Positions 1-64,000 of a DNA stretch of 64,000 bases are shown here, piece after piece. The first letter of the stretch is position 1; each line of letters begins with the position of its first letter. Source of the stretch: Paramoeba atlantica. Lineage: Eukaryota > Protista > Discosea. The notes under the pieces were generated by a model that made no database searches, was not told the DNA's origin, and saw only the letters and a program-made list of their open reading frames with translations. A program made the translations under genes and the position numbers. The stretch is taken from contig CDRNVI010000045.1 of the NCBI GenBank assembly GCA_977017575.1, positions 186,001 through 250,000 on the forward strand, in the 5' to 3' direction.

Positions 1-905
1 GAGCACAAGGCTGCCCGATTACAACTTGCTGATTACTTCGATGGATCGAGTCCAGATCAGCTGTCCCGTGTGGTATGGTGTGACGAGAAGATTTTCCGAT
101 GTGGTTCACATGGGAAAAAAATCACATATCTTGCAAAAATCACTGACCCCCCCAAGGAAACACCAGTAGAAATGGATAGGTGGTACGGGGGGAAGGGAGT
201 GCATGTATTCATGGCAACCAGTCTGCGTTGGGAAGTACCCGATGCGTGTTTCCACGAGTTTTCCCAGAATGAAACCGTAACAAACGAAGTTTTTCTGAGA
301 ACAATGAAGAAGCGAAATGGGTTTTTTAACTGGATGCATCGGCGGCCGGGGGCTGCTGTTGTCCTTGACAATGCGCCAGGGCACGGGGCAGCCCGGAGAA
401 TAGGTAAGCTGGAAGGAATTAAAATTATTGACTGGCCTTCGAAATCTCCTGATCTCAATTTGATTGAGAATTTGTGGAGTATGGTGGATAAGTACATCCA
501 CACCCATCTTCGTCCGAAAAATCGAACGGAATTGCAAGCTGCTATTCCTAAGGCGAAGGACTACTTGTTGGCAGAGTGTCACGAGGCGTATGTGAACACG
601 TTACAGAGTCTTCCTACACGCCTCGCTACTCTACGTGAGCGTGGAGGTGGTAATACTGGATATTAAGACTTCGTTTCTACCGCGAAAGGCCAAAAATTAC
701 TATTTTGCGCTCTTTTTTCAATTTGCAAAATCTCAAAATTTTCAGTTTTTCGACCCATGGGAAAGGCTTGCTTTCATCAGTTTTTGTATTCTAAATAGCG
801 TAGACACGATATTCAGAACGAGATCTCTCGTTTGCAACAAAAATTATCTCAAACGGCCTCACGAGGCTAAAATGCGAAGCTAGTCAGTTTTCGTGGCCCC
901 CCCTG
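1..905 (+). mobile_element. Right part of a Tc1-like DNA transposon
   Basis: Transposase followed by terminal CCCCCCTG then TA at 906-907; the same terminus occurs on the TA-flanked element at 39419-40175. Confidence 0.7.
70..666 (+). CDS. Tc1/mariner-superfamily DDE transposase (catalytic domain, DD32E spacing)
   Basis: Motifs VWCDE, LDNAPGH and WPSKSPDLNLIENLW; 32 residues counted between the second D and the E. Confidence 0.9.
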   Translation: MVWCDEKIFRCGSHGKKITYLAKITDPPKETPVEMDRWYGGKGVHVFMATSLRWEVPDACFHEFSQNETVTNEVFLRTMKKRNGFFNWMHRRPGAAVVLDNAPGHGAARRIGKLEGIKIIDWPSKSPDLNLIENLWSMVDKYIHTHLRPKNRTELQAAIPKAKDYLLAECHEAYVNTLQSLPTRLATLRERGGGNTGY

Positions 906-947
906 TATGCCTTTTCTGAACACTGGTCCAGTTTAAAATTCTTACGC

Positions 948-1150
948 ATGTTTGTCGACAACACAAGCGTAGAGTCTGCCTTGCGCAAAAGGTGGGCAGA
1001 GTCGTATAACATATCTGAAGTTTTGGGACGAGTGCTCTCATACCTAAATGCGCACCACATTACGATATTTCCTGAGTACGTGACAACCAAAGATAATCAA
1101 GCGGATGCCTGGAGCAGAAACCGCTACGATACTTGGCGGTATGGTGGTAT
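948..1150 (+). pseudogene. DIRS-type RNase H C-terminal fragment
   Basis: FVDNTSVESAL and EYVTTKDNQADAWSR match the DN and YVxTxxNxADxxSR motifs of DIRS RNase H. Confidence 0.7.
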
Positions 1151-1161
1151 TCATGAACTCG

Positions 1162-1265
1162 CAACTGTGAGCGAAGCCCACTTCTGGAGGCAAAAGCCCC
1201 CTTTTGCGAGCAAGGCCCAACTGTGACCGTAGCCCTGGGACATAATAATATTCTTTGGCGACCCG
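1162..1265 (+). repeat. Dispersed ~105-bp repeat, second copy at 60803-60906
   Basis: CAACTGTGAGCG...GCGAGCAAGGCCCAACTGTG...TTTGGCGACCCG is nearly identical at both places. Confidence 0.85.
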
Positions 1266-1469
1266 AAGTGTAGAACACTTCGTTGAGTACTCAACGACCT
1301 GTTGTACACTTCACTGAGTACTCAACGAACCCGGGACGTACCCGGTATTTTATTTACTCCTGGCAGTCTGCATTCTTGGATTTCGAGAATATCAACACCT
1401 GCAGTTTCCGCAAGATCAGCTGTCTCAAGCGCGTGCGCTTTCCATGTTTCCGCGAGGTCTCCTAACTTT

Positions 1470-2810
1470 CCAGTCACCTAACTTTCGGTCCACGCTTCGT
1501 CCTATCCTCTGAAGGGGTCCAACAGGGAGACCCGCTCGGACCCCTTTTGTTCTCGCTTGTTAGGCGAGAAATGGCTACGGAAATAATGGCAGGGGCACCC
1601 GACCTTCAGCTTAATTTTTGGTATCTTGATGATGGTGTCCTGGCAGGCAAGGCCTCTGACGTGCGCCATGCTATAGACATCATCGAAATCGGAGGTCCGA
1701 AATGGGGACTCAATCTCAATCCCTCAAAGTGCGAAATAATCACTCACCCGTCCTCATCCCAGCAAGTCTCCCACTTTCCTGACATTCCAGGACTGAACAT
1801 CAACACAGAGGGCAATCTGAGCATCCTGGGAAGCCCGATCGGATCGAACGCATACCGTCGCCAGTTCTTCATCGACGGCGCGATCTCGCAGGCACAGGAG
1901 TCCCTCGAAGCGATCGAGAAACTGGAGGACCCCCAGGTCGCCCTGTCTTTCATCAGGCAGTGCACAGGGTTCTGCCAGATGGTGTACTCCCTGCGCACGA
2001 CACCAACGGAAGAACTCATGGATCTATGCCGAAGACTCGACAACGCCGTTCAGCGTGCATTGGAAAACTTCTTTTGCCCACAAAGTGATATGGCACGATG
2101 GCAAGTGCAAACGGATAAACGGTTCGGCGGTCTCGGCCTTCGCTCTGCGGAGATGCACGCCACCTCTGCATATGTGGCTTCAGTGGCATTCGCGTCGAAT
2201 AAGGACCGATGGGATGCGACTGAGGCTGAGGGCTTCTCTTCCGCTGCGGAAGACATCAACCGTCGCGTAGGGGGTTACCTGGTGGACACATCTACGGGAA
2301 AAATCCCCAAAGAATCAATCGTAAAGTCGTGCCCTTTTGCGCCCTCTGTGTATATGGACTTATCGCAAGAGTTGGCCGTTTCCCGACAACGCGACTTAAG
2401 TCACGCAATCTCCGCCAGAGAATTCGATAACTCCTACGCTTCTGCGGATCCCCGCAGGTGGCGCCAGGTGGATCTCCCAATCGGGGGAAGGGGCCTCAAA
2501 CTGGGCTTTCACGATCCCCTCAGCTCTCTGCGGTCACGCGTACACCGCCACGGAGTTCCGGACTCTGATTCGGTGGTGGCTCGGGGAAAACATCTATCCT
2601 GAAGGCCGTAATTGCCCGGTCCCAAACTGTCGCCTACCGCTCGGCCCCGAAGGCGACCACGCTTTAGCCTGCAAGTGTGGCCACGGGATAATCACCAGAC
2701 ATAATACCCTCGCCGAACAGTTCTCCGCGGAATGCACTAAGGCCGGGCTGTCTCCTCAGCGAGAAGTCTCTTTAGGAAACAGGGGCCCCGGTGGCGCCCT
2801 AACAAGGGCT
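1470..2810 (+). pseudogene. CRE-clade non-LTR retrotransposon fragment (RT C-half to start of RLE)
   Basis: EGVQQGDPLGPLLFSL just upstream of ORF 1547, WYLDDG, KRFGGLGL, then a frameshifted Zn-knuckle/RHN region; paralogous to 48062-52085. Confidence 0.9.
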
Positions 2811-3031
2811 GCAGTACACTCATCTAGACCTTCGCCCAAAATTTTATACACAAATTTTTTTGTTCTACCACTGGAGTATGTACATCGCCTGTGACGGATC
2901 TATTGAAATGCAGAACAAATACGTTTCTGTTCTAAATGTGTAGTAATGAAAAAAACAGGCATATCTTTCCAAAATGTTCGAACTAAATAGGGGTATAAAA
3001 TTTTGGGCGAAGGTCTAGATGAGTGTACTGC
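2811..3031. mobile_element. MITE-like element with 39-bp terminal inverted repeats
   Basis: GCAGTACACTCATCTAGACCTTCGCCCAAAATTTTATAC at 2811 is the reverse complement of 2993-3031; the interior is AT-rich and non-coding; it truncates the CRE fragment. Confidence 0.75.
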
Positions 3032-4499
3032 CCAAGGTACCATTGTGTGGTGGCCTGATAGTGCTGCCTATCACTCAATGGTACGAGTAAGATTGTCCTG
3101 CTTCAAGGGACCACGAATACTGAACTGTTCGTTGATTTTTCATACGCTAATAATGAAGAATAATGCCACACAATGCCCTTTGCCGCTCAAAATGAGTGGA
3201 TTACATGGGGGTCTGAATTCGCCAGAGATGAACGGGGGAGGAGAGCTCGCGTCGCAAGTTGACGAAGATCTTCTCTGTTAATGAGATTTACACGATTTTA
3301 GAATGTACAGCCCATTAGGCGCACCTCGGAGCCCCAGAACACATACAGAGAACATCCAAAAAGAACAATTGCGAGTCGCGCAACTCGATTCACAGGTGTT
3401 CTGGAGCTCTAAAGTTAGGTCAAATGGGAATGAGCAAGCATACCACAAGGTTAAGCCATTCCTTGGTCGACAGCATGCGTAGGCGCATATAGACATCAAT
3501 CAAGGCACAAGAAAGAGTTCCGCTAGTATTCATTTGAAGGTACATACTTCGTTTTTATGCATCAGTAAGTTGTGTTTTTCGCCTAAAAAATCTTACCTCG
3601 AAATTGCAAAAAAACTGTTCACATGTTTTTCTTTACTTGCATACGATCACACTTTTGTTACAAAGCCGATTGAGTCGGAAGCTCTATGGCAACATATACC
3701 TAGTACCCACGCGTACACTACTCTGATATACTACTTCAATGCACACGACACCTGGCCACAGGGAAACACCAACAACAAAAAAGTGTCAAACATGTGAACA
3801 GTTTTTTTGCATACTGTATACCCCATCTCTTCGTTACTATGATTGCTGTATTGACCGTTTTTTGTAGTTCTTCCTCTTTGTCAGACCATAGGACCAGGTC
3901 GTCCGAGGGTATCTGTGTCGCTAACTGTTTCACCTAAGTGTTTTTTTCCTCTCGATATTCGCCATTGAAACTTTACTCCTATCGGACCGTATTGCAAAGT
4001 TTTCCTCATTACAGCATCCACAGTAGCATTGAATAATTCTTTTTCTCTGTTTTAATTTTCATTGTTTTTCAGCGGCATAATTTACATACAATTGCTAGTT
4101 TTGGGCTCACCAAAAAAAACGTTTTTCTATTGGCTTCATTTAGTTTCAGGAAGTTTCGAAGGTCTGGCGCGATTATTAATGGATACGGAATCGAAGAGTA
4201 ATGTTCATGCGAAATGGGTTTTCTACTCGCGAGCTCAACCGGTACGAGCTGGGATTTAATTATGGGGGGTAGGGCACAGTGTGGGGGTAGGAAAACCCCC
4301 CGGGTATTTTTACCTTCCGGGTGTCACTTTTTCACTGCATTTCTCTTCAGGGAGGCGGCTTCGTGGGGGGAAATTGTTTGCTAGTTTGGGGTGGGCTGAT
4401 TGCTTTTAGAAGGAGGAAAAACTAAGAAAAAAAAGATATTTTATCTATAAAAGGATTTTCTATAGACGCAAATAAGCAAAAAAAAAATCACCAGACCAA

Positions 4500-6810
4500 G
4501 TGTACAACACCGTCTCGAAGTGGGGCAAAGGTACGGAGTGTGTGATTGAGTGGGGTTTTCGACAGCGCGAAGCAAACTACACATCAAAGGGCACTGTCGT
4601 TGGTAGAATTGCGCGCAAATCAAATATCAAAATAAAAATTTCTTACGAGCCAGCTCCTGGACATGACGGGCCACGTGGTTTCCTTCATCTTCCACAATCG
4701 AACAGGATTCGCATATGCAGTCTCCACGCTACGAAGTTGATTAAAATCGAGACGGCTACACCAAGTTTAGACGATCATGCGGAGATCATTTCATGTGATG
4801 ATGAAGAAAGTGATCTGAATCCCCTTCCGCACATGTCCCAAATAGACCCCTCATTCGCAGTCCACGTAGTAGCAATTTTTCGCGCAATCATACGCGGATA
4901 TGCGAATGCTGAGCTCGATTCCGAAAAAGCAGCAATATGGCACAAATTTCTAAATGCTCCACGAGACTCACTTGCCACCGTCCGTGAAATATCCCGAAGA
5001 AAGCAACGAGCAGGACATGTGCGTAAGAGCAACGAGCTCTCCGAAGTTTGCAATCTCAGCGCAGAGCAACGGGCAGAACTAGAGATTGATCGACGCTCAA
5101 TCCGGAACGCTTTGCAGACAGCGCGAGCAAGTAATTTAGGGAAAGCTACACGAATTCTCGACAACTTGTACAAGGACCCCTGATGAAAAAGTCAAGAAAC
5201 TACGCGAGTTGCATCCTGAAGGCAATGCCATACAAATCCCTGAAGCAGATTTTCCACGTATTGGAATTGTCGAGAAGTCAGAGATTCGCCAAGCAACTGA
5301 AAAACTATCCAGAGGAGCCTCACCGGGACCAACGGGACTTAGTGAAAGCATGTTGCGACTAATAGTTGATCACGAAGAATCATGCCTTTCACTCTGCCAT
5401 ATGATTCGAGATGTCCTCAATGGCGATATTCCCCTAAGCGTGCGTAAGCGACTCACTCGTTGTAGGATAATTGCGCTGGCAAAGCCCCAGAATGGGATAC
5501 GACCGATTGCGATGGGAGACACTATTCTGAAGATCTGCGGTTCCATCGTACTCCAAAGACACGAATGCGCTTTGAAAAAGTTCTTTTCTCCAATTCAACG
5601 AGGCATCCTGCAAAAAAAGCGCCTGCGAATCCATAGTCCACGAACTTTTGAATGAATATGAGGAGGGACATGCATTGCTTACGGTAGACTTTCGGAACGC
5701 GTACAACACCCCACAGCGCAACGCTATCGCTCAAGCACTCCTAAGAGATCCCATTTTCAAGCCCTTTATGCGCCTATTCTACTTGGAATATGGGATGCCC
5801 TCTGAATTGCTGTTCTTCGCCAACAATGCGCTACATGCTACCATTAAAAGCTCATCTGGAATTCGTCAAGGTTCTGCACTTTCCTCCATGTACTTTTGTG
5901 CTCTTCTACAGGGCCCGCTCAAAGAAGTCTCGACCCTCTACCCCGAAGTTAAAATTAGAGCGTACCAGGATGACGTGACTCTGAGTCCCAAGAATGCACA
6001 ATCACTGGAAGCAGCATTTCTGTACTTGCGAGAGGTTACTGAAGAATTCAACCTGCACATCAACTTCTCGAAGTGCGAGTGGTTCCAGAAGGATGTTCCC
6101 AACGCTGACCAGCCACTTCCCTTAGAAAAGCTGGGCGTAAGCTTTTGCACGGACGCAATCAAGATTTTAGGAGCCTACATTGGAAATGATCAAGTGGTGG
6201 AAAACCTGCTCATCAAGAAGATGGAGAAACATAAATGTCTTTTCCGCCGGCTGCTGCTTATGGGCCCTAGTAATCTCTCACTTGCAATCTTACGCCGTTG
6301 TACGATTCCTCGACATGATTATCATTTAAGAGTACATCGCCCAGGAGCTACATTTCATTTCGCACAATCGTTTGAGGATCAAGTGAACAAGGTCTTGGAA
6401 AAATGGTGTGGCGCAGACGCACAGGCCCTTAAACTCGCGGCACTTCCACAGAAACTTGGTGGCTTAGGCCTGATTTCCTCGTCTCTAAAGCAAAAATATT
6501 TCTTTGAAACCGCTAATAGATCTATTGAAGAGCAACCTAAACCCAATAACGCTCCGGTAGATCTCAACGGCGGCGACAAAGCTCAGAAGAAAGCACAGAG
6601 TCGCGGAGAAGTACGTTTCGGAGAAAGGCGTTGAAAGTGATTTTTTTCGTTGTCTGGCTGCATCAGATTGTGGCCTCTTACACAATGATACGAAAATGCT
6701 GCTGAAGTCACTAGCACAGCGGGCAAACCTCAAGTTTGAAAATGTGAAAGAGGCTTTCCAATTGGAAATAGAGAAATTATCTGCATACACGGTGGTTTCT
6801 CAGCTCCGAG
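4500..6810 (+). pseudogene. Divergent CRE/SLACS-like retrotransposon (family B), frameshifted RT
   Basis: GASPGPTG, ALAKPQNGIRPIAMG, VDFRNAYN, GIRQGSALS, AYQDD and LGGLGL spread over ORFs 4500, 5209 and 5648. Confidence 0.85.
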
Positions 6811-7399
6811 ACTACATTCCCGAGACGAATTGGGTAGGTGGAATACATCAATAAAGATGCACTAAGCCGATTCACAGTACTGCAGAAAACGAAATATCTA
6901 CGACAAATTGTTTTTAATCAAATATTGTATGCAATTGTCTTCTAACCCTCCCCTCGGAGAGTCGTCGACGCTTATGAAACATGGCACTGCCCGGTACCGA
7001 ATATAACAAGGTACTAAATAACTAGGGTGAGTACCTTTATGGTTGCTTTCTTTTGTTTTACTTGAGGTCTGTGCTTGTGCTGTGCGTTTTTTATCAAAAT
7101 CGCTCGAATATCCGTTCTGCCTGGTTATTGATTGTATCAATGCTTTTTCTCTTCACACATTCTGCTATATGGATCTGCAGGATTTTCTTTTGATGCAATA
7201 TACAAATGTATTCTGCCTGTACTGCAATCCTTTGATGCTTCAATGGCGCCTCATGTACGGCTCTGCGGTGCTTGGAGTAGTTATCCCGAAGTACCATTTC
7301 GCCATTATGGTGGCGCAAAGACGGATTAACCTCTTAAATCGATTCCCCGGTATCGCAAACAAGGAAGTTGATTTGCCCATGAAAATTCGGGCAAAGCTG

Positions 7400-7839
7400 G
7401 GCGAATGGAGCATCGAATTGGTATACAATAGGCCTCGAGAGGCTTTGCCGCACCCGGACTTTGCACCGCACAAAAACAAGCTTTATACCGATGCGTCGGG
7501 GAAGGGCTGGGGAGACATATTGTATTTGGATACCGGTGAAGTATCCATTGTAGTTGGGGGCCCAACTGGCGATGCGAAGTCAACAAGGCTGAGGCGATGA
7601 CGGTTCGTCTCTCATTAGAAAAATTTCAAGCGAAGCTGGAACGAGGGAGCTGCCTCGAACTTTGGATTGACAACACTTCTTGTGAGGCTGCTATTAACCG
7701 CAGAATGTGTAAATCAGCCGGCATCGCTGAGGAGTTAACGAAGGTACTGCAGAGGGCCGAAAAGCGCGGGATCTGCATCCGAGCGCAATACGTTTCAATT
7801 AGGGATAATCCTGCTGACCCTATAAGCAGAGGTGTGTGA
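7400..7839 (+). pseudogene. DIRS-type RNase H fragment
   Basis: LYTDASGKGWG, LWIDNTS and YVSIRDNPADPISRG across two frames. Confidence 0.8.
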
Positions 7840-8896
7840 CCAGTCATCCGCACCTTTTGGTTTTCTCAAAATATTTGATACGAGCGAACGGGCGGTATAC
7901 GCGTGAGCGGGTTTGGAGGCTGCGGGGTGTGGAGGGCTATGCCCCTTCACTTCGTACTACATGTATTTATATTCTACAGTACTTTATAGCGCGCAAGGCC
8001 TCTTTCTTCATTCTAGAGATATTTAGGTGCATTAGAACTTCAAACTGATTAATATGAATTATATTTTCATCTTTTTATATTGAATACTTATTCTTTTTAT
8101 ATAGCTTTGACGTTTCATATAATGTTGCAGTGAGCCCTCGCCGTGAATTTCTAATAGTTTACGAGATGAAATTTAGGCGAGGGTCATTTACTTTTATGGG
8201 CTGGCCCTTCGGGGCACTTAAGTATATGAACTTAAGATTTGACCCTTTGGGGCACTTTAGTCTATTATATTGTATCCTTATAAGTTCTTCTGGTGAAAGT
8301 GAAGCATTATTGCGCCAAAAAAATATATTTTTATTTTTTTCAAATATTGGTTTAAAACAAGTATGTTTTCTTTTAGAGTGTGTCAGATTATTAAAAAATA
8401 CAAACTTTTTTCTCGGTTTATCATTATGAACTGCGCACAACAACACAATTAATTAAGTTGTCTGCTAGAAGCCGAACCGTAACGCGCACTGATTGCTGGC
8501 GAGCGAGTCGCTCGCTGGGAAACGACTTGCGACGTGAGACAGTTAATCATCGACGATCTTTGGTGCACACCAACACTGTTGACCGCATGAATGAGATGCT
8601 CAAGAAGTCAGTACGGTCCCGTGGGAATGGGGCACTTGGGTGCTTTGATGAAGAAAGAAAAGATCGACCAAAGTTCAGCGGAGAAGTCGTCAATGGTCTG
8701 AAGATCGTAAATAGCGAGGGAAATCCTTTAAAACAGCTGAGCGAAGATCTCTAATTTGACATCTAGTCGATATACTACTAGTATGACACAGGTGTCACTA
8801 TGACTACTGTATACAGTGTGTAGGACTTATATACACTCTACACCAGTGTAGGACACATCTCGGGCAAAGTTTCGATTTAGAACAAAGTGTGGCGAA

Positions 8897-9893
8897 TTGT
8901 TTGAGCTCAAGGTGATGCCTATGGGACATCGTTGCGCGCCGGAGGTCATGCATACCATCACGGCAACGATTGCGGGGGATCCGGAATTCTGTCTAGAAAG
9001 AGAGGCCTTTGCGGGAAGGTTTAAGGCGGACGTGTACGTGGATGGATTGCGGTATGCTGGGACGAAGGAACAAGTAGTTCAATATATTGATTTTATTGAG
9101 GATAGAGCTCAGAGAGTAGGGGCAACATTTAAAGATTCGGGCGCGGAGCCGATGAAAAATTATGTAATCAATGGGGTATTCTATTGCCATGAAGGAAAGG
9201 TAAAAATGGGACCCAAGATAGTCAAAAAAATGGCTCGAGATACTTTCCGATATACGACATATGCCAAGTTGGAGTCCGCCGTGGGACGTCTTATACATGC
9301 TTCGGCGGTATTAGGGGAACCAATACCGGACTATTACTTCCCTTTTAAAGGTTGTAAGACGTAGGGTAAATGCTTTGAATAACAACCCAGATTTGGCAAA
9401 CTTACGAGTCCCTCTCCCACCTTATACGGCTATTACTCTTACGCGGTGGAAGAACCGGTTGATATCTAATGTTCCGATCAAACCTCCGCCGCATCCCGAT
9501 ACGGTTCCTCATTCGCATGTTCTCTTCACGGATGCATCTTCTACTGGATGGGGAGGTATACTATACTTGGACTATGGTCAGGTGGTGTGTGTAGGCGATC
9601 GCTGGGAAGATGATTTCCCGTACGAAGTCAATCGAGCAGAGACGAGGGCCGTTCGTCTTGCGTTCGAACGCTTAGTACATCATTTCAAAACGGATACCTG
9701 TGTTGATCTATACGTGGATAATACTTCATGTTTGGCTGCGATACGAAAGAAGGCTACACAATCTGACGGTATTAATATAGAACTTAAACAATTATTGAAC
9801 ATAATTCGGAAACAAGGGATTGCAGTGAAACCACATTACGTATCTACGAAAGAATCCTATAAGCCGTCAATAGAATTTGCCCAGGGGGGATAA
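8897..9893 (+). pseudogene. DIRS/TATE-like RT and RNase H, split by a stop or frameshift
   Basis: FELKVMPMG and DVYVDG (RT); LFTDASSTGWGG, NRAETRA, YVDNTS and YVSTKE (RNase H). Confidence 0.85.
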
Positions 9894-9944
9894 CAAAAAA
9901 AAATCCCCCCCAACCCCAAAGAAACAAAAAAAAATCATATACCC

Positions 9945-10036
9945 CCCCCAATGGACCTTCATGGTTCATGTATTGGGTAATATAAAGGCAATGCCGCGTT
10001 TCATACTTCTCCCCCCTTATTAATCGCAAAAAAAAA
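9945..10036 (+). repeat. CRE-type 3' tail stub ending in an A-tract
   Basis: CCCCC.ATGGACC...GGCAATGCCGCGTTTCATACTTCTCCCCCCTTATTAATCGC(A)n also ends CRE copies near 47655-47757 and 59678-59775, and partly at 53765-53823. Confidence 0.75.
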
Positions 10037-10050
10037 GATGAAGATACAGT

Positions 10051-10082
10051 AACGATAATGATACAGTTTCTGTACCTTGTTG
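10051..10082 (+). other. Spliced-leader exon-like copy
   Basis: AACGATAATGATACAGTTTCTGTACCTTGTTG; the core GATACAGTTTCTGTAC and terminal TTG match kinetoplastid SL exons. Confidence 0.85.
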
Positions 10083-10812
10083 AATTATTTTTTCTCCTTT
10101 TCTTTCCTACAACATCTTCCGAACCATGGGAGGGCACCCCCCTCAAATTTTCTCTCTATTGTCGGCATCCCCCCTCCCTCTCTCGTCCCATCATTCCCCT
10201 GTGTCGTATCCCCCGACCTCTTCCTCCCGCCTCTGCGCGCTCGTTGTTCTTCTGTCTTTCTCTCTTGCGTCCCCCACCCCCGTGCCAGCAGCCCAAATTA
10301 TACTATACTTGCTCACGGGGTGGGGGCAGACCGATTGGGCTGCGGCGTTGTTTCCCCTCGTCTCCGCGTCCGTCCCGCCATGTCTCTCTTTTCGCTTTTC
10401 CCCCTTGGCGCGACGGCGTCTTTGCGCTTCGTCTCCTCCTTGTCTCCCACCCTCGTACAGCAACCTAAAGTATCTGATACTGCTAACGGGGTGGGAGCGG
10501 AGGTCACCTCCACGTCTCCCACCCTCGTACAGCAACACAAAGTATCTTATATTGCTAACGGGGTGGGAGCGGAGGCTCTGGACCGCATGGGCCCCCGCGC
10601 GGACGAGTCGGTCAGTGGGGTAGGGCGTAAGTGGAGGAAGGGAAGGAAGTGTGATGAGGGGCAGGAAGTGGGGGAAGGAAGGAAGTAGGGTGAAAGCTTT
10701 TTGGGTGAAGGATTGTAAGTGTGGAGAGTAGGAAAGTTGGAAAAGTAGATAAAAACATTAGACTCAATACTACTCCCCCCAATTATTTGCAAAAAAAAAG
10801 ACAAGAAAAAAA
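10083..10812 (+). mobile_element. Short non-autonomous SINE-like unit between two SL copies
   Basis: No credible protein; internal ~60-bp duplication at 10443-10570; its 3' end CATTAG..CAATACTACTCCCCCAATTATT.GC(A)n is shared with the CRE tail at 52688-52731. Confidence 0.6.
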
Positions 10813-10820
10813 GAAACTTT

Positions 10821-10852
10821 AACGATAAAGATACAGTTTCTGTACCTTGTTG
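10821..10852 (+). other. Spliced-leader exon-like copy
   Basis: AACGATAAAGATACAGTTTCTGTACCTTGTTG directly 5' of the 10881 ORF. Confidence 0.9.
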
Positions 10853-13800
10853 ACTTATTTTCTTTTTCTTCGTTAACTCCATGGCAGACAGACCTCGCAA
10901 CGGTTTACTGTTCTGCTCACTCTGCGGCTCGAAGTTCGAGCCCCTTCTCCCCTCCCATCGGCTGTGTGCAAAGTGCTTCGACACCGCTCGATCTACGTCG
11001 CAATCCCAAAGGGACAAACATAAACATCAACCGCTTGGGCCCGCCAATGGCGGACACAAGCAGAATGCTCTATCTCAGGGTGCAACCCTCTCTCCGATCC
11101 CCGAGTATCCCCCGTGCAATTTTTGCACGAAGCCTTTCTCTCCCAGGCGACCCTTCCATCGCCTCTGCCCGGAATGTGTCGAGCTCAGGTCACAGCGCCA
11201 GGGCTCAGTAAACCCCCTTCCCTCATCCCGTCCAACCCCCAGGCGGGACCCCACACCAGGGCGCCGAGCTCGTTCGGCTTCCCGATCCCGCACCTCGGAC
11301 CGCGCCCCCGCGCAGAATCGTCCCTCGGCTAGGTCGTCGAGCATCCGTCCAGCTGAAGGACCGCGCACGAGATCCCGCTCGCGTGTCTCCTTCGCGCCGA
11401 ATGTCTCACCTAACTCGTCTGTCGCAAGCATGGCCAAGACTATGGCTTACCACAGCAATCTACCTCCTCCCAAAGGTACAGAAGGCCTTCAGGCCACCTC
11501 AATCCATAACCCCGACAAAGTTCCCTCCCACCAAGAGCAGCTTGCGATCATCGCCCAAAGAAACGCGGAGGTCCTGGCTGCGGTCTTCAAGCAGGAGCGC
11601 ACGGACGGTGTGCCACCTGCACTTCGACATGAAGTGGAGGCACATAGATTTTCGAGCGCTGCCCGGGCCTTGGAGGCCCAATACGTGAGGAAGCGCGATG
11701 CCATCTTTGACGAGTGGCTTTCCCTGATGTGTCACGACGCTCGTCAAGCACACAGAGAAAAACAACTCGTCGAGGACAAGGCACACCTGTGTCACACGTG
11801 TGGCCAAGTTTTCACAGACCAGAGGAAACTCATGCAGCATAGAGCCATACACGAGCAGGCTGCAATCAGATCAGCTGCCATTAAACTGTTCCAGGAGCAC
11901 CGCAAGGGGGTGTCAGAAATACTTAAGCAGCAGTGGACCTCTTGCGCAGCCGGCCACTCCGCCTGGTTCCAAGAGCTACAGCACATCGCGCTAACCTTCG
12001 GCGCCTCCCCCAGGCCTTCTGAAGCCAGGGGCTGTGACGTTGACGAGCCTCCTCCCCCCAGGGTAGATACCCCTTGGAATGAAAATCTCACCCACCCGGA
12101 GGTGAGCAGGTCCGCAGAAACTTGCCCGCCTCCCGCGCAGGACCCAAGTGACCTTACACGAGGACCACGCGGCGTTCGCAAGCAAAGCGCAACTCCCACC
12201 CATCCTGACGCCTCTTCCAACGAGAACGGAAGTACTCCCGACAATCTGCTAAACGTCACGCAAACCGAGCATGTGACTGGCAATTCGGCGAATACCACCG
12301 CATCGTCCCCAGCGGAACCCTGTAAGCACAAGTGTCTGAATAAACGTGAATGCTTAAACTTGTGCTGCAAGCGTCACTTAACTGCGCAAAGTATAACGGA
12401 TAGCGACACCGTAACATCACATACCGTTATGTCAAAGAAACGAAGGAATTTTGAAGTCTCCCCGCTTGCCATGGCCCGATCAATTATACTAGTATTCAGA
12501 ACTCTCTACAACATGCGGAATATTGGCATCATCATATCTAACGTCTTCAGATGGATATCTAGCCTCGCCGTTCACCTCCTAGTAGCACCCATCCGCGCAA
12601 TCCCGTCACCCAACGCCCTCAATCCTTTCCGTCGAAATGTTGGCACACAAAGTATCACGACAAAACCGTGTAGGCACATCTGTCTGAACAAAGTCACCTG
12701 CAAACACCCTTGTTGCAAACGTCATATACGACACTCCCAGAAGAAAGTCATAAATGTGGTGCCAACAAACAATGGACCCTTTGGTCACGTACTACTAGTC
12801 ATCATAAGGAACACTCAAACCCTATTGTCCCTATTAACTGGTTGGCTTTCTGAAGCAGCAAACCCATTACACATTGTCCAATGTATGAACATGGTATATG
12901 TGTGCACAGGTAGTACCATCAGGTTCATTACTTCTTCTTGCAGAAAAACGTATGACATTTTCCCATCGCCTCTGCTTTTACTGCCCCGGATACGAATAAT
13001 GCACGAGAAATTTTGTTCAAACGTCGCACGGTTGAAAAAGCAACCACTGTGCATGACCGCTCTTGACATCATGAAACTTGCACAACGAATAATTCTCTGG
13101 TATATCAGGCTTTTCTATATACAAGTAGACACTATGCCACAAAATGACGGAAAACCAGAACCCGCAACCACAAGCCCCACGAAACTATGCACATCATCCC
13201 AGCCATTCACGACTGCAGTCGAGAAAGAAAGCAATCCCTATTTACCAGCAAACCCAACAGTCACGCTTAACCACAATGAGATGTACGAGGTGAAAAAGCT
13301 GACGGAAAAGCAAGAATTAATCATGCCTTGTCCCAGGGAACAGGAAGGAGAAAACGATGAAGTCCCTGGCTGGGTATTTCAAAGCAGCGCGACACAGAAC
13401 CGGGACGAATCCGCACCACCTGACACAAACCATGAACCACGGCAAAAGCAATACCTTCACTTTGTCCAGAGCAGAGCCCGCCCCGTGAAAGTGCGAACAG
13501 TAGCAAACCTGATCTGGACATACTTTCCAGATATTCGAAGTGCCAGCGAATCTCCTCTCGTCCGGGCTAGAATAACCTCTCTCCAAGCAGCACAAGCGGC
13601 ACTCTCGAAAATGTTATCTGGTAAAAGCAACTCTCATGACTTGGTTGTCGAGCCTTCCACAACTGAAGAACTCATGGACCACCGCGGATGCGACTACATA
13701 CATATCGAAGAACAAAATAGTCAACACATCAGTCGGCATGCCAGCTGGACATCCCTTCTCCAAGATAATACACTTAAACTCAACGAGAAGTATGCAACAG

Positions 13801-16645
13801 CGGGAGCACTAGGCCGTGCAGTCATGAAGGCGCTTAACGGAATGGATATACCACATCTCAGACATCTACGCATTACAGTACATCGAAGACTGGAGGAAGC
13901 GGAAGAAGTCAGTTACGAACGTATCTCACGCAGAGAAGCATCACCGAGTCGCATTCAACAGAACCGTAGTGCACCGACACTGCGCACTGTACAGCCATGC
14001 CGCCACACGTGTCGAAACAAACTTGAGTGCGCACACCTATGTTGCAAAGTATTTGGGCCACCCTATGCACCAGGGAACGAAACCGGTTGTGAATCCCCAA
14101 CAACAGTACCCAATAACATACATTCCCAAGTTGAACCCTCCACGCCGACAGTGCAATCTGACGCCTCTCAAAGTCAAAAAGCAGTAGAACTCCTGCAAAA
14201 GCACAATGCAATACTTGGCGGGAAGGTTACCATACGACTCAGCGAAGAGCAATGGCGACAGGTTGAAGCGAGAGCAAGTGCACGTTGCAACGAACTTCTA
14301 AGCGATACAACGGACAGGAAGACAGCTATACGTAACGCGGAACTTCTTAGCGCCGCCCTAGCCGTATCTGCTTACGAAATAGCGACGGAAGCGAATCCGA
14401 CAAGGGGCTTCCTCATCAGAGCTAGCACCGGACACGCCCGACGAAGGTATCGACCACTCGCCACGGAGAGAGTCGCACAAGAACTGAAACACCATCTCAC
14501 AACCTTGAAAACTTCGCTACGCTATACGAGAAGTAGGACGGAACGAGACGAATTACGAGCACAAATCAAAGAATGTCGAAAGCTAGTCAGGATACGTGAG
14601 GAAGAAGCGACGAAACAAAGAGAAGAAATCGATCAGCGCTGGGCCTCCGAGCGATTTTCCAGAAATCCGTGGACAGCAGCTTCAGAAACGATCGACAAAC
14701 CTGACGCTAATGAAGTACAGAATACAACTTACCCGACCTGCGACCGGAACACCATAGAGACATACTTCGAGTCAAGCTTTAAACCTAGTGAAGAACTCTT
14801 CCAACTGCCTCCTCCAGATGTACTCGGACCAGGAGCCGCCCATCCCATGCATTGGGACCCAATCACGCGAGACGATGTCACAGCAGCCATCAATATGAAA
14901 CGGAACTCCAGCTCACCCGGTGCAGACACGATCACCAATCTGATTCTTAAGAAATGTCCATCCATGCATGATCAATTTGCTAAGGTATTCAATAATCTGA
15001 TGACTTTCTCGACCTGCCCTCCATCATGGAAAACTGCAATCACTAGGCTGATACATAAGAGCGGAGCACCGGAAAACCCCAAAAATTGGCGCCCCATTTC
15101 ACTGACGAGCGCCCTTGGTAAAGCGTTTCACACAATCATATCGCATCGCCTGACCCAACATCTTATTGGACACAATGTGATTGACCCGGAAATACAGAAA
15201 GGGTTTCTTCCCGAAATCAATGGGACATTGGAGCACACCCAAACTCTATGCACCCTCCTCCAGCACTACCAGCGACATAAACGACAGTACTGTCTTGCCC
15301 AATTGGACCTCACTAACGCCTTTGGTTCGATCCCGCATAACATTATACTAGCTTCCCTAGGTTGGGCAGGCATACCCTGCAACGTTGTCGACTACATCAA
15401 AGACAGCCTCACTGATGCACACATACGAGTTAAATGTTACGAAGGTCTAACGCGTCCCATACATGTAAAGAAGCATCCAGGAAGAGCAAAGGAAGCGTGC
15501 GAAAGGTCAAATCCGCCCAGCTGCACAGATAACCGATCATCTTAACGACCCACAGCGCGCACGACAAATACTCCGTGATGCCCACGAAGAACAAATGATT
15601 ACACGTCTACGACAACGTGCTCCTGTTGCTGCCCTCTGGTGGCAGTTTCCGTCAGACCCAGAAATGGCACAAGAATTTGCATCTGCCATCCAAGGGATCC
15701 GAAACGAGAAACTCTCGCGATTCATGTCCTCCGTCATGACTCTAACCCCCCTGCCCTCCCGAGTATCCCTTGCACAATGGGGTCGCAACTATCACTCTGA
15801 TACAAAATGTCCCATATGCCGAGACAAACCACAAACAACAAGACACGTCCTTTCATCATGCAACACATCCTTACAACAAGGGAGGTACACACTAAGACAC
15901 GACATGGTTCTCCGCGAGTTCGCACGACACGTACGCCAATCCCCTGCCACCGAAGCTTGCCACTTTGACCTCACGGGTGAACGGAACCCACCCCCGTGGT
16001 ACACCAGTAGCGACAGTTTACTGCGCCCGGATGGCTGGATCAAACTACGGAACGGGACCGAGTTCATCATTGAGCTAACTGTCCCGTGGGAGGAGAACTG
16101 CGAAAACGCACACCGGCGGAAGTCAGAGAAGTATAACTCACTTCTCCACGAGCGCAGAATCGAGAACCCGAACTGCTACGCCCTAGCGTTCGAGATCGGC
16201 GCACGGGGACTTCCTAGCGGATCCTGTCGCTATCTTGACGCCGTGTTCCAAGGGGAACGAAAACGAGCCAGATCATGCAGAGAAAGCATGAGTTTAATGG
16301 CTGGTCGGGCCAGCTATATTATCTGGGCTCGGAGGAACGAAGCTGAATGGACGGACGAGGAAAACCGCTCTGCTTGCTAAATAAAAAGGGTTATCCCGTT
16401 GTATGCGGGCCTTACCCTGAAAACTCTCTGCTATTATGCAATAGTATGAACAAACAAACCCTACCTACAGTCGCAGGAGGACTTTGCCTCCACCGAGAGT
16501 ATTTGGATATCGCTTTCAATCCCTCACCATGGGTCGTCCTACGCCCCCCACGTCTTGGTGTATGACGACACCGGGCACGGTGTGTTACAAACTGATGGCC
16601 ACATGTCAGAAGGGAACATCCCTTTCTACCTCTGTCGCGCCCTGG
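10853..16645 (+). mobile_element. HERO/NeSL-like RLE non-LTR retrotransposon, RT internally deleted
   Basis: ORF 10881-15545 has Zn fingers and RT motifs (SSPGADTI, NWRPISL, QKGF, LDLTNAFGSIPH) but breaks near 15468, before GVLQGD/ADD. ORF 15595-16380 has CPIC..HVLSSC, RHD, RPDG, IELTVPWE and KSEKY. Confidence 0.9.
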
Positions 16646-16658
16646 ACGATAAAGATAC
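16646..16658 (+). other. 5' half of a split SL exon
   Basis: ACGATAAAGATAC; the missing remainder AGTTTCTGTACCTTGTTG lies at 29011-29028. Confidence 0.85.
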
Positions 16659-16669
16659 ATTATCACAGG

Positions 16670-16742
16670 CTTCATAAACACGCTTGATACCGGTCCCAAG
16701 CCCGGCGTCGTCTTCTTAACAAGACGAAGTGTGAGGGTGAAG
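16670..16742 (+). ncRNA. Twister self-cleaving ribozyme (P1 type with P5)
   Basis: P1 CUUCA/UGAAG; L1 UAA and GAGGG; P2 ACAC/GUGU; P4 CCGG/CCGG with loop UCCCAAGC; pseudoknots CCC/GGG and GC/GC; P5 CGUCUU/AAGACG. Predicted cleavage between 16675 and 16676. Confidence 0.9.
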
Positions 16743-17091
16743 AGTTTTATTGTACGATAAGGTACGACTTTTTTTTTAATATATTTGTCCATCTCTTCGT
16801 TTGTTAAACATACAGATTTGTTGAACATACTGATTTGTTTGAACATACAGGTTTGTTGAATATACACACTATAATCCTTGGTTCCGACCCAAAGATAGGA
16901 TATAAATTTTATTTACATGTTGACATGCTATGTGGAACCGAGCCTGGCACTAAATTAGTGATTTTATTCCGGTTCGTTTTGGCCCTGACCGGGGAAAACA
17001 TACCGTTCGGCGCCAAAATGAACTACTTCGAGGAAATTTGTGACTCACGGTCGACGATTATTATTATTATTATAATAACAATTTATTATTT

Positions 17092-17518
17092 GCCTCGAGG
17101 TCTTTCGGGACTGACGGTTGGCACTTCACCTTGAGGTTCCTCGGAACTGACGGTTGGTGGTTATACTTTGCCTCGAGGTCCTTCGGGACTGACGGTTGGC
17201 ACTTCACCTCGAGGTTCTTCGGAACTGACGGTTGGTGGTTATACTTTGCCTCGAGGTCCTTCGGGACTGACGGTTGGCACTTCACCTCGAGGTTCTTCGG
17301 AACTGACGGTTGGTGGTTATACTTTGCCTCGAGGTCCTTCGGGACTGACGGTTGGCACTTCACCTCGGGGTTCTTCGGAACTGACGGTTGGTGGTTATAC
17401 TTTGCCTCGAGGTCCTTCGGGACTGACGGTTGGCACTTCGCCTCGAGGTTCTTCGGAATTGACGGTTGGTGGTTATACTTTGCCTCGAGGTCCTTCGGGA
17501 CTGACGGTTGGCACTTCA
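17092..17518 (+). repeat. Tandem array of 5.5 x 78-bp units (36+42-bp subunits), mostly with cUUCGg hairpins
   Basis: Alternating CCTCGAGGTCCTTCGGGACTGACGGTTGGCACTTCA and CCTCGAGGTTCTTCGGAACTGACGGTTGGTGGTTATACTTTG. Confidence 0.95.
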
Positions 17519-18290
17519 CTTCGAGTGATCATTGAGGATTGGCTTCTCGTAGTCGTAAATTTAATGATTATTGTAAGCAAATATTGCTGATCATCACACA
17601 GTACCACTGCTGTCTGTGTTGCTTTCCAGGGTACTGGAAGTAATGAAAAAAAATGGATAGAAAGAAAAAAAAATGGATTCGCCAGTGTGACGCACCTTAT
17701 ACGACTTGCGCAGTCGGGTCAGTTTTGCACTGCGTTCATTATTCCACGGATTTCGAATGCAATGCCTTTACGGCTACGCATCTGTGTGAAGTATCCCCGG
17801 ATGTTCAACTCCAGTGCACCACCCCATTGTCAACTCCAGCGCACCACTTTTTTCACCATAGTCGACCGTCATTCCTTTTTTCTGCGCCTCACCATAGTTG
17901 AACATCGTTCCTTTTTCCTTTCAACATAAAAACTTATCCAGAGTATTTAAAGAAAGTGTAATACAAGTGTAAGATCTGAGTAAGAAACTTAACGGCGCAT
18001 TTGTAGTGTAGATCCGAAGGATATTATAAAATAATTCTTCTTTATATAATTGATGGTGCATTGGAAATGAGAATACAGTTTTTAAGAAAAAGTGGTGCAC
18101 TGGAAATGACAAGAAAATTATTTTTTGGGAAAAAAAGTGGTGCGTTGGTGTTGACAATCCGCCATCTAATAAAAGATGCTCAACAGATTCCACGCCCCTT
18201 AGAGTTTTGTCTCACGTTTGAAAACCTAGAATGATGACAAGAAGGGGAGGAGGGAGCTGATCTGCGGTGCCAATGGGTATTCCTGTCACT

Positions 18291-18454
18291 GGGCTTGGTC
18301 CCGGTATCAAGGTGCTTATGAAGCCTGTGATAATGAGGGTGTTGCCAATCCCTGGTCAGTAATCGGCCCAGGGACATAGCAACTCCCCATTATCTCGGGC
18401 GTAGTAAACACGCCTTGGCTTGCCTGGCACTGAGATCAGCCATTGGAAAAAAAC
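18291..18454 (-). repeat. Internal complementary region (ICR) of the YR retrotransposon
   Basis: 18335-18454 is the reverse complement of 28891-29010 (2 mismatches in 120). 18291-18334 is the reverse complement of 16659-16703 (first 19 nt identical). The two parts abut with no gap. Confidence 0.9.
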
Positions 18455-18752
18455 AAAGACGAAAGAATAGAAAGCAGAAAAAAAAAATATACAGAAGGCG
18501 TATGTATAGATGAATACATTAGTTTCGCCGATTGCTTGAAGTAGTAAGGAAAAAGAGCGAGAGAGAAAACAGAGAGAAACAGGAATATGCTGACATAAAG
18601 CAGTCAGCAAGTATCCATATTCTGGCGAGCGTGAGGGTGGAAATACAGAAAGGGTGAATATAGAATGAGAGAGCAAAGATGACCAGGATAAGTCACAACC
18701 GTATCTAATCTATTAAAACATGCGTGGGAACTTGCTCTAAATTTTATTTCTT

Positions 18753-19583
18753 ATGCCGAAGAAACGACCCACCGTAGCTACCTCACTCCAAGCTTCACAA
18801 AGCCGCTCAGTTCCTATAGTCGGCCACACTCACCACTTTGACGCAAACGTCGATAGCGTAGTCGACCAGGCATGCTCGACGAAAACGAGCATAAAAATTT
18901 CTCTACGTTTTGAGCGCGCAGTCGATGTGAATCTCCTTGTCAAATTTATGGCGGAAATCAGCGAAGACGAATGCGCAAGTGCAATCATGGATTTCGTTGA
19001 AAAGGTATTAGGGGGAGAATCCCTCAGTGAAAAAGCAAGTTTTACAGCCAAACTTTTGGGTGTCCGCCGAACACAGGACGTCTCCGAATTCGAGAATTTG
19101 ATTGGAAACGAAGAACATCGAGGAATTTTGGTTTCCCTCATGCTGGACCCCCCGAAGGAGCCAAAGAAAATGAAAGCACGGGAAGGAGAAAAGGAGGACG
19201 GGCAACTTACCGTATGGACAGGCACGGAGAATCGTCCTCACCTTGGAGGGCAACTGTGGGAAGCAGTGCACAACCCGAAGTTTCAAAAATGGGCCGAAAG
19301 CTTTCTTCTAACCCGCTACGCTATTTTCTTCAAGGAGATGCTTACGCAAGCAGGAAAAGGTGTATCCCCCAAGGCGGCACAAGAAAACAAGGCGGTATCA
19401 ATAGCAGCTAACCATTTCCTTCTAGAACTCGCTGCTCATTTTCTTGTGTTCCGCGCCGATTTTGACGACGTAAAGAAAGAGAGAATCTCTTCTTCTTTGC
19501 CGCAAGAACGTCGGATTGCTCCCAGAGACCGACTCCGTAACTATACCGGAGACTCTTTTGAAGGCGAAATCCTTCCAAAATAG
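18753..19583 (+). CDS. Probable gag-like ORF of the YR retrotransposon
   Basis: 276-aa intact ORF upstream of the YR ORF; no motif recognised, so the call is positional only. Confidence 0.45.
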   Translation: MPKKRPTVATSLQASQSRSVPIVGHTHHFDANVDSVVDQACSTKTSIKISLRFERAVDVNLLVKFMAEISEDECASAIMDFVEKVLGGESLSEKASFTAKLLGVRRTQDVSEFENLIGNEEHRGILVSLMLDPPKEPKKMKAREGEKEDGQLTVWTGTENRPHLGGQLWEAVHNPKFQKWAESFLLTRYAIFFKEMLTQAGKGVSPKAAQENKAVSIAANHFLLELAAHFLVFRADFDDVKKERISSSLPQERRIAPRDRLRNYTGDSFEGEILPK

Positions 19584-20392
19584 TACTTCAGGCTATGGAC
19601 GGGGAGGCATGGTCCAAAACAACAGAAGAACATTTGGGCCGGATGTGCGTTATTTCAACCGCCCGCGACCAGTAAATTTGTATGCCCCTTGACCTTATCG
19701 TTCTAATCGAGAAGGGTTCGTCAAATGCCTAGAACGGCCAGAAAAGTTTTCTCGGGAAATGAACGATCGAAAGAATAAACATGAAAAGGGGCCGTGATTG
19801 CCGATCTTGGGGGCAATAGATGTATGTTTTAGTTTTTCTTAATCAGATTCATGTTTGGGCTGAACATAGAGCACGAATATTATTATTTGCTTGTGCAGAT
19901 CATTAGGATTGTGTGTATTTGTCATACAACGAGTGACACTCACACACAACAGACGCCTTTATACAGCATAGACATTGTGGAAAGAAAATGGGCTTTGCAC
20001 ATTACTTAGACGTTAAGTAATACATGTATAGTGAGGGAAAGTGTGATAATTATTCCCATCAGATTAACATACAGTGTATCTAGTACGTAGGTGCCTAATC
20101 ATTAAGCACAATTTGTTGGAATACCAAAAAGGGGCAAATGGGTGGCATCCAGATTAAAAGTAAGTCATAATATGGTGCAGTTTCTCCTTGAAAATCGGGG
20201 AAACCATAAGACAAAATGAACTGAATGAATAAGTGTGTCTACAACAAAACAGTCTGTTATTTCATCCGCTATTTTACACATGGAAAGTTAAATATATTAA
20301 ACTGGCCATTCCGTTGAAGATATGAGATTGCATACGGTATATGTAAATAAACCATGTAATCACACACATTTAGTATTTTTGCATACTTTTAG

Positions 20393-21269
20393 ATGCAGAA
20401 AGATTCTTGCGAAGGGTATCTGGCAGCTCTGGCATTAAAGTCGATTGCACCCGGAACGCGAAGGATGTACGAGGCCCGATTTGCTGCTTTACGAAAGTTT
20501 TGCAAGAACCGAGGATTCGAAAAAATAACGAAAGAAGCGTTCGGATGTTTTTTGTGGCATCACGCATCGGTTGGATGCGCCAAATCGACTTTTCAAGGTT
20601 ACTGCAGTGCCCTGCTCTTCTATCAGGAATGTCAAAGCTTTGACCTCGAAGCAGGTGAACGCCCCTGGGCAGGCGACCGCCTCATACTTCGGGCAGTGGA
20701 CGGGGCTGCCATTGAGGCAGAGCAGCATAGACAAGAAAAATGTCCCAGAGGCTATGTATCAGAAAATATGTTACACGAACTTGTACGGTGGGTCACACCC
20801 CGTGCTAACGGGCCGCAGCTCGCAAGAGCTTTTCGCGTGCAATACTACGCTGCTCTTCGACCCTGTGAAGAAGATACGTGGCGGGGATTTGCGTGTAGAA
20901 GGCTCTTGTTCTCATCTTCTCATCCGCCACGATAAAACAAAGAGTTACTCAACTGATAAGCAAAAGTGCAAACCTCTTACTCATGTTGCAACCGAAGAAG
21001 TGCGAAATGCCCTGCGTGACGTAACACATGGAGACCTTGCGTTTCCGGCGTACAAGAAAAGATCCACGAGTAAACTTGTAAAAAGAGCATCCACCGAATT
21101 GGGATGGCCATCTGGAGTGACTTTTGATGGAACTCACACTCTGAGACATGGTGGTACTGGGGCCATAGTAGAAAACGTAGCTGACATGATGTCCAGTGCA
21201 CTATCGGGCATGTCGAGACAGGTGAGACAGAAGCACTACTTAGCACCGCGTTCTCAAGTGCATGATTAG
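20393..21269 (+). pseudogene. Tyrosine recombinase with one frameshift near 20875
   Basis: YYAALRP (R), RHDKTK (K), GTHTLRHGG (HxxR) and RQKHY (Y) across ORFs 20393 and 20571. Confidence 0.88.
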
Positions 21270-21411
21270 AGAACGGAAAGAAACAAAAAGCCACTCGCGT
21301 GATTTTCTCCTATCATATTATCATACAGTTAATCTGCAGAGATTTGGTAAAGTGAATATCGGAAAATAATTCCGTTATCCGCGCACACAACGCGTTTAAT
21401 TCACTTTTAGT

Positions 21412-24400
21412 TCAAGCAACGTTTGAATTTGGGTCATAGATCCAGTTTACGTCACCGCGGTGCTGAAAAATTTGAAAACTTCCTCGCAGTGCGCTCTGGG
21501 TCATACTTTGTCGGCATGCATCGATGAGGCTATCGTTTCCAAGAAAAAGAGAGTTCAGAGCTCGAGCTGAGCTGTGGAGCTTCCCTCTTGCGCCTACTTC
21601 GAACACCAGAAGAAAGGTGGCTGGGTGCTCAAGCCTCCTGGAATGATAAATATTTGTATACTTGTTCATTCTCCTCCCAGGGGCAAGTGAGCTCTATGAT
21701 ATATTCTTCCCCGTTTGCCAGTTTCACCCAGCCGTCCGGTCGGAGCTCAGTGTCCAAGTTTGTGAGCCACGACGGAGTGGAGCGGAACTGAGGAAGATCA
21801 AAGTGCGCGAGTCTTGTTGCAGGAGAATTGGCCACACAGTATGCTAGGGTTTGGAGGACTAGATCATGCCGCAGGGTGTATCGGCCCTGTTCGAGTGATT
21901 TTGCACACCCGGAGAGGATATGGCGTGTGGTCTGCGTTTCGGTTCTGCATATCGGGCACTTGTCGCTGGTGTGGGTTGAAACGCCCCATTTGCGGAGTGA
22001 TGCCCTCGTAGGAAGGGGGGTCTGAGTAATAACTGATGCCGTAAATCTTGAGAGGCTCTCGCTTTTCAGATTACATAGTGCAGCGGCAAAATCCCTCGCT
22101 AGATCCGCCTCAGTGGCCATCCTGAACCATTGCCCAGCTACGGTCGTACGTCGTTGAACAGCTTGGGAAAGGTGACGCTCATATTCAGTTGCAAGTACTC
22201 TTCGGACATTACCGCCGTGGAGGCTTTGAATGTCAATTGAGGGTCGAATGTGCCCGGATTGTCTCTTCGCTTGTTCTCGACGAATACGTTCGCGCAATGA
22301 ATACTTGACAGCAGGATCCTTTGATTTCTCCATTTGCTGAGTAGTTTGTGCTGTGCATAAGAGCCACAGTTTCGACAAGCTCAGGAGGTTCCACCCGTGC
22401 TCGGAGTAGAGAAGTTCACTCGTGGCTGTTTTGGCGAGGTTGAGCCATTTACGGATCGCTTGTGTAGCGTACCTCTGAAGACGAAGCACGTGGTTGAACG
22501 AGAGGCAGGTATTCACAACAAGGGAATAACGAAGACGCGAGATGACACCCTGGTTGTATATCCAGAGTCGTGCGGGCAGGTCATGGGCACTATTCGTAAT
22601 ATTTTGTAGCCACATGCGCAGACGAGCTCGCAGTTTCTGGAAGAGAATCTTGCTTTGTTGTGCACCTGGAGCAAGCGTCATCCCTAAGAAGGTGCTTCCT
22701 TTGTCGCATATCTGGGGAATCGGAGCTCCATTGATCGTGAGCTGAGGATGCCGAGTCATATAACCCGAGTCTTGCGTCATTGACATGTGCTGAATTCGGC
22801 ACTTTTTAACGTTGAGGTTCATCCCAATGTCGGAAAGGCCTTTTACAAGGACATTGGTGGTATTTTGCATTTCCCTGGGGGTATTCGTAATGATGGTAAG
22901 GTCGTCGGCGAAGGCTTTGAGAAAGGTCTCTTTGTCATCCCATGTGATCCCATATTGTGGGCAGCTTGATCGAACGAAACGCAGAACCAACTCCATTGCA
23001 AGATTGAATAGTATGGGGGAGAGAGTATCGCCCTGCAATACACCTCGATCTATCGGGATGGGTTTTGTAAGACCTTCAGCGCACTTGATTTGAATGGATG
23101 CTTTCTCGTAGAGTTGTTCTATGTATTGAACGATAATTGGAGATACGCGCGCCCATTTTAGAGCCTGTAACAGCACAGTATGGGGTACGGACCCGAAAGC
23201 ATTTTTGATGTCGAACTGTGCTAGACAGTATTGTCGTTTGTGGCATCTTTGGTATTCGAGGAGTTCACATACAACTTGAGTGTGCTCTACAGTACCATTC
23301 ATGTGGGGGAGAAAACCTTTTTGTATCGACGTGTCTATGGCGTGAGAATCGAGGGCGTGATGGAGGATGCGATGACTTATGATTGAGTGAAAAAGTTTCC
23401 CGAGACAGCTGGTAAGGCTAATTGGGCGCCAGTTTTCCATGAGTTTGGTGTCGCCTCCTTTGTGGATCAGTCGGGTGACGGCCGTTTTCCATGTCGGCGG
23501 GCATACGCCGAATTTGAGTATGTCGTTGAATACCTGCGCGACGACCGAGTAGATGGAAGGGCAACGCTTTAACAAGATGTTGGTTATGGTATCTGACCCC
23601 GGGGCGGCCCCCGAACGTTTTGATGATATGGCTGCGGCAATGGTGGGTCCATCTATCTCGACCCATTCCATGTGTCCACGTGGTCTAGGTTCGGTAAACT
23701 CATCTGGTGGGATGCTGAATGTCCCGTCCGGTTTGGTCAAGGATGTCTCGAAGAAGCGTTTGACCTCCTGGATGGGCACTGTGGGATATAATGAGTCTTT
23801 CCCGTCGCGATCTGCATCGTGGTGGTCTAAGGACTCCCCTGCAGCTGTCCACGGGTTGCGTTGAAATCGAGTTTGAGCCCACCGTCGTTCGATTTCCATT
23901 TTTTGTAGGCGTGCTTCTTCCTCGTATAGTTTTAGCGCTTTGTGTGCTTCTTTTATCCTCCCTCTTTGGGCATTTCGCTCTGGGCCGTGCATAAAGGTCA
24001 GTGACCGTTTTAGTTGACGAACGTGTAGATTTAATGACTTGAGAGTACGGTCGATGGCAAGGGGGCGTGAGCTACGTTTGGACCTGCCTGTTCGGGTTCG
24101 AAGTAGAAACCCGCGTGTGGGGTTAATCTCTTTCGCAGTTTCGTAGACGGATACAGCCAAGATGGCAGAAATGACTTCAGCTTGGAACAGCGCGTCTTCT
24201 TTACTTCGCGCAGGGTGCATGAATGCATTGCAACGTCCTTCAATTCTTGAGATGGTGAGATCCCATTGGCTAGTGTCAAAGTGCACCAGGGCACGTCCAC
24301 CTTGAATGGTGCGGAATGTTTCAAGCATGCTCTCGAGCTCCGAGCGTGGACAGGGTGGTGTGGCATGCGATGCGTTTGTTCGTGGGGTTCGTTGGAGTAT

Positions 24401-26254
24401 AGTGTGGGCACCGTTGTGGTATGAGCGGTCTGAGATCGGATCTGGGCGTCGTTCAGTAGACATTGCGGCGTTTGCAGGATGCGGGGGAGAATCTGCGACG
24501 GGGGTTGTTGGAAAGCGGTCGGCGAGGGGCTCAGGTTGTGAGGATGGTTGAACTTCCTGGGGGGCAGGCAGTGCGGTCGGTTGGGTCGGTCTATCGAGTA
24601 TAAGGAGGTTTCGTACAGTCCAGGATATTGCAGAGCAGGCGATTTCTCCAGCTCTCACGAGCGTGCCTTTTTGGCAGCAGGCGTGTTGGCATTGCGATTT
24701 ATCTTTGCACTTATGCTTGCAGGGACGACGTGGTCTTGTGTCTCGTGATACGTCATTTTCGTTACTGGGGGACGGTTCGTTGGGGGCGGTGCCGGGAGGC
24801 TGGGTGTTGGGAAGTGGAATTTCTCCCATGGTCCCTTCCGTGGTCTCCGTTCGCGTGGTTGGCGTCTCTGCTGTGGGAATTTCGGTTACATCCGTGGAAG
24901 CCGATGTCCACGGAATTAGATTTCGCAATGACCATGAGTGGTTTCTATTCGCCGTTGGACTGATGCGGACTCCCTCCTTGCAACATTTGTGCTTACATAG
25001 AGTCTTATTGCCACACTGATGCTTGCATGGACGGTAGTTGTCCCGGTTGGCCGTCTCTGTTGCGTTAGGATCGCTGTTGCTCCCTTGTGGCGGTGGTTGT
25101 GTGTGGGGCATAAGTCGTGTTGGTCTTGCGAGACTCCTTTCCGAGCTGTTAGTTTCTATTACATGTGCGTGTATGCGATTTTCCGTGTTCGTGCATGTGA
25201 TAGTCGTCATATCGGGGTGGGCATCGATCGAGTGGGCAGGGGTAAAGTTCGTATGTGTAACCGGTTGATCCATTGGAGGCTGTGCGGAATGCAAGTCGTG
25301 GTGTACCATCAGTTCGTCTTTGGATACGAGCACACCAATTTTGCAACAACTGTGTAGACATTTTGTTTTGTCGCGACGGGTGTGCTTGCAAGGTCTTCGC
25401 GTCTCCGTATTCGTATGGTGACGGATGGAGTTCGTTGTTGTGACAAGTGGTGCCTCCCTTTCCGTACTATTCGGTCCCACGGCGGTAGCTTCTGCGGGCG
25501 GATTAACTACGGCGGTGACTTTACAGCACGCATGCAGGCATGAGTTTTTGTCGCGACATTTGTGGTTGCATGGTTGACGTGGCTTTGTAGGTTGTGATGA
25601 GGTTTCCGGTCCTGTTGGCTGTTCCCGAATCCTGTATGCAGCATCGTAGGTGATTTGATGTTGTAGCCAAGTCCCGCTTGTGGACTCAGTGCTTCGCGCT
25701 ATATGTTTTATTTCATACTGGGACAGTCCAGGGACATTGTCGCCGTTTAGTTTTTTCATCACTGCCTTGCTTAAGTTTTGGGGAGACGAATAATGCGAGT
25801 CGAGACACATCTCCGAGTCGTGAAAAGCGGACGTCCAGCTGGCGTGGCGGAAAGTGCGGTGAGGTAGTTTCTTCTCTTTATATTCCAGGTATTCGCATGC
25901 ACCATGGTCCATAACATTCTGTACTGTGCATTTACCGACGACTAGCCCGTCACTTCTTTTGTTCTCTGTTTTTAGAGTCTTGTTTAGGGAAGCTTCGGCA
26001 GTGTGTACACTCGAGAAGAACTTCTTATCGGTAAGAAAGACAGCCGCGGCGTGTGCATCCGGAAAATATGACCACTGAACGCTTGAAGCGAGTCGAAGTT
26101 TCACTGGTACCGCGCGACTCTGGATGAAGTGGAAATTCTGTTGCTTCGCGCTGACAGGTCCTCGAGGAAGGCCGTCGTGCGCGTCGGGAGCAGATGTGAT
26201 AACATTGGAGGACATGCTCCGAGAGATAAGTTTAGTACAAAATTGAAAATAATT
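21412..26254 (-). mobile_element. HERO/NeSL-like RLE non-LTR retrotransposon inserted antisense in the YR element
   Basis: 1543-aa ORF with NWRPISL, GVLQGDTLSP, AFADD, CPIC..HILSGC, RHD, RPDG and IELTCPWE; a small deletion/frameshift near 21655 removes part of the RLE. Confidence 0.92.
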
Positions 26255-26279
26255 CAACAAGGTACAGAAACTGTATCTT
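26255..26279 (-). other. Spliced-leader exon-like copy (5'-truncated) heading the minus-strand element
   Basis: The reverse complement reads AAGATACAGTTTCTGTACCTTGTTG followed by AATTATTTT. Confidence 0.88.
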
Positions 26280-26575
26280 CTTCTGCGTAATTAGTTCATA
26301 ATATAGTTAGTTCCATGTAAACTAGTTTCTTGGAGACTTGTTTCACTAAATTAAAGATACTAAAAGTTTGGTTTTCAAGTCGAAACGTTAAGTGAAAGAA
26401 GTTGGAAGCTATAAAAAAGAGAGTCGTTACAAATCGAGTGTTACAACTATGAGACCTTCCTCCAATAATGTCCTAAATCTCTACGTGAAATCATACGTGT
26501 CTTGTACAAGTTTGTCTTGTACAACGATTATTTCTTATGTGGCGCACAGCTATGCATTCCGCCATTTGATTACTA

Positions 26576-28333
26576 ATGAATAAACGTAGGTTTATTCGTC
26601 TTTTGACATTGGGATATAATATAGTATTAATGAACGAACCCGCGGACAACCTAGAATATGGAACGGCATATGGTGCAGTCCTCCAAAAGTCCTGTACACT
26701 AAAGCAACGGGCCCTTGATCCCATTTCGGTTGCAGGTCGTCTTCATATCGATACTCTATGCGCTATTGCATCTCGAAGCACGTACACGTGGGGAAAAAAG
26801 TGCCTTACCATACTCACTAATGAACACTCATTTCGTCTTTTCACGGAATTCGAAGGCTTTCGTGGGAAACTTGGGGTACATTCTGAAGCAAAATGGCGTG
26901 ATCACTTAGCTGAGCTTTGTTCGTATGAAGTACTGCGCAGAGTTCAGGATTTTCGTAATGATTTTCGCCTTTATTTACGATACTTTGAAGTGCCAAAAGA
27001 TGAAATTTCATCTCGGAGCATCGTAGATTGCACCCCTATAAACGATAGATGCGCTACTCCCCCTAGGCTAAACTTTCCAGCTCTCGCAGAAGTCACACAC
27101 ATCTTATCATGCTTTCCAGGTGGAAAATTCTTGATTGCGGACATTCGTCATTTCTTTCATCAAATACGAATCCCATCAGGCTTGGGTCGCATATTCTCAA
27201 TAAAATGCGAGGACAAGACTTTCGAGTTGCGAGTTCTCCCAATGGGGTTCTCTTGGGCTCCTTATCTTGCCCAATGTCTGGCATGGATAATTGTTTTAGC
27301 GGCTTGTACTACAGGTTATGAGATGTTACCTGTCCGAGACACATCTGAATCACCTCCGGCATTCGCGTGGGCGATAAATAAGAAGACAAAAGCAAAACAA
27401 GGTGCAGTATTTGTTTGGATTGACAATGTGTTGGTCATATCTAGCAACGAAGGTTTTTTAAGTCAGTTAAGATCGCAACTCATGAAAAGCATGAAGAGAC
27501 CGCCAACGGGTTGCAACGTCGAATGGAAATATATCGACGGCCCATGTGATCAAGCCCTATTTTTAGGAATAGAGTTCTCTTGGGAAATAGGCAATTTATT
27601 TTGGAAACACGCTGAATCTAACATTGCTCGTTGGAGAGTACTAGAAACGGTGTCACCTACGACCGTGCGAGACATAAAGAGGGTGATAGGTGTGATCATG
27701 TGGGATACAATGGTCACCCAATCCTCCTTTGCTTCAGTCTATGATGTTCGAATGATCGCGAAAGAGATATCGCACCTATCCGAAGAAAGCTTTTACAAAT
27801 TGAAGAGCGAAGACTTAAAGCTCTTGAGCATGCATGTAGTGCGTATATTGAGTAACAAGAGAAGTTGCGCATTACCGCCAATTCCAATTTCCCATCTCGT
27901 TCTTGCTTTTTCGGACGCATCTTCGACCCACACTGGTTTCTGCGTACTCCGTCAATCGGGAGAAATTTTGCTGCAAGAAAGTATTCCAATACTTGTATCG
28001 GGAGATATATACGATGCGGAGTTCTCTGCGGCAAAAGCCGCCTTAATCAAAGGGTGGGAACTTGCTCCCCATGTGATTCTAGGATGCGATAATATGGACG
28101 TTCTGCGGGCACTCCAAAAGCGCACATCAGTTCGACATTCAATTTGTCAGCAGCTCCTAGACATCGAAGAAAGGAGAAAGAGTGGGCTATCGTTTCGCAT
28201 CTTTTATCTCAAATCTAAGGAGAATCCAGCAGACGGCCTAACGCGGGAAGAGTTCGGATTCCGAGTCAAAGACGGTCTTTTGCCCGGAGGAGTCGAAATC
28301 GCTCTCTCACATATGGACCCAATCATAATCTGA
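26576..28333 (+). CDS. DIRS/VIPER-type reverse transcriptase-RNase H
   Basis: DIRHFFHQI, VLPMGFSWAP, WIDN and FLGIEF (RT); FSDAS, AEF, CDN and SKENPADGLTR (RNase H). Confidence 0.88.
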   Translation: MNKRRFIRLLTLGYNIVLMNEPADNLEYGTAYGAVLQKSCTLKQRALDPISVAGRLHIDTLCAIASRSTYTWGKKCLTILTNEHSFRLFTEFEGFRGKLGVHSEAKWRDHLAELCSYEVLRRVQDFRNDFRLYLRYFEVPKDEISSRSIVDCTPINDRCATPPRLNFPALAEVTHILSCFPGGKFLIADIRHFFHQIRIPSGLGRIFSIKCEDKTFELRVLPMGFSWAPYLAQCLAWIIVLAACTTGYEMLPVRDTSESPPAFAWAINKKTKAKQGAVFVWIDNVLVISSNEGFLSQLRSQLMKSMKRPPTGCNVEWKYIDGPCDQALFLGIEFSWEIGNLFWKHAESNIARWRVLETVSPTTVRDIKRVIGVIMWDTMVTQSSFASVYDVRMIAKEISHLSEESFYKLKSEDLKLLSMHVVRILSNKRSCALPPIPISHLVLAFSDASSTHTGFCVLRQSGEILLQESIPILVSGDIYDAEFSAAKAALIKGWELAPHVILGCDNMDVLRALQKRTSVRHSICQQLLDIEERRKSGLSFRIFYLKSKENPADGLTREEFGFRVKDGLLPGGVEIALSHMDPIII

Positions 28334-29010
28334 GATTGACAAGTAAACGAAGCTGCGAAGGCGAATGGACTACCCTAAAAAAAAATGAACCAGTATATTC
28401 ATCTCTATTGCTCCAGTTACGGAAAATCCGTAGCCAACTCGTCTAAGGTCCACGCACAGAGTGAGAGTAAAAACCCCGTCAGCATTCGAGTCGAATGATT
28501 AGACATAATAAGAAAATGCAGAATCTAAAATTTACAGGTAATTTGCTTTTACTGGGTTTTTGTTTATGACCATGTAAATATTTTGAAATACAAAATCTTT
28601 TAAGACCGCATAATAAGCTATGCGCGTGTTATTTTTCCTTTTTTATGTTTTCAGTACATGCAATTTATAATTTAGTTTTAGTATGAACTAATTTAATCCC
28701 ACTATCATTTCATGTCGAATTAGGCTCACAAGTTGCTGCACTTGTTCTAGAGCTCCCTGGTCCCATAACCCAGCCTTTTTGACGCACGAATGAAATCGTG
28801 TTGCCGGGGAGATCACTTGGTTGTGGGAACGGGCCCCTTAAGTGGGAAGCCCCTGGGCTGAGAAAGGAGGCCTCTAACGAAAAAAAAAGGGTTTTTTTCC
28901 AATGGCTGATCTCAGTGCCAGGCAAGACAAGGCGTGTTTACTACGCCCGAGATAATGGGGAGTTGCTATGTCCCTGGGCCGATTACTGATCAGGGATTGG
29001 CAACACCCTC

Positions 29011-29028
29011 AGTTTCTGTACCTTGTTG
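29011..29028 (+). other. 3' half of the split SL exon
   Basis: AGTTTCTGTACCTTGTTG immediately after the element end CAACACCCTC. Confidence 0.88.
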
Positions 29029-30757
29029 AATTATTTCTCTTTTCCTTCCTATTGACTTTACATACGCCAATGAATGACCCTCGATCAGGGGGGAAGCTCT
29101 GGTGTTGTCACTGTGGCACACGTTTTGTCCCACATAACCCCGCCCACCGATTTTGCGCGAAATGCTCGCCCAAATTCTCACAGCCCCCATTACATCCCAC
29201 CATTCGCTCGTACCCTTCCGTCCAGCCACGCGCGGCGACGAACCCTCCAAGCCCACCCAGCACTCAAAATCATGTGCTGCTTGCTCCGCCCCGTTCTTTC
29301 CCGCTAGGCCTTACTTCCGGTGGTGTGAGTCCTGCGCACTGTCTTGTTCAAACACTTCTCAGGGTCTCACTAAACCCTGCGAAGTGTGTTCGTCCCCTTT
29401 CAGCCCTAAACGCCCCTATTTCAATCGCTGTGATGCGTGCGACTTCGAATCCCCTCATGCCCCACGAGACCACACCGGAACTCCGTCCTCGAAGCCTCCC
29501 CGATTTATGGGAACGTCAAAGCTCCCCTCACGCCCTCCTGCCAGAACTGCAACTTCCTTCGCTTCACACACCGAACGGCCGAAGAAAACATTCGTCCAAG
29601 CACTAAAGGGGGTAACGCGCAGTAACTACCCCTTCTCCTCTAGCGAAAGCGAAACCCCTACGGGGAAGACGAAACACATTCTTTCATTGGAGGAACGTTT
29701 TTCCCTGTTTGAGAAGCTAAATAAAGAATCACATTCCACTCTAAAGAGAAACCGGGTCCCTGAAAACGGTTTCATAGCGGACATAGAGCACGAGATCCGT
29801 TCAACCGAAAAAGAACTCTCCTTCGTTCAATTAGTCGCCCAGTAGCTCGTCTCCAGACACAATCTCCTTCTCCAAAACCTTAACGCAAGACGCGAGTGGC
29901 ATCTCGCTCTTGCCCGAAAGCTCTCCATTATAGAGAAAAAGGGACACGTTTGCAACACCTGTTCAAAGCAACTGATGGATGCCGACCAACTGAGTGAGCA
30001 CAAGAAAGTACACCTTGAACACGACATCAAGGTTGCGTTTCGCAAAGCTATGGACGCCAAAAGAAGTATCCTGTTAGAGGAAAGCTCCGAGATTGTAGAG
30101 AAAGTAGAGACCTTCCACCGGGAACTTCAAGCCCTCACAAGAACGCCGTCTGCTAACTCGCCTTTTATGCAAAAGGCCGAGAGAAACATGAAGGAAACTG
30201 AATTGGAGGACTGGATCGGCCCGGGCTGGGATGACGATCTAGATGACGACAGCACCGTCGACGTTACAATTCGTCTCCTTCTTTGCCCATCGCCTGGGGA
30301 AAAGCTCACCTTCCCAGGTGTTCCGTCTCACACCCATCTGGATTCAGTTAGAGACAAGATCGCGCTCTGTTTGGGGCTCCGCAGTGAGCTCGTGACACTC
30401 GTTGATTCAGCAACCGGAGCCACTATGGATTTAACCGAGAAGCTCAGCAACATATCGCCCCTAGTCACTTTAGGCACTGCTCTTCGGATACCTTACAACG
30501 CCGCAAAGTCGTCAGGAAACAGAGTCCTCATTTACGGATACCCGACAGGTGAGACGTCCATCACTGTCCCCTCCAGCGTGCCTAATAACAAATTATCGGT
30601 TGCTATATGTTCACATTTAGGTATCGACCCAGAATTCGCCCCCGCGTGGTGCGAAGTGCCCTCCCCCTCAGGACCGCACTGGTGTTTCACGCCCAGCGAG
30701 AAGCTTATCGCGAACTCAGGGTGGAGCAAGACCCAGGTAGATATCGGTCTTTTACGA

Positions 30758-30904
30758 GGGGGAGTGGAGTGGAACCCAGGCCCTCCCCGCGTATTGCAAA
30801 ACCTCACCTCGCCTGCCCTAGAGCTAGAGACCAGCACCGGGTGGACCCAAGCGAGCGTAAAAAACGAACTCGTGCGAGGCGGAGTGGAACAGAATCCGGG
30901 ACCC
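30758..30904 (+). other. Two tandem 2A-like (StopGo) motifs
   Basis: LLRGGVEWNPGP (30758-30784) and LVRGGVEQNPGP (30878-30904) in ORF 29975; both have G at the consensus D position. Confidence 0.6.
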
Positions 30905-31828
30905 GATACCCCGTACTCTGCACGACGATCGCTTCTTCTCCATTCCAATAATCTCTCCGCAACCACACTTCCCCTCTTCATGCCCACAGAATCTCGTGTT
31001 TGTCTCGCGGACGGATGCACTTGGAGGGCACAAGGGTCAACTTTGGGCGTCGGCTCTCTCCGAGGCGATGGCTGCCGCGGCGAAGGAAAACACTACTTGC
31101 GCTTTGACCCTCTTAGCGATGCTCCCGAAGTGCGTCCTCCCTACCCCTTATCGTGGGGGGCGCAAAGGACATACTTCGTACGCCAACCACGTTTCTCAAG
31201 TGCCTAGAGCGTTGGCAAGCGCGCGAATACGCTGACCTATGGTATGATGCAATTTCCTCCTTCAATAACAAGCAACATAGTTCTCCGAAAACCCCTCACA
31301 ACGACGAGAAGCGAGCAGCCATTCGCGCAGAGCTCCCCGCACGACAAGGCGAATTTTCCCGGGGTATGGCAGCCCTTACGGCCTCTCCGATGGCGCCAGA
31401 CAGCCCAGAAACCCTCTCAAAGCTTCGAAATAAACACCCTTGTCGCCTGCCCTGCCCCGTCTTTTTGACAGAATTCCTCGCCACCGAACCACCCCCAACG
31501 CGCTCTCACCCGTTGGTGGTTGGGAGCTGACGTCTACGTGGAATCTCGGCCCTGTCCTATGACCAAGTGTGCGCAGCCTCTCGGGCGCGAGGGGAGCCAT
31601 GCCCTGGTGTGTAAAAGTGGCTATGGCCTTATCTCCCGGCACAACGCGCTAGTGGAGCACTTCATTACGGTGTGCAGTAAAGCACATCTCGCTCCACAAC
31701 TTTAAAAGAGTCTTGGGAACCGCGGCCCTGGTGGCGGCCTCACGAGGCCAGGAGATGTCTTCCTTCCGAGCTCTGGCCTGGCGGCCGTTCTGGTGCTAGA
31801 CTTCTGTGTTACCCACGTTCAGCAAACC

Positions 31829-32383
31829 ATAAAGATACAGTTTCTGTACCTTGTTGGTACATTTTGCTAGCCCTTCCTTTCTTTTCCCGGAAACGGGCAT
31901 ACATTTTCCTTTTAATGCCCGTTTCCGGCTGACGGCTAGCGGGAACTGTCCCTCTTTGTCGTGGAAGTAGGGGACGTACTTCCGACTTTTCACCCCTCAC
32001 CGGCTCACTCCTTGAGTGAGTTTTCTTCCCTCCCCGGCTTTCTTCTTCTCGCGCCTGTCTCTTCCCGGGAGCTATGCGCCATGGTGGCCTCCCTTGAGGA
32101 CCACTGGGCGTGACTCTGCCTCGCATTATCGCGAGGCAGCGGTCGGTCGCAGTGCGCCCCTCCGGCTGCGTAAAGAGGTGGTGAGTTGCCTGGACCGCCT
32201 CTACCGACTGGGACCGAGTCGGTTGCAGTACGCCCCTCCGGCTGCGTAAAGAGAGGCGAGTTGCCTGGACCTCTCTACCGACAGAGTCCGCGTCGAACCC
32301 CCTTTGGCGACATCCGTTGTGGGCGGATTATGTGCCGATGATATCGGCCGTCGCATTAAGGGGATTATCTCTGCGCCAAAGAG
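31829..32383 (+). ncRNA. SL RNA-like, highly structured insert (SL exon, GT donor, hairpins)
   Basis: ATAAAGATACAGTTTCTGTACCTTGTTG then GTACA; the only SL copy here followed by GT; TGTAC/GTACA stem; several perfect hairpins. Confidence 0.55.
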
Positions 32384-32761
32384 CGCATGATAAACAAGTA
32401 CACGGACTTAGTCCGAGTTGCTAACGAGGGTAAGGAAGGATGCTTCGCCGAGTGGCACGCCACGGACCACAAAGTTTCGGAGCGCCTGGAAGCGGAAGCC
32501 GCCGGATGCAAGTTCACCGCCATGGCGGTAGAATCCTTCGGCTCCTGGTCGGACAGCGCGATGGGTAATCTCCGGAGGGTCGCGGAACACCGCTCAGCAA
32601 CGTCCCAGGGGACGCAATCACCCAAGAAAGCGCTTCGTCTCCTGCTAACGGAGATGAATATTACACTGATGCGCTCCCAAGCGCGTATGCTGGTCACACG
32701 CATGCCCGCTGAAGACCTCTGCCCGTCGTTGTAGTAAGAAAAAGGGGATACGGGTAAGGTT

Positions 32762-32860
32762 TGTTGAAGTAAGTTGAAGTTGAAGTAAGTTGAAGTTGAA
32801 GTAAGTTGAAGTTGAAGTTGAAGTTGAAGTAAGTTGAAGTTGAAGTAAGTTGAAGTTGAA
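32762..32860 (+). repeat. (GAAGTAAGTT/GAAGTT)n microsatellite tail
   Basis: Directly visible, between a CRE stop codon and the next SL copy. Confidence 0.9.
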
Positions 32861-32865
32861 AAAAC

Positions 32866-32905
32866 ATATCTTTAACGATAAAGATACAGTTTCTGTACCT
32901 TGTTG
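32866..32905 (+). other. Spliced-leader exon-like copy with extended 5' sequence
   Basis: ATATCTTTAACGATAAAGATACAGTTTCTGTACCTTGTTG. Confidence 0.9.
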
Positions 32906-35676
32906 AATTATTTTCTTTTCTTTATCTCACTCTTATGTCCCATGGTTGTCTTAACTCGATCTAAGGCTAAGCAGGTCTCGAACTTCGAACGCGAGGTGAA
33001 CGCACACACACTCGGCTGCTCGGATCAATTCGACGCAAACAAAGACCTCGTTAAAGGCACGAGTACGTACAATGAAGACCTATACACTACACCCCTCCCA
33101 CCTAATCCTTCAGCTGAATCTTTACGGCGAGCCGACGCGATGGTACTCAGCATCGCGAACTCTAGGGAAGGTGAGACCCCAGATACAGGGCGCCAGAAGA
33201 CAAACACGGAAGAGGAACTTTTCTCCAGTGTCCGTCCGACTGAGGACTTCAAATTCCAATTTGCGGGGGCAGAATCTTCTTCACTCAGCCTATCAAAAAC
33301 CAAAAATAAGGCTGTGAAGGGGAAGTGCGAACGCCATATCCGGAGGTCACACGACAACGAATACGATTATGAAAAAAGGATATTGCTCTTCCCCGATCTC
33401 ACTCCTGAAGACCTCACCGTCTCTGTGAACGGATGCGGAAAAGGACGGAAAAAGAAGAAGCGCCCCAAGGGTATCGCTCTATCTCAGCTGAGCAATGAGT
33501 CCGGGGCCGACAGCGAAGACCGTGACAACACAGAGCCCAGTACGAATTCACCCGGACCACGCACTCCTGCACTCGAATGTGTTAACAGTCCGGCTGAAGA
33601 ATTGCTTCACAAGGAACAGAACCCGCACTCATCCATGGGTAAACGTAAGCGCCCCCAGCAGGTGTCGAAACCTGGGTCATGCGACTCCATGAAAGACGAG
33701 AAACTTACGCAAACCCCAAAGACGACACGTGGAAATACACTTATCGACAATGAAAAGACACGGGAATGTCCTTTCAAGGGATGTACATGGAAAGCAGTGT
33801 CTCACGGGGGCCAATGGCAAGCTTTTTATAACCACGTGGCCCACAGACATAGGGACGAGGTTCCTGATACCTAGTGGAACGAGGAGGGGCGTTTCCGATG
33901 CACCGATTGTAACAAACATTACCACTTAAGCCAGCAGGGGTTTCATGCCGAAAATTGCCCTTTCCGCCGCTCTTCTCCCTCATCCTTCGCCGCACCTCCC
34001 CAGGTAGTGTGCAACTCGGGAAGCCACAATAAAACGCAAACCGTCGACGGACCCCTGCCGCCCCTGGCATCCATATGCTCTTTGCCGATCAACACATCTA
34101 AAGATATTCCCAATAGATGTCGGCAGGAGTGGGCGAAAGTCTTCTGCGAGTGTCTCTCTTCCGCCGTACGAGAAAATACCATCGAAGCCTGGACTCTTCT
34201 TGCCATGCTACCGAAGTGCGTGTTACCGGCACCTCATCGTGGGGGGAACAGAGCAAAATTGTCGTATGCCTCACATGTTCGGAAATGTCTCGCCCGGTGG
34301 ACGCGGAACGAATTTCTATCTCTTTGGAACGAAGCAAAATCGAGCCTCCAAAGTAAAAAACGCACAGCACAAGCACAGAGCCCCGAAGACGAAGAGAAAA
34401 AAGCAGCCCTACGAGCTGAGAGACTTGTCCGCGATCGCGAACTTTCCCGGGCCATGACCGCACTAACTTCTGCGCCACTGGCCCCGGATGACGATGACAC
34501 ATACGCCAAGCTCCAAGCGAAGCATCCGGCCCGATTAGCCGCATCGTCCACAACACTCAATTCCACACCGGAAGTAGACGTAAAACCTCTCAAAGGTTTT
34601 AAACGGAGGAAGAAGTAGCGGCGGCTCTTAAAACCTTTCACCGGGGATCATCAGGTGGTGCCTTTGGCCTGCGTCCTGAGCACTTGCAAGCATCTCTTGA
34701 GTACCACAATGACGCTTATACGGACCCATTGGGCACTGACAAAATTCACGAACCACATGCTTGCGGGACACATGCCACTCGAAGTCCAGTGCTATTTTGC
34801 CGGAGGCCGCCTATGCGCCTTGAAGAAAGGGGACCGCGACGGGCGCCCAATAGCCGCAGGAGAGACGCTTCGCCGCCTGGTGAGCAAAGTCGCTTGTTTC
34901 TCCGCCAAAACAAGAGCACGTAAACTTTTCAAAGGACACCAATACGGTGTAGCAACGCCAGCCGGATCTGAGCGTGTTATTCATCTCTGCAGACAGACCT
35001 TTGCCTAGCACGTCGACGACGCCGACTTCGTTTTATGCAAAATAGATCTTAAAAACGCATTTAACCGCGTCTCACGCGACTGGATCACCGCCTTGACCCG
35101 CGAACATTTTCCCGCCCTTAGCTACTACGTAGATTGGTGCTACTCTTCAGAGAGTTCACTTCCTTTCGGCACACGCACCATTTCGCCATCTGAAGGAGTT
35201 CAACAAGGCAACCCCTTAGGTCCTCTACTCTTCTCCCTGGTCTTACGAGAAGTCGCGGCTGAAATTCACACGGTAGCTCCCAAGCTGGATTTAAATCTTT
35301 GGTACCTGGACGACGGCGTTCCGGCTGGCTCATCGTGTGATGTGCGACATGCTTTCGATGTATTAGAAATGAAGGGCCCGCAATGGGGTTTACACCTCAA
35401 CGCAGCGAAATGTCAATTAGCCGCTCATCCCTCATCCTCTCATCGTTCTTCTGTTTTCCCCGACCTCCCCGATCAGAATAAGAATATGGGGGGTAATTTC
35501 GATATTTTAGGTAGTCCATTGGGGTCTGCTGAATTCTGCCACAAATTCCTCCTTGACAACGCCCTCGAAATAGCAAAAGAATCGCTCTTAGCCATTACTC
35601 AAATCGAGGACCATCAGGTAGCTCTTTGTCTCATCCGGCACTGCACCGGGTTTTGCCAAATGGTTTACGCACTCCG

Positions 35677-38600
35677 TTCGCGTTAGCGTTGGAACCTTAA
35701 ATGTAACTACTCTGAAGCTGAAGGGTGAGGATGAGTTTAGTGTACGAAAGTGTGGGCACCTTTATGAAGTAATTAATTTTATGGATACGAAGGGAATACA
35801 TATCTTAGGCTTACAGGAAACGCGGTACAGATTTTCTCCTTCCGAAAAGTTGGATGTACTCTACCGCAAAGTGCGCTACCGGAAAACGGATTATCACTTA
35901 AACCTCGTTACAGCACGGGCAAGGGATGCATACAATGGTATGGGTTTCGTCAGCACTCTTCCTTTGACTAAGGTTTCTAAGATCAGTGAAAGGATAATGT
36001 CTGGGGAATTTGAGATGGAGGATGGAGTCGGTACAGTTGTCAACGTTTATTCTCCTACAAGGGACGCGTCAGACGTCGAGATAAAAAAGTTTTATGGTGA
36101 ATTAGAGCGTTGTTGTCTGGTAGTGCGAGAAAACAATTCACGTCGTCCTCTCATAGTCATAGGAGACTTCAACGCACCGCTAACGCACATAACTAATAAG
36201 GAACAGGATCCACTTGCAGCCGCACGACTCAAAGGTCTATCATGTTCCATAGATTGCAAATCTGCACATAGCCTTTGCCCAAGCAGCCGGAAGTGGACGT
36301 GTGAATTACCGAACAAAGCTCTGAGGCAATTAGATCACATTTTCATTTGTAGCAGATTCGCATCGGCAATTCAAAGACACAAAGTGATTAAAGCACCTAT
36401 TCCTACGACTCATTGTTGTGTCATTGCGAGTATCAGGATAAAGTGGCGAGCTACTGCCCATAAATCGAATAATAATCAGCTTTCGTGGTTTCTTCTTCGA
36501 AACAGTGATATTAGAACGGAATTCGTCAAAAACGTTCACTGTCAGCGTTTAGCGAATGCTGAGTCAGGAGCGACATGGGGAGAACTTGCAAAATGTATGG
36601 TGAGTGCTGTGAAAACTTTTAAAAAACCTTCGAAACGAACCGCGAATAAGGAATCGGTAAAGGACTTTAAGATACACGACTTGCGCGGTTTATATCAAAA
36701 AAGCAGAAATAAAACCACATTCAATGCGCTATTAAAAGAGCATAAGGAAGAAATTGAAGAAACTATTTCAAACGAATGCGTCGAGATTGAAAATCAACTT
36801 CGTAAAAATCATGCGAATCCGTGGAGAACTATTCGACAAATTTGTGGGCGGTATAGAGACACATTTAACACAAGCGGGGGCTCACGAAACAAGAAGCTAC
36901 AAGAAATTCGAAATCACTTCATGCGGTTCAGTGGTTATGACTCGGGAAATACGGATATTAGCTTCGAGATGCTTCCGCCACCGCTCGTTCCAATTTCAGA
37001 CGAACCATTTTCGGGCGAGGAATTGGTCACTTCTTTGTCTCATTTCAAGAAAGGAAAAACTCCAGGAAGTGACGGGATACCAATGGAAGCCATACAGGCA
37101 ATATCAGGGCACCCAGATCTCAGATTACAACTCCTAGAAATCATAAAACAAGTCCATGCAACGGGGGTTACTGAGGAAGCTTGGCGAATCACGCTACAGA
37201 TTTTCCCATTCCAAAAAAGGGAGATTTAACAAAGATCGAAAATTGGAGGCCCATATGCGTGGTAAACAGTATAGTGAAACTTATGAACCATATTATGATA
37301 CTTTCCCGCATTAGGCCTAGCATAGAAAAATCTCTTCGGGATAACCAATATGGTTTTCGACCCAACCGAGCTACTGTAGGCGCCCAGATCATCATGAACG
37401 AAGTCAAAACTAAAGCATTCAGAGGAGAAGGCCTTTCGGTAGCCTTCATAGATTTCGCGAAAGCTTTTCCCTCGGTTTCCTTCGCAGTGATAAAAGCTAG
37501 CTTAGATGCATTCCGTGTGGGACCTTGTCTATCCAGAACTATCATGTCAATATACAGTAATTTGAAAGGCACCGTTCGAACTCAGCTTGGCACTACCAAA
37601 CCTTTCCCTATTGCAACGGGCATACTTCAAGGCGACGTCTTAGCGCCTTATCTTTTTGTAATGGTATTGGATCGTATTTTGAACAAAGCACTAGACGACA
37701 ATTCCGACGGTGTTCTTTTAAGTTCGAGAGGTACTAGGAAAAGGGGTCTTTATGAAAAACGCCTCACTGATATTGACTATGCAGACGATATAGCATTGTT
37801 TAGCGACACAAAAAGCGGATTAAGCAATATGATAGACAATGTAGCCACAGAAGCCAGCAAAGCAAATCTACAGTTAGCCGTTGGTGTAACGAAGACAGCC
37901 TGGCTAACGTTCGGAAAATCAACAAAGAACAGTGACAACATTCAAAGCAATGTTGTCGGGAGCATTCCGAAAGTTCAAACATAAAAACACTTAGGGCATC
38001 ACCGGGAAAACGACTTTACATCAACAATGAAGGAACGTTTAAAGTTAGCTTGGGGTTCTCTTTTTCGTTTGAACGGGATTTGGTCGTCGCCTTTGAGTGC
38101 AGGGACAAAGCTCAGACTATACGATTCCCTTGTTTATCCGGTGTTAAATTTCGGAACGGGGGCCCTCTCAATATCGCAAACAATGCTCCGACGAATTGAC
38201 GTTGAGGTAAATAATATGAGGAGAATTGCATGTCAATGCGACAAATTGGATGAATTTGGGATGTGTTACCCGAATGCATCTTTATATCTTGGCACGGAGA
38301 AATTTTCAACAATTCACAGGGTACAAAGAGAAAAGCTTGCTGGACACATGCTTCGTCACTCATCTGATTTCCAAGAGCTCGTCAAGTGGAAACAGCGGAC
38401 TAACGCACGACAACCTTCCCCAAGCGAGGCTTGCTTGAAGGATTTGGGCATCACCCTTGAACAAGCCTTGGTGTATGCAACTGACCGCGAACATTGGTAT
38501 CAACTAACCGGAAAGTTGCGAAGAGAGCTCGAGCCTATTATTCAATATGAAAAGTGCGGGTCCGTTAGATGGAAAAATGCCCTGGCAAGGGCGAAAAAAC

Positions 38601-40278
38601 ACAAAAGTCCTTCCGAGTTACAATTCGTTGAGGAGTCAGACATCCCTTTTCCAGCATATAAAACTGTGCAAATTTATACAGACGGTTCAGTATTGCCGAT
38701 GCGGGGCACGGATGAAATTCGAAGCGGTATCGGAGTTGTAGTATTAAAACCTAGATTAAAACCTCTACGAATATCTGTGACTCTGGAATCTGAAACAATT
38801 GAGCGAGTCGAAGTAATGGCCTTTCAGCAGGCCTTGCTTCAGCTACCGGAAAAACCTTGCGCATGTCTTTTTCATACAGATTCGTACTATCTTTGGGAAT
38901 TTTTTCACATTCTTCGTCATCAGAGGCGCATTGTTGGATACAAGGGGATCACAAACGGAGATTTATTTTATGAACTTGACAGAAAACTCCGTGAACCAAA
39001 ACATGAATCATTTTCAATTTTTATATGCAAGGTAAAGAGTCATTGTGGGAACAAATGGAATGAGGAGGCGGATGGGTTGGCACTCATGGCAGCACGAAAA
39101 ATATCTCGACCTCCTGTACAGAAAAGGAGAAAGACAACTGAAGACACCGAGGAGTCTCAGACAGACAAATCTTTGCAAAAACTGATTAAAAACAGAGCCT
39201 TAGAAAAGGGAAAGGCGAAAACTTTGCCAGCACCCAAGCGCGGGGCTGAGGCAAAAGGGAGACCCCGAGGGAAAGTAGCGAGAACTGGTGGCAAGAGGAA
39301 GCCCTCTGAGTAGGTGTGATAAGACGGAAGTGTTCTCCGCTGGTAGGCCTGGGGTACCCTGAGGAATATTTGTAAGATTAACGAAAAGTAATGCGTGTTT
39401 TCAGGAGTAGTACACATACAGGGGGGTAAATTAGATGCTGCGGGGGGTCTAAAAATTGCAAAACCTTTCCAATTTTGGAAAATGATAGCGCATTCGAGAG
39501 CTCTCGCAGAGTTCTATGTTTTAGAAAAGGCAGTTTCCCGGGGTATAGGGGGATGTTCAACTGACAAGAAGCCCAAAAACGTCAAAATGCAAAAATTGTG
39601 AGAAGTGTTTTAGATGACTAACAATTACAACTTTCTCCTTTTTTTTCTACTACCATGTCGAAACGCCGCGGCATGCTGTTTAAAGTGTTAATGAGCATTT
39701 CATGACCATCTGTTTTAATGTAATCAACCGCTCTTTCAATAGAAAACAAACGTTCAGTCCTATTTTCTGGATTTGTACCTTTTTTAATAAAGGCATCCAT
39801 AATTTCCCAATTGTTTTCAATGGGGTTAAGATCTGGGGATTTTGGGGGAAAGTCCAAAACAACGAGATCTATCGGAGAGAGATCCTTTGTTCTGCATAGA
39901 ACGGGATCGCTTTCGCAGCATAAAACTGAGACGAAATGGAGAAAAAACGAAAAAATGAGCAAATTTGGGAAAAACTGCAAATTTTAGAGGGGAAAAAAAA
40001 CTTTAAAAGAAATGCCATAAACACAAATGCCATAAACACAAATGCTTTCTTTTGGGGGTGAAAATAGCGCAAAAACATAGAACTCTGCGAGAGCTCTCGA
40101 ATGCGCTATCATTTTCCAAAATTAGAAGGGTTTTGCAATTTTTTGACCCCCCGCAGGATCTGATTTACCCCCCTGTATATAAACTCTGAATTTGGAGGTG
40201 GAAGAGTATAAGTTTGAGGGAACAATGTTATGTATTCTAACCGACTTACGTCGGTCTATTGGATTGGATTGGATTGGA
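35677..40278 (+). mobile_element. APE-RT-RNase H LINE (RTE/RTE-X-like), 5'-truncated, frameshifted
   Basis: GTLNV, GLQETR, GDFNA and LDHIF (APE); NWRPI, GILQGD and DYADD (RT); YTDGS, HTDS and KVKSHCG.KWNEEAD (RNase H). (GGATT)n tail; 12-bp TSD TTACGCACTCCG at 35665-35676 and 40279-40290. Confidence 0.9.
39419..40175 (-). mobile_element. Internally deleted Tc1-like element with ~110-bp TIRs and TA duplication
   Basis: TA|CAGGGGGGTAAAT...ATTTACCCCCCTG|TA; transposase remnant FPPKSPDLNPIENNW on the minus strand. Confidence 0.9.
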
Positions 40279-41909
40279 TTACGCACTCCGAACCACACCT
40301 ACATCGGAGCTACGGGATCTATGTCAGCGCCTAGACGACACTGTTCAGACCACCATAGAAACTTTTTTCCTTCCACTGAGTGATACGGCGCGGCGACAAA
40401 CGCAACGAGACAAACGGTTTAGTGGGTTGGGGCTTCGTTCGGCGGAAGAGCATGCCACATCAGCATATGTGGCTTCAGTCGCCTTCGCATCAGAAAGAGA
40501 CGGTTGGGACCCCACTGAAGCAAAAGGTTTTGAAGGGGCTGTGCGGGATGTTAACAGACGCGTTGGACAGAGCATAGTGGACAGCGAAACCGGTAGAATA
40601 CCCAAAAGTTGGGTCTCATCAGAACGTCCCTCATTTCGCACGATTGGAACTGACGAGTCGGTTGACGACCTAGTAGTGCCCCGACAGCGAGACCTCAGTC
40701 ACGCCATCTCTTCACATGAGTTTAGGAATGCGCTTGCACACACTGACCCACGGACCAGGGCCAGGTGGATCTCTGAAACTGGGGAAGACGCTTCGGAATG
40801 GGCATTTGTGCTGCTGTCAAAGAAAGATGGCTTCGCATACACGCCCACGGAGTTCCGGACGCTGGTGCGTTGGTGGCTCGGGGAAAATATATACCCAGGT
40901 CCCCGACCCTGCCCCATGGAGAAATGTACGCAGCCTCTCGGTCCAGAAGGAGACCATACGCTGTCGTGCAAAAGTGGCCACGGCATCACCTCTCGCCACA
41001 ACGCGCTTGCTTCTCGATTTTCGGATGAATGTAAGAAAGCGGGGCTTGCGCCGAAGCGAGAGGTGAACCTAGGGAACAAGGGCCCGGGGGGAACCCTCAC
41101 TAGGCCCGGAGATGTCTTCTTTACGAACAGTGGTTTAGGTCATCCTCTCGTACTCGACTTCGCCGTCACCCATGTCCAGCAACAAAAGTATACGGACACA
41201 GTCCGTGACGCCAACTGGGTGACGGCGGGGTCGTTTGCGGAGCAGTACGCTACCACTAACAAGGTGAAGCAGCGTGAAGAGGCCGAGGTAGCGAAAATGA
41301 AATTTGCCGCGATGGTCGTGGAGTCCTACGGCTCATGGAGTCCCAGCGCCATGGCAGTCCTTCGGAAGGTAGCCGCAGATAGGGCGGCCTACGGAGGAAA
41401 CACCCTGCTAAAAGGAGAGGTATTGCATCACCTTCTCATCTCCTTGAACGTGACATTGATGCGGTCACAAGCTCGTATGCTCGTCCTGCGACTCCCTGCA
41501 GAGAGCCCCAATGCAGCTCTCTTGGGGTATGGCAAAGAGGATTAGCCGAAAATCGGGACCCCTCGGTTTCTCAGGCAGGCAGGGGGGGAGGTACCAAGTC
41601 CACTAACCGGCGTGCCGTTACGGGTCTTAGTTTTGGTCCGTGGGTGATTTGGTTAGGGATGGATTTCGGGGGGGATTGCTTGCTAGTTTTGAAATTATTA
41701 TTTCTGGATGGTAAGATCGATTGCTAGCTTTGAGCGAAAATAATAATAATAATAATATACAATTGCTAGTTTTGGGCTGATAATTTACGGGAGGAAATTT
41801 AGACGAGAACAAATACGAATTTGAAAAGACTTCAAAAAAAAGATACATACAAATATAATATAGTTCAGTATTTCTACCACCAAAAAAAAAAGCCTACCTG
41901 GAAACTTGT

Positions 41910-43770
41910 CTAGTGGCAGGGCGTGCTTTCATTGCCCTTACTCGCGAACACTTTCCCGCTCTCAGTCACTACGTAGATTGGTGTTACTCTTCGGACAGCC
42001 TACTTACTTTCGGAACACGCACCATTCCGTCTTCTGAAGGAGTGCAACAAGGCGACCCCTTAGGTCCTCTCCTTTTCTCCCTGGTCCTGAGAGAAGTAAC
42101 GGCGGAAATTCACGCGGTAGCCCCAATGCTCGATTTGAATCTGTGGTATCTGGACGACGGGGTGCTGGCTGGATCATCTGCTGATGTGCGGCACGCATTC
42201 GACGTGCTGGAAATCAAAGGACCACAACGGGGACTCCATATCAACGCCGCTAAATGTGAACTCGCCTTACACCCCTCATCATCCCCTCGCGCCTCCGTTT
42301 TCCCTGACATCCCTGGTCCGAATAAAAATTTAGAGGGTAATTTTAACATTTTAGGTAGCCCAGTCGGATCCACTGAATACTGTCATAAATTCCATTTGGA
42401 CAATGTCTTCGAACTGGCCCAAGATTCTCTAACCGCCATAACTTTGCTCGAGGATCCCAAGATCGCTCTCCCTCATCCGGCATTGCGCAGGCTTCTGCAA
42501 GATGGTCTACTCTCTCCGTACCACCCCGACATCTGCATTGCAAGATATTTGTCGACGCCTGGATGACGCTGTTCAGTCCACTGTCGAAAACTTTTTCCAC
42601 CCACTTGGCGATGACGCCCGGCGACAGACACAACGAGACAAGCGCTTCGGAGGGCTAGGGCTCCGTTCAGCAGAGGAACATTCCTCTTCTGCTTACGTGG
42701 CCTCCGTGGCATTCGCATCAAGGAAGGATGGCTGGGCCCCCACCGAAGCAAAAGGTTTCGAAGAAGCAGTGAGCGATGTCAACAATCGCGCTGGACTAAA
42801 TCTGGTAGACGGTGAAAATGGCACAATACCCAAGAGCATGGTTGTGTCAGATCGTTCCCTCTTTAGTACTATCGAAGCGAGCGAATCTAGCAATGAAGCG
42901 GTAGTTCCCAGACAACGGGATCTCAGTCACTCGATCTCTTCCCAGGAATACAACAGCGCGCTTAATACCGCTGACCCGCGGACGAGGGCCCGATGGATCT
43001 CTGAAACGGGGGAAGGGGGGTCGGAGTGGGCATTTGTTTTGCCTTCCAAGAAGAACGGTCACGCATATACCCCGACAGAGTTCCGAATGCTGGTACGCTG
43101 GTGGCTTGGGGAGAACACATACCCCGGCACCCGACCTTGCCCCATGGACAAATGCACGCAGCCGCTTGGTCCAGAGGGGGATCACGCGATGTCGTGCAAA
43201 AGCGGGCATGGTATCATTTCCCGACACAATGCTCTGGCAACACAGTTTGCGGCGGAGTGTTCCAAGGCCGGGCTCGCCCCCAAACGAGAGGTCAGCCTGG
43301 GAAACAAGGATCCGGGGGGCACCCTCACTAGGCCTGCAGATGTCTTTATAGACAGCCACCTCGGTCGGTCCCTTGTACTCGACTTCGCTGTCACCCATGT
43401 CCAGCAACAAAAGTATACGGACACAGTCCGTGACGCCAACTGGGTGACGGCGGGGTCGTTCGCGGAACAATATGCCACCGTGAACAAGAGCACGTAACGC
43501 GAAGAGGCGACTGCAGCACACTTTAAGTTCGGAGCCATGGTCGTAGAATCCTACGGCTCGTGGTGTCCCAGCGCAATGTCTGTTCTCCGAGAGGTCGCGG
43601 TAGCTAGGACGGCCAAATCGGGCAGTGACATAGCGAAGGGGGCGGCCTTACATCAGATTCTCACAGCTCTGAATGTAACACTGATGAGGTCGCAGGCCCG
43701 AATGTTAGTCTTGCGATTACCCGCAACGGGCCCCGACCTGGCTCTCCTGGGGTACGGGAAGGAAGAGTAG
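41910..43770 (+). pseudogene. 5'-truncated CRE copy (RT-RLE)
   Basis: QQGDPLG, WYLDDG and RLE motifs, with a frameshift and a premature TAA at 43495-43497. Confidence 0.9.
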
Positions 43771-44161
43771 CAAGCGGCCAAGAGGTGGAAAACCTCGTGG
43801 GCAAGGGTGGGGCGGTAAGTGGCGTGGTTGCTTTGTTTGGTTCCTGGTTCTGCAGGGAGGTTGTGGCCAGCTTCTGGCGGTCCTGCGGACAATAAGGTCC
43901 GGGGTAGTGAGAGAGGTGGCAGGTTGAGGTTTTGCTCGTTTCGGATTTGCTCGATTTGGGTTTGCTCGGTTTGGTTGGGCTTTACATACATTTGCTAGTT
44001 TTGGGCTCACCAATTGCTAGTTTTTTAAAAAAAATGCGGGAAAAATGGGCATGGATTGCTTGTTTTAATTTTTACTGTTTCTTGTTTGTAGTATATACTT
44101 AGGGGAGATTAAATTGCTAGTTTTGAGCTGAGAAAAAAAAAGGTACAAAAAAAAAGATTAG

Positions 44162-44191
44162 CGATAAAGATACAGTTTCTGTACCTTGTTG
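44162..44191 (+). other. Spliced-leader exon-like copy
   Basis: CGATAAAGATACAGTTTCTGTACCTTGTTG then AATTATTTT. Confidence 0.9.
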
Positions 44192-47100
44192 AATTATTTT
44201 CTTTTTCTTTGTCTACTCTCTTTTTGATGGTAATGAACGAGACACACTCAGCCAACCATCCTGAGGATACACCTTTCGACCCTGGAATCATGGATTCTAA
44301 TCAGAATTTTGTCCACGAAGAAAAATCCCATGAATTGGGTAGTTGGGACCAGTTTAAGGGCAACGAACATCTTATCCGAAGCGCAAGCACCTATGACGAG
44401 AGTTTATACACTACTGCCATCCCGCAAAATATCCCGCACGATTGGATGCGCCGTGCGCACGCTTTAGAAAAGGATATTGAAACGCCCGACATGGGTCACG
44501 TACATGACCGAACTGAAGAGGAGATCCATTGTAGTGTCCAGCGTGATATCGATAAGTCTAATAATGTTGATTTCGAAGGAGCCGATTCGATTTCACACAA
44601 CCAACTAAGCACATTTAGCAAGGCTGCGAAGATGACCGATGAGTGCTCTAATGTCAATTCTGACGGAACCGATTCGACTTCACTCAGCCAATTAAGCACA
44701 TCTAGCAAGGCTGTGAAGACCACTGATGAGGGTCCTAATGTCAACTTCGAGGGAACTGATGCGACTTCACCCAGCCAATTGAGAAAATCTAATAAAGCTG
44801 TGAAGGCGAGATTTTTACGACACCTTCGAAACTCAGAACACTCTAAGAACTGTTACGAATCCGAAAGCAGTACGGCCACGTTCCCAGACCTCACTCCGAC
44901 GGACCTCGTTTCTCATTTCTCCGTTTCTAGCAGTCCAAAGAGGCGCAAGAACAAGAAGTGCTCTAAAAGAAGTACCACCTCACAGACATCTTTCAACCAA
45001 TCAGGCTCCGAAAGCACGGTAGCGACAGAGTCTCCGTTGAACCGGCACCATCACAAGACAGCTGCGTCACATCGGAAGTAAAGCTTAAGCGGAACCGAGC
45101 CACTTTCGAATCCGAGCCTGTTAAATCACCCAACCTCACGCGGACGACAAAAACATCATATAACGCTAGAAAGTGCCCAGTGGAATCATGTTTGTGGCAA
45201 ACCGGTCCTCATGGAAATCAATGGCAGGCGTATTATAATCACATCTCAAACAGGCACGGGGCGGAAGTATCGGACACGTGGTGGGCAGAGGAAGGCAGAT
45301 TTCGATGTGCATACTGCAAAAAACATTCCCACTTAGGCAAAAAGGAGTCCCATACGCGACATTGCAAATTTCGCACACACGCATCCGATAACCCTCAGGA
45401 TCCTTCCCGTGAGTTGAACGACTCCTCCAACCCTACGACAAACGCCGCTGTGATGCCTGAACGCCCCCCCGGTACGAACCCTAATGATCAGCCCGATCAG
45501 GTGGAGGATGTTGACAACTTGCTGCCGACCTTATCTTCTGTGTGCGCACTGCCGGTGATTACGAGCAAGGATATCCCTTATTGCTGCAGGGCTGAATGGG
45601 CACGAGTACTCACTTCCTGCTTGATGACAGCCACGCTAGATAACACACTCGAGGCGTGGACTCTCCTTGCGATGCTTCCGAAATGTGTCCTTCCGGCCCC
45701 CCGCCGTGGAGGCAGTAAGAAAAAAACCTCTTATGCGTCCTACGTCCGAAAATGTCTTTCCAGATGGAACCAAAAGGAGTACATACCCCTCTGGAGTGAA
45801 GCAATCGCCAGTCTACAGCGCAAACGCAAATCCCCGGCGCAAGCAACCAGCGTAGAAGAAAATGACGACAAGGCAGCTCTACGAGCGGCTAGGCTTGCCC
45901 GAGATGGAGAGCTATCGCGTGCCATGACAGCACTGACCTCGGTGTCACTCGCTCCCCATGACGATGCCACCTACAATAAACTCATAAACAAGCACCCTCC
46001 ACGACTCTCTGGCGAAGACCCAGGCGAACAACTTCCTTCATCGTCCGTAACCCCTCTCAAGATCACACAGGAAAATATAACCGAGGCACTCTCAAGTTTC
46101 CACAGAGGATCCTCCGGAGGGGCGTTCGGCCTTCGGCCAGAACATGTGCAGATAGCCATGGCATATCACAACGATGAGCGCATAGATCCATTGGGAAAGC
46201 TCACCAAGTTCGTTAACCATCTTCTTTCCGGAGGCGCGCTGGACGAGGTCCAGCCGCGCTTCGCAGGCGGACGCTTATGTGCACATCATAAGGGAGCACA
46301 CGATGTTCGGCCCATCGCCGCAGGAGAAACCCTCCGGCGCTTCGCAAGCAAGGTTGCGTGTTTTTCTGTCAAACCAAAGGCCTGTCGGCTCTTCAGGGGA
46401 CACCAGTACGGGGTTGCAATACCCGCTGGAGCCGAGAGGGTAATACATTTATGCAGATTGACCATGGAGGAACACGTTGATGACGAGGACTTCGTCTTAT
46501 GTAAAGTTGATCTCCGAAATGCGTTCAACCACGTATCACGCAACAGCTTTATTTCGCTCACCCGTCAATATTTTCCTGAGCTTAGTCCCTATGTCGAATG
46601 GTGAAAGCTTTGAATTCGCAGTACGGGACGTCAATAGGCGCGCGGGCTATAACTTCGTTTCAAATACCGGGAGAATTCCAAAGCTCTCGTCTTCCCCACC
46701 TGAACAGTTGAACCCAGAGACAGCAAACTCCGACGATATCATGCACAAATGCCGGGCTTACAACGAAGCGCGAAGTAAGCCTGCATAACACGGGCCCTGG
46801 CGGCGGTCTGACGCGACCGGCGGACGTATTAATCTCAAGTTTTCGAGCGGGTCAGGGCCTTGTAATGGATTTCGCTGTCACACACGTAATATAACACACA
46901 AATATACGGATCTAGTCCGTGATGCTAGCGTGGTAACAGCTGGATCCTTTGCGGAAAGATACGCAACGGAACACAAGCAGAAACAACGAGAAGAAGCCGC
47001 CGCAGCCAAACTCCGATTTGCGGCCATGGCCGTAGAATCATACGGCTCATGATGCCCCAGCGCTATGGCGGTGATCCGTGACGTGACAATTGAGCACTCA

Positions 47101-47259
47101 ATGCACTCCGGTAACCTATCCAAAAAAGAAGCCTTACACCGACTTCTTGCTGGCTTGAACGTCACTTTAATGCGGTCGCAGGCACGTATGATGGTGCTAC
47201 GATCCCTACCGACACCTGACCCATCCCTGATAGGCTATGGCAATATGGAAGTGGTGTAG
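44192..47259 (+). pseudogene. CRE copy with internal deletion of the RT C-half
   Basis: ORFs 44209 and 45180 (Zn finger, RPIAAGE, KVDLRNAFN), then fragments of the RLE to 47259. Confidence 0.85.
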
Positions 47260-47287
47260 TTCCATCCTCTCTTGCATCCTCTGGTCC

Positions 47288-47520
47288 GGATGTTGGTCGT
47301 GTCGACAGAGTCTATACTCACGCCTAGCTCGAAAGGGCTAGGTACCCCAAGTGAGATAGTACACGGGTAGTGAATTTCCTCCCCGTCGGCCAGCATCCTG
47401 TTTCGCGACCGTGTCGCTGTCGACACAGGCCCGCGCCTGCGCCCTCCCATGTAACAAGGGAAGGGTCCACAAGTCAGGCCGTGGAGAGGTCGAAAGACCC
47501 GGTCCGGAACGCGCGAATGG
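47288..47520 (+). repeat. Conserved structured 3' module of CRE elements (copy 1 of 3; others at 52230-52462 and 59286-59518)
   Basis: Near-identical ~233 nt with stems GGATG(C/T)TGG/CCAGCATCC and TTCGCG/CGCGAA and GAAA-capped hairpins. Confidence 0.85.
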
Positions 47521-47839
47521 ATTGGGTCTGGATTGCTTGTTTTTATTGTTATTATTGTTATTATTGTTCTTATACTTACGGGAGATCGAATTGCTAGTTT
47601 TGGGCTCCAAAATATGAAATTGCTAGTTTGATTGCTTGTCTTAAAATCGTATACCCCCCCCGATGGACCTACAGGGTTCAAGTATTGGGTAAAAATATAG
47701 AGGCAATGCCGCGGTTCATACTTCTCTCCCCTTATTCATCGCAAAAAAGAAAAAAAACATATCTTTAACGATAAAAAAAACAATATCTTTAAAAAACAAT
47801 ATCTTTAAAAAACAATATCTTTAGAAAAAACATACCTTT

Positions 47840-47871
47840 AACGATAAAGATACAGTTTCTGTACCTTGTTG
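47840..47871 (+). other. Spliced-leader exon-like copy
   Basis: AACGATAAAGATACAGTTTCTGTACCTTGTTG, preceded by stuttered CA(A/T)TATCTTT(A)n repeats. Confidence 0.9.
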
Positions 47872-47995
47872 AATTGTTTCTCTTTTCCTTCCTATTGACT
47901 TTACATACGCCAATGAATGACCCTCGATCAGGGGGGAAGCTCTGGTGTTGTCACTGTGGCACACGTTTTGTCCCACAGAGCCTTACCTTATCTTT

Positions 47996-48027
47996 AACGA
48001 CAAAGATACAGTTTCTGTACCTTGTTG
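47996..48027 (+). other. Spliced-leader exon-like copy
   Basis: AACGACAAAGATACAGTTTCTGTACCTTGTTG then AATTATTTT. Confidence 0.9.
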
Positions 48028-48061
48028 AATTATTTTTTTCTTTCTTACATTCAACCATTAC

Positions 48062-51000
48062 ATGGGCGTGTCAACGCGTTCTAAAACACGAACGGACTGT
48101 AACTTTGGGAAGGAAGCTGCCTCTCACAAGGTAGGGTCGTATGATCAATTTAAGGCCAACGAACACCTAACGAACGGGAAGAGTACTTACGACGAACTAC
48201 TTTACACCACAGAAATACAGCAGGACCTTTCCTCTGAAAAGATACAGCAAGCGGAAGGCATTGCCATTAGCATAACAAACGCGCCTGCCGGCCCAACACC
48301 TGACACAGGTCACGTTGACGGAATGACTGAGGCAGATATTCATTCCAATGTCCTTCAGGAGGAAAATGTAGGCGCTCGCTTTGGGGGGAAAAATTGCGCT
48401 CAGGAGGAAAATGAGGGTTTTCGATTCGAATTCATAGGCTCTGACTCTTCTTTGCTCAGCCAATCCAAGTTATCAAATAAGGCTGTAAAGGAGAAATGCG
48501 AACGCGTCCTCCGGAAAACAAATCCGAACGACTCTCAACAAAACGAGAATGACATAGTATTTCCAGACCTTACTCCAAATGACTTCGATTTTTCGATCAG
48601 CACACGGCCAGGAAGACGAAAAAAGAAGAAGAGCCCTAAGACCACCCAGTATTCTCAAGTGAGTAGTGTTCCCACAAGTGATAGCAGTGACGGGGATGTC
48701 ACAGACTCTCCTCCGAAAGACCAAACCCCCGTCCCCCCCGAAGGAAAGCGCAAGCGCCACGATCAAACCCTTAAAAAAGCTTACACCCAACCGAATACAC
48801 CCAGAAATGTGGTTGCCACACCCAGAAAGGCACTTTCACAAAGTGACACGTTCCGGAAATGTCCTATTGAGGGGTGTACCTGGAAGACGGGGCCGCACGG
48901 TGGTCAATGGCAATCATACTATAACCACGTAGCCCACAGACATGGAGACGAAGCTCCGGACAGCTGGTGGACAGGGGAAGGAAGATTTCGATGCCGAAAA
49001 TGTGAAAAACATTATGATCTAAGCAAAGAGGACGCTCACATTAAGAATTGCAAGTTCCGCGCTTCCTCGACGCACATTCAACGGAACCCCACACCGAGTG
49101 ACGACACTTCTGTCTCGAGTGCTGACGTGCCGCTAGAGAAAAACGAAATTTCCGACGCACAGGCAGACCAGATCACTACCGACGAAACCTATATAATGAA
49201 CAGTGACACACCTCTTCCAAGCCTCTTTTCCATATGCGCCTTGCCCATTACCACTTGCAAAGATATACCCAACAGCTGCCGACCAGAGTGGGAAAAGGCG
49301 CTTTGCGGGTGTCTAGATTCGGCAATCCGAGAGAATACCATTGAAGCGTGGACTCTCCTCGCTATGCTGCCCAAATGCGTTATACCTGCCCCCCATCGAG
49401 GAGGTAGCCGGGAGAAAACATCGTATGCTTCCCACGTACGGAAATGCCTTTCTCGCTGGTCCAAGAAAGACTTACTGGCGCTCTGGGATGAAGCTGTCAA
49501 GAGCGTCACGGGCAAGAAGAGAAGCGTGGAGAAAGCGCAGAGTCTCGAAGAAGAAGAAAAAAAATCCGCACTACGAGCCGAAAGACTCGTACGTGACGGG
49601 GAGCTCTCACGCGCCATGACCGCACTGACATCTGCGCCACTCGCTCCGGACAATGATGAGACTTACGCAAAGCTTCAGGCAAAGCATCCCCCCCGACTCT
49701 CCGCATCAGATACACCCAGCCCATCAGTGGACGTGGAACCTCTTAAAGTGACGGAGGATGAAGTATCGGCGGCACTCTCAACTTTTTATCGGGGTTCCTC
49801 CGGGGGTGCCTTTGGTCTGCGGCCGGAACACGTGCAAGTTGCTATACATGCTCATCACAATGGTCAGACCGGTCCTTTGGAAATACTCACAAAGTTCACC
49901 AATCACATGCTAGCCGGAAAAGCACCATTAGAAGTCAAAAGCCACTACGCTGGAGGTCGATTGTGTGCCATGAAGAAGGGGGAACACGACGTATGCCCGA
50001 TCGCCGCTGGTGAAACCCTTCGCCGCTTGGCGAGCAAAGTTGCATGCTTCTCTGCCAAAACCAGAGCCCGCAAACTTTTTAAGGGACACCAATACGGGGT
50101 CGCTACCGGCCGGGGCGGAACGTGTTATCCATCTTTGCCGACAGACATTCGCGGCCCACGTAGACGATGATAACTTCCTTCTATGCAAAATAGACCTCCG
50201 GAATGCCTTCAACCAGGTGTCCCGTGACAGGTTCACTGATTTAACGCGCATACACTTTTCCGAACTCAGTCATTTTGTAGAGTGGTGTTATTATACAGAA
50301 AGTTTACTCACGTTCGGTACGCGTACGGTAAAGTCTTCTGAAGGGGTACAACAAGGCGACCCCCTTGGCCCCCTCCTCTTCTCACTGGTTATGAGGGAGC
50401 TTGCTTCGGAAATCGACGCGGCAACACCGAAACTAGGCCTGAATCTATGGTATCTAGATGACGGAATACTGGCGGGCGCATCATGCGATGTACGACACGC
50501 ATTTGATGTGCTAGAACTAAACGGCCCGCGATGGGATTTACATCTGAACGCTGCGAAATGTGAACTCGCTGCGCACCCCGCATCGTCTCATCGTTCTTAT
50601 GTCTTCCCCGACCTACCTGGACCGAATAAACGCACTGAGGGTAATTTCCATATGTTAGATAGCCCTGTAGGGTCAACCGAGTTCCGCCGTCAATTTCTCC
50701 TTGACAACGCCATTGAACACGCAGAGGACTCGCTGGAAGCCATTACCAAACTCGAGGACCCCCAGGTGGCCCTTTCACTTATTCGGCATTGCACGGGCTT
50801 CTGTCAGATGGTCTACTCACTCCGTACTACCCCAACGTCGGAGCTCCAGGATCTCTGTCGACGTCTCGACGACGCAGTGCAAGACGCTACCTCACACTTT
50901 TTCGGGCCACTCAGCGACGCAGCAAGGCGACAAGCACAGAGAGGCAAACGGTTTGGTGGCTTGGGACTCCGTTCAGCTGAGGAGTATTCTGCCTCCGCTT

Positions 51001-52085
51001 ATGTGGCCTCAGTCGCCTTCGCAGCGGAGAAAGACTTTTGGGATCCAACGGACGCAAAAGATTTCAATGAGGCAGTGATCGACGTGAACAAACGCGCAGG
51101 GAAGAATATCGTTGACAATGAAACGGGCAAAATTCTACAAAGCTCGGCCGTTTCAGAGCACCAACCCTTTCAAACCAATCCGATCCAAGAAATAGACAAT
51201 AAATTGGTCATACCTCGACAAAGGGACCTGAGCCATGCTATTTCGTCCCACGCGTTCGAACACGCACTCGCCCACGCTGACCCAAGCACGAGGGCTCGGT
51301 GGAGCTCGGAAACGGGGGAAGGGGCGTCGGAGTGGGCTTTCGTGTTGCCGCCCAAAAAGAACGGCTTTGCGTACGCCCCCACGGAGTTTCGCATGTTAAT
51401 CCGTTGGTGGCTGGGGGAAACCATCTACCCGGGCCTCCGTCCCTGCCCCATGGAAAAGTGCAAACAGCCCCTAGGCCCAGGGGGTGAACACGCACTGGCA
51501 TGCAAATGCGGGCACGGGATCACTGCTCGGCACAGTGCCTTGGTATCCCAATTCTCTGCAGAATGCTCAAAGGCCGGGCTTGCCCCTCAAAGAGAAGTGA
51601 GTTTGGGGAACATAGGTCCGGGTGGCGCACTCACCAGACCTGGGGACGTATTCATTCGAAGTTTCGGTCGCGGTCAGGCCCTCGTACTCGACTTCGCTGT
51701 CACTCATGTCCAGCAAAAAAAATATACGGACACAGTCCGTGACGCTAACTGGGTGACGGCGGGGTCGTTTGCGGAGCAATACGCGACCGCCAACAAGGCT
51801 AAACAACGAGAAGAGGCTGAAGCGGCGCGAATGAATTTTACCGCCATGGTGGTAGAATCGTTTGGCTCGTGGAGCCCTAGCGCAATGTCGATCCTTAGGG
51901 TGGTTGCTGCAGGTAGGGCATCCAATGCCAATTTCGGGGATATTTTACCGAAAGGGGATGCTCTACACCGGTTGCCTACATCCCTAAATGTAACCCTCAT
52001 GAGATCCCAAGCCCGCATGCTCGTCCTACGACGGCCTGCTGTGGGTCCTGATTCAGCGCTCCTAGGCTATGGGAAAGAGGAGTAG
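48062..52085 (+). CDS. Near-complete CRE-clade polyprotein (Zn finger-RT-RLE) with a single frameshift near 50105
   Basis: ORFs 48062-50170 and 50010-52085 join at ATPAGAERV; WYLDDG; CPMEKC..H..C, RH, TRPGD, LDFAVTH and AMVVESFG. Confidence 0.92.
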
Positions 52086-53124
52086 TGGATCACTCGCCAC
52101 ACCCGACGACTTCCTCGCCTGCGAAATCTGGCCGCTATACAATGTTTTCCCGCGGCAAACGCCGACCCGGCTCTCGTTGGGTATGGCCAGGGGTATGGCC
52201 AGGTGACTTTCATGGGAAACTCCCGGTACGGATGCTGGTAGCGTCGACAGAGTCTATACTCACGCCTAGTCCGTCAGGGCTAGGTACCCCAAGTGAGGTA
52301 GTACACGGGTAGTGAATCTCCTCCCCGTCGGCCAGCATCCTGTTTCGCGACCGTGTCGCTGTCGACACAGGCCCGCGCCTGCGCCCTCCTGTATAACAAG
52401 GGAAGGGTTCACAAGTCAGGCCGTGGAGAGGTCGAAAGACCCGGTCCGGAACTCGCGAATGGTTGAGGAGCCGCCTGTAGGCCGGGTGAGGCGAAGCTGA
52501 GGGAGACCTTACCCTCCCTGAAAAGTTGAAAAGTCGGGTGGGGGAAAGTAGGAAAGTGGGGAGAAAGGTGGGAAAAGTAGGGAGAAAGGTGGGAAAAGTA
52601 TGTCAAGAGGTGAGAAAGTGAGAGAGAAAGAGGAGAAAGAGAAAGAAAAACAATCTTATAGTCATAAGTTCGAAACGTCGATATAAACATTAGAATCAAT
52701 ACTACTCCCCCCAATTATTCGCAAAAAAAAACATATCTTTAACGATAAAAAAAACAATATCTTTAAAAAACAATATCTTTAAAAAAAACATACAGTGGTT
52801 TCAGTTGATCTTGCCCCCCCCTCGGAATTTTGATTTTTTTTATCCATTTTGGCTCATCTTTTCAGCATTGGAGAGATCTCGTTCCCCTAGCGAAGAGCTT
52901 TGCCGCCTTTTTTTCATAGAGACCCCCTGGTGCCCCCTGGGTCCGAAAAACACTGTTTTTTTTGGACGTTTTCTGTGTACACAACCATTTTTTGTCACAT
53001 TTTCTCGATTTTTTGTACATTTTGAACATGTAAGTACGAGTAATAGTGTTCTAAATTGATAATTTGAAAGCTCAATGTCTATTACCATCCCTATCGCCTA
53101 ATTTAATATAGTCAACACCTCTAC

Positions 53125-53681
53125 AGCCCGGTTGGCGGCCTTACCAGGCCCGCGGACATTTTCCTGCCGAACTTTGGCTTGGCGACCTCTCTGGTGTTAG
53201 ACTTCTGTGTGACACACGTTCAGCAGACCAATTATACGGACATGGTCCGAGGTGCTAACGTGGGAAAAGCAGGATGTTTCGCCGAGAGGTACGCCTCCGA
53301 GCACAAAAGTTCGGAGCGTCTGGAGGCGGAGTCCGCGGGGCACAAATTCACCGCAATGGCGGTGGAGTCTAACTAGTATAGTATAGCATAGTATACTATA
53401 GTATACTAGTTAGACTCCACCGCCATTGCGGTGAATTTGTGCCCCGCGGACTCCGCCTCCGAAGGATCCGAAGGACCTTCGGATCCTGGTCCGACAGTGC
53501 CATGGGCATCTTGCGCCAGGTGGCCGAACGTCGCTCTGCAGCATCCCAGGGAACCCTCTCTTGCTCTAAAGCTTCCTTTCGGCTCCTGACCGAAATGAAC
53601 GTCACGTTGATGAGGGCCCAGGCGCGCATGCTAGTTAATCGCATGCCCGCGGAAGATTTGTATCCGCCATTACGCACGTAA
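53125..53681 (+). pseudogene. CRE RLE fragment containing a fold-back inversion
   Basis: LDFCVTHVQQ and AMAVES, then a 59-bp perfect inverted duplication, then FGSWSDSAM resumes. Confidence 0.85.
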
Positions 53682-53819
53682 TGGCGAGGAAAATAGGGGA
53701 AGTTCGAAGTTGAACGTTGTAATACTCTAGGATAAAAAAAACAAGGAGGGGGGTTAAGGTTAAAAAATATAGAGGCAATGCCGCGATTCATACTTCTCCC
53801 CCCTTATTAATTGCAAAAA

Positions 53820-54116
53820 AAAAACAGCTGCAGGTTTTTGTGGGCTAACATCTTGACCCGAACTCTAACATGCGCTGTACGCGAAAACACGATACAGGCG
53901 TGGACACTCCTAGCAATGCTTCCAAAGTGCGCTCTACCGGCGCCTTACCGAGGCGGACGTAAAGGACACATATCATACGCCTCACATGTAGAGAAATGCA
54001 TGGAGCTCTGGATCGATGGAGATTACCTTGTTTTTTGGGAACAGGCTCTGAAGGACCAAGCGAAAAAACGCTCTAGGACTAGTGGCCTGCCGGAGAAAAA
54101 GAAGGATGGCTCATGA
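53820..54116 (+). pseudogene. CRE N-terminal fragment
   Basis: AWTLLAMLPKCALPAPYRGG, paralogous to the other CRE copies. Confidence 0.8.
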
Positions 54117-54399
54117 AGAAGAAAAGAGTCAGAAAAAAAAATAAAAGGCATATTCGTGCTTTTTGGAAAGAGCTCTTGCTTGGAAAACTATAGAGAACAA
54201 TAACACATATAATAAAACACACTTAATAAAACGTCATTTTTTCCAAAAACATGAATGTTCTATGTGATTTCACTACTCATGAAAACTATTTACTAGGCCG
54301 GTATATGTGGATTCTATCCGAAAGTAACGTTCAGAAAGGATAACCTATAATAGATATGCCCATCTTATATAAATTCGTGCTCTGTGTAGTGCGAAAAAG

Positions 54400-55498
54400 T
54401 CACCCGGAATGGAGCGCATAACTAGTATGGAATTTTTTCCCCAACCTGTTGATGCAACAATGCAGTCTTTTCTTGAAAGATGCATGCACAGTTTTCGCGA
54501 AGTCTTTAGCCTCACCTGAGTCCAAGTATTCTTCTACAGCACGCTTAATTTCAACTGCTGTTTGCGGAATTCTTTTATTTTTCGCCTTTTTCGCTTCGCT
54601 CCACAAATTCTCAATTGGATTGAGATCGGGTGAATCGGCTGGCCACTTTGGAAGTGTTTCTCCGTTCTGCATTTTTCTATGACGAAGATCGGCGCAAACT
54701 AAATCACGCTCGGCGTGCGACAGCCACCATTTTCGTGTCTTCTTGCTTGTGTGGCCGGGCGCGCCGTCATCCATGTACACTGCATCTTTGTGAAGAGAAG
54801 CGTACGGGATCCACTTTGTATCAAGAATTTGTTTTCGGTAGTACAGGCTTCCCAGTTTTAATTGGTCTGGGGGAGTCTCGCGCTTCTCACCCAGTTCCAA
54901 TAATCGAGTTGCTTCTCGAGCGTAAAACTCGGTAAAATTGTCACACCAATGATAGAGGATATTGCCTTCCTTATCAATGGCACCCCACAGCATAACCTTT
55001 TTGTTTTTATTGGGTGATGCGTTCGACTCATTGGAACGCGATCTGTGGGGCTCTGCCAACTTTTTCGTGACGTGTCACCCTCTTGGAAATAAGTCTCGTC
55101 GGAGAAAACAATATTTGAGAATAGAATTTCATCCGAGGCTACACTTTCTTCCAGTAGTAGTTTGCTAAAGTGAACTCGTGCCTCCCGCTTCTGGTCGTTA
55201 GTTGAAGGGTATTTTCCTTTGTAGAGTAGGAATAATTGAAGTAATACAAAATGTCGCGAACTCGGTTGTTGGAAAAAGAAATACGCCCTTCAGTATGCTT
55301 CTCGAGAGCTCGACGAATTACTGTTACTGAACGATAAGGAAGACTTGCAATAACTGTGGGAAAAATTTCTTTCACAGTGTCGAAGTGCTCCCATGTGAAA
55401 AGCGATGTCCTCACTGTTTTCATCTGAGTCAAGCGTTGGTCTACATGCGATTCACAGTTAAGTAAACGTGAGCATGTCCCACTTGAGATAGAAAACAT
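54400..55498 (-). pseudogene. IS630-Tc1-mariner transposase, frameshifted, DD51E spacing
   Basis: HTH-like region at 55139-55498; IVFSDET near 55100; MDDGAPGH and WPADSPDLNPIENLW in ORF 54400-55059. Confidence 0.85.
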
Positions 55499-55981
55499 AT
55501 AACAAAGATCAGCCTAAGAGAAAATTCCTGTTTCGTAAACACCTTTTAGTAGGTATAAATCTGATTCTGAGAGAGCGCCTTTTTGACGCTTGAACCGTTT
55601 CAAAAGTTTTCTTCTTTGATTGCGCACTGTTTTAGGCCGACCTCCCCTTTTCCCGTCGCTTGTAGTTTGCTGTGTGCTCTGATCTAAAAGGGACCGCAAC
55701 TCATGTAAAATTTTTATGTTTTCCTTCTGTTCCTTAGTAAGAGCTTCGCAGCTGTGACGCAAGTGTCTACATTCAGTTTTCGTTTCCACGTATGCCTTTT
55801 CTATGAGTGCAGATCTTATTTCAGCCTCTCGAGAAGCCGCTCGCAATTCTTCCCGCTCTTTGACGAAGGAAATATCAGCAGACTCAAGTCTTCTCAGTTT
55901 CTGTTTGCACGAACGAAGATCAGTCCGTGCACGTTTTAAGGCCCGGTGCTGAGCGGTCACTTTCCTTTTTAGTGAACGAAG

Positions 55982-58900
55982 TTGGAGAAAGGGGAAAATG
56001 AGGTGCGACCGATAGCGGCAGGTGAAACCCTACGACGGATGGTTAGCAAGGCAGCTTGCTTCGCAGTCAAGGAAAAGGCCGGAGAGCTATTTCGAGGGCA
56101 TCAATATGGCGTCGCTTTTTCAGCGGGAGCCGAAAGAGTTATTCACCTATGTAGAAAAAACATGCTAAACAACCTAGGGAGTGATAACCTCGCGTTCTGT
56201 AAGATGGACCTGCGAAACGCATTTAACAACGTAAGTCGACCTGTTTTCATTCTGCTCACGCGCATATACTTTCCAGAGTTATCGCCATGGGTAGAATGGT
56301 GCTACTCACACCCGAGCGTTCTCACCTACGGAAATCACTTCATATCATCTGCGGAAGGTGTACAACGGGGCAACCCCCTAGGTCCACTCTTATTCTCCCT
56401 AGTCCTCTCGAACGTCACCGAAGAAATACCATCACGGGCTAACCTCGACTCGCAGCTCTGGTATTTGGATGGCGGGATCCTTATGGGGGAGGCGGGTGAA
56501 GTCAGAAAGGCATTGGACGTGTTTTCTGAGTTTGGCCCTAAATGTGGTTTGTTCTTAAATCCAAAAAAGTGTGAAATCATAACACCGCCACCCTCAGCCC
56601 ATGTCACTGAACAATTCCCTGAAATCCCAGCGGAGAAAATCCATGTTGACGGAAACTTTGATATCCTCGGAAGTCCGATTGGATCTGCAGAGCATTGCGC
56701 GGAATTCCTTCTCTTAAACGCAATAGAACCAGCACTTGAGACCCTTGCCGCTGTCGGATTAATAAGAGACCCTCAAGTCGCTATGGCCTTAATTCGCCAG
56801 TGCACGGGCTTTTGCCAAATGGTCTGTGCCCTTCGAACTACGCCTCCGCAAGCCCTCTCCCACCTGTGCGGTCTTCTCGACGAGAGCGTCCTCACTGCTG
56901 TAGAGCTCGCACTCTTTCCTTTGGACCCGCAAGCACGTGACCAAATTCAACGTCGGAAACGCCACGGCGGCTTTGGTCTCAGATCTGCCTCTCTCCACGC
57001 AACATCGGCTTATGTTGCTTCTGTAGCACACGCTGCCGACGAGGATAACTGGGACCCTACAGACGCCGAAGGTTTCGCCGCCTCGGCGCAGGACGTCAAC
57101 AACAAAATAGGAGTGACCCTTGTGGACCCCAGCACAGGTCGCATACCCAAACAAAACCCGCGACCGGACTCCGGCTCACAACGCATCTCATCCCCGAACA
57201 GGAAACGTCGAAGACAAATGCTACGCAGCATGGCGGTAGACGGCTCCACGGAACCGGAACTGGTGATTCCCAAGCAACAGCAATTGAGTCAGGCAATTGC
57301 CGAACAGGAAATGCTCACAGAATACGAAAAGGCGGACCCTCGTACACGGGCAAGGTGGGTGTCTCAGTCGGGAAAAGGGGCCGGGAACTGGGTCTTCGTA
57401 ACTCCCTCGAGAAGCAGAGGTTTTGCTTTCTCACCCACCGAGTTCCGAACGTTATCACGCTGGTGGTTGGGAATGGGTATTTATCCAGAGGTTAGTCCTT
57501 GTCCGGCAAAAGGATGCACGTTACCCCTTCAGAGAAACGGAGAACACGCGCTTTGTTGTAAAAACGGTCATGGCCTGATCACCAGACACAACGCCTTTTG
57601 CGATCAATTTTCTTCTTTCTGCAGCAAGGCAGACATGGCTCCCCAGAGGGAAAAAAGCTTGGGAAACCGAGGCCCAGGAGGTGCCCTCACCAGACCCAGT
57701 GACGTCTTTATTCCCAACTACGCCCTCGGAAATGGTATGGTGTTGGGCTTTGCAGTCACCCATGCCCAGCAAATAAAGTATTTGGACTCCGTCCGTACTG
57801 CTAGCTGGGTGGCTGCAGGATCCTTCGCTGACCATTTTTCCGAATCTAAGAAGAAACAACGCCAGGAAGCGGAGGAGGCCCGGTTACTTTTCACAAAAGA
57901 CCTACAAGTCGCCATCGCCCTAATTCGCCAATGCACAGGTTTTTGTCAAATGGTGTACGCACTCCGCACCACACCCCCTCAGGCTCTTTCCCAGCTTTGT
58001 AGTATACTTGATGAAAACGTTTTAACAGCCGTGGAGTGGGCACTTTTTCCCCTGGAACCCCACGCACGAGACCAAATCCAACGCAGGAAGCGTCATGGAG
58101 GTTTCGGCCTAAGGTCTTCGACACTTCATGCATCAGCCGCTTACGTTTCTTCCGATGCGCACGCCGCCGAATGGATGACTGGGACCCTACAGAGGCTGAC
58201 GGATTTACTGCCTCGGTAAAAGATGTAAACAGTAAGGCAGGAGTAGCTCTAGTGGACCCTAGTACGGGGCGCACACCCAAGCAGAACAAGTCACACCATG
58301 ACTCAGTCCAACGTCACAATTTCCTCTCGAAAAGAAAACGCCCACGGTGTACGCTCAACAAAATGGAGGCAGACAGGGCGACAGAGCCGGAGATGGTCAT
58401 CCCCCGGCAGCAACAGCTCAGCCAGGCTATCTCCCAACAGGAATTCACCACAGCCTACGGGCAGGCCGACCCCCGCACGCGCGCACGATGGGTCTCGCAG
58501 TCGGGGAAGGGAGCTGGCAGCTGGGCTTTTGTCGCGCCCTCTAGGAACAAGGGATACGCTTTCACACCCACCGAGTTCCGCACGCTATCACGCTGGTGGC
58601 TAGGCTCCGATATTTACCAACAAGATCGACCTTGTCCCGCAAAAGGATGCGCATTACCCCTGCAGAGAGATGGGGAACATGCCTTGCTATGCAAGAACGG
58701 ACACGGCCTCATCACCAGGCATAACGCGGTGTGCGAACAATTCGCCTCATTTTGCAGGAAAGCCGACATGGCACCACAAAGGGAAAAAAGCTTGGGCAAT
58801 CGGGGACCTGGAGGGGTTCTCACCAGGCCCTCCGACGTGTTCATACCCAACTTCACCCTGGGAAATGGTATGGTGTTAGACTTCGCAGTCACCCATGCAC

Positions 58901-59262
58901 AGCAACTAAAGTATTTGGACTCCGTCCGAAATGCTAGCTGGGTGGCTGCGGGGTCTTTCGCTGAACATTACTCAACAACAAAGAATACTCAACTTCAGGA
59001 AGCGGAAAAGGAAAAATTACTCTTCACCGCCATGGTGGTTGAGTCCTTTGGATCGTGGAGCAAAAGTGCTCTAGCAGTCTTGTGGAAGGTGGGGGCGCTA
59101 CGCGCCAGTGCGTTTAATGGTCTTCTTACTGACACACAGGCTGGAAATGAACTCTTAAAAGAGTTGAACGTGACGCTCATGCGCTCACAGGCCCGAATGA
59201 TGGTCTCCAGGATGGTCGTAGGTGACCCCAACGCCCCCTTGGAAGGGGCCTCGCTCTCATGA
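55982..59262 (+). pseudogene. CRE subfamily 2 (RT-RLE) with a tandem duplication of the thumb-RLE part
   Basis: RPIAAGE, KMDLRNAFN, QRGNPLG and WYLDGG; the thumb-RLE block occurs twice, restarting near 57895. Confidence 0.88.
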
Positions 59263-60545
59263 GCGAGGTTCTCCAATGTGATCCCGGATGCTGGTCGAGT
59301 CGACAGAGTCTATGCTCACGCCTAGCTCTAAAGGGCTAGGTACCCCAAGTGAGATAGTACACGGATAGTGAATTTCCTCCCCGTCGGCCAGCATCCTGTT
59401 TCGCGACCGTGTCGCTGTCGACACAGGCCCGCGTCTGCGCCCTCCTGTATAACAAGGGAGGGGTTCACAAGTCAGGCCGTGGAGAGGTCGAAAGACCCGG
59501 TCCGGAACGCGCGAATGGATTGGGTCTGGATTGCTTGTTTTTATTGTTATTATTGTTATTATTGTTCTTATGCTTACGGGAGATCGAATTGCTAGTTTTG
59601 GGCAAAACTCCAAAATACATGTATGAAATGTGTTGTATGAAATTGCTAATTTGATTGCTTGTTTTAAAATCGTATACCCCCCCCGATGGACCTACTTGGT
59701 TCGTCTACTGGGTAAAAGTATAGAGGCAATGCCGCGTTTTATACTTCTCCCCCCCTATTTATTGCAAAAAAAAAGAGGAGAAAGAGAGAAAAACAAATTC
59801 TTTATTTTCATAAAAACAAAGTAAAATTGCTAATTTGATTTGATAAAATTTGCTAATTTGAGCGGGGGGTGAAAATATAATAATTAAAAAAAAAACTTAA
59901 CGATAAAACTTAAAAAGAAAAAAAAACAAGGAGGGGGGTTAAGGTTATAAAAATGGTGTTTGGGCAGTGTACATAATGAACCAGCGAAAGGGACAGGTCA
60001 GTGACTTGCGAAAGGGTGGTCCCCGCGTGGACACCCGTTCGCGTTAGGAAGAGAGATCTCTTGGTGAAGGTGAATATTTGAATTTGTGTTTTACAAGGAT
60101 TGATGTTGTCAGGATATACGGAAGCAAGGCATATAATTCGGGAGTGTGATTCATTACGGAAGATCAAAGTATATTTATTTATCTCTTGGGTTTATATTGT
60201 TTACGAGAGTCTGATATTTTATGTTCCTCGAAGTGCAATTCAACATGGAATTTATCTCCAGAACAATTTAAGAAGATAAATCACTTCTATATAAAAATTA
60301 TTCTCTCAACGCTTCTACAGGGCCAGACCTTGTTATCTACTGGGCTTCCGGAGAAAAATTCTATGACCTAATTGACATTCGGGGGCACAGGCTCGCGCGT
60401 GATCCATGAAATGAAAGATATATAGTATATAGATGACTTGCTCGAATTCAATTTCACACGACTTCCCGCTTCAGCTTTAAACGTCTAAATTTATAACTTT
60501 TTTCTCAATTTTGCTTTGGTCTCCGAATAACTAATTACTAACTAA

Positions 60546-60625
60546 GAAGAAAGAGGAAGAAAGAGGAAGAAAGAGGAAGAAAGAGGAAGAAAGAGGAAGA
60601 AAGAGGAAGAAAGAGGAAGAAAGAG
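60546..60625 (+). repeat. (GAAAGAGGAA)n simple repeat
   Basis: About eight tandem 10-mers. Confidence 0.9.
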
Positions 60626-61065
60626 AACGCACCGTGCGTTCGAAGAATCATTCATCCAACGGGCACTGCTGCACGAATTTTTCGTCTCGATTTTTTTTGG
60701 GAAAATTTTAACATTACCATCTCGTTTGCATGTCTGGAGGCAATGCCCAACTATCTGCGACCCCCAAGTCAGCGAGCAAGGCCCCCGTCCGCGAGCAAGG
60801 CCCAACTGTGAGCGTAGCCCACTTCTGGAGGCAAAAGCCCCCGTTTGCGAGCAAGGCCCAACTGTGAGCGTAGCCCTGGGACGTAATAATATTTTTTGGC
60901 GACCCGCGCGCTCCAGCGCACGGGCCGCGCACTGAGGACCTGTGTCTGCCACTTCCGCAGGATTGTGTATTTGTAAGTTATGATTTTATCTTTGTGAACT
61001 TATGAGGCAATAATTTTAAGAATCCTTCCCCTTTTTGATAATTTTTCGGATTTCTTTTTGTCTTA

Positions 61066-62252
61066 TGGATCAAGGTAGCAGCCAGGAGCATGATGCAGAC
61101 CGAAACGAGCGAATGTTCGCCCGATTTATGGCTCTCCTGGAAACTGCTACTTACGAGCGGCCGCCTACTGGACTGCGTGATTTACCTCCTCCCCAACAAG
61201 AACAACTCGATTTCTCTACTTGGCGCAGACGACCTGTTCCTCCTCTTTGTTATGGTTGTCCCGCTTTTACATGTGTTTCTCATTGGCGGAGTATTACCGA
61301 TGTCCCACAAGGACGTGATGCAGAAGACTGGATGCGGAATCATGATTTGTTTTTCCCACCCATTTGTCCTTCGCACGGGATCCACTTTATGTCCGACGTT
61401 CCAGGGAAACCAAATTTAAGTATGTGTGGGCATCGAGAACCCGGCAAGGTGAACCGTTGCCGATTGAAAGTTTGTAAATGGTCGCCATTTATTTCTCCCC
61501 GTACGCAACTTACTCCAGGGCAAGTCTTGCTCGTATGGGCAGACATTGCGAACAACATGTGCACGGGTCAAATAACGCGTAATCGTGGACTTGATCGCAA
61601 GGTGGTTCAGGATCTCCTGCACACTCTTGCTGATGCAGCGCTCCGTAACGAAACCATGTCTCATTATGAATTCAGTCGAGTGCAGGTCGATGAGACCTTC
61701 ATCGGCAAACGGAAGTATAATCGGGACCGTAGACAGCGGAAAAGGGGATGGTGGTTCGCAACTGTCACGGAGTCTCGTGGCACTGGTAAAACGGGGCGGA
61801 CCCATTGGAAATTGGTAAAGCGTCGTGATACGCCTACCCTTCATGGCTTCATCATTCCCCATCTTGCCAGTGCGCGATCCGTGGTAGTGAGCGATTGTTG
61901 GGGGGCTTACAATGGTTTGGACAAAGTTTGTCGTCACTACTCCGTGAATCATAGTAAGGAGTTTGTGAACAAGAACGGATATCATACTAATGGTGCTGGG
62001 AGTGTCCACAACACCATTAAGTATTGGGTAAGACTCCAACACTATAATTTTGGGGCAACAACGTTGGAGTTGCAACGAAACGTCGCGCTCCAGTGTGTAA
62101 AGTATGGGGAGACCCATAATGGCCGCGAGCAGTCTTGGCAGAGTCGCTTTGTAAATATAATGAAGTGTATTAAAGACAACTACGGTTTTCCCGTTCCCGA
62201 AGAATTTGAGGAACTCAGTTCCGATAGTTGCGCATCAGACTACGAGGGATGA
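61066..62252 (+). CDS. Merlin/IS1595-family (ISXO2-like) transposase; third catalytic residue appears to be G instead of E
   Basis: VQVDETF, VVSDCWGAY, VNHSKEFV and GYHTNGAGS; Cys/His-rich N-terminus. Confidence 0.85.
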
Positions 62253-63399
62253 CGCTTTTTATAATATTTGTTCATACACAGTCTTTTTTTTGTGTATTAC
62301 TTATTTTGCTGGGACTCAGGGCTCAACCTGACTGGATAAAAAAAACAAGAAAAAATATAAAAAAATTGTTTTGGGCGCAAGAATACCATGAAAGCAAGGT
62401 TTAATCCTTCAAGACATAAAGATGCTGTTTCTGTACGTGTCCTCACGATCCCTATTAGTGCGCACAAGGACTATAACGGTAATTCAGTCTCGCTTACAAT
62501 AAAAAACCAAGCTCCGTTCGTCGAGCATTTTTTTACAAAAAAAAATGCGTTTTCATTTATCGAACAGGATGTCCTGTTCGAAAAAATATTCATCGAACGG
62601 ACAGTGCGTTCGATGAATATTCATCGAGTGCCCCCCCCCTAAAATCGTACGTGCACACCAACCTTATAAGAGAAGAATCGTTCCAATGTTTGCCCGTGCT
62701 GTCCGGAGGTGCCTTACATCGAAATACGCAAAGACTGATCCACTCACTAGCGGATGCTGCTTTACTAGATCGACAGGTGGTCGAACAAGACTTTAAATTG
62801 CTGCTGGAGGAATTGAATGGGATAGAAGTATATTCCCATCTTTGGAAATACCTTGATGGAGAGCGTGAAACACAGGAATTCAGTCTTTAATTTCATAGAA
62901 TTGTATGAATAGAAAAAGTTTACAGTCACGTAGAATAAAAAAAAGATAAAAAAAAGATAATACAAATCATAAAAAAAGATAATTTAGTATAAATCCTTCC
63001 ATTATTGCGAAGTCGGCGTGGCTGCTTCATTTTTTGGTAGATTCAAGAAGGAGAGAGCAAAAAAAAAATTGTATTAAGACCACTAATACAAAAAGTGGTC
63101 TTAAATCAAACGTTCGACATTGAAACTTCGACATTGTAAACTACTTCTATCGACTATTTTGGGTGAAAGACACAACAAGCTATGCGAAACAAGCCATGCG
63201 AAAATATCAGAATCTATCAGCTCATATGGCACACGGTTTCCCCACCAATTGAAGAACCAGCAATATCGCCCTTTAATGTTGGGAACGCTGAACTTACTAT
63301 GTCCAATACTGGATCCGAGGAAGACGTAGATCACCTCCCAATCCCCACATCCCGCATCTTTAGCCCTGAGTTTATTCCCGCAGTAGTGGCACTCTATCG

Positions 63400-64000
63400 T
63401 GACATAATACACTCGTACGGATACACTGACTACCCTGAACGTAATCGCATATGAAATAAAGTGCTATCGGCCACCAAGCTCTCCTTAGCCAACATACGAA
63501 CGCTCAGCAACAGACAAAGGAAACGACGCCCGCCATCTGATTCGAACCACAATAATGAAGAAGGACGTTCGTTGGAAGCGATTCACGATAAAGAAAGCGA
63601 AACTGATCAAGAAAAAGACAGCGATGATCGAGCAATCAAAAAGTCGACACGATTGGTTCTGGAAGGATGCAACACTAAGGCAGCGAAAATTCTTGATCAA
63701 ACATTCCAGAAAAATGAATTATCGGATCAAGAAAATATCGAGAAGCTGGGAGAACTTCACCCCCAACGACCCTCCGAGTTACGGGTACCGAGCGATGCCC
63801 CATAATTGCCGGAATATCACCAGAGGAGTTGCGGGCAGCTTGCCGACGACTGGCCAAAGGTGCCAGCCCAGGGCCATCAGGGACTACGGATACCACCTGA
63901 GATTTCTTGTCGACGATGAGCCAGCGGTTATCAATTTATGTCATATGATTGCGGATTTGCTGAATGGCTTCCTTTGAAAGCAAGTAATACAACGATTGAA
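63400..64000 (+). pseudogene. Second, diverged copy of CRE family B (N-terminal part, runs off the window)
   Basis: ATKL, KAAKILD and KLGELHP, then RGASPGPSG in another frame, resembling 4500-5400. Confidence 0.7.

Follow-up and report, generated by a model that had tools for sequence, protein, structure and literature searches.

Fixed insertion into the spliced-leader (SL) exon, in one orientation and into a multicopy target, is characteristic of CRE1/CRE2, SLACS and CZAR of trypanosomatids and of NeSL-1 of nematodes. These elements integrate by target-primed reverse transcription with a restriction-like endonuclease, and have target duplications and poly(A) tails. The SL-specific LINEs of trypanosomatids insert between nt 11 and 12 of SL RNA genes. 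To our knowledge, only such endonuclease-type LINE elements were previously known to target the SL, and our literature search found no paper on an SL-targeting retroelement with a tyrosine recombinase (YR).

Among YR retrotransposons (order DIRS sensu Wicker), DIRS-1 of Dictyostelium discoideum prefers its own copies and centromeres. [quoted passage not shown] The DIRS-1 ICR is experimentally required for retrotransposition (PMC7192593). A different order, gag-like, YR, RT/RH, has been described for VIPER and TATE (PMC12278014). TATE, from Leishmania and other kinetoplastids, occupies a fixed position in the telomeric hexamer (GGG^TTA, with ^ marking the junction) without target duplication (PMC6681497, PMC12278014); its direct repeats are split (A1...B1A2B2), and its copies are clustered in tandem within telomeric repeats. 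VIPER of Trypanosoma cruzi, with its short derivative SIRE, also has split direct repeats, and no target specificity, ICR or ribozyme has been reported for it.

The stretch of DNA analysed here (64,000 nucleotides, hereafter the window) contains a 12.35-kb insert at 16659-29010 within an SL sequence. Comparison with related copies throughout the assembly makes it very probable that this insert represents a composite, dead copy of a YR retrotransposon of ~6.9 kb, whose recombinase would integrate sequence-specifically and in one orientation at the C^A of ...AAGATAC^AGTTTCTGTACC..., at about SL nt 20/21. That the insert is composite and dead is directly observed from its features, listed below in window coordinates.

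16645-16658, plus strand: 5' half of the split SL relic (GACGATAAAGATAC), the left target flank; the same half-site is found beside other copies
16659-16703, plus strand: left terminus of the YR element, with its complement in the ICR at 18291-18335
16671-16741, plus strand: Twister-P1-like ribozyme (37.4 bits, E 5e-6, under the Rfam gathering score of 67.2)
17005-17603, plus strand: left-arm array of tandem 78-bp repeats, which differ in number among copies
17796-18163, no strand assigned: secondary 368-bp insertion that other copies lack; it contains inverted repeats of 33 nt, and its ends are ambiguous by 3 bp
18291-18454, minus strand: ICR, which carries in reverse complement the right end (28891-29010) joined to the left end (16659-16703)
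18753-19583, plus strand: ORF1, gag-like by position only, 276 aa here (truncated) and 347 aa in uninterrupted copies
20393-21269, plus strand: tyrosine recombinase gene, in two frames here (20393-20935 and 20571-21269)
21313-26280, minus strand: nested non-LTR retrotransposon of 4,968 bp, with a 1543-aa ORF containing RVT_1 and zf-RVT
26576-28333, plus strand: putative RT/RNase H ORF of the YR element itself, 585 aa without interruption; the C30 copy is 97% identical
28891-29010, plus strand: right terminus, with its complement in the ICR at 18336-18454 (inverted repeat of 126 nt, 97%)
29011-29028, plus strand: 3' half of the split SL relic (AGTTTCTGTACCTTGTTG), which forms the right target flank and heads a CRE-like LINE

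The left junction, at 16658/16659, reads ...GACGATAAAGATAC^ATTATCACAGG and the right junction, at 29010/29011, reads ...CAACACCCTC^AGTTTCTGTACCTTGTTG, in letters and coordinates exactly as given in a preliminary description of this locus. The insert thus lies between GATAC and AGTTTC. Rejoining of the flanks yields GACGATAAAGATACAGTTTCTGTACCTTGTTG, identical except for base 1 to the SL heads at 10821, 32874 and 47840 of the window. The preliminary description regarded the restored sequence as a perfect SL exon; the SL is indeed rejoined without target duplication, as in every copy examined, but it is a 5'-truncated relic (about nt 8-38 of the 38-nt exon) that heads a CRE-like LINE and does not belong to an SL RNA gene. 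A 151-nt contig from an independent public run covers 16568-16718 with zero differences to the window, which excludes an assembly artefact at the left junction. The assignment of the SL halves to the element itself was rejected, as the junction in the ICR lacks them. A search allowing up to 3 mismatches found no empty paralogue in which the left flank of the window copy continues into an intact SL.

The excess of this insert over the uninterrupted copies is made up of the nested LINE and the extra 368 bp, the latter being bypassed by a skip joint (17792>18164) present in two runs. The nested LINE stands in place of the host-element sequence CCTTAG, and its own 5' end is a 5'-truncated SL copy (GAAGATACAGTTTCTGTACCTTGTTG). 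Its large minus-strand RT ORF was considered as a gene of the YR element and rejected. Of the gag-like, YR and RT/RNase H content described earlier for the insert, part of the apparent RT content is that of the nested LINE. Short non-autonomous derivatives also occur: a 3.0-kb copy (L066), a 4.3-kb copy (L065) and a 490-bp family.

The ICR holds the circle junction CCCTC^ATTATC in inverted orientation, and an ICR matching both extreme termini is also found in the relatives L090 and L091. Apart from their complements in the ICR, the two ends of the window copy share no inverted repeats, and no direct terminal repeats were found in it. Its structure is neither plain DIRS1-like nor plain VIPER-like. 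The earlier label of DIRS/VIPER-like holds for the VIPER/TATE gene order and for the DIRS1-type ICR, but long inverted terminal repeats and split direct repeats are both lacking. Like DIRS-1, the element combines an ICR with YR integration and the absence of target duplication, yet it lacks ITRs, carries the ICR upstream of gag, follows the order gag-YR-RT/RH and has one exact target sequence. With VIPER it shares the gene order, a euglenozoan host and short non-autonomous derivatives. TATE, compared by description, is likewise a euglenozoan YR retrotransposon with gag-YR-RT/RH and a fixed site in a short multicopy sequence; the present element differs in its inverted ICR, the absence of direct terminal repeats, the absence of head-to-tail junctions in the assembly and its SL target. 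In contrast to the SL-specific LINEs, it encodes a YR, inserts at about nt 20/21, makes no duplication and occupies, in the assembly, only retroposed SL relics. Its ends are defined by the ICR, without poly(A) or features of a restriction-like endonuclease or target-primed mode.

The gene order gag-like, YR, RT/RH is seen in L061, L090 and L091. In the window copy both gag and YR are frameshifted, whereas YR is intact in the uninterrupted copies, where a 293-aa form has R156, K183, H250, R253 and Y284. From 214 homologues, an alignment of 60 shows R156 and Y284 to be invariant and K183, H250, R253 and H254 nearly invariant, in an R-K-HxxR-Y signature. The fold predicted from this alignment (pLDDT 94.8) has Cre recombinase as its best match (E 5.7e-9); an earlier model based on only 5 aligned sequences was too poor for use (pLDDT 52). 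The Pfam matches of the YR protein itself are sub-threshold, and 14 of the 60 homologues match Phage_integrase. Signature and model together indicate a Cre-like YR, which is complete in the uninterrupted copies. The RT/RNase H ORF matches RVT_1 (E 7.7e-5) and RVT_3 (E 2.3e-3), both under the gathering scores, and its closest Atlas clusters are euglenozoan RT-like proteins. RT motif C is xDN rather than YxDD in 8/8 aligned homologues. A word-based protein search returned 6 matches each for YR and RT, none of them named, and phmmer comparison of both with PDB sequences gave no meaningful matches. No relatives of ORF1 were found in Pfam or Atlas, and no methyltransferase domain was found with Pfam.

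A Twister-P1-like fold (RF03160) overlaps the left terminus. In this match stem P3 is missing and an additional hairpin is inserted; at the gathering level, Rfam has no match in the whole window. The core (UAA, CCGGUCCCAAGCCCGG and GAGGG) is invariant across 19 distinct left ends, in which 91.4% of cells in P1, P2 and P4 are paired, compared to 29-51% when the partners are slid; compensatory changes are seen in 7 of the pairs. At the right end (28300-29100), a search at the E-value level gave no ribozyme, only chance snoRNA-like matches. The predicted cleavage, between U16675 and A16676, would leave the element's RNA without its first 17 nt. Non-LTR retrotransposons of Schistosoma mansoni are described as having a 5' self-cleaving twister-variant ribozyme that releases the element RNA from the upstream co-transcript (PMC8501958). 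This twister variant and the HDV-like ribozymes of R2 and L1Tc are 5' self-cleaving ribozymes that free the element RNA, as predicted for the present candidate. However, those carriers are LINEs, whereas here the carrier is a YR element, the predicted cut is 17 nt inside the element and, unlike in the S. mansoni, R2 and L1Tc elements, the nucleotides that it would remove are kept in the ICR. No paper joining a twister ribozyme with YR retrotransposons was found in the literature.

The specificity for SL was evaluated on fossil copies in one genome, identified as kinetoplastid-type euglenozoan by its SL and SL RNA gene; this SL sequence was found in no paper. There are 700 exact SL 23-mers in 45.7 Mb, so that a random insertion would match an SL in this orientation with a probability of about 8e-6. 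Exact right termini number 27 genome-wide, with 14 in ICRs, 11 followed by AGTTTC and 2 others; leaving out the 14 intact ICRs and 1 mutated ICR, AGTTTC adjoins 11 of 12. At least nine insertions with distinct outer flanks, counted with duplicate pairs collapsed, split the SL at the identical C^A in a single orientation. The element is co-oriented with the SL and the position in SL copies is always GATAC^AGTTTC. On the left, the 5' half of the SL, ending ...ATAAAGATAC, is present in at least eight differently flanked copies; on the right, the copies read AGTTTCTGTACCTTGTTG and then diverge after TTG into at least eight different sequences. For the insertion at C30:769600, an empty paralogue of the left flank (L070) has the SL head intact. 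The single off-target copy lies at a look-alike site, AACTATC^AGTTTATGG, which has CAGTTT.TG in common with the SL. Relatives of the same layout insert at other targets. The occupied SL copies are the retroposed SL heads of LINEs and SINEs, of which about 700 are dispersed in the genome; the element was found in none of the 34 tandem SL RNA genes (with GTATG intron), for which the chance expectation is only about 0.5. The earlier proposal of an undescribed SL-specific YR retrotransposon is supported by these data, since a search with both termini places the other copies, with the one off-target exception, in the SL at the same C^A and not at unrelated sites.

Other explanations of this pattern have been considered. 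One ancestral insertion might have been multiplied by segmental duplication, haplotig assembly or co-retrotransposition within an SL-headed LINE, with no integration specificity. The raw copy count is indeed partly duplication, because near-identical pairs on two contigs (C45/C54, C19/C43, C70/C44 and C9/C4) have the same flanks. However, the insertions left after collapsing these pairs differ in sequence directly outside the SL on both sides, where LINE heads from several families, SINEs of two types and other sequences are seen, and most copies have no flank homology beyond the SL. Element subfamilies with termini 80-100% identical occur in SL without exception. As the 5' ribozyme would also cut a full-length composite RNA, co-retrotransposition is disfavoured, and this explanation as a whole appears extremely improbable. 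Efficient recombination with short homology is known in kinetoplastid-type organisms, and the abundance of SL copies would further help homologous recombination or gene conversion to spread an occupied allele, by host repair instead of the YR. It is nevertheless very unlikely, considering that the homology arms are just about 10-20 nt on the left (about 10 nt in SINE heads) and 18 nt on the right, that the off-target copy is in a non-SL site resembling the core only, and that position and orientation are invariant.

We assign a similarly low probability to the possibility that a short core such as AC^AG suffices and that SL relics are over-represented since selection removes insertions elsewhere. 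In more distant families that share the junction core (CTC^ATTATCAC), the left flanks are not SL and mostly end in AC, and relatives appear to pick targets that begin with 7 nt similar to the first 7 of the relative itself, as a short core would allow. But the window and the genome are rich in other dead repeats, which would be equally neutral, and even so 11/12 exact right termini outside ICRs are in SL; sister families do survive at non-SL sites.

For the favoured reading, site-specific integration by the YR, the following pathway may be proposed. Transcripts would begin in upstream DNA and read into the element; its twister-like ribozyme at the 5' end would then remove the upstream RNA and, with it, the element's first 17 nt. 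No RNA run that contains the region was found. Following reverse transcription, both ends could be restored and joined on the ICR as splint or template, as shown genetically for DIRS-1, and the YR would carry out recombination between these ends and the SL. For elements of this class a double-stranded circle has yet to be established, because DIRS-1 cDNA was found to be mostly linear and single-stranded (Malicki et al., PMC7192593). No head-to-tail or circle junction with the true left-end variant CATAAACACGC (the ICR variant being CATAAGCACC) is present in the assembly. The SL may serve as a lox-like site, with 7-bp inverted arms AAGATAC/GTACCTT (6/7 symmetric) around a 7-bp spacer, AGTTTCT, and the junction at the left edge of the spacer. 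Hundreds of dispersed, dispensable SL relics would provide a safe harbour.

It is conceivable, though rather doubtful, that the recombinase, with or without ORF1, reads the conserved palindromic core of the euglenozoan SL (AAGATAC-AGTTTCT-GTACCTT) as a natural lox-like site and reads its own joined ends through unrelated arms, in an element of a new structural group (left arm-ICR-gag-YR-RT) in which the twister trims the RNA and the ICR replaces the trimmed nucleotides. Some points count against the favoured reading itself. At the crossover the circle junction and the SL are identical in only 2 bp, the central CA noted in the preliminary description; the 7-nt stretches rightward, the inferred spacers, match at 4/7. 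The sequences beside the element's junction are unlike the SL arms, leaving unexplained how one YR reads both sites. Strand exchange over a 7-bp heterologous spacer would also predict mixed junction types, whereas all copies are of one type.

Site-specific retrotransposons reveal how mobile DNA locates safe places. Insertion into one exact 20-30-bp sequence in a single orientation, in at least nine independent cases, would represent a convergent solution to SL targeting by a different enzyme. With it, a natural and defined DNA target would be at hand for the recombinase of a eukaryotic retroelement, a class in which target recognition is essentially unstudied. As a second-order effect, the SL-headed LINEs and SINEs have supplied another element with landing sites by the hundred. 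A 5' self-cleaving ribozyme, combined with an ICR that stores the removed nucleotides, would give a concrete and testable reason for the DIRS-type ICR. If the lox-like reading is true, a eukaryotic YR would recombine two dissimilar sites with almost no overlap homology.

The insert splits spliced-leader (SL) sequence at GATAC|AGTTTC, and the letters of both junctions are exact as given in the preliminary description: ...GACGATAAAGATAC|ATTATCACAGG at 16658/16659 on the left and ...GGCAACACCCTC|AGTTTCTGTACCTTGTTG at 29010/29011 on the right. Joining the two flanks yields a full SL copy except its first base, with no base duplicated. Restoration of the SL on excision, as first proposed, thus agrees with the full copies, (A)ACGATAAAGATACAGTTTCTGTACCTTGTTG, found in the window at 10821, 32874 and 47840. 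The AGTTTCTGTACC motif occurs 9 times in the window versus 0.25 expected. A contig from an independent public run covers 16568-16718 without difference, which indicates that the left junction is real DNA and not a misassembly.

The 45.7-Mb assembly, in which the window occupies C45:186001-250000, was searched with both termini and the flanks were tabulated. Both termini are repeated in the genome. Exact matches to the right terminus GATTRGCAACACCCTC number 27. Of these, 14 lie in internal complementary regions (ICRs), where ATTATC comes next, 11 continue into AGTTTC, one lies in a mutated ICR and one has a non-SL flank. The right flanks run on as AGTTTCTGTACCTTGTTG and then into at least eight different sequences, among them LINE heads of several families, two SL-headed SINE types and others. 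On the left, among copies whose termini share 80-100% identity, the flanks finish in the SL 5' half (acgataaagatac, aaataaagatac, acgataaggtac and gatataagatac), with a different sequence upstream of each. Near-identical copies occur in pairs on two contigs (C45/C54, C19/C43, C70/C44 and C9/C4), which are probably haplotigs or segmental duplicates. Once these pairs are collapsed, at least nine independent SL insertions remain, all at the same bond and in one orientation. The SL 23-mer GATACAGTTTCTGTACCTTGTTG is present 700 times in the genome, and the probability of a random oriented insertion at the exact SL bond is ~8e-6, so that at least nine such insertions cannot have arisen by chance. 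The SL specificity that had been proposed from one copy is supported genome-wide.

At a further locus (C3:184360), an intact SL head stands behind the same upstream sequence as the insertion at C30:769600, and this locus is an empty paralogue of that site. One copy, on C19/C43 and also in a second public assembly, is located at the non-SL site AACTATC|AGTTTATGG, which has C|AGTTT.TG in common with the SL; an enzyme that recognizes sequence would be expected to leave such an off-target insertion now and then. Two rearranged loci were also noted. In C30:383010-386031, at ~1500-2040 and downstream of the C30:377586-384525 copy, a 34-nt right-end piece, the SL 3' half and ~400 nt of a LINE head are duplicated once in tandem, which may be the trace of a transcript or template switch from the element right end into a LINE. 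In C237:7390-10411, at ~1480-1560, the right end lies in an SL-headed SINE, only 38 nt from an inverted ICR junction; the locus is a palindrome-like derivative that has lost much of the element.

Within the insert, segment 18291-18454 reads, in reverse complement, as the right end (28891-29010) fused to the left end (16659-16703). It is a DIRS-type ICR storing the circle junction ...CACCCTC|ATTATCAC...; joined ends with the true left-end variant would read ...CACCCTC|ATTATCACAGGCTTCATAAACACGC, distinct from the ICR-stored form. Uninterrupted copies elsewhere in the genome (L061 at C30:377586-384525, L062 and L063) are 6.9 kb long. Compared to these, the window copy has two additional pieces, 17796-18163 (368 bp) and 21313-26280 (4,968 bp), the latter of which takes the place of six element bases and is a nested LINE whose 5' end is a 5'-truncated SL copy, GAAGATACAGTTTCTGTACCTTGTTG. 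The target of the nested LINE is non-SL, and it has no poly(A) tail. The 368-bp piece occurs only here and in the C54 twin of this copy; its 33-nt internal inverted repeats (17826-17858 / 18126-18158) and a 3 bp junction ambiguity make it a possible small element of MITE-like type. The gene set of the element, read from L061, comprises ORF1 (347 aa), the recombinase (293 aa) and RT/RNase H (585 aa). The insert had earlier been described as encoding a gag-like protein, a tyrosine recombinase (YR) and RT/RNase H; all three are recovered from L061, but some of the apparent RT content belongs to the nested LINE. In the window copy the RT ORF has stayed open and shares 97% identity with its L061 counterpart. 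This copy is nevertheless dead, since its ORF1 is shortened to 276 aa and its recombinase is split into two frames.

Retroelement features of the window
21313-26280, minus strand: nested non-LTR retrotransposon, 1543-aa ORF with RVT_1 and zf-RVT
10051-10082, 10821-10852, 32874-32905, 44160-44191, 47840-47871, 47996-48027: SL copies heading retroelements
32942-35680, 40280-43767, 44305-47250, 48062-52085, 55982-59247: CRE-like LINE family
35781-39313: APE/RNase H LINE

The window is dense with CRE-like and other LINE copies, each starting with the SL followed by AATTATTTTC. Nearly all of its retroelement units start with an SL copy, an A(A/C)TTATTTTC-rich leader and ATGG. The SL split by the insert is the head of a CRE-like element, and its 5' half adjoins the 3' end of the LINE at 10821-16644. 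Since the nested LINE has brought an SL head into a non-SL site, such heads travel with LINE RNA and are dispersed genome-wide. SL RNA genes read AACTTTAACGATAAAGATACAGTTTCTGTACCTTGTTG|GTATGAGAAGC... and are arranged in tandem arrays, with 34 exact copies in the genome. The element was found in none of these 34 genes, an absence that is uninformative because only ~0.5 hits are expected from their share of sites. The arrays (C97, C107, C74 and C11) have a period of ~2.56 kb, and some neighbours are 7.3-7.7 kb apart, which suggests ~5 kb insertions within some array units. About 111 other SL copies run into GTAC..., lack the SL nucleotides before about nt 11-12 and stand behind unrelated sequences, which agrees with an SL-headed SINE family; the remaining copies are mostly LINE heads. 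One of the ~111 is an SL-headed SINE-like insert at 31829-32383 (ATAAAGATACAGTTTCTGTACCTTGTTG|GTACATTTTGC...), which interrupts a CRE-like element downstream of the YR insertion. As far as the assembly shows, the YR element resides in SL relics, that is, retroposed SL copies. It thus targets the SL as a DNA sequence, wherever located.

The recombinase is complete and Cre-like in the uninterrupted copies, and an exhaustive HMMER search returned 214 relatives. When 60 of these were aligned, R156 and Y284 proved invariant and K183, H250, R253 and H254 nearly so, a pattern that corresponds to the tyrosine-recombinase signature. Its own Pfam matches are sub-threshold, while Phage_integrase is matched by 14 of the 60 relatives. 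The structure predicted with this alignment (pLDDT 94.8) most closely matches, among PDB entries, chains of Cre recombinase along its whole length (E 5.7e-9, probability 1.00); XerH and lambda integrase come next. The RT (window 26576-28333; L061:4794-6551) gives weak RVT_1 and RVT_3 matches, and its nearest Atlas clusters are euglenozoan. Its motif C is xDN (WIDN) instead of the usual YxDD in 8/8 aligned homologues, with D283 and N284 invariant down to 20% identity, metagenomic sequences included. ORF1, for which Pfam and the Atlas gave no relatives, is gag-like by position only; its C-terminal tail is basic.

An Rfam search at the E-value level gave a twister-P1-like match at 16671-16741 (E 5e-6), whose 37.4 bits fall short of the 67.2 gathering score. 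It contains both the twister hallmark CCGGUCCCAAGCCCGG and GAGGG. In a comparison of 19 distinct left ends drawn from several families, 91.4% of cells preserve the pairing of stems P1, P2 and P4 and of an inserted hairpin, versus 29-51% in slid controls, with compensatory changes in 7 pairs. A 5' ribozyme is probable, and no twister ribozyme in a YR element came up in the literature searched. The twister family cleaves at U^AA. The predicted cut, between U16675 and A16676, would detach any upstream transcript along with the element's first 17 nt. Because these 17 nt are kept as complement in the ICR, the ICR could put back what the 5' end has lost and bridge the two ends. At ribozyme core positions, the ICR-stored version is not identical to the true left end. 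In DIRS-1, retrotransposition has been shown experimentally to require the ICR (PMC7192593). The DIRS-1 cDNA found in that study was mostly linear and single-stranded (PMC7192593), so the molecule that integrates need not be a double-stranded circle.

The copies show a fixed position and orientation of the insert, no target duplication and a stored circle junction. At the junction the SL reads AAGATAC-AGTTTCT-GTACCTT, two 7-bp inverted arms (6/7 symmetric) around a 7-bp spacer, a layout that matches the geometry of classical YR core sites; the insertion junction is the left edge of this spacer. In the SL, YR cleavage would fall at C|A on the top strand and 7 nt rightward, at T|G, on the bottom strand. 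Relatives that use other targets show a similarity between the 7 nt that open the right flank and the 7 nt that open the element (6/7 in L091, 5/7 in a 490-bp family and 4/7 in L090), consistent with a 7-bp overlap region. For the SL family the match is 4/7 (ATTATCA in the element, AGTTTCT in the SL), and across the crossover only CA is identical. However, the arms at the element's own junction are unlike those of the SL, and the junction type is identical in all copies, although a heterologous spacer should yield mixed types.

VIPER and TATE share the gene order gag-YR-RT/RH with the element but have split direct repeats (PMC12278014, PMC6681497), which it lacks. DIRS1 has a similar ICR; the element differs from it in having no inverted terminal repeats, in the ICR lying upstream of gag and in gene order. 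TATE provides a precedent for a site-specific YR retroelement, with telomeric hexamers as its target. The known SL-specific elements are RLE LINEs. Full-text searches on the spliced leader together with tyrosine recombinase or DIRS gave no report of an SL-targeting YR element. A right-end block, CTCAGTGCCAGGCAAGNCAAGGCGTGTTTACTACGCC (window 28891-28960; L090:6481-6560), is conserved between families with 52% recombinase identity and matches no Rfam family. The original reading, an SL-exon-specific YR retrotransposon, is supported and sharpened: the element is a site-specific YR retrotransposon whose target is new, with a hybrid structure and a probable 5' ribozyme. Its layout of left arm, ICR, gag, YR, RT/RH and right end is also found in L090, a 52%-identical family in a second assembly, and in L091, a ~30%-identical element on a metagenomic scaffold, and thus marks a wider group.

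Follow-up and report, generated by a model that had tools for sequence, protein, structure and literature searches.

A ribozyme that cuts inside a retrotransposon raises the question of how the element regains the nucleotides ahead of the cut. The question is posed by a 64,000-nt stretch of DNA (contig CDRNVI010000045.1, positions 186,001 to 250,000; referred to here as the window), in which a twister ribozyme starts 11 nt inside the left end of a retrotransposon. The first-pass annotation had placed this twister at the element's 5′ end, with the predicted cut 17 nt inside the element, and had inferred that an internal complementary region (ICR) keeps a copy of the severed end and rebuilds it in each cycle. 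The placement was reproduced both from the sequence of the window and from additional copies of the element.

Twisters are widespread, yet to our knowledge only a single biological role has been proposed for them, in the Perere-3 LINEs. If true, the reading developed here would supply a second role for the twister, in another retrotransposon order and another eukaryotic supergroup. Among tyrosine-recombinase (DIRS-order) retrotransposons, this twister would then be the first self-cleaving ribozyme on record, and the identity tract that stops at the cleavage site would be the first trace, at the level of sequence, of an end regenerated on an ICR template. Two ideas are joined in this reading: the setting of 5′ ends by ribozymes in promoter-less retroelements, and the decades-old model in which the ICR of DIRS-1 restores the element's ends. 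Since the ribozyme sets the length of the missing segment to the nucleotide, the model makes an exact, checkable prediction, with which comparative sequence data already agree. Under polycistronic transcription, such a ribozyme would also offer a retroelement a way to carve genomic RNA from host transcripts, although the cleavage itself is inferred.

Anatomy and boundaries of the element

The element appears to be a 12.35-kb gag-YR-RT/RH retrotransposon (16659–29010) with a LINE nested inside it, and its ORFs for gag, the tyrosine recombinase (YR) and RT/RNase H (RT/RH) lie in that order between the ICR and the right end (Table 1). The YR homologue is intact in a 7.25-kb copy, L001, where the expected succession of Phage_int_SAM_4 (E 5e-4) and Phage_integrase (E 8e-3) is found, with both matches below threshold. 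The RT, weak by RVT_1 in the window copy, is strong by homology: the RT/RH ORF has 1043 relatives by HMMER and, compared along its entire length, shares 28% identity with an ORF of Bodo saltans.

Table 1. Coordinates of the element, its ribozyme and ICR in the window, and of homologous twisters in their own contigs.
Feature	Position	Strand	Remarks
Left target flank, 5′ part of SL-exon-like sequence (…GATAAAGATAC)	16646–16658	+	At the 3′ end of the upstream LINE
First 17 nt of element	16659–16675	+	Upstream of predicted cut; contains P1 5′ strand (16670–16674) and N-1 uridine (16675)
Type-P1 twister ribozyme	16670–16742	+	P1, P2, P4, P5, T1 and T2; without P3
Predicted cleavage site	U16675/A16676	+	N-A dinucleotide
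P1	16670–16674 with 16738–16742	+	5 bp, read from sequence
P2	16678–16681 with 16729–16732	+	4 bp, read from sequence
T2 pseudoknot	16682–16683 with 16700–16701	+	GC after P2 with GC of L4
P4	16690–16692 with 16703–16705	+	3 bp, read from sequence
T1 pseudoknot	16695–16697 with 16735–16737	+	CCC of L4 with GGG of L1
P5	16709–16714 with 16721–16726	+	Read from sequence
Non-coding leader	16743–18290	+	Between twister and ICR
ICR, whole	18291–18454	+	Reverse complement of right end plus left end
ICR, part L′	18291–18334	+	Reverse complement of left end 16659–16703; 19 nt exact, then four fixed differences
ICR, part R′	18335–18454	+	Reverse complement of right end 28891–29010
ORF1	18753–19583	+	Gag-like by position; family match sought, none found
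Tyrosine recombinase ORF	20393–21269	+	Frameshifted in window copy, two overlapping frames; HTLRHGG…KHY motif
Nested non-LTR (LINE) insertion	21313–26280	-	Foreign to element; RVT_1 and zf-RVT domains
RT/RNase H ORF	26576–28333	+	Weak RVT_1 and weak RVT_3 matches
Right terminal region R	28891–29010	+	Complementary to R′ of ICR; last nt of element is C29010
Right target flank, remainder of SL-exon-like sequence (AGTTTCTGTACCTTGTTG)	29011–29028	+	Adjoins element
Twister homologue, L007	4491–4573		64 bits, own model R1
Twister homologue, L008	9464–9540		64 bits, own model R1
Twister homologue, L006	4181–4264		57 bits, own model R1
Twister homologue, L092	8553–8629		66 bits, own model R1

Protein searches returned few relatives, nearly all of them in ENA assembly ERZ24900291. 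The 12 contigs examined were all taken from it, and all copies compared thus belong to a single genome assembly. L001 is 98% identical to the window copy and lies between host genes, with flanks unrelated to those of the window. A third copy, L005, occupies another SL-like site, and L003 is the same locus as in the window, taken from a different haplotype or assembly. The nested LINE is missing from both L001 and L005. The SL core in this genome, CAGTTTCTGTAC, is of the kinetoplastid/diplonemid type, and the host is presumably a euglenozoan.

Similarity among the window, L001 and L005 copies begins with ATTATCACAGG… and stops with …CAACACCCTC. Because these three independent insertions of a 98%-identical family agree, the left boundary is fixed at 16659. 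The same 17 nt (16659–16675) are preceded by a different left flank in each of the three, and three further subfamilies also begin with ATTATC (ATTTTC in L006). In the window, the left flank was identified as SL-exon-like against intact SL-like copies at 10040–10091 and 10818–10868, and this target is split exactly by 16659…29010. From the boundaries of the insertions it follows that the element owns the 17 nt before the predicted cut. The figure is uncertain by one or two nt because a CA dinucleotide (C29010 and A29011 in the window) is common to the element end and the target. For instance, junction and target read ATA-CA-GTTTC in the window, CTAT-CA-GTTTA in L001 and ACTA-CA-ATATG in L007; the shared CA lies at 16655–16660 and 29009–29012, 5175–5180 and 12431–12434, and 4482–4486 and 10869–10872, respectively.

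The right flanks read AGTTT(C/A) in three of four cases, and the sites recovered suggest that the element may prefer SL-exon-like targets. These SL-like targets lie at the 5′ ends of LINE copies, outside recognizable SL RNA genes (…TTG without a following GT). An SL promoter had been offered in the first-pass annotation as a source of read-through RNA, a detail that is unsupported at this locus: upstream lies a LINE tail followed by 13 nt of an SL exon rather than an SL RNA gene with a promoter.

The ICR was described in the same annotation as an exact 19-nt copy of the left end, altered thereafter at ribozyme-critical positions and lacking the ribozyme's 3′ half, and sequence comparison bears out each part of the description. 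The 17-mer 16659–16675 has one further exact occurrence in the window, inverted, at 18318–18334, against a chance expectation of 0.03. The match remains exact for 19 nt, two past the predicted cut, and runs on to ~45 nt with differences at A16678, G16682 and U16694/C16695; the 3′ half of the ribozyme is without a copy in the ICR. Toward the other side, inverted repeat I1 makes 18329–18454 an inverted copy of 28891–29016 (97–98% complementary). As L′ is followed directly by R′, the order found in DIRS-1, the ICR reads as the circle junction between right and left ends in reverse orientation. The L′-then-R′ arrangement also occurs in L001, L005, L007 and L092, and recurs in the last two despite their differing R sequences. 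Repeat analysis revealed no inverted terminal repeats between the two element ends other than the ICR matches. Direct terminal repeats were not found either, the element's repeats being inverted and internal.

The leader and what follows it could conceivably have different origins. Under such a division, 16659–18334 (twister, tandem hairpin array and 45-nt inverted ends) would be a separate non-coding mobile or parasitic module, and the true ends of the recombinase element would be the 120-nt inverted repeats at 18335–18454 and 28891–29010. A related RT family, L002 (41% identical), fits this arrangement, as its 5.2-kb unit has 126-nt inverted repeats (1383–1508 and 6481–6606) homologous to R′/R and only these, with no leader in the available sequence. 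Assembler depth also fits, being several-fold higher over the twister and R′ than over the flanks and gag, which suggests that the genome has more element 5′ ends than coding copies, although depth is not equal to copy number. However, the L002 contig starts inside a LINE directly upstream, and its 5′ part therefore cannot be judged. Moreover, the composite moves as one, in that the outer ends L and R are common to three insertions and split the SL-like target exactly, and the ICR unites R and L as one continuous circle junction in four subfamilies. Given that the composite transposes as a unit and that the ICR is one continuous R-L junction, the view of the 45-nt L/L′ as terminal inverted repeats of a separate leader element was rejected as the main reading and is considered quite improbable.

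The leader of the single composite element contains a 78-nt tandem array (17005–17603) of ~6–7 units that are 96–97% alike. Assembler depth over the array was ~90,000, versus ~100 for its flanks, in one DNA run (X4), and the 78-nt unit must therefore be amplified elsewhere, either satellite-like or on many non-autonomous copies. A further leader segment of ~370 nt (17796–18163), with 33-nt inverted ends (17826–17858 and 18126–18158), occurs only in the window copy: neither L001, L005 and the allelic L003 nor several read contigs contain it, and it has the look of a polymorphic insertion of a small MITE-like element.

Structure and conservation of the twister

Twister ribozymes require stems P1, P2 and P4, whereas P0, P3 and P5 are optional; the crystallized rice twister, for example, has neither P3 nor P5 (PMC5408937). 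Of the two nucleotides that flank the scissile bond, the 5′ uridine is the less conserved, and cleavage in vitro can do without P1 (PMC5408937). All of the elements that the first-pass annotation had recognized in the window twister, both pseudoknots included, were located (Table 1). Its three essential stems are all present and are also obtained by unconstrained MFE folding in four subfamilies, and the unconstrained MFE fold of the window twister yields P1, P2, P4 and P5 (z = −2.5). The Rfam alignment contains the strongly conserved nucleotides of L1 and L4 as well as the N-A cleavage dinucleotide.

A search with Rfam twister models had been named as a check in the first-pass annotation, and its outcome was mixed. 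In a permissive scan of 301 nt (16550–16850), the twister-P1 model RF03160, a member of Rfam clan CL00120, matched 16671–16741 (+) with 37.4 bits (E 7e-7). This remains under the gathering score of 67.2 bits, which is a curation cut-off rather than a structural criterion, and a scan of the whole window at gathering thresholds returned zero matches. The low score arises because the model's optional P3 hairpin is missing here and the sequence has an additional 18-nt hairpin, P5; the conserved blocks (UAA, GC, CCGGUCCCAAGCCCGG, AAG and GAGGG) are all aligned. To the extent that sequence alone can decide, a genuine type-P1 twister is thus confirmed by structure. Self-cleavage and the resulting RNA 5′ end are inferred without RNA evidence: no sequence from the species' single RNA-labelled run could be placed in the region of the element, and the other four runs are assembler contigs whose kind is unstated.

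Homologous twisters were sought with a covariance model, R1, built from three near-identical copies with the twister secondary structure. A tailored model was needed since Rfam, in a search of 61 kb, found L007 alone (27.9 bits) and missed L092 and L008. The four homologues in Table 1 each precede, with matching strand, a diverged RT gene or a fragment of one (44–56% identical to the window family), and they begin 7–12 nt past ATTATC (ATTTTC in L006). Conservation of the twister and ICR across copies had been left as a check by the first-pass annotation, and it holds for the twister in L006, L007, L008 and L092 and for the ICR in L001, L005, L007 and L092.

Apart from decayed copies, the core, P2, P4 and T1 are invariant across these subfamilies. 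T1 is disrupted in one copy only, the decayed L006, and variation in T2 is limited to G-U. P5 differs fully in sequence and length among subfamilies, yet it is always paired. When pairs were counted over five sequences with both pseudoknots included, 96% of cells were paired, versus 35–51% with the partners slid by 1–3 columns, and none of 500 shuffles attained the observed pairing values. Double-sided changes were seen in six pairs, comprising five of the six pairs of P5 and one pair of P1. The alignment used for counting was fitted to the model, which is a bias toward structure, but separate MFE folding of each sequence gives the same stems. P1 pairing is weak in the older copies L006 and L007.

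These comparisons bear on whether the twister might be an inactive relic or chance resemblance with no role in the life cycle. Its sub-threshold Rfam score would permit such a view, as would core changes in L005 (N-1 U to A), L006 (CCC to CCG) and L008 (GC to GU, plus U to C). Yet damaged versions are confined to visibly decayed copies; elsewhere the core does not vary, and P5 has changed in compensatory fashion between subfamilies with RTs as diverged as stated above. With its fixed position at the 5′ end and its retention in the stripped-down derivative L092, the twister is scarcely credible as a relic or chance resemblance.

Outside these subfamilies, no twister was found in the available part of the L002 contig, in which a LINE ORF ends ~100 nt upstream, or in the sequence examined of L004 (a family with 49% gag identity, cut or interrupted upstream), L009 and L010. 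A resemblance to the twister 5′ strand at L002 1375–1392 was set aside as too short to interpret. Neither the R1 model nor a motif search detected a twister in 80 metagenome loci with RTs 22–38% identical, where most contigs are <5 kb and may miss the 5′ end.

The left end and its stored copy

If the ICR is the template from which the end is restored, its relation to the left end ought to change at the cut. The left end (L) was therefore compared with the sense reading of the same element's ICR copy (L*). Up to the cut, L reads ATTATCACAGGCTTCAT in the window and ATTATCACTCCTTCGT in L092, with L* identical in both; it reads ATTTTCACAGCCATTGT in L006, where L* has one difference, and ATTATCAAAGCTCCAG in L007, where L* has two. 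An additional pair, ATTATCACTC…, was found in read contigs (loose ends at 16670 and 18323), one member at a left end and the other in an ICR, although their origin from a single element was not shown.

Over the 16–17 nt upstream of the cut, an element's own L and L* thus differ at 0–2 positions, versus 4–7 between its L and the L of other subfamilies. Over the 28 nt downstream the relation is reversed: own L and L* differ at 4–5 positions in the three full-length comparisons, versus 1–3 between the L sequences of different subfamilies. The L* of L006 is shorter, and 9 of its 28 downstream positions differ from L. In this downstream part, L* has G for A at position 20, lacks the T2 guanine at 24 and has GA for UC at 35–36, and the identical, fixed differences occur in L004 (ICR only), L006, L007 and L092. 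The pattern of similarity changes sides within three nt of the predicted scissile bond. Hence the regeneration inference of the first-pass annotation has gained comparative support, as in four subfamilies the pre-cleavage segment follows its own ICR copy and the post-cleavage segment follows the ribozyme consensus. Such a switch fits what would be expected if the pre-cleavage nucleotides were copied from the ICR in each cycle and the rest of the ribozyme were inherited through RNA.

The boundary is not perfectly sharp. Two downstream changes are common to L and L* (T to A in L007 and A to T in L092), so homogenization or compensatory selection is not strictly confined to the first 17 nt, and compensatory selection for annealing, or occasional longer conversion, would therefore appear to act on the downstream tract as well. 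Two reasons can be suggested for the persistence of the four ICR differences: the tract might never be copied and hence stay as it is, or the mismatches might make the ICR a weaker antisense competitor of the ribozyme.

The observed anatomy, conservation and covariation of the ribozyme, the architecture of the ICR and the switch in similarity between L and the ICR at the cleavage site are the basis for an account in which the twister frees genomic RNA from a co-transcript and the ICR templates the lost 17 nt. Cleavage, co-transcription and templating are inferred, and the account as a whole is considered probable, though by no means secure. Its steps are modelled on the Cappello model of DIRS-1, in the form in which PMC7192593 summarizes it. 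The element, a tyrosine-recombinase (DIRS-order, VIPER/TATE-like) retrotransposon without a promoter of its own at the 5′ edge, would be transcribed as part of longer transcripts of the host or of neighboring elements. The twister would fold co-transcriptionally and cut the read-through RNA at U16675/A16676, yielding genomic RNA that starts at A16676 with a 5′-OH; the upstream fragment would keep the first 17 nt of the element, including the 5′ strand of P1. Minus-strand cDNA would extend to A16676, and its 3′ end (the complement of 16676–16703) could anneal to L* in the same cDNA, where 22–23 of 27 positions match. Extension of the annealed end over the 17 stored nt, and then into the R copy, would recreate a terminal redundancy and the R-L junction, in which the complete left terminus adjoins the right one as the circle junction required by the recombinase, and would also re-arm the ribozyme with its P1 substrate strand. 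Finally, a circle would form and be integrated at a CA by the recombinase.

The two strands of P1 must co-evolve in this scheme, given that the 5′ strand would come from the ICR and the 3′ strand through RNA, and P1 contains one compensatory pair. An RNA duplex of L with L′ is predicted to be far stronger than the ribozyme fold (−69 kcal/mol if formed prior to cleavage and −39 if formed afterwards, versus −25 for the twister), but cleavage can come first because L′ is transcribed 1.6 kb later. Taken to its conclusion, the scheme has the ribozyme discard its own substrate strand along with the 5′ terminus of the element at each transcription, and a catalytically disarmed antisense copy that lets reverse transcription rebuild both; confidence in this formulation is evenly divided.

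The same stability allows the ICR to be viewed differently, as a mere splint or pairing partner of the termini that templates no lost nucleotides. The twister would still process RNA, but the template RNA would keep its left end by originating from tandem copies or circular DNA, where cleavage gives a permuted, complete RNA of unit length, and the likeness of L and L′ would be held by selection for base pairing. In favor of this view, the predicted duplex is very stable both before and after the cut, L and its ICR copy have changes in common beyond the cut, as pairing selection would produce, and relatives of the TATE type have been reported as tandem clusters (PMC6681497). Every copy recovered here, however, is a single insertion with unique flanks, and none is tandem. 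Pairing selection also leaves unexplained why the same four mismatches persist in every subfamily just past the cut next to identity before it. A splint without templating is accordingly thought unlikely, and templated restoration of the end by the ICR is retained as the preferred reading.

Relation to other retroelements

Ribozymes at the 5′ ends of retrotransposons are already known from R2 and L1Tc (HDV-like) and from Perere-3 (twister). L1Tc carries its HDV-like ribozyme in the polycistronic transcription setting of trypanosomatids. As in R2 and L1Tc, self-cleavage, inferred in the present case, would free the RNA of a promoter-less retrotransposon from a co-transcript. The differences are that those two are non-LTR elements with another class of ribozyme, and that HDV-like ribozymes need no internal spare copy, since a cut at their own 5′ edge loses nothing. 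The position of the R2 ribozyme at the 5′ end is given here as summarized in PMC8501958.

Twister variants reside at the 5′ end of the Perere-3 LINE (PMC8501958). Shared with the present element are this location, a P1 5′ strand that lies upstream of the cut and, by inference in the present case, co-transcription with upstream sequence and a cut that defines the RNA 5′ end. Perere-3 is, however, an APE-type LINE that uses target-primed reverse transcription, and it starts at the cut, its P1 5′ strand being drawn from the target-site duplication. In contrast, the recombinase retrotransposon owns the 17 nt before the cut and holds an internal spare copy of them.

For DIRS-1 of Dictyostelium, the ICR has been shown experimentally to be needed (PMC7192593). 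It consists of L′ then R′, the complements of the outermost left and right sequences, which together stand for the circle junction, and it is proposed to complete the element, whose transcript is without the 5′ terminal sequence (PMC7192593). The present element resembles DIRS-1 in the layout of the ICR and in a short sequence common to junction and target (here CA). Unlike DIRS-1, it is without inverted terminal repeats, has its ICR ahead of the ORFs, where DIRS-1 has it close to the right end, and has the ORF order gag-YR-RT/RH with no methyltransferase seen. Its RNA 5′ end would be set by a ribozyme, whereas that of DIRS-1 is set by an internal start site, and the segment to be restored is 17 nt versus about 300 nt.

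VIPER and TATE are YR retrotransposons of kinetoplastids whose direct repeats are split between the 5′ end (A1) and the 3′ end (B1-A2-B2) (PMC6681497). They share with the present element a euglenozoan host (presumed in the present case) with a kinetoplastid-type SL core and three ORFs in the order gag-YR-RT/RH, but the present element has an inverted ICR in place of split direct repeats. Judged by its sequence, the element appears to be a hybrid, with a DIRS-1-type ICR upstream of the ORFs, no inverted terminal repeats and a VIPER/TATE-like ORF order. Full-text searching of the literature retrieved no twister in DIRS, in tyrosine-recombinase retrotransposons or in a kinetoplastid, diplonemid or euglenid context, and no self-cleaving ribozymes for Ngaro, VIPER or TATE.

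Among the copies, L092 is a 2.4-kb internally deleted element (8547–10942) that keeps the twister, a short leader, the ICR (L′ 9132–9174, R′ 9175–9289), an RT fragment and R (10828–10942). Its ribozyme core is intact and its L and L* match perfectly; what it retains is what would be expected of a trans-mobilized, non-autonomous derivative. L092 and L001 are each embedded in a run of + strand host genes and point in the same direction as those genes, a placement consistent with the inferred co-transcription.

Several minor observations were made in the course of the analysis. A T-rich tract followed by …ACAG lies at 16765–16815, just 3′ of the ribozyme; as pure speculation, it might serve as a trans-splice acceptor, giving a capped mRNA alongside the separate genomic RNA, which ribozyme processing would leave uncapped. 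At the left junction of L005 (8055–8079), the SL-like target …AAAGATA is followed by an inverted copy, TGTATCTTT, and then by ATTATC, so that palindromic filler marks an aberrant integration junction. Old copies contain nested Tc1/mariner-type DDE transposons (L004 11214–13548, L006 7910–8920 and L007 5649–6389). L008 has a pair of neighboring 5S rRNA genes at 3930–4186 (98.7 and 53.1 bits), of which the second is degenerate. Lastly, the L001 copy is adjoined by a glutathione synthetase gene whose product has at most ~31% identity to any protein, including those of Euglena and Trypanosoma.
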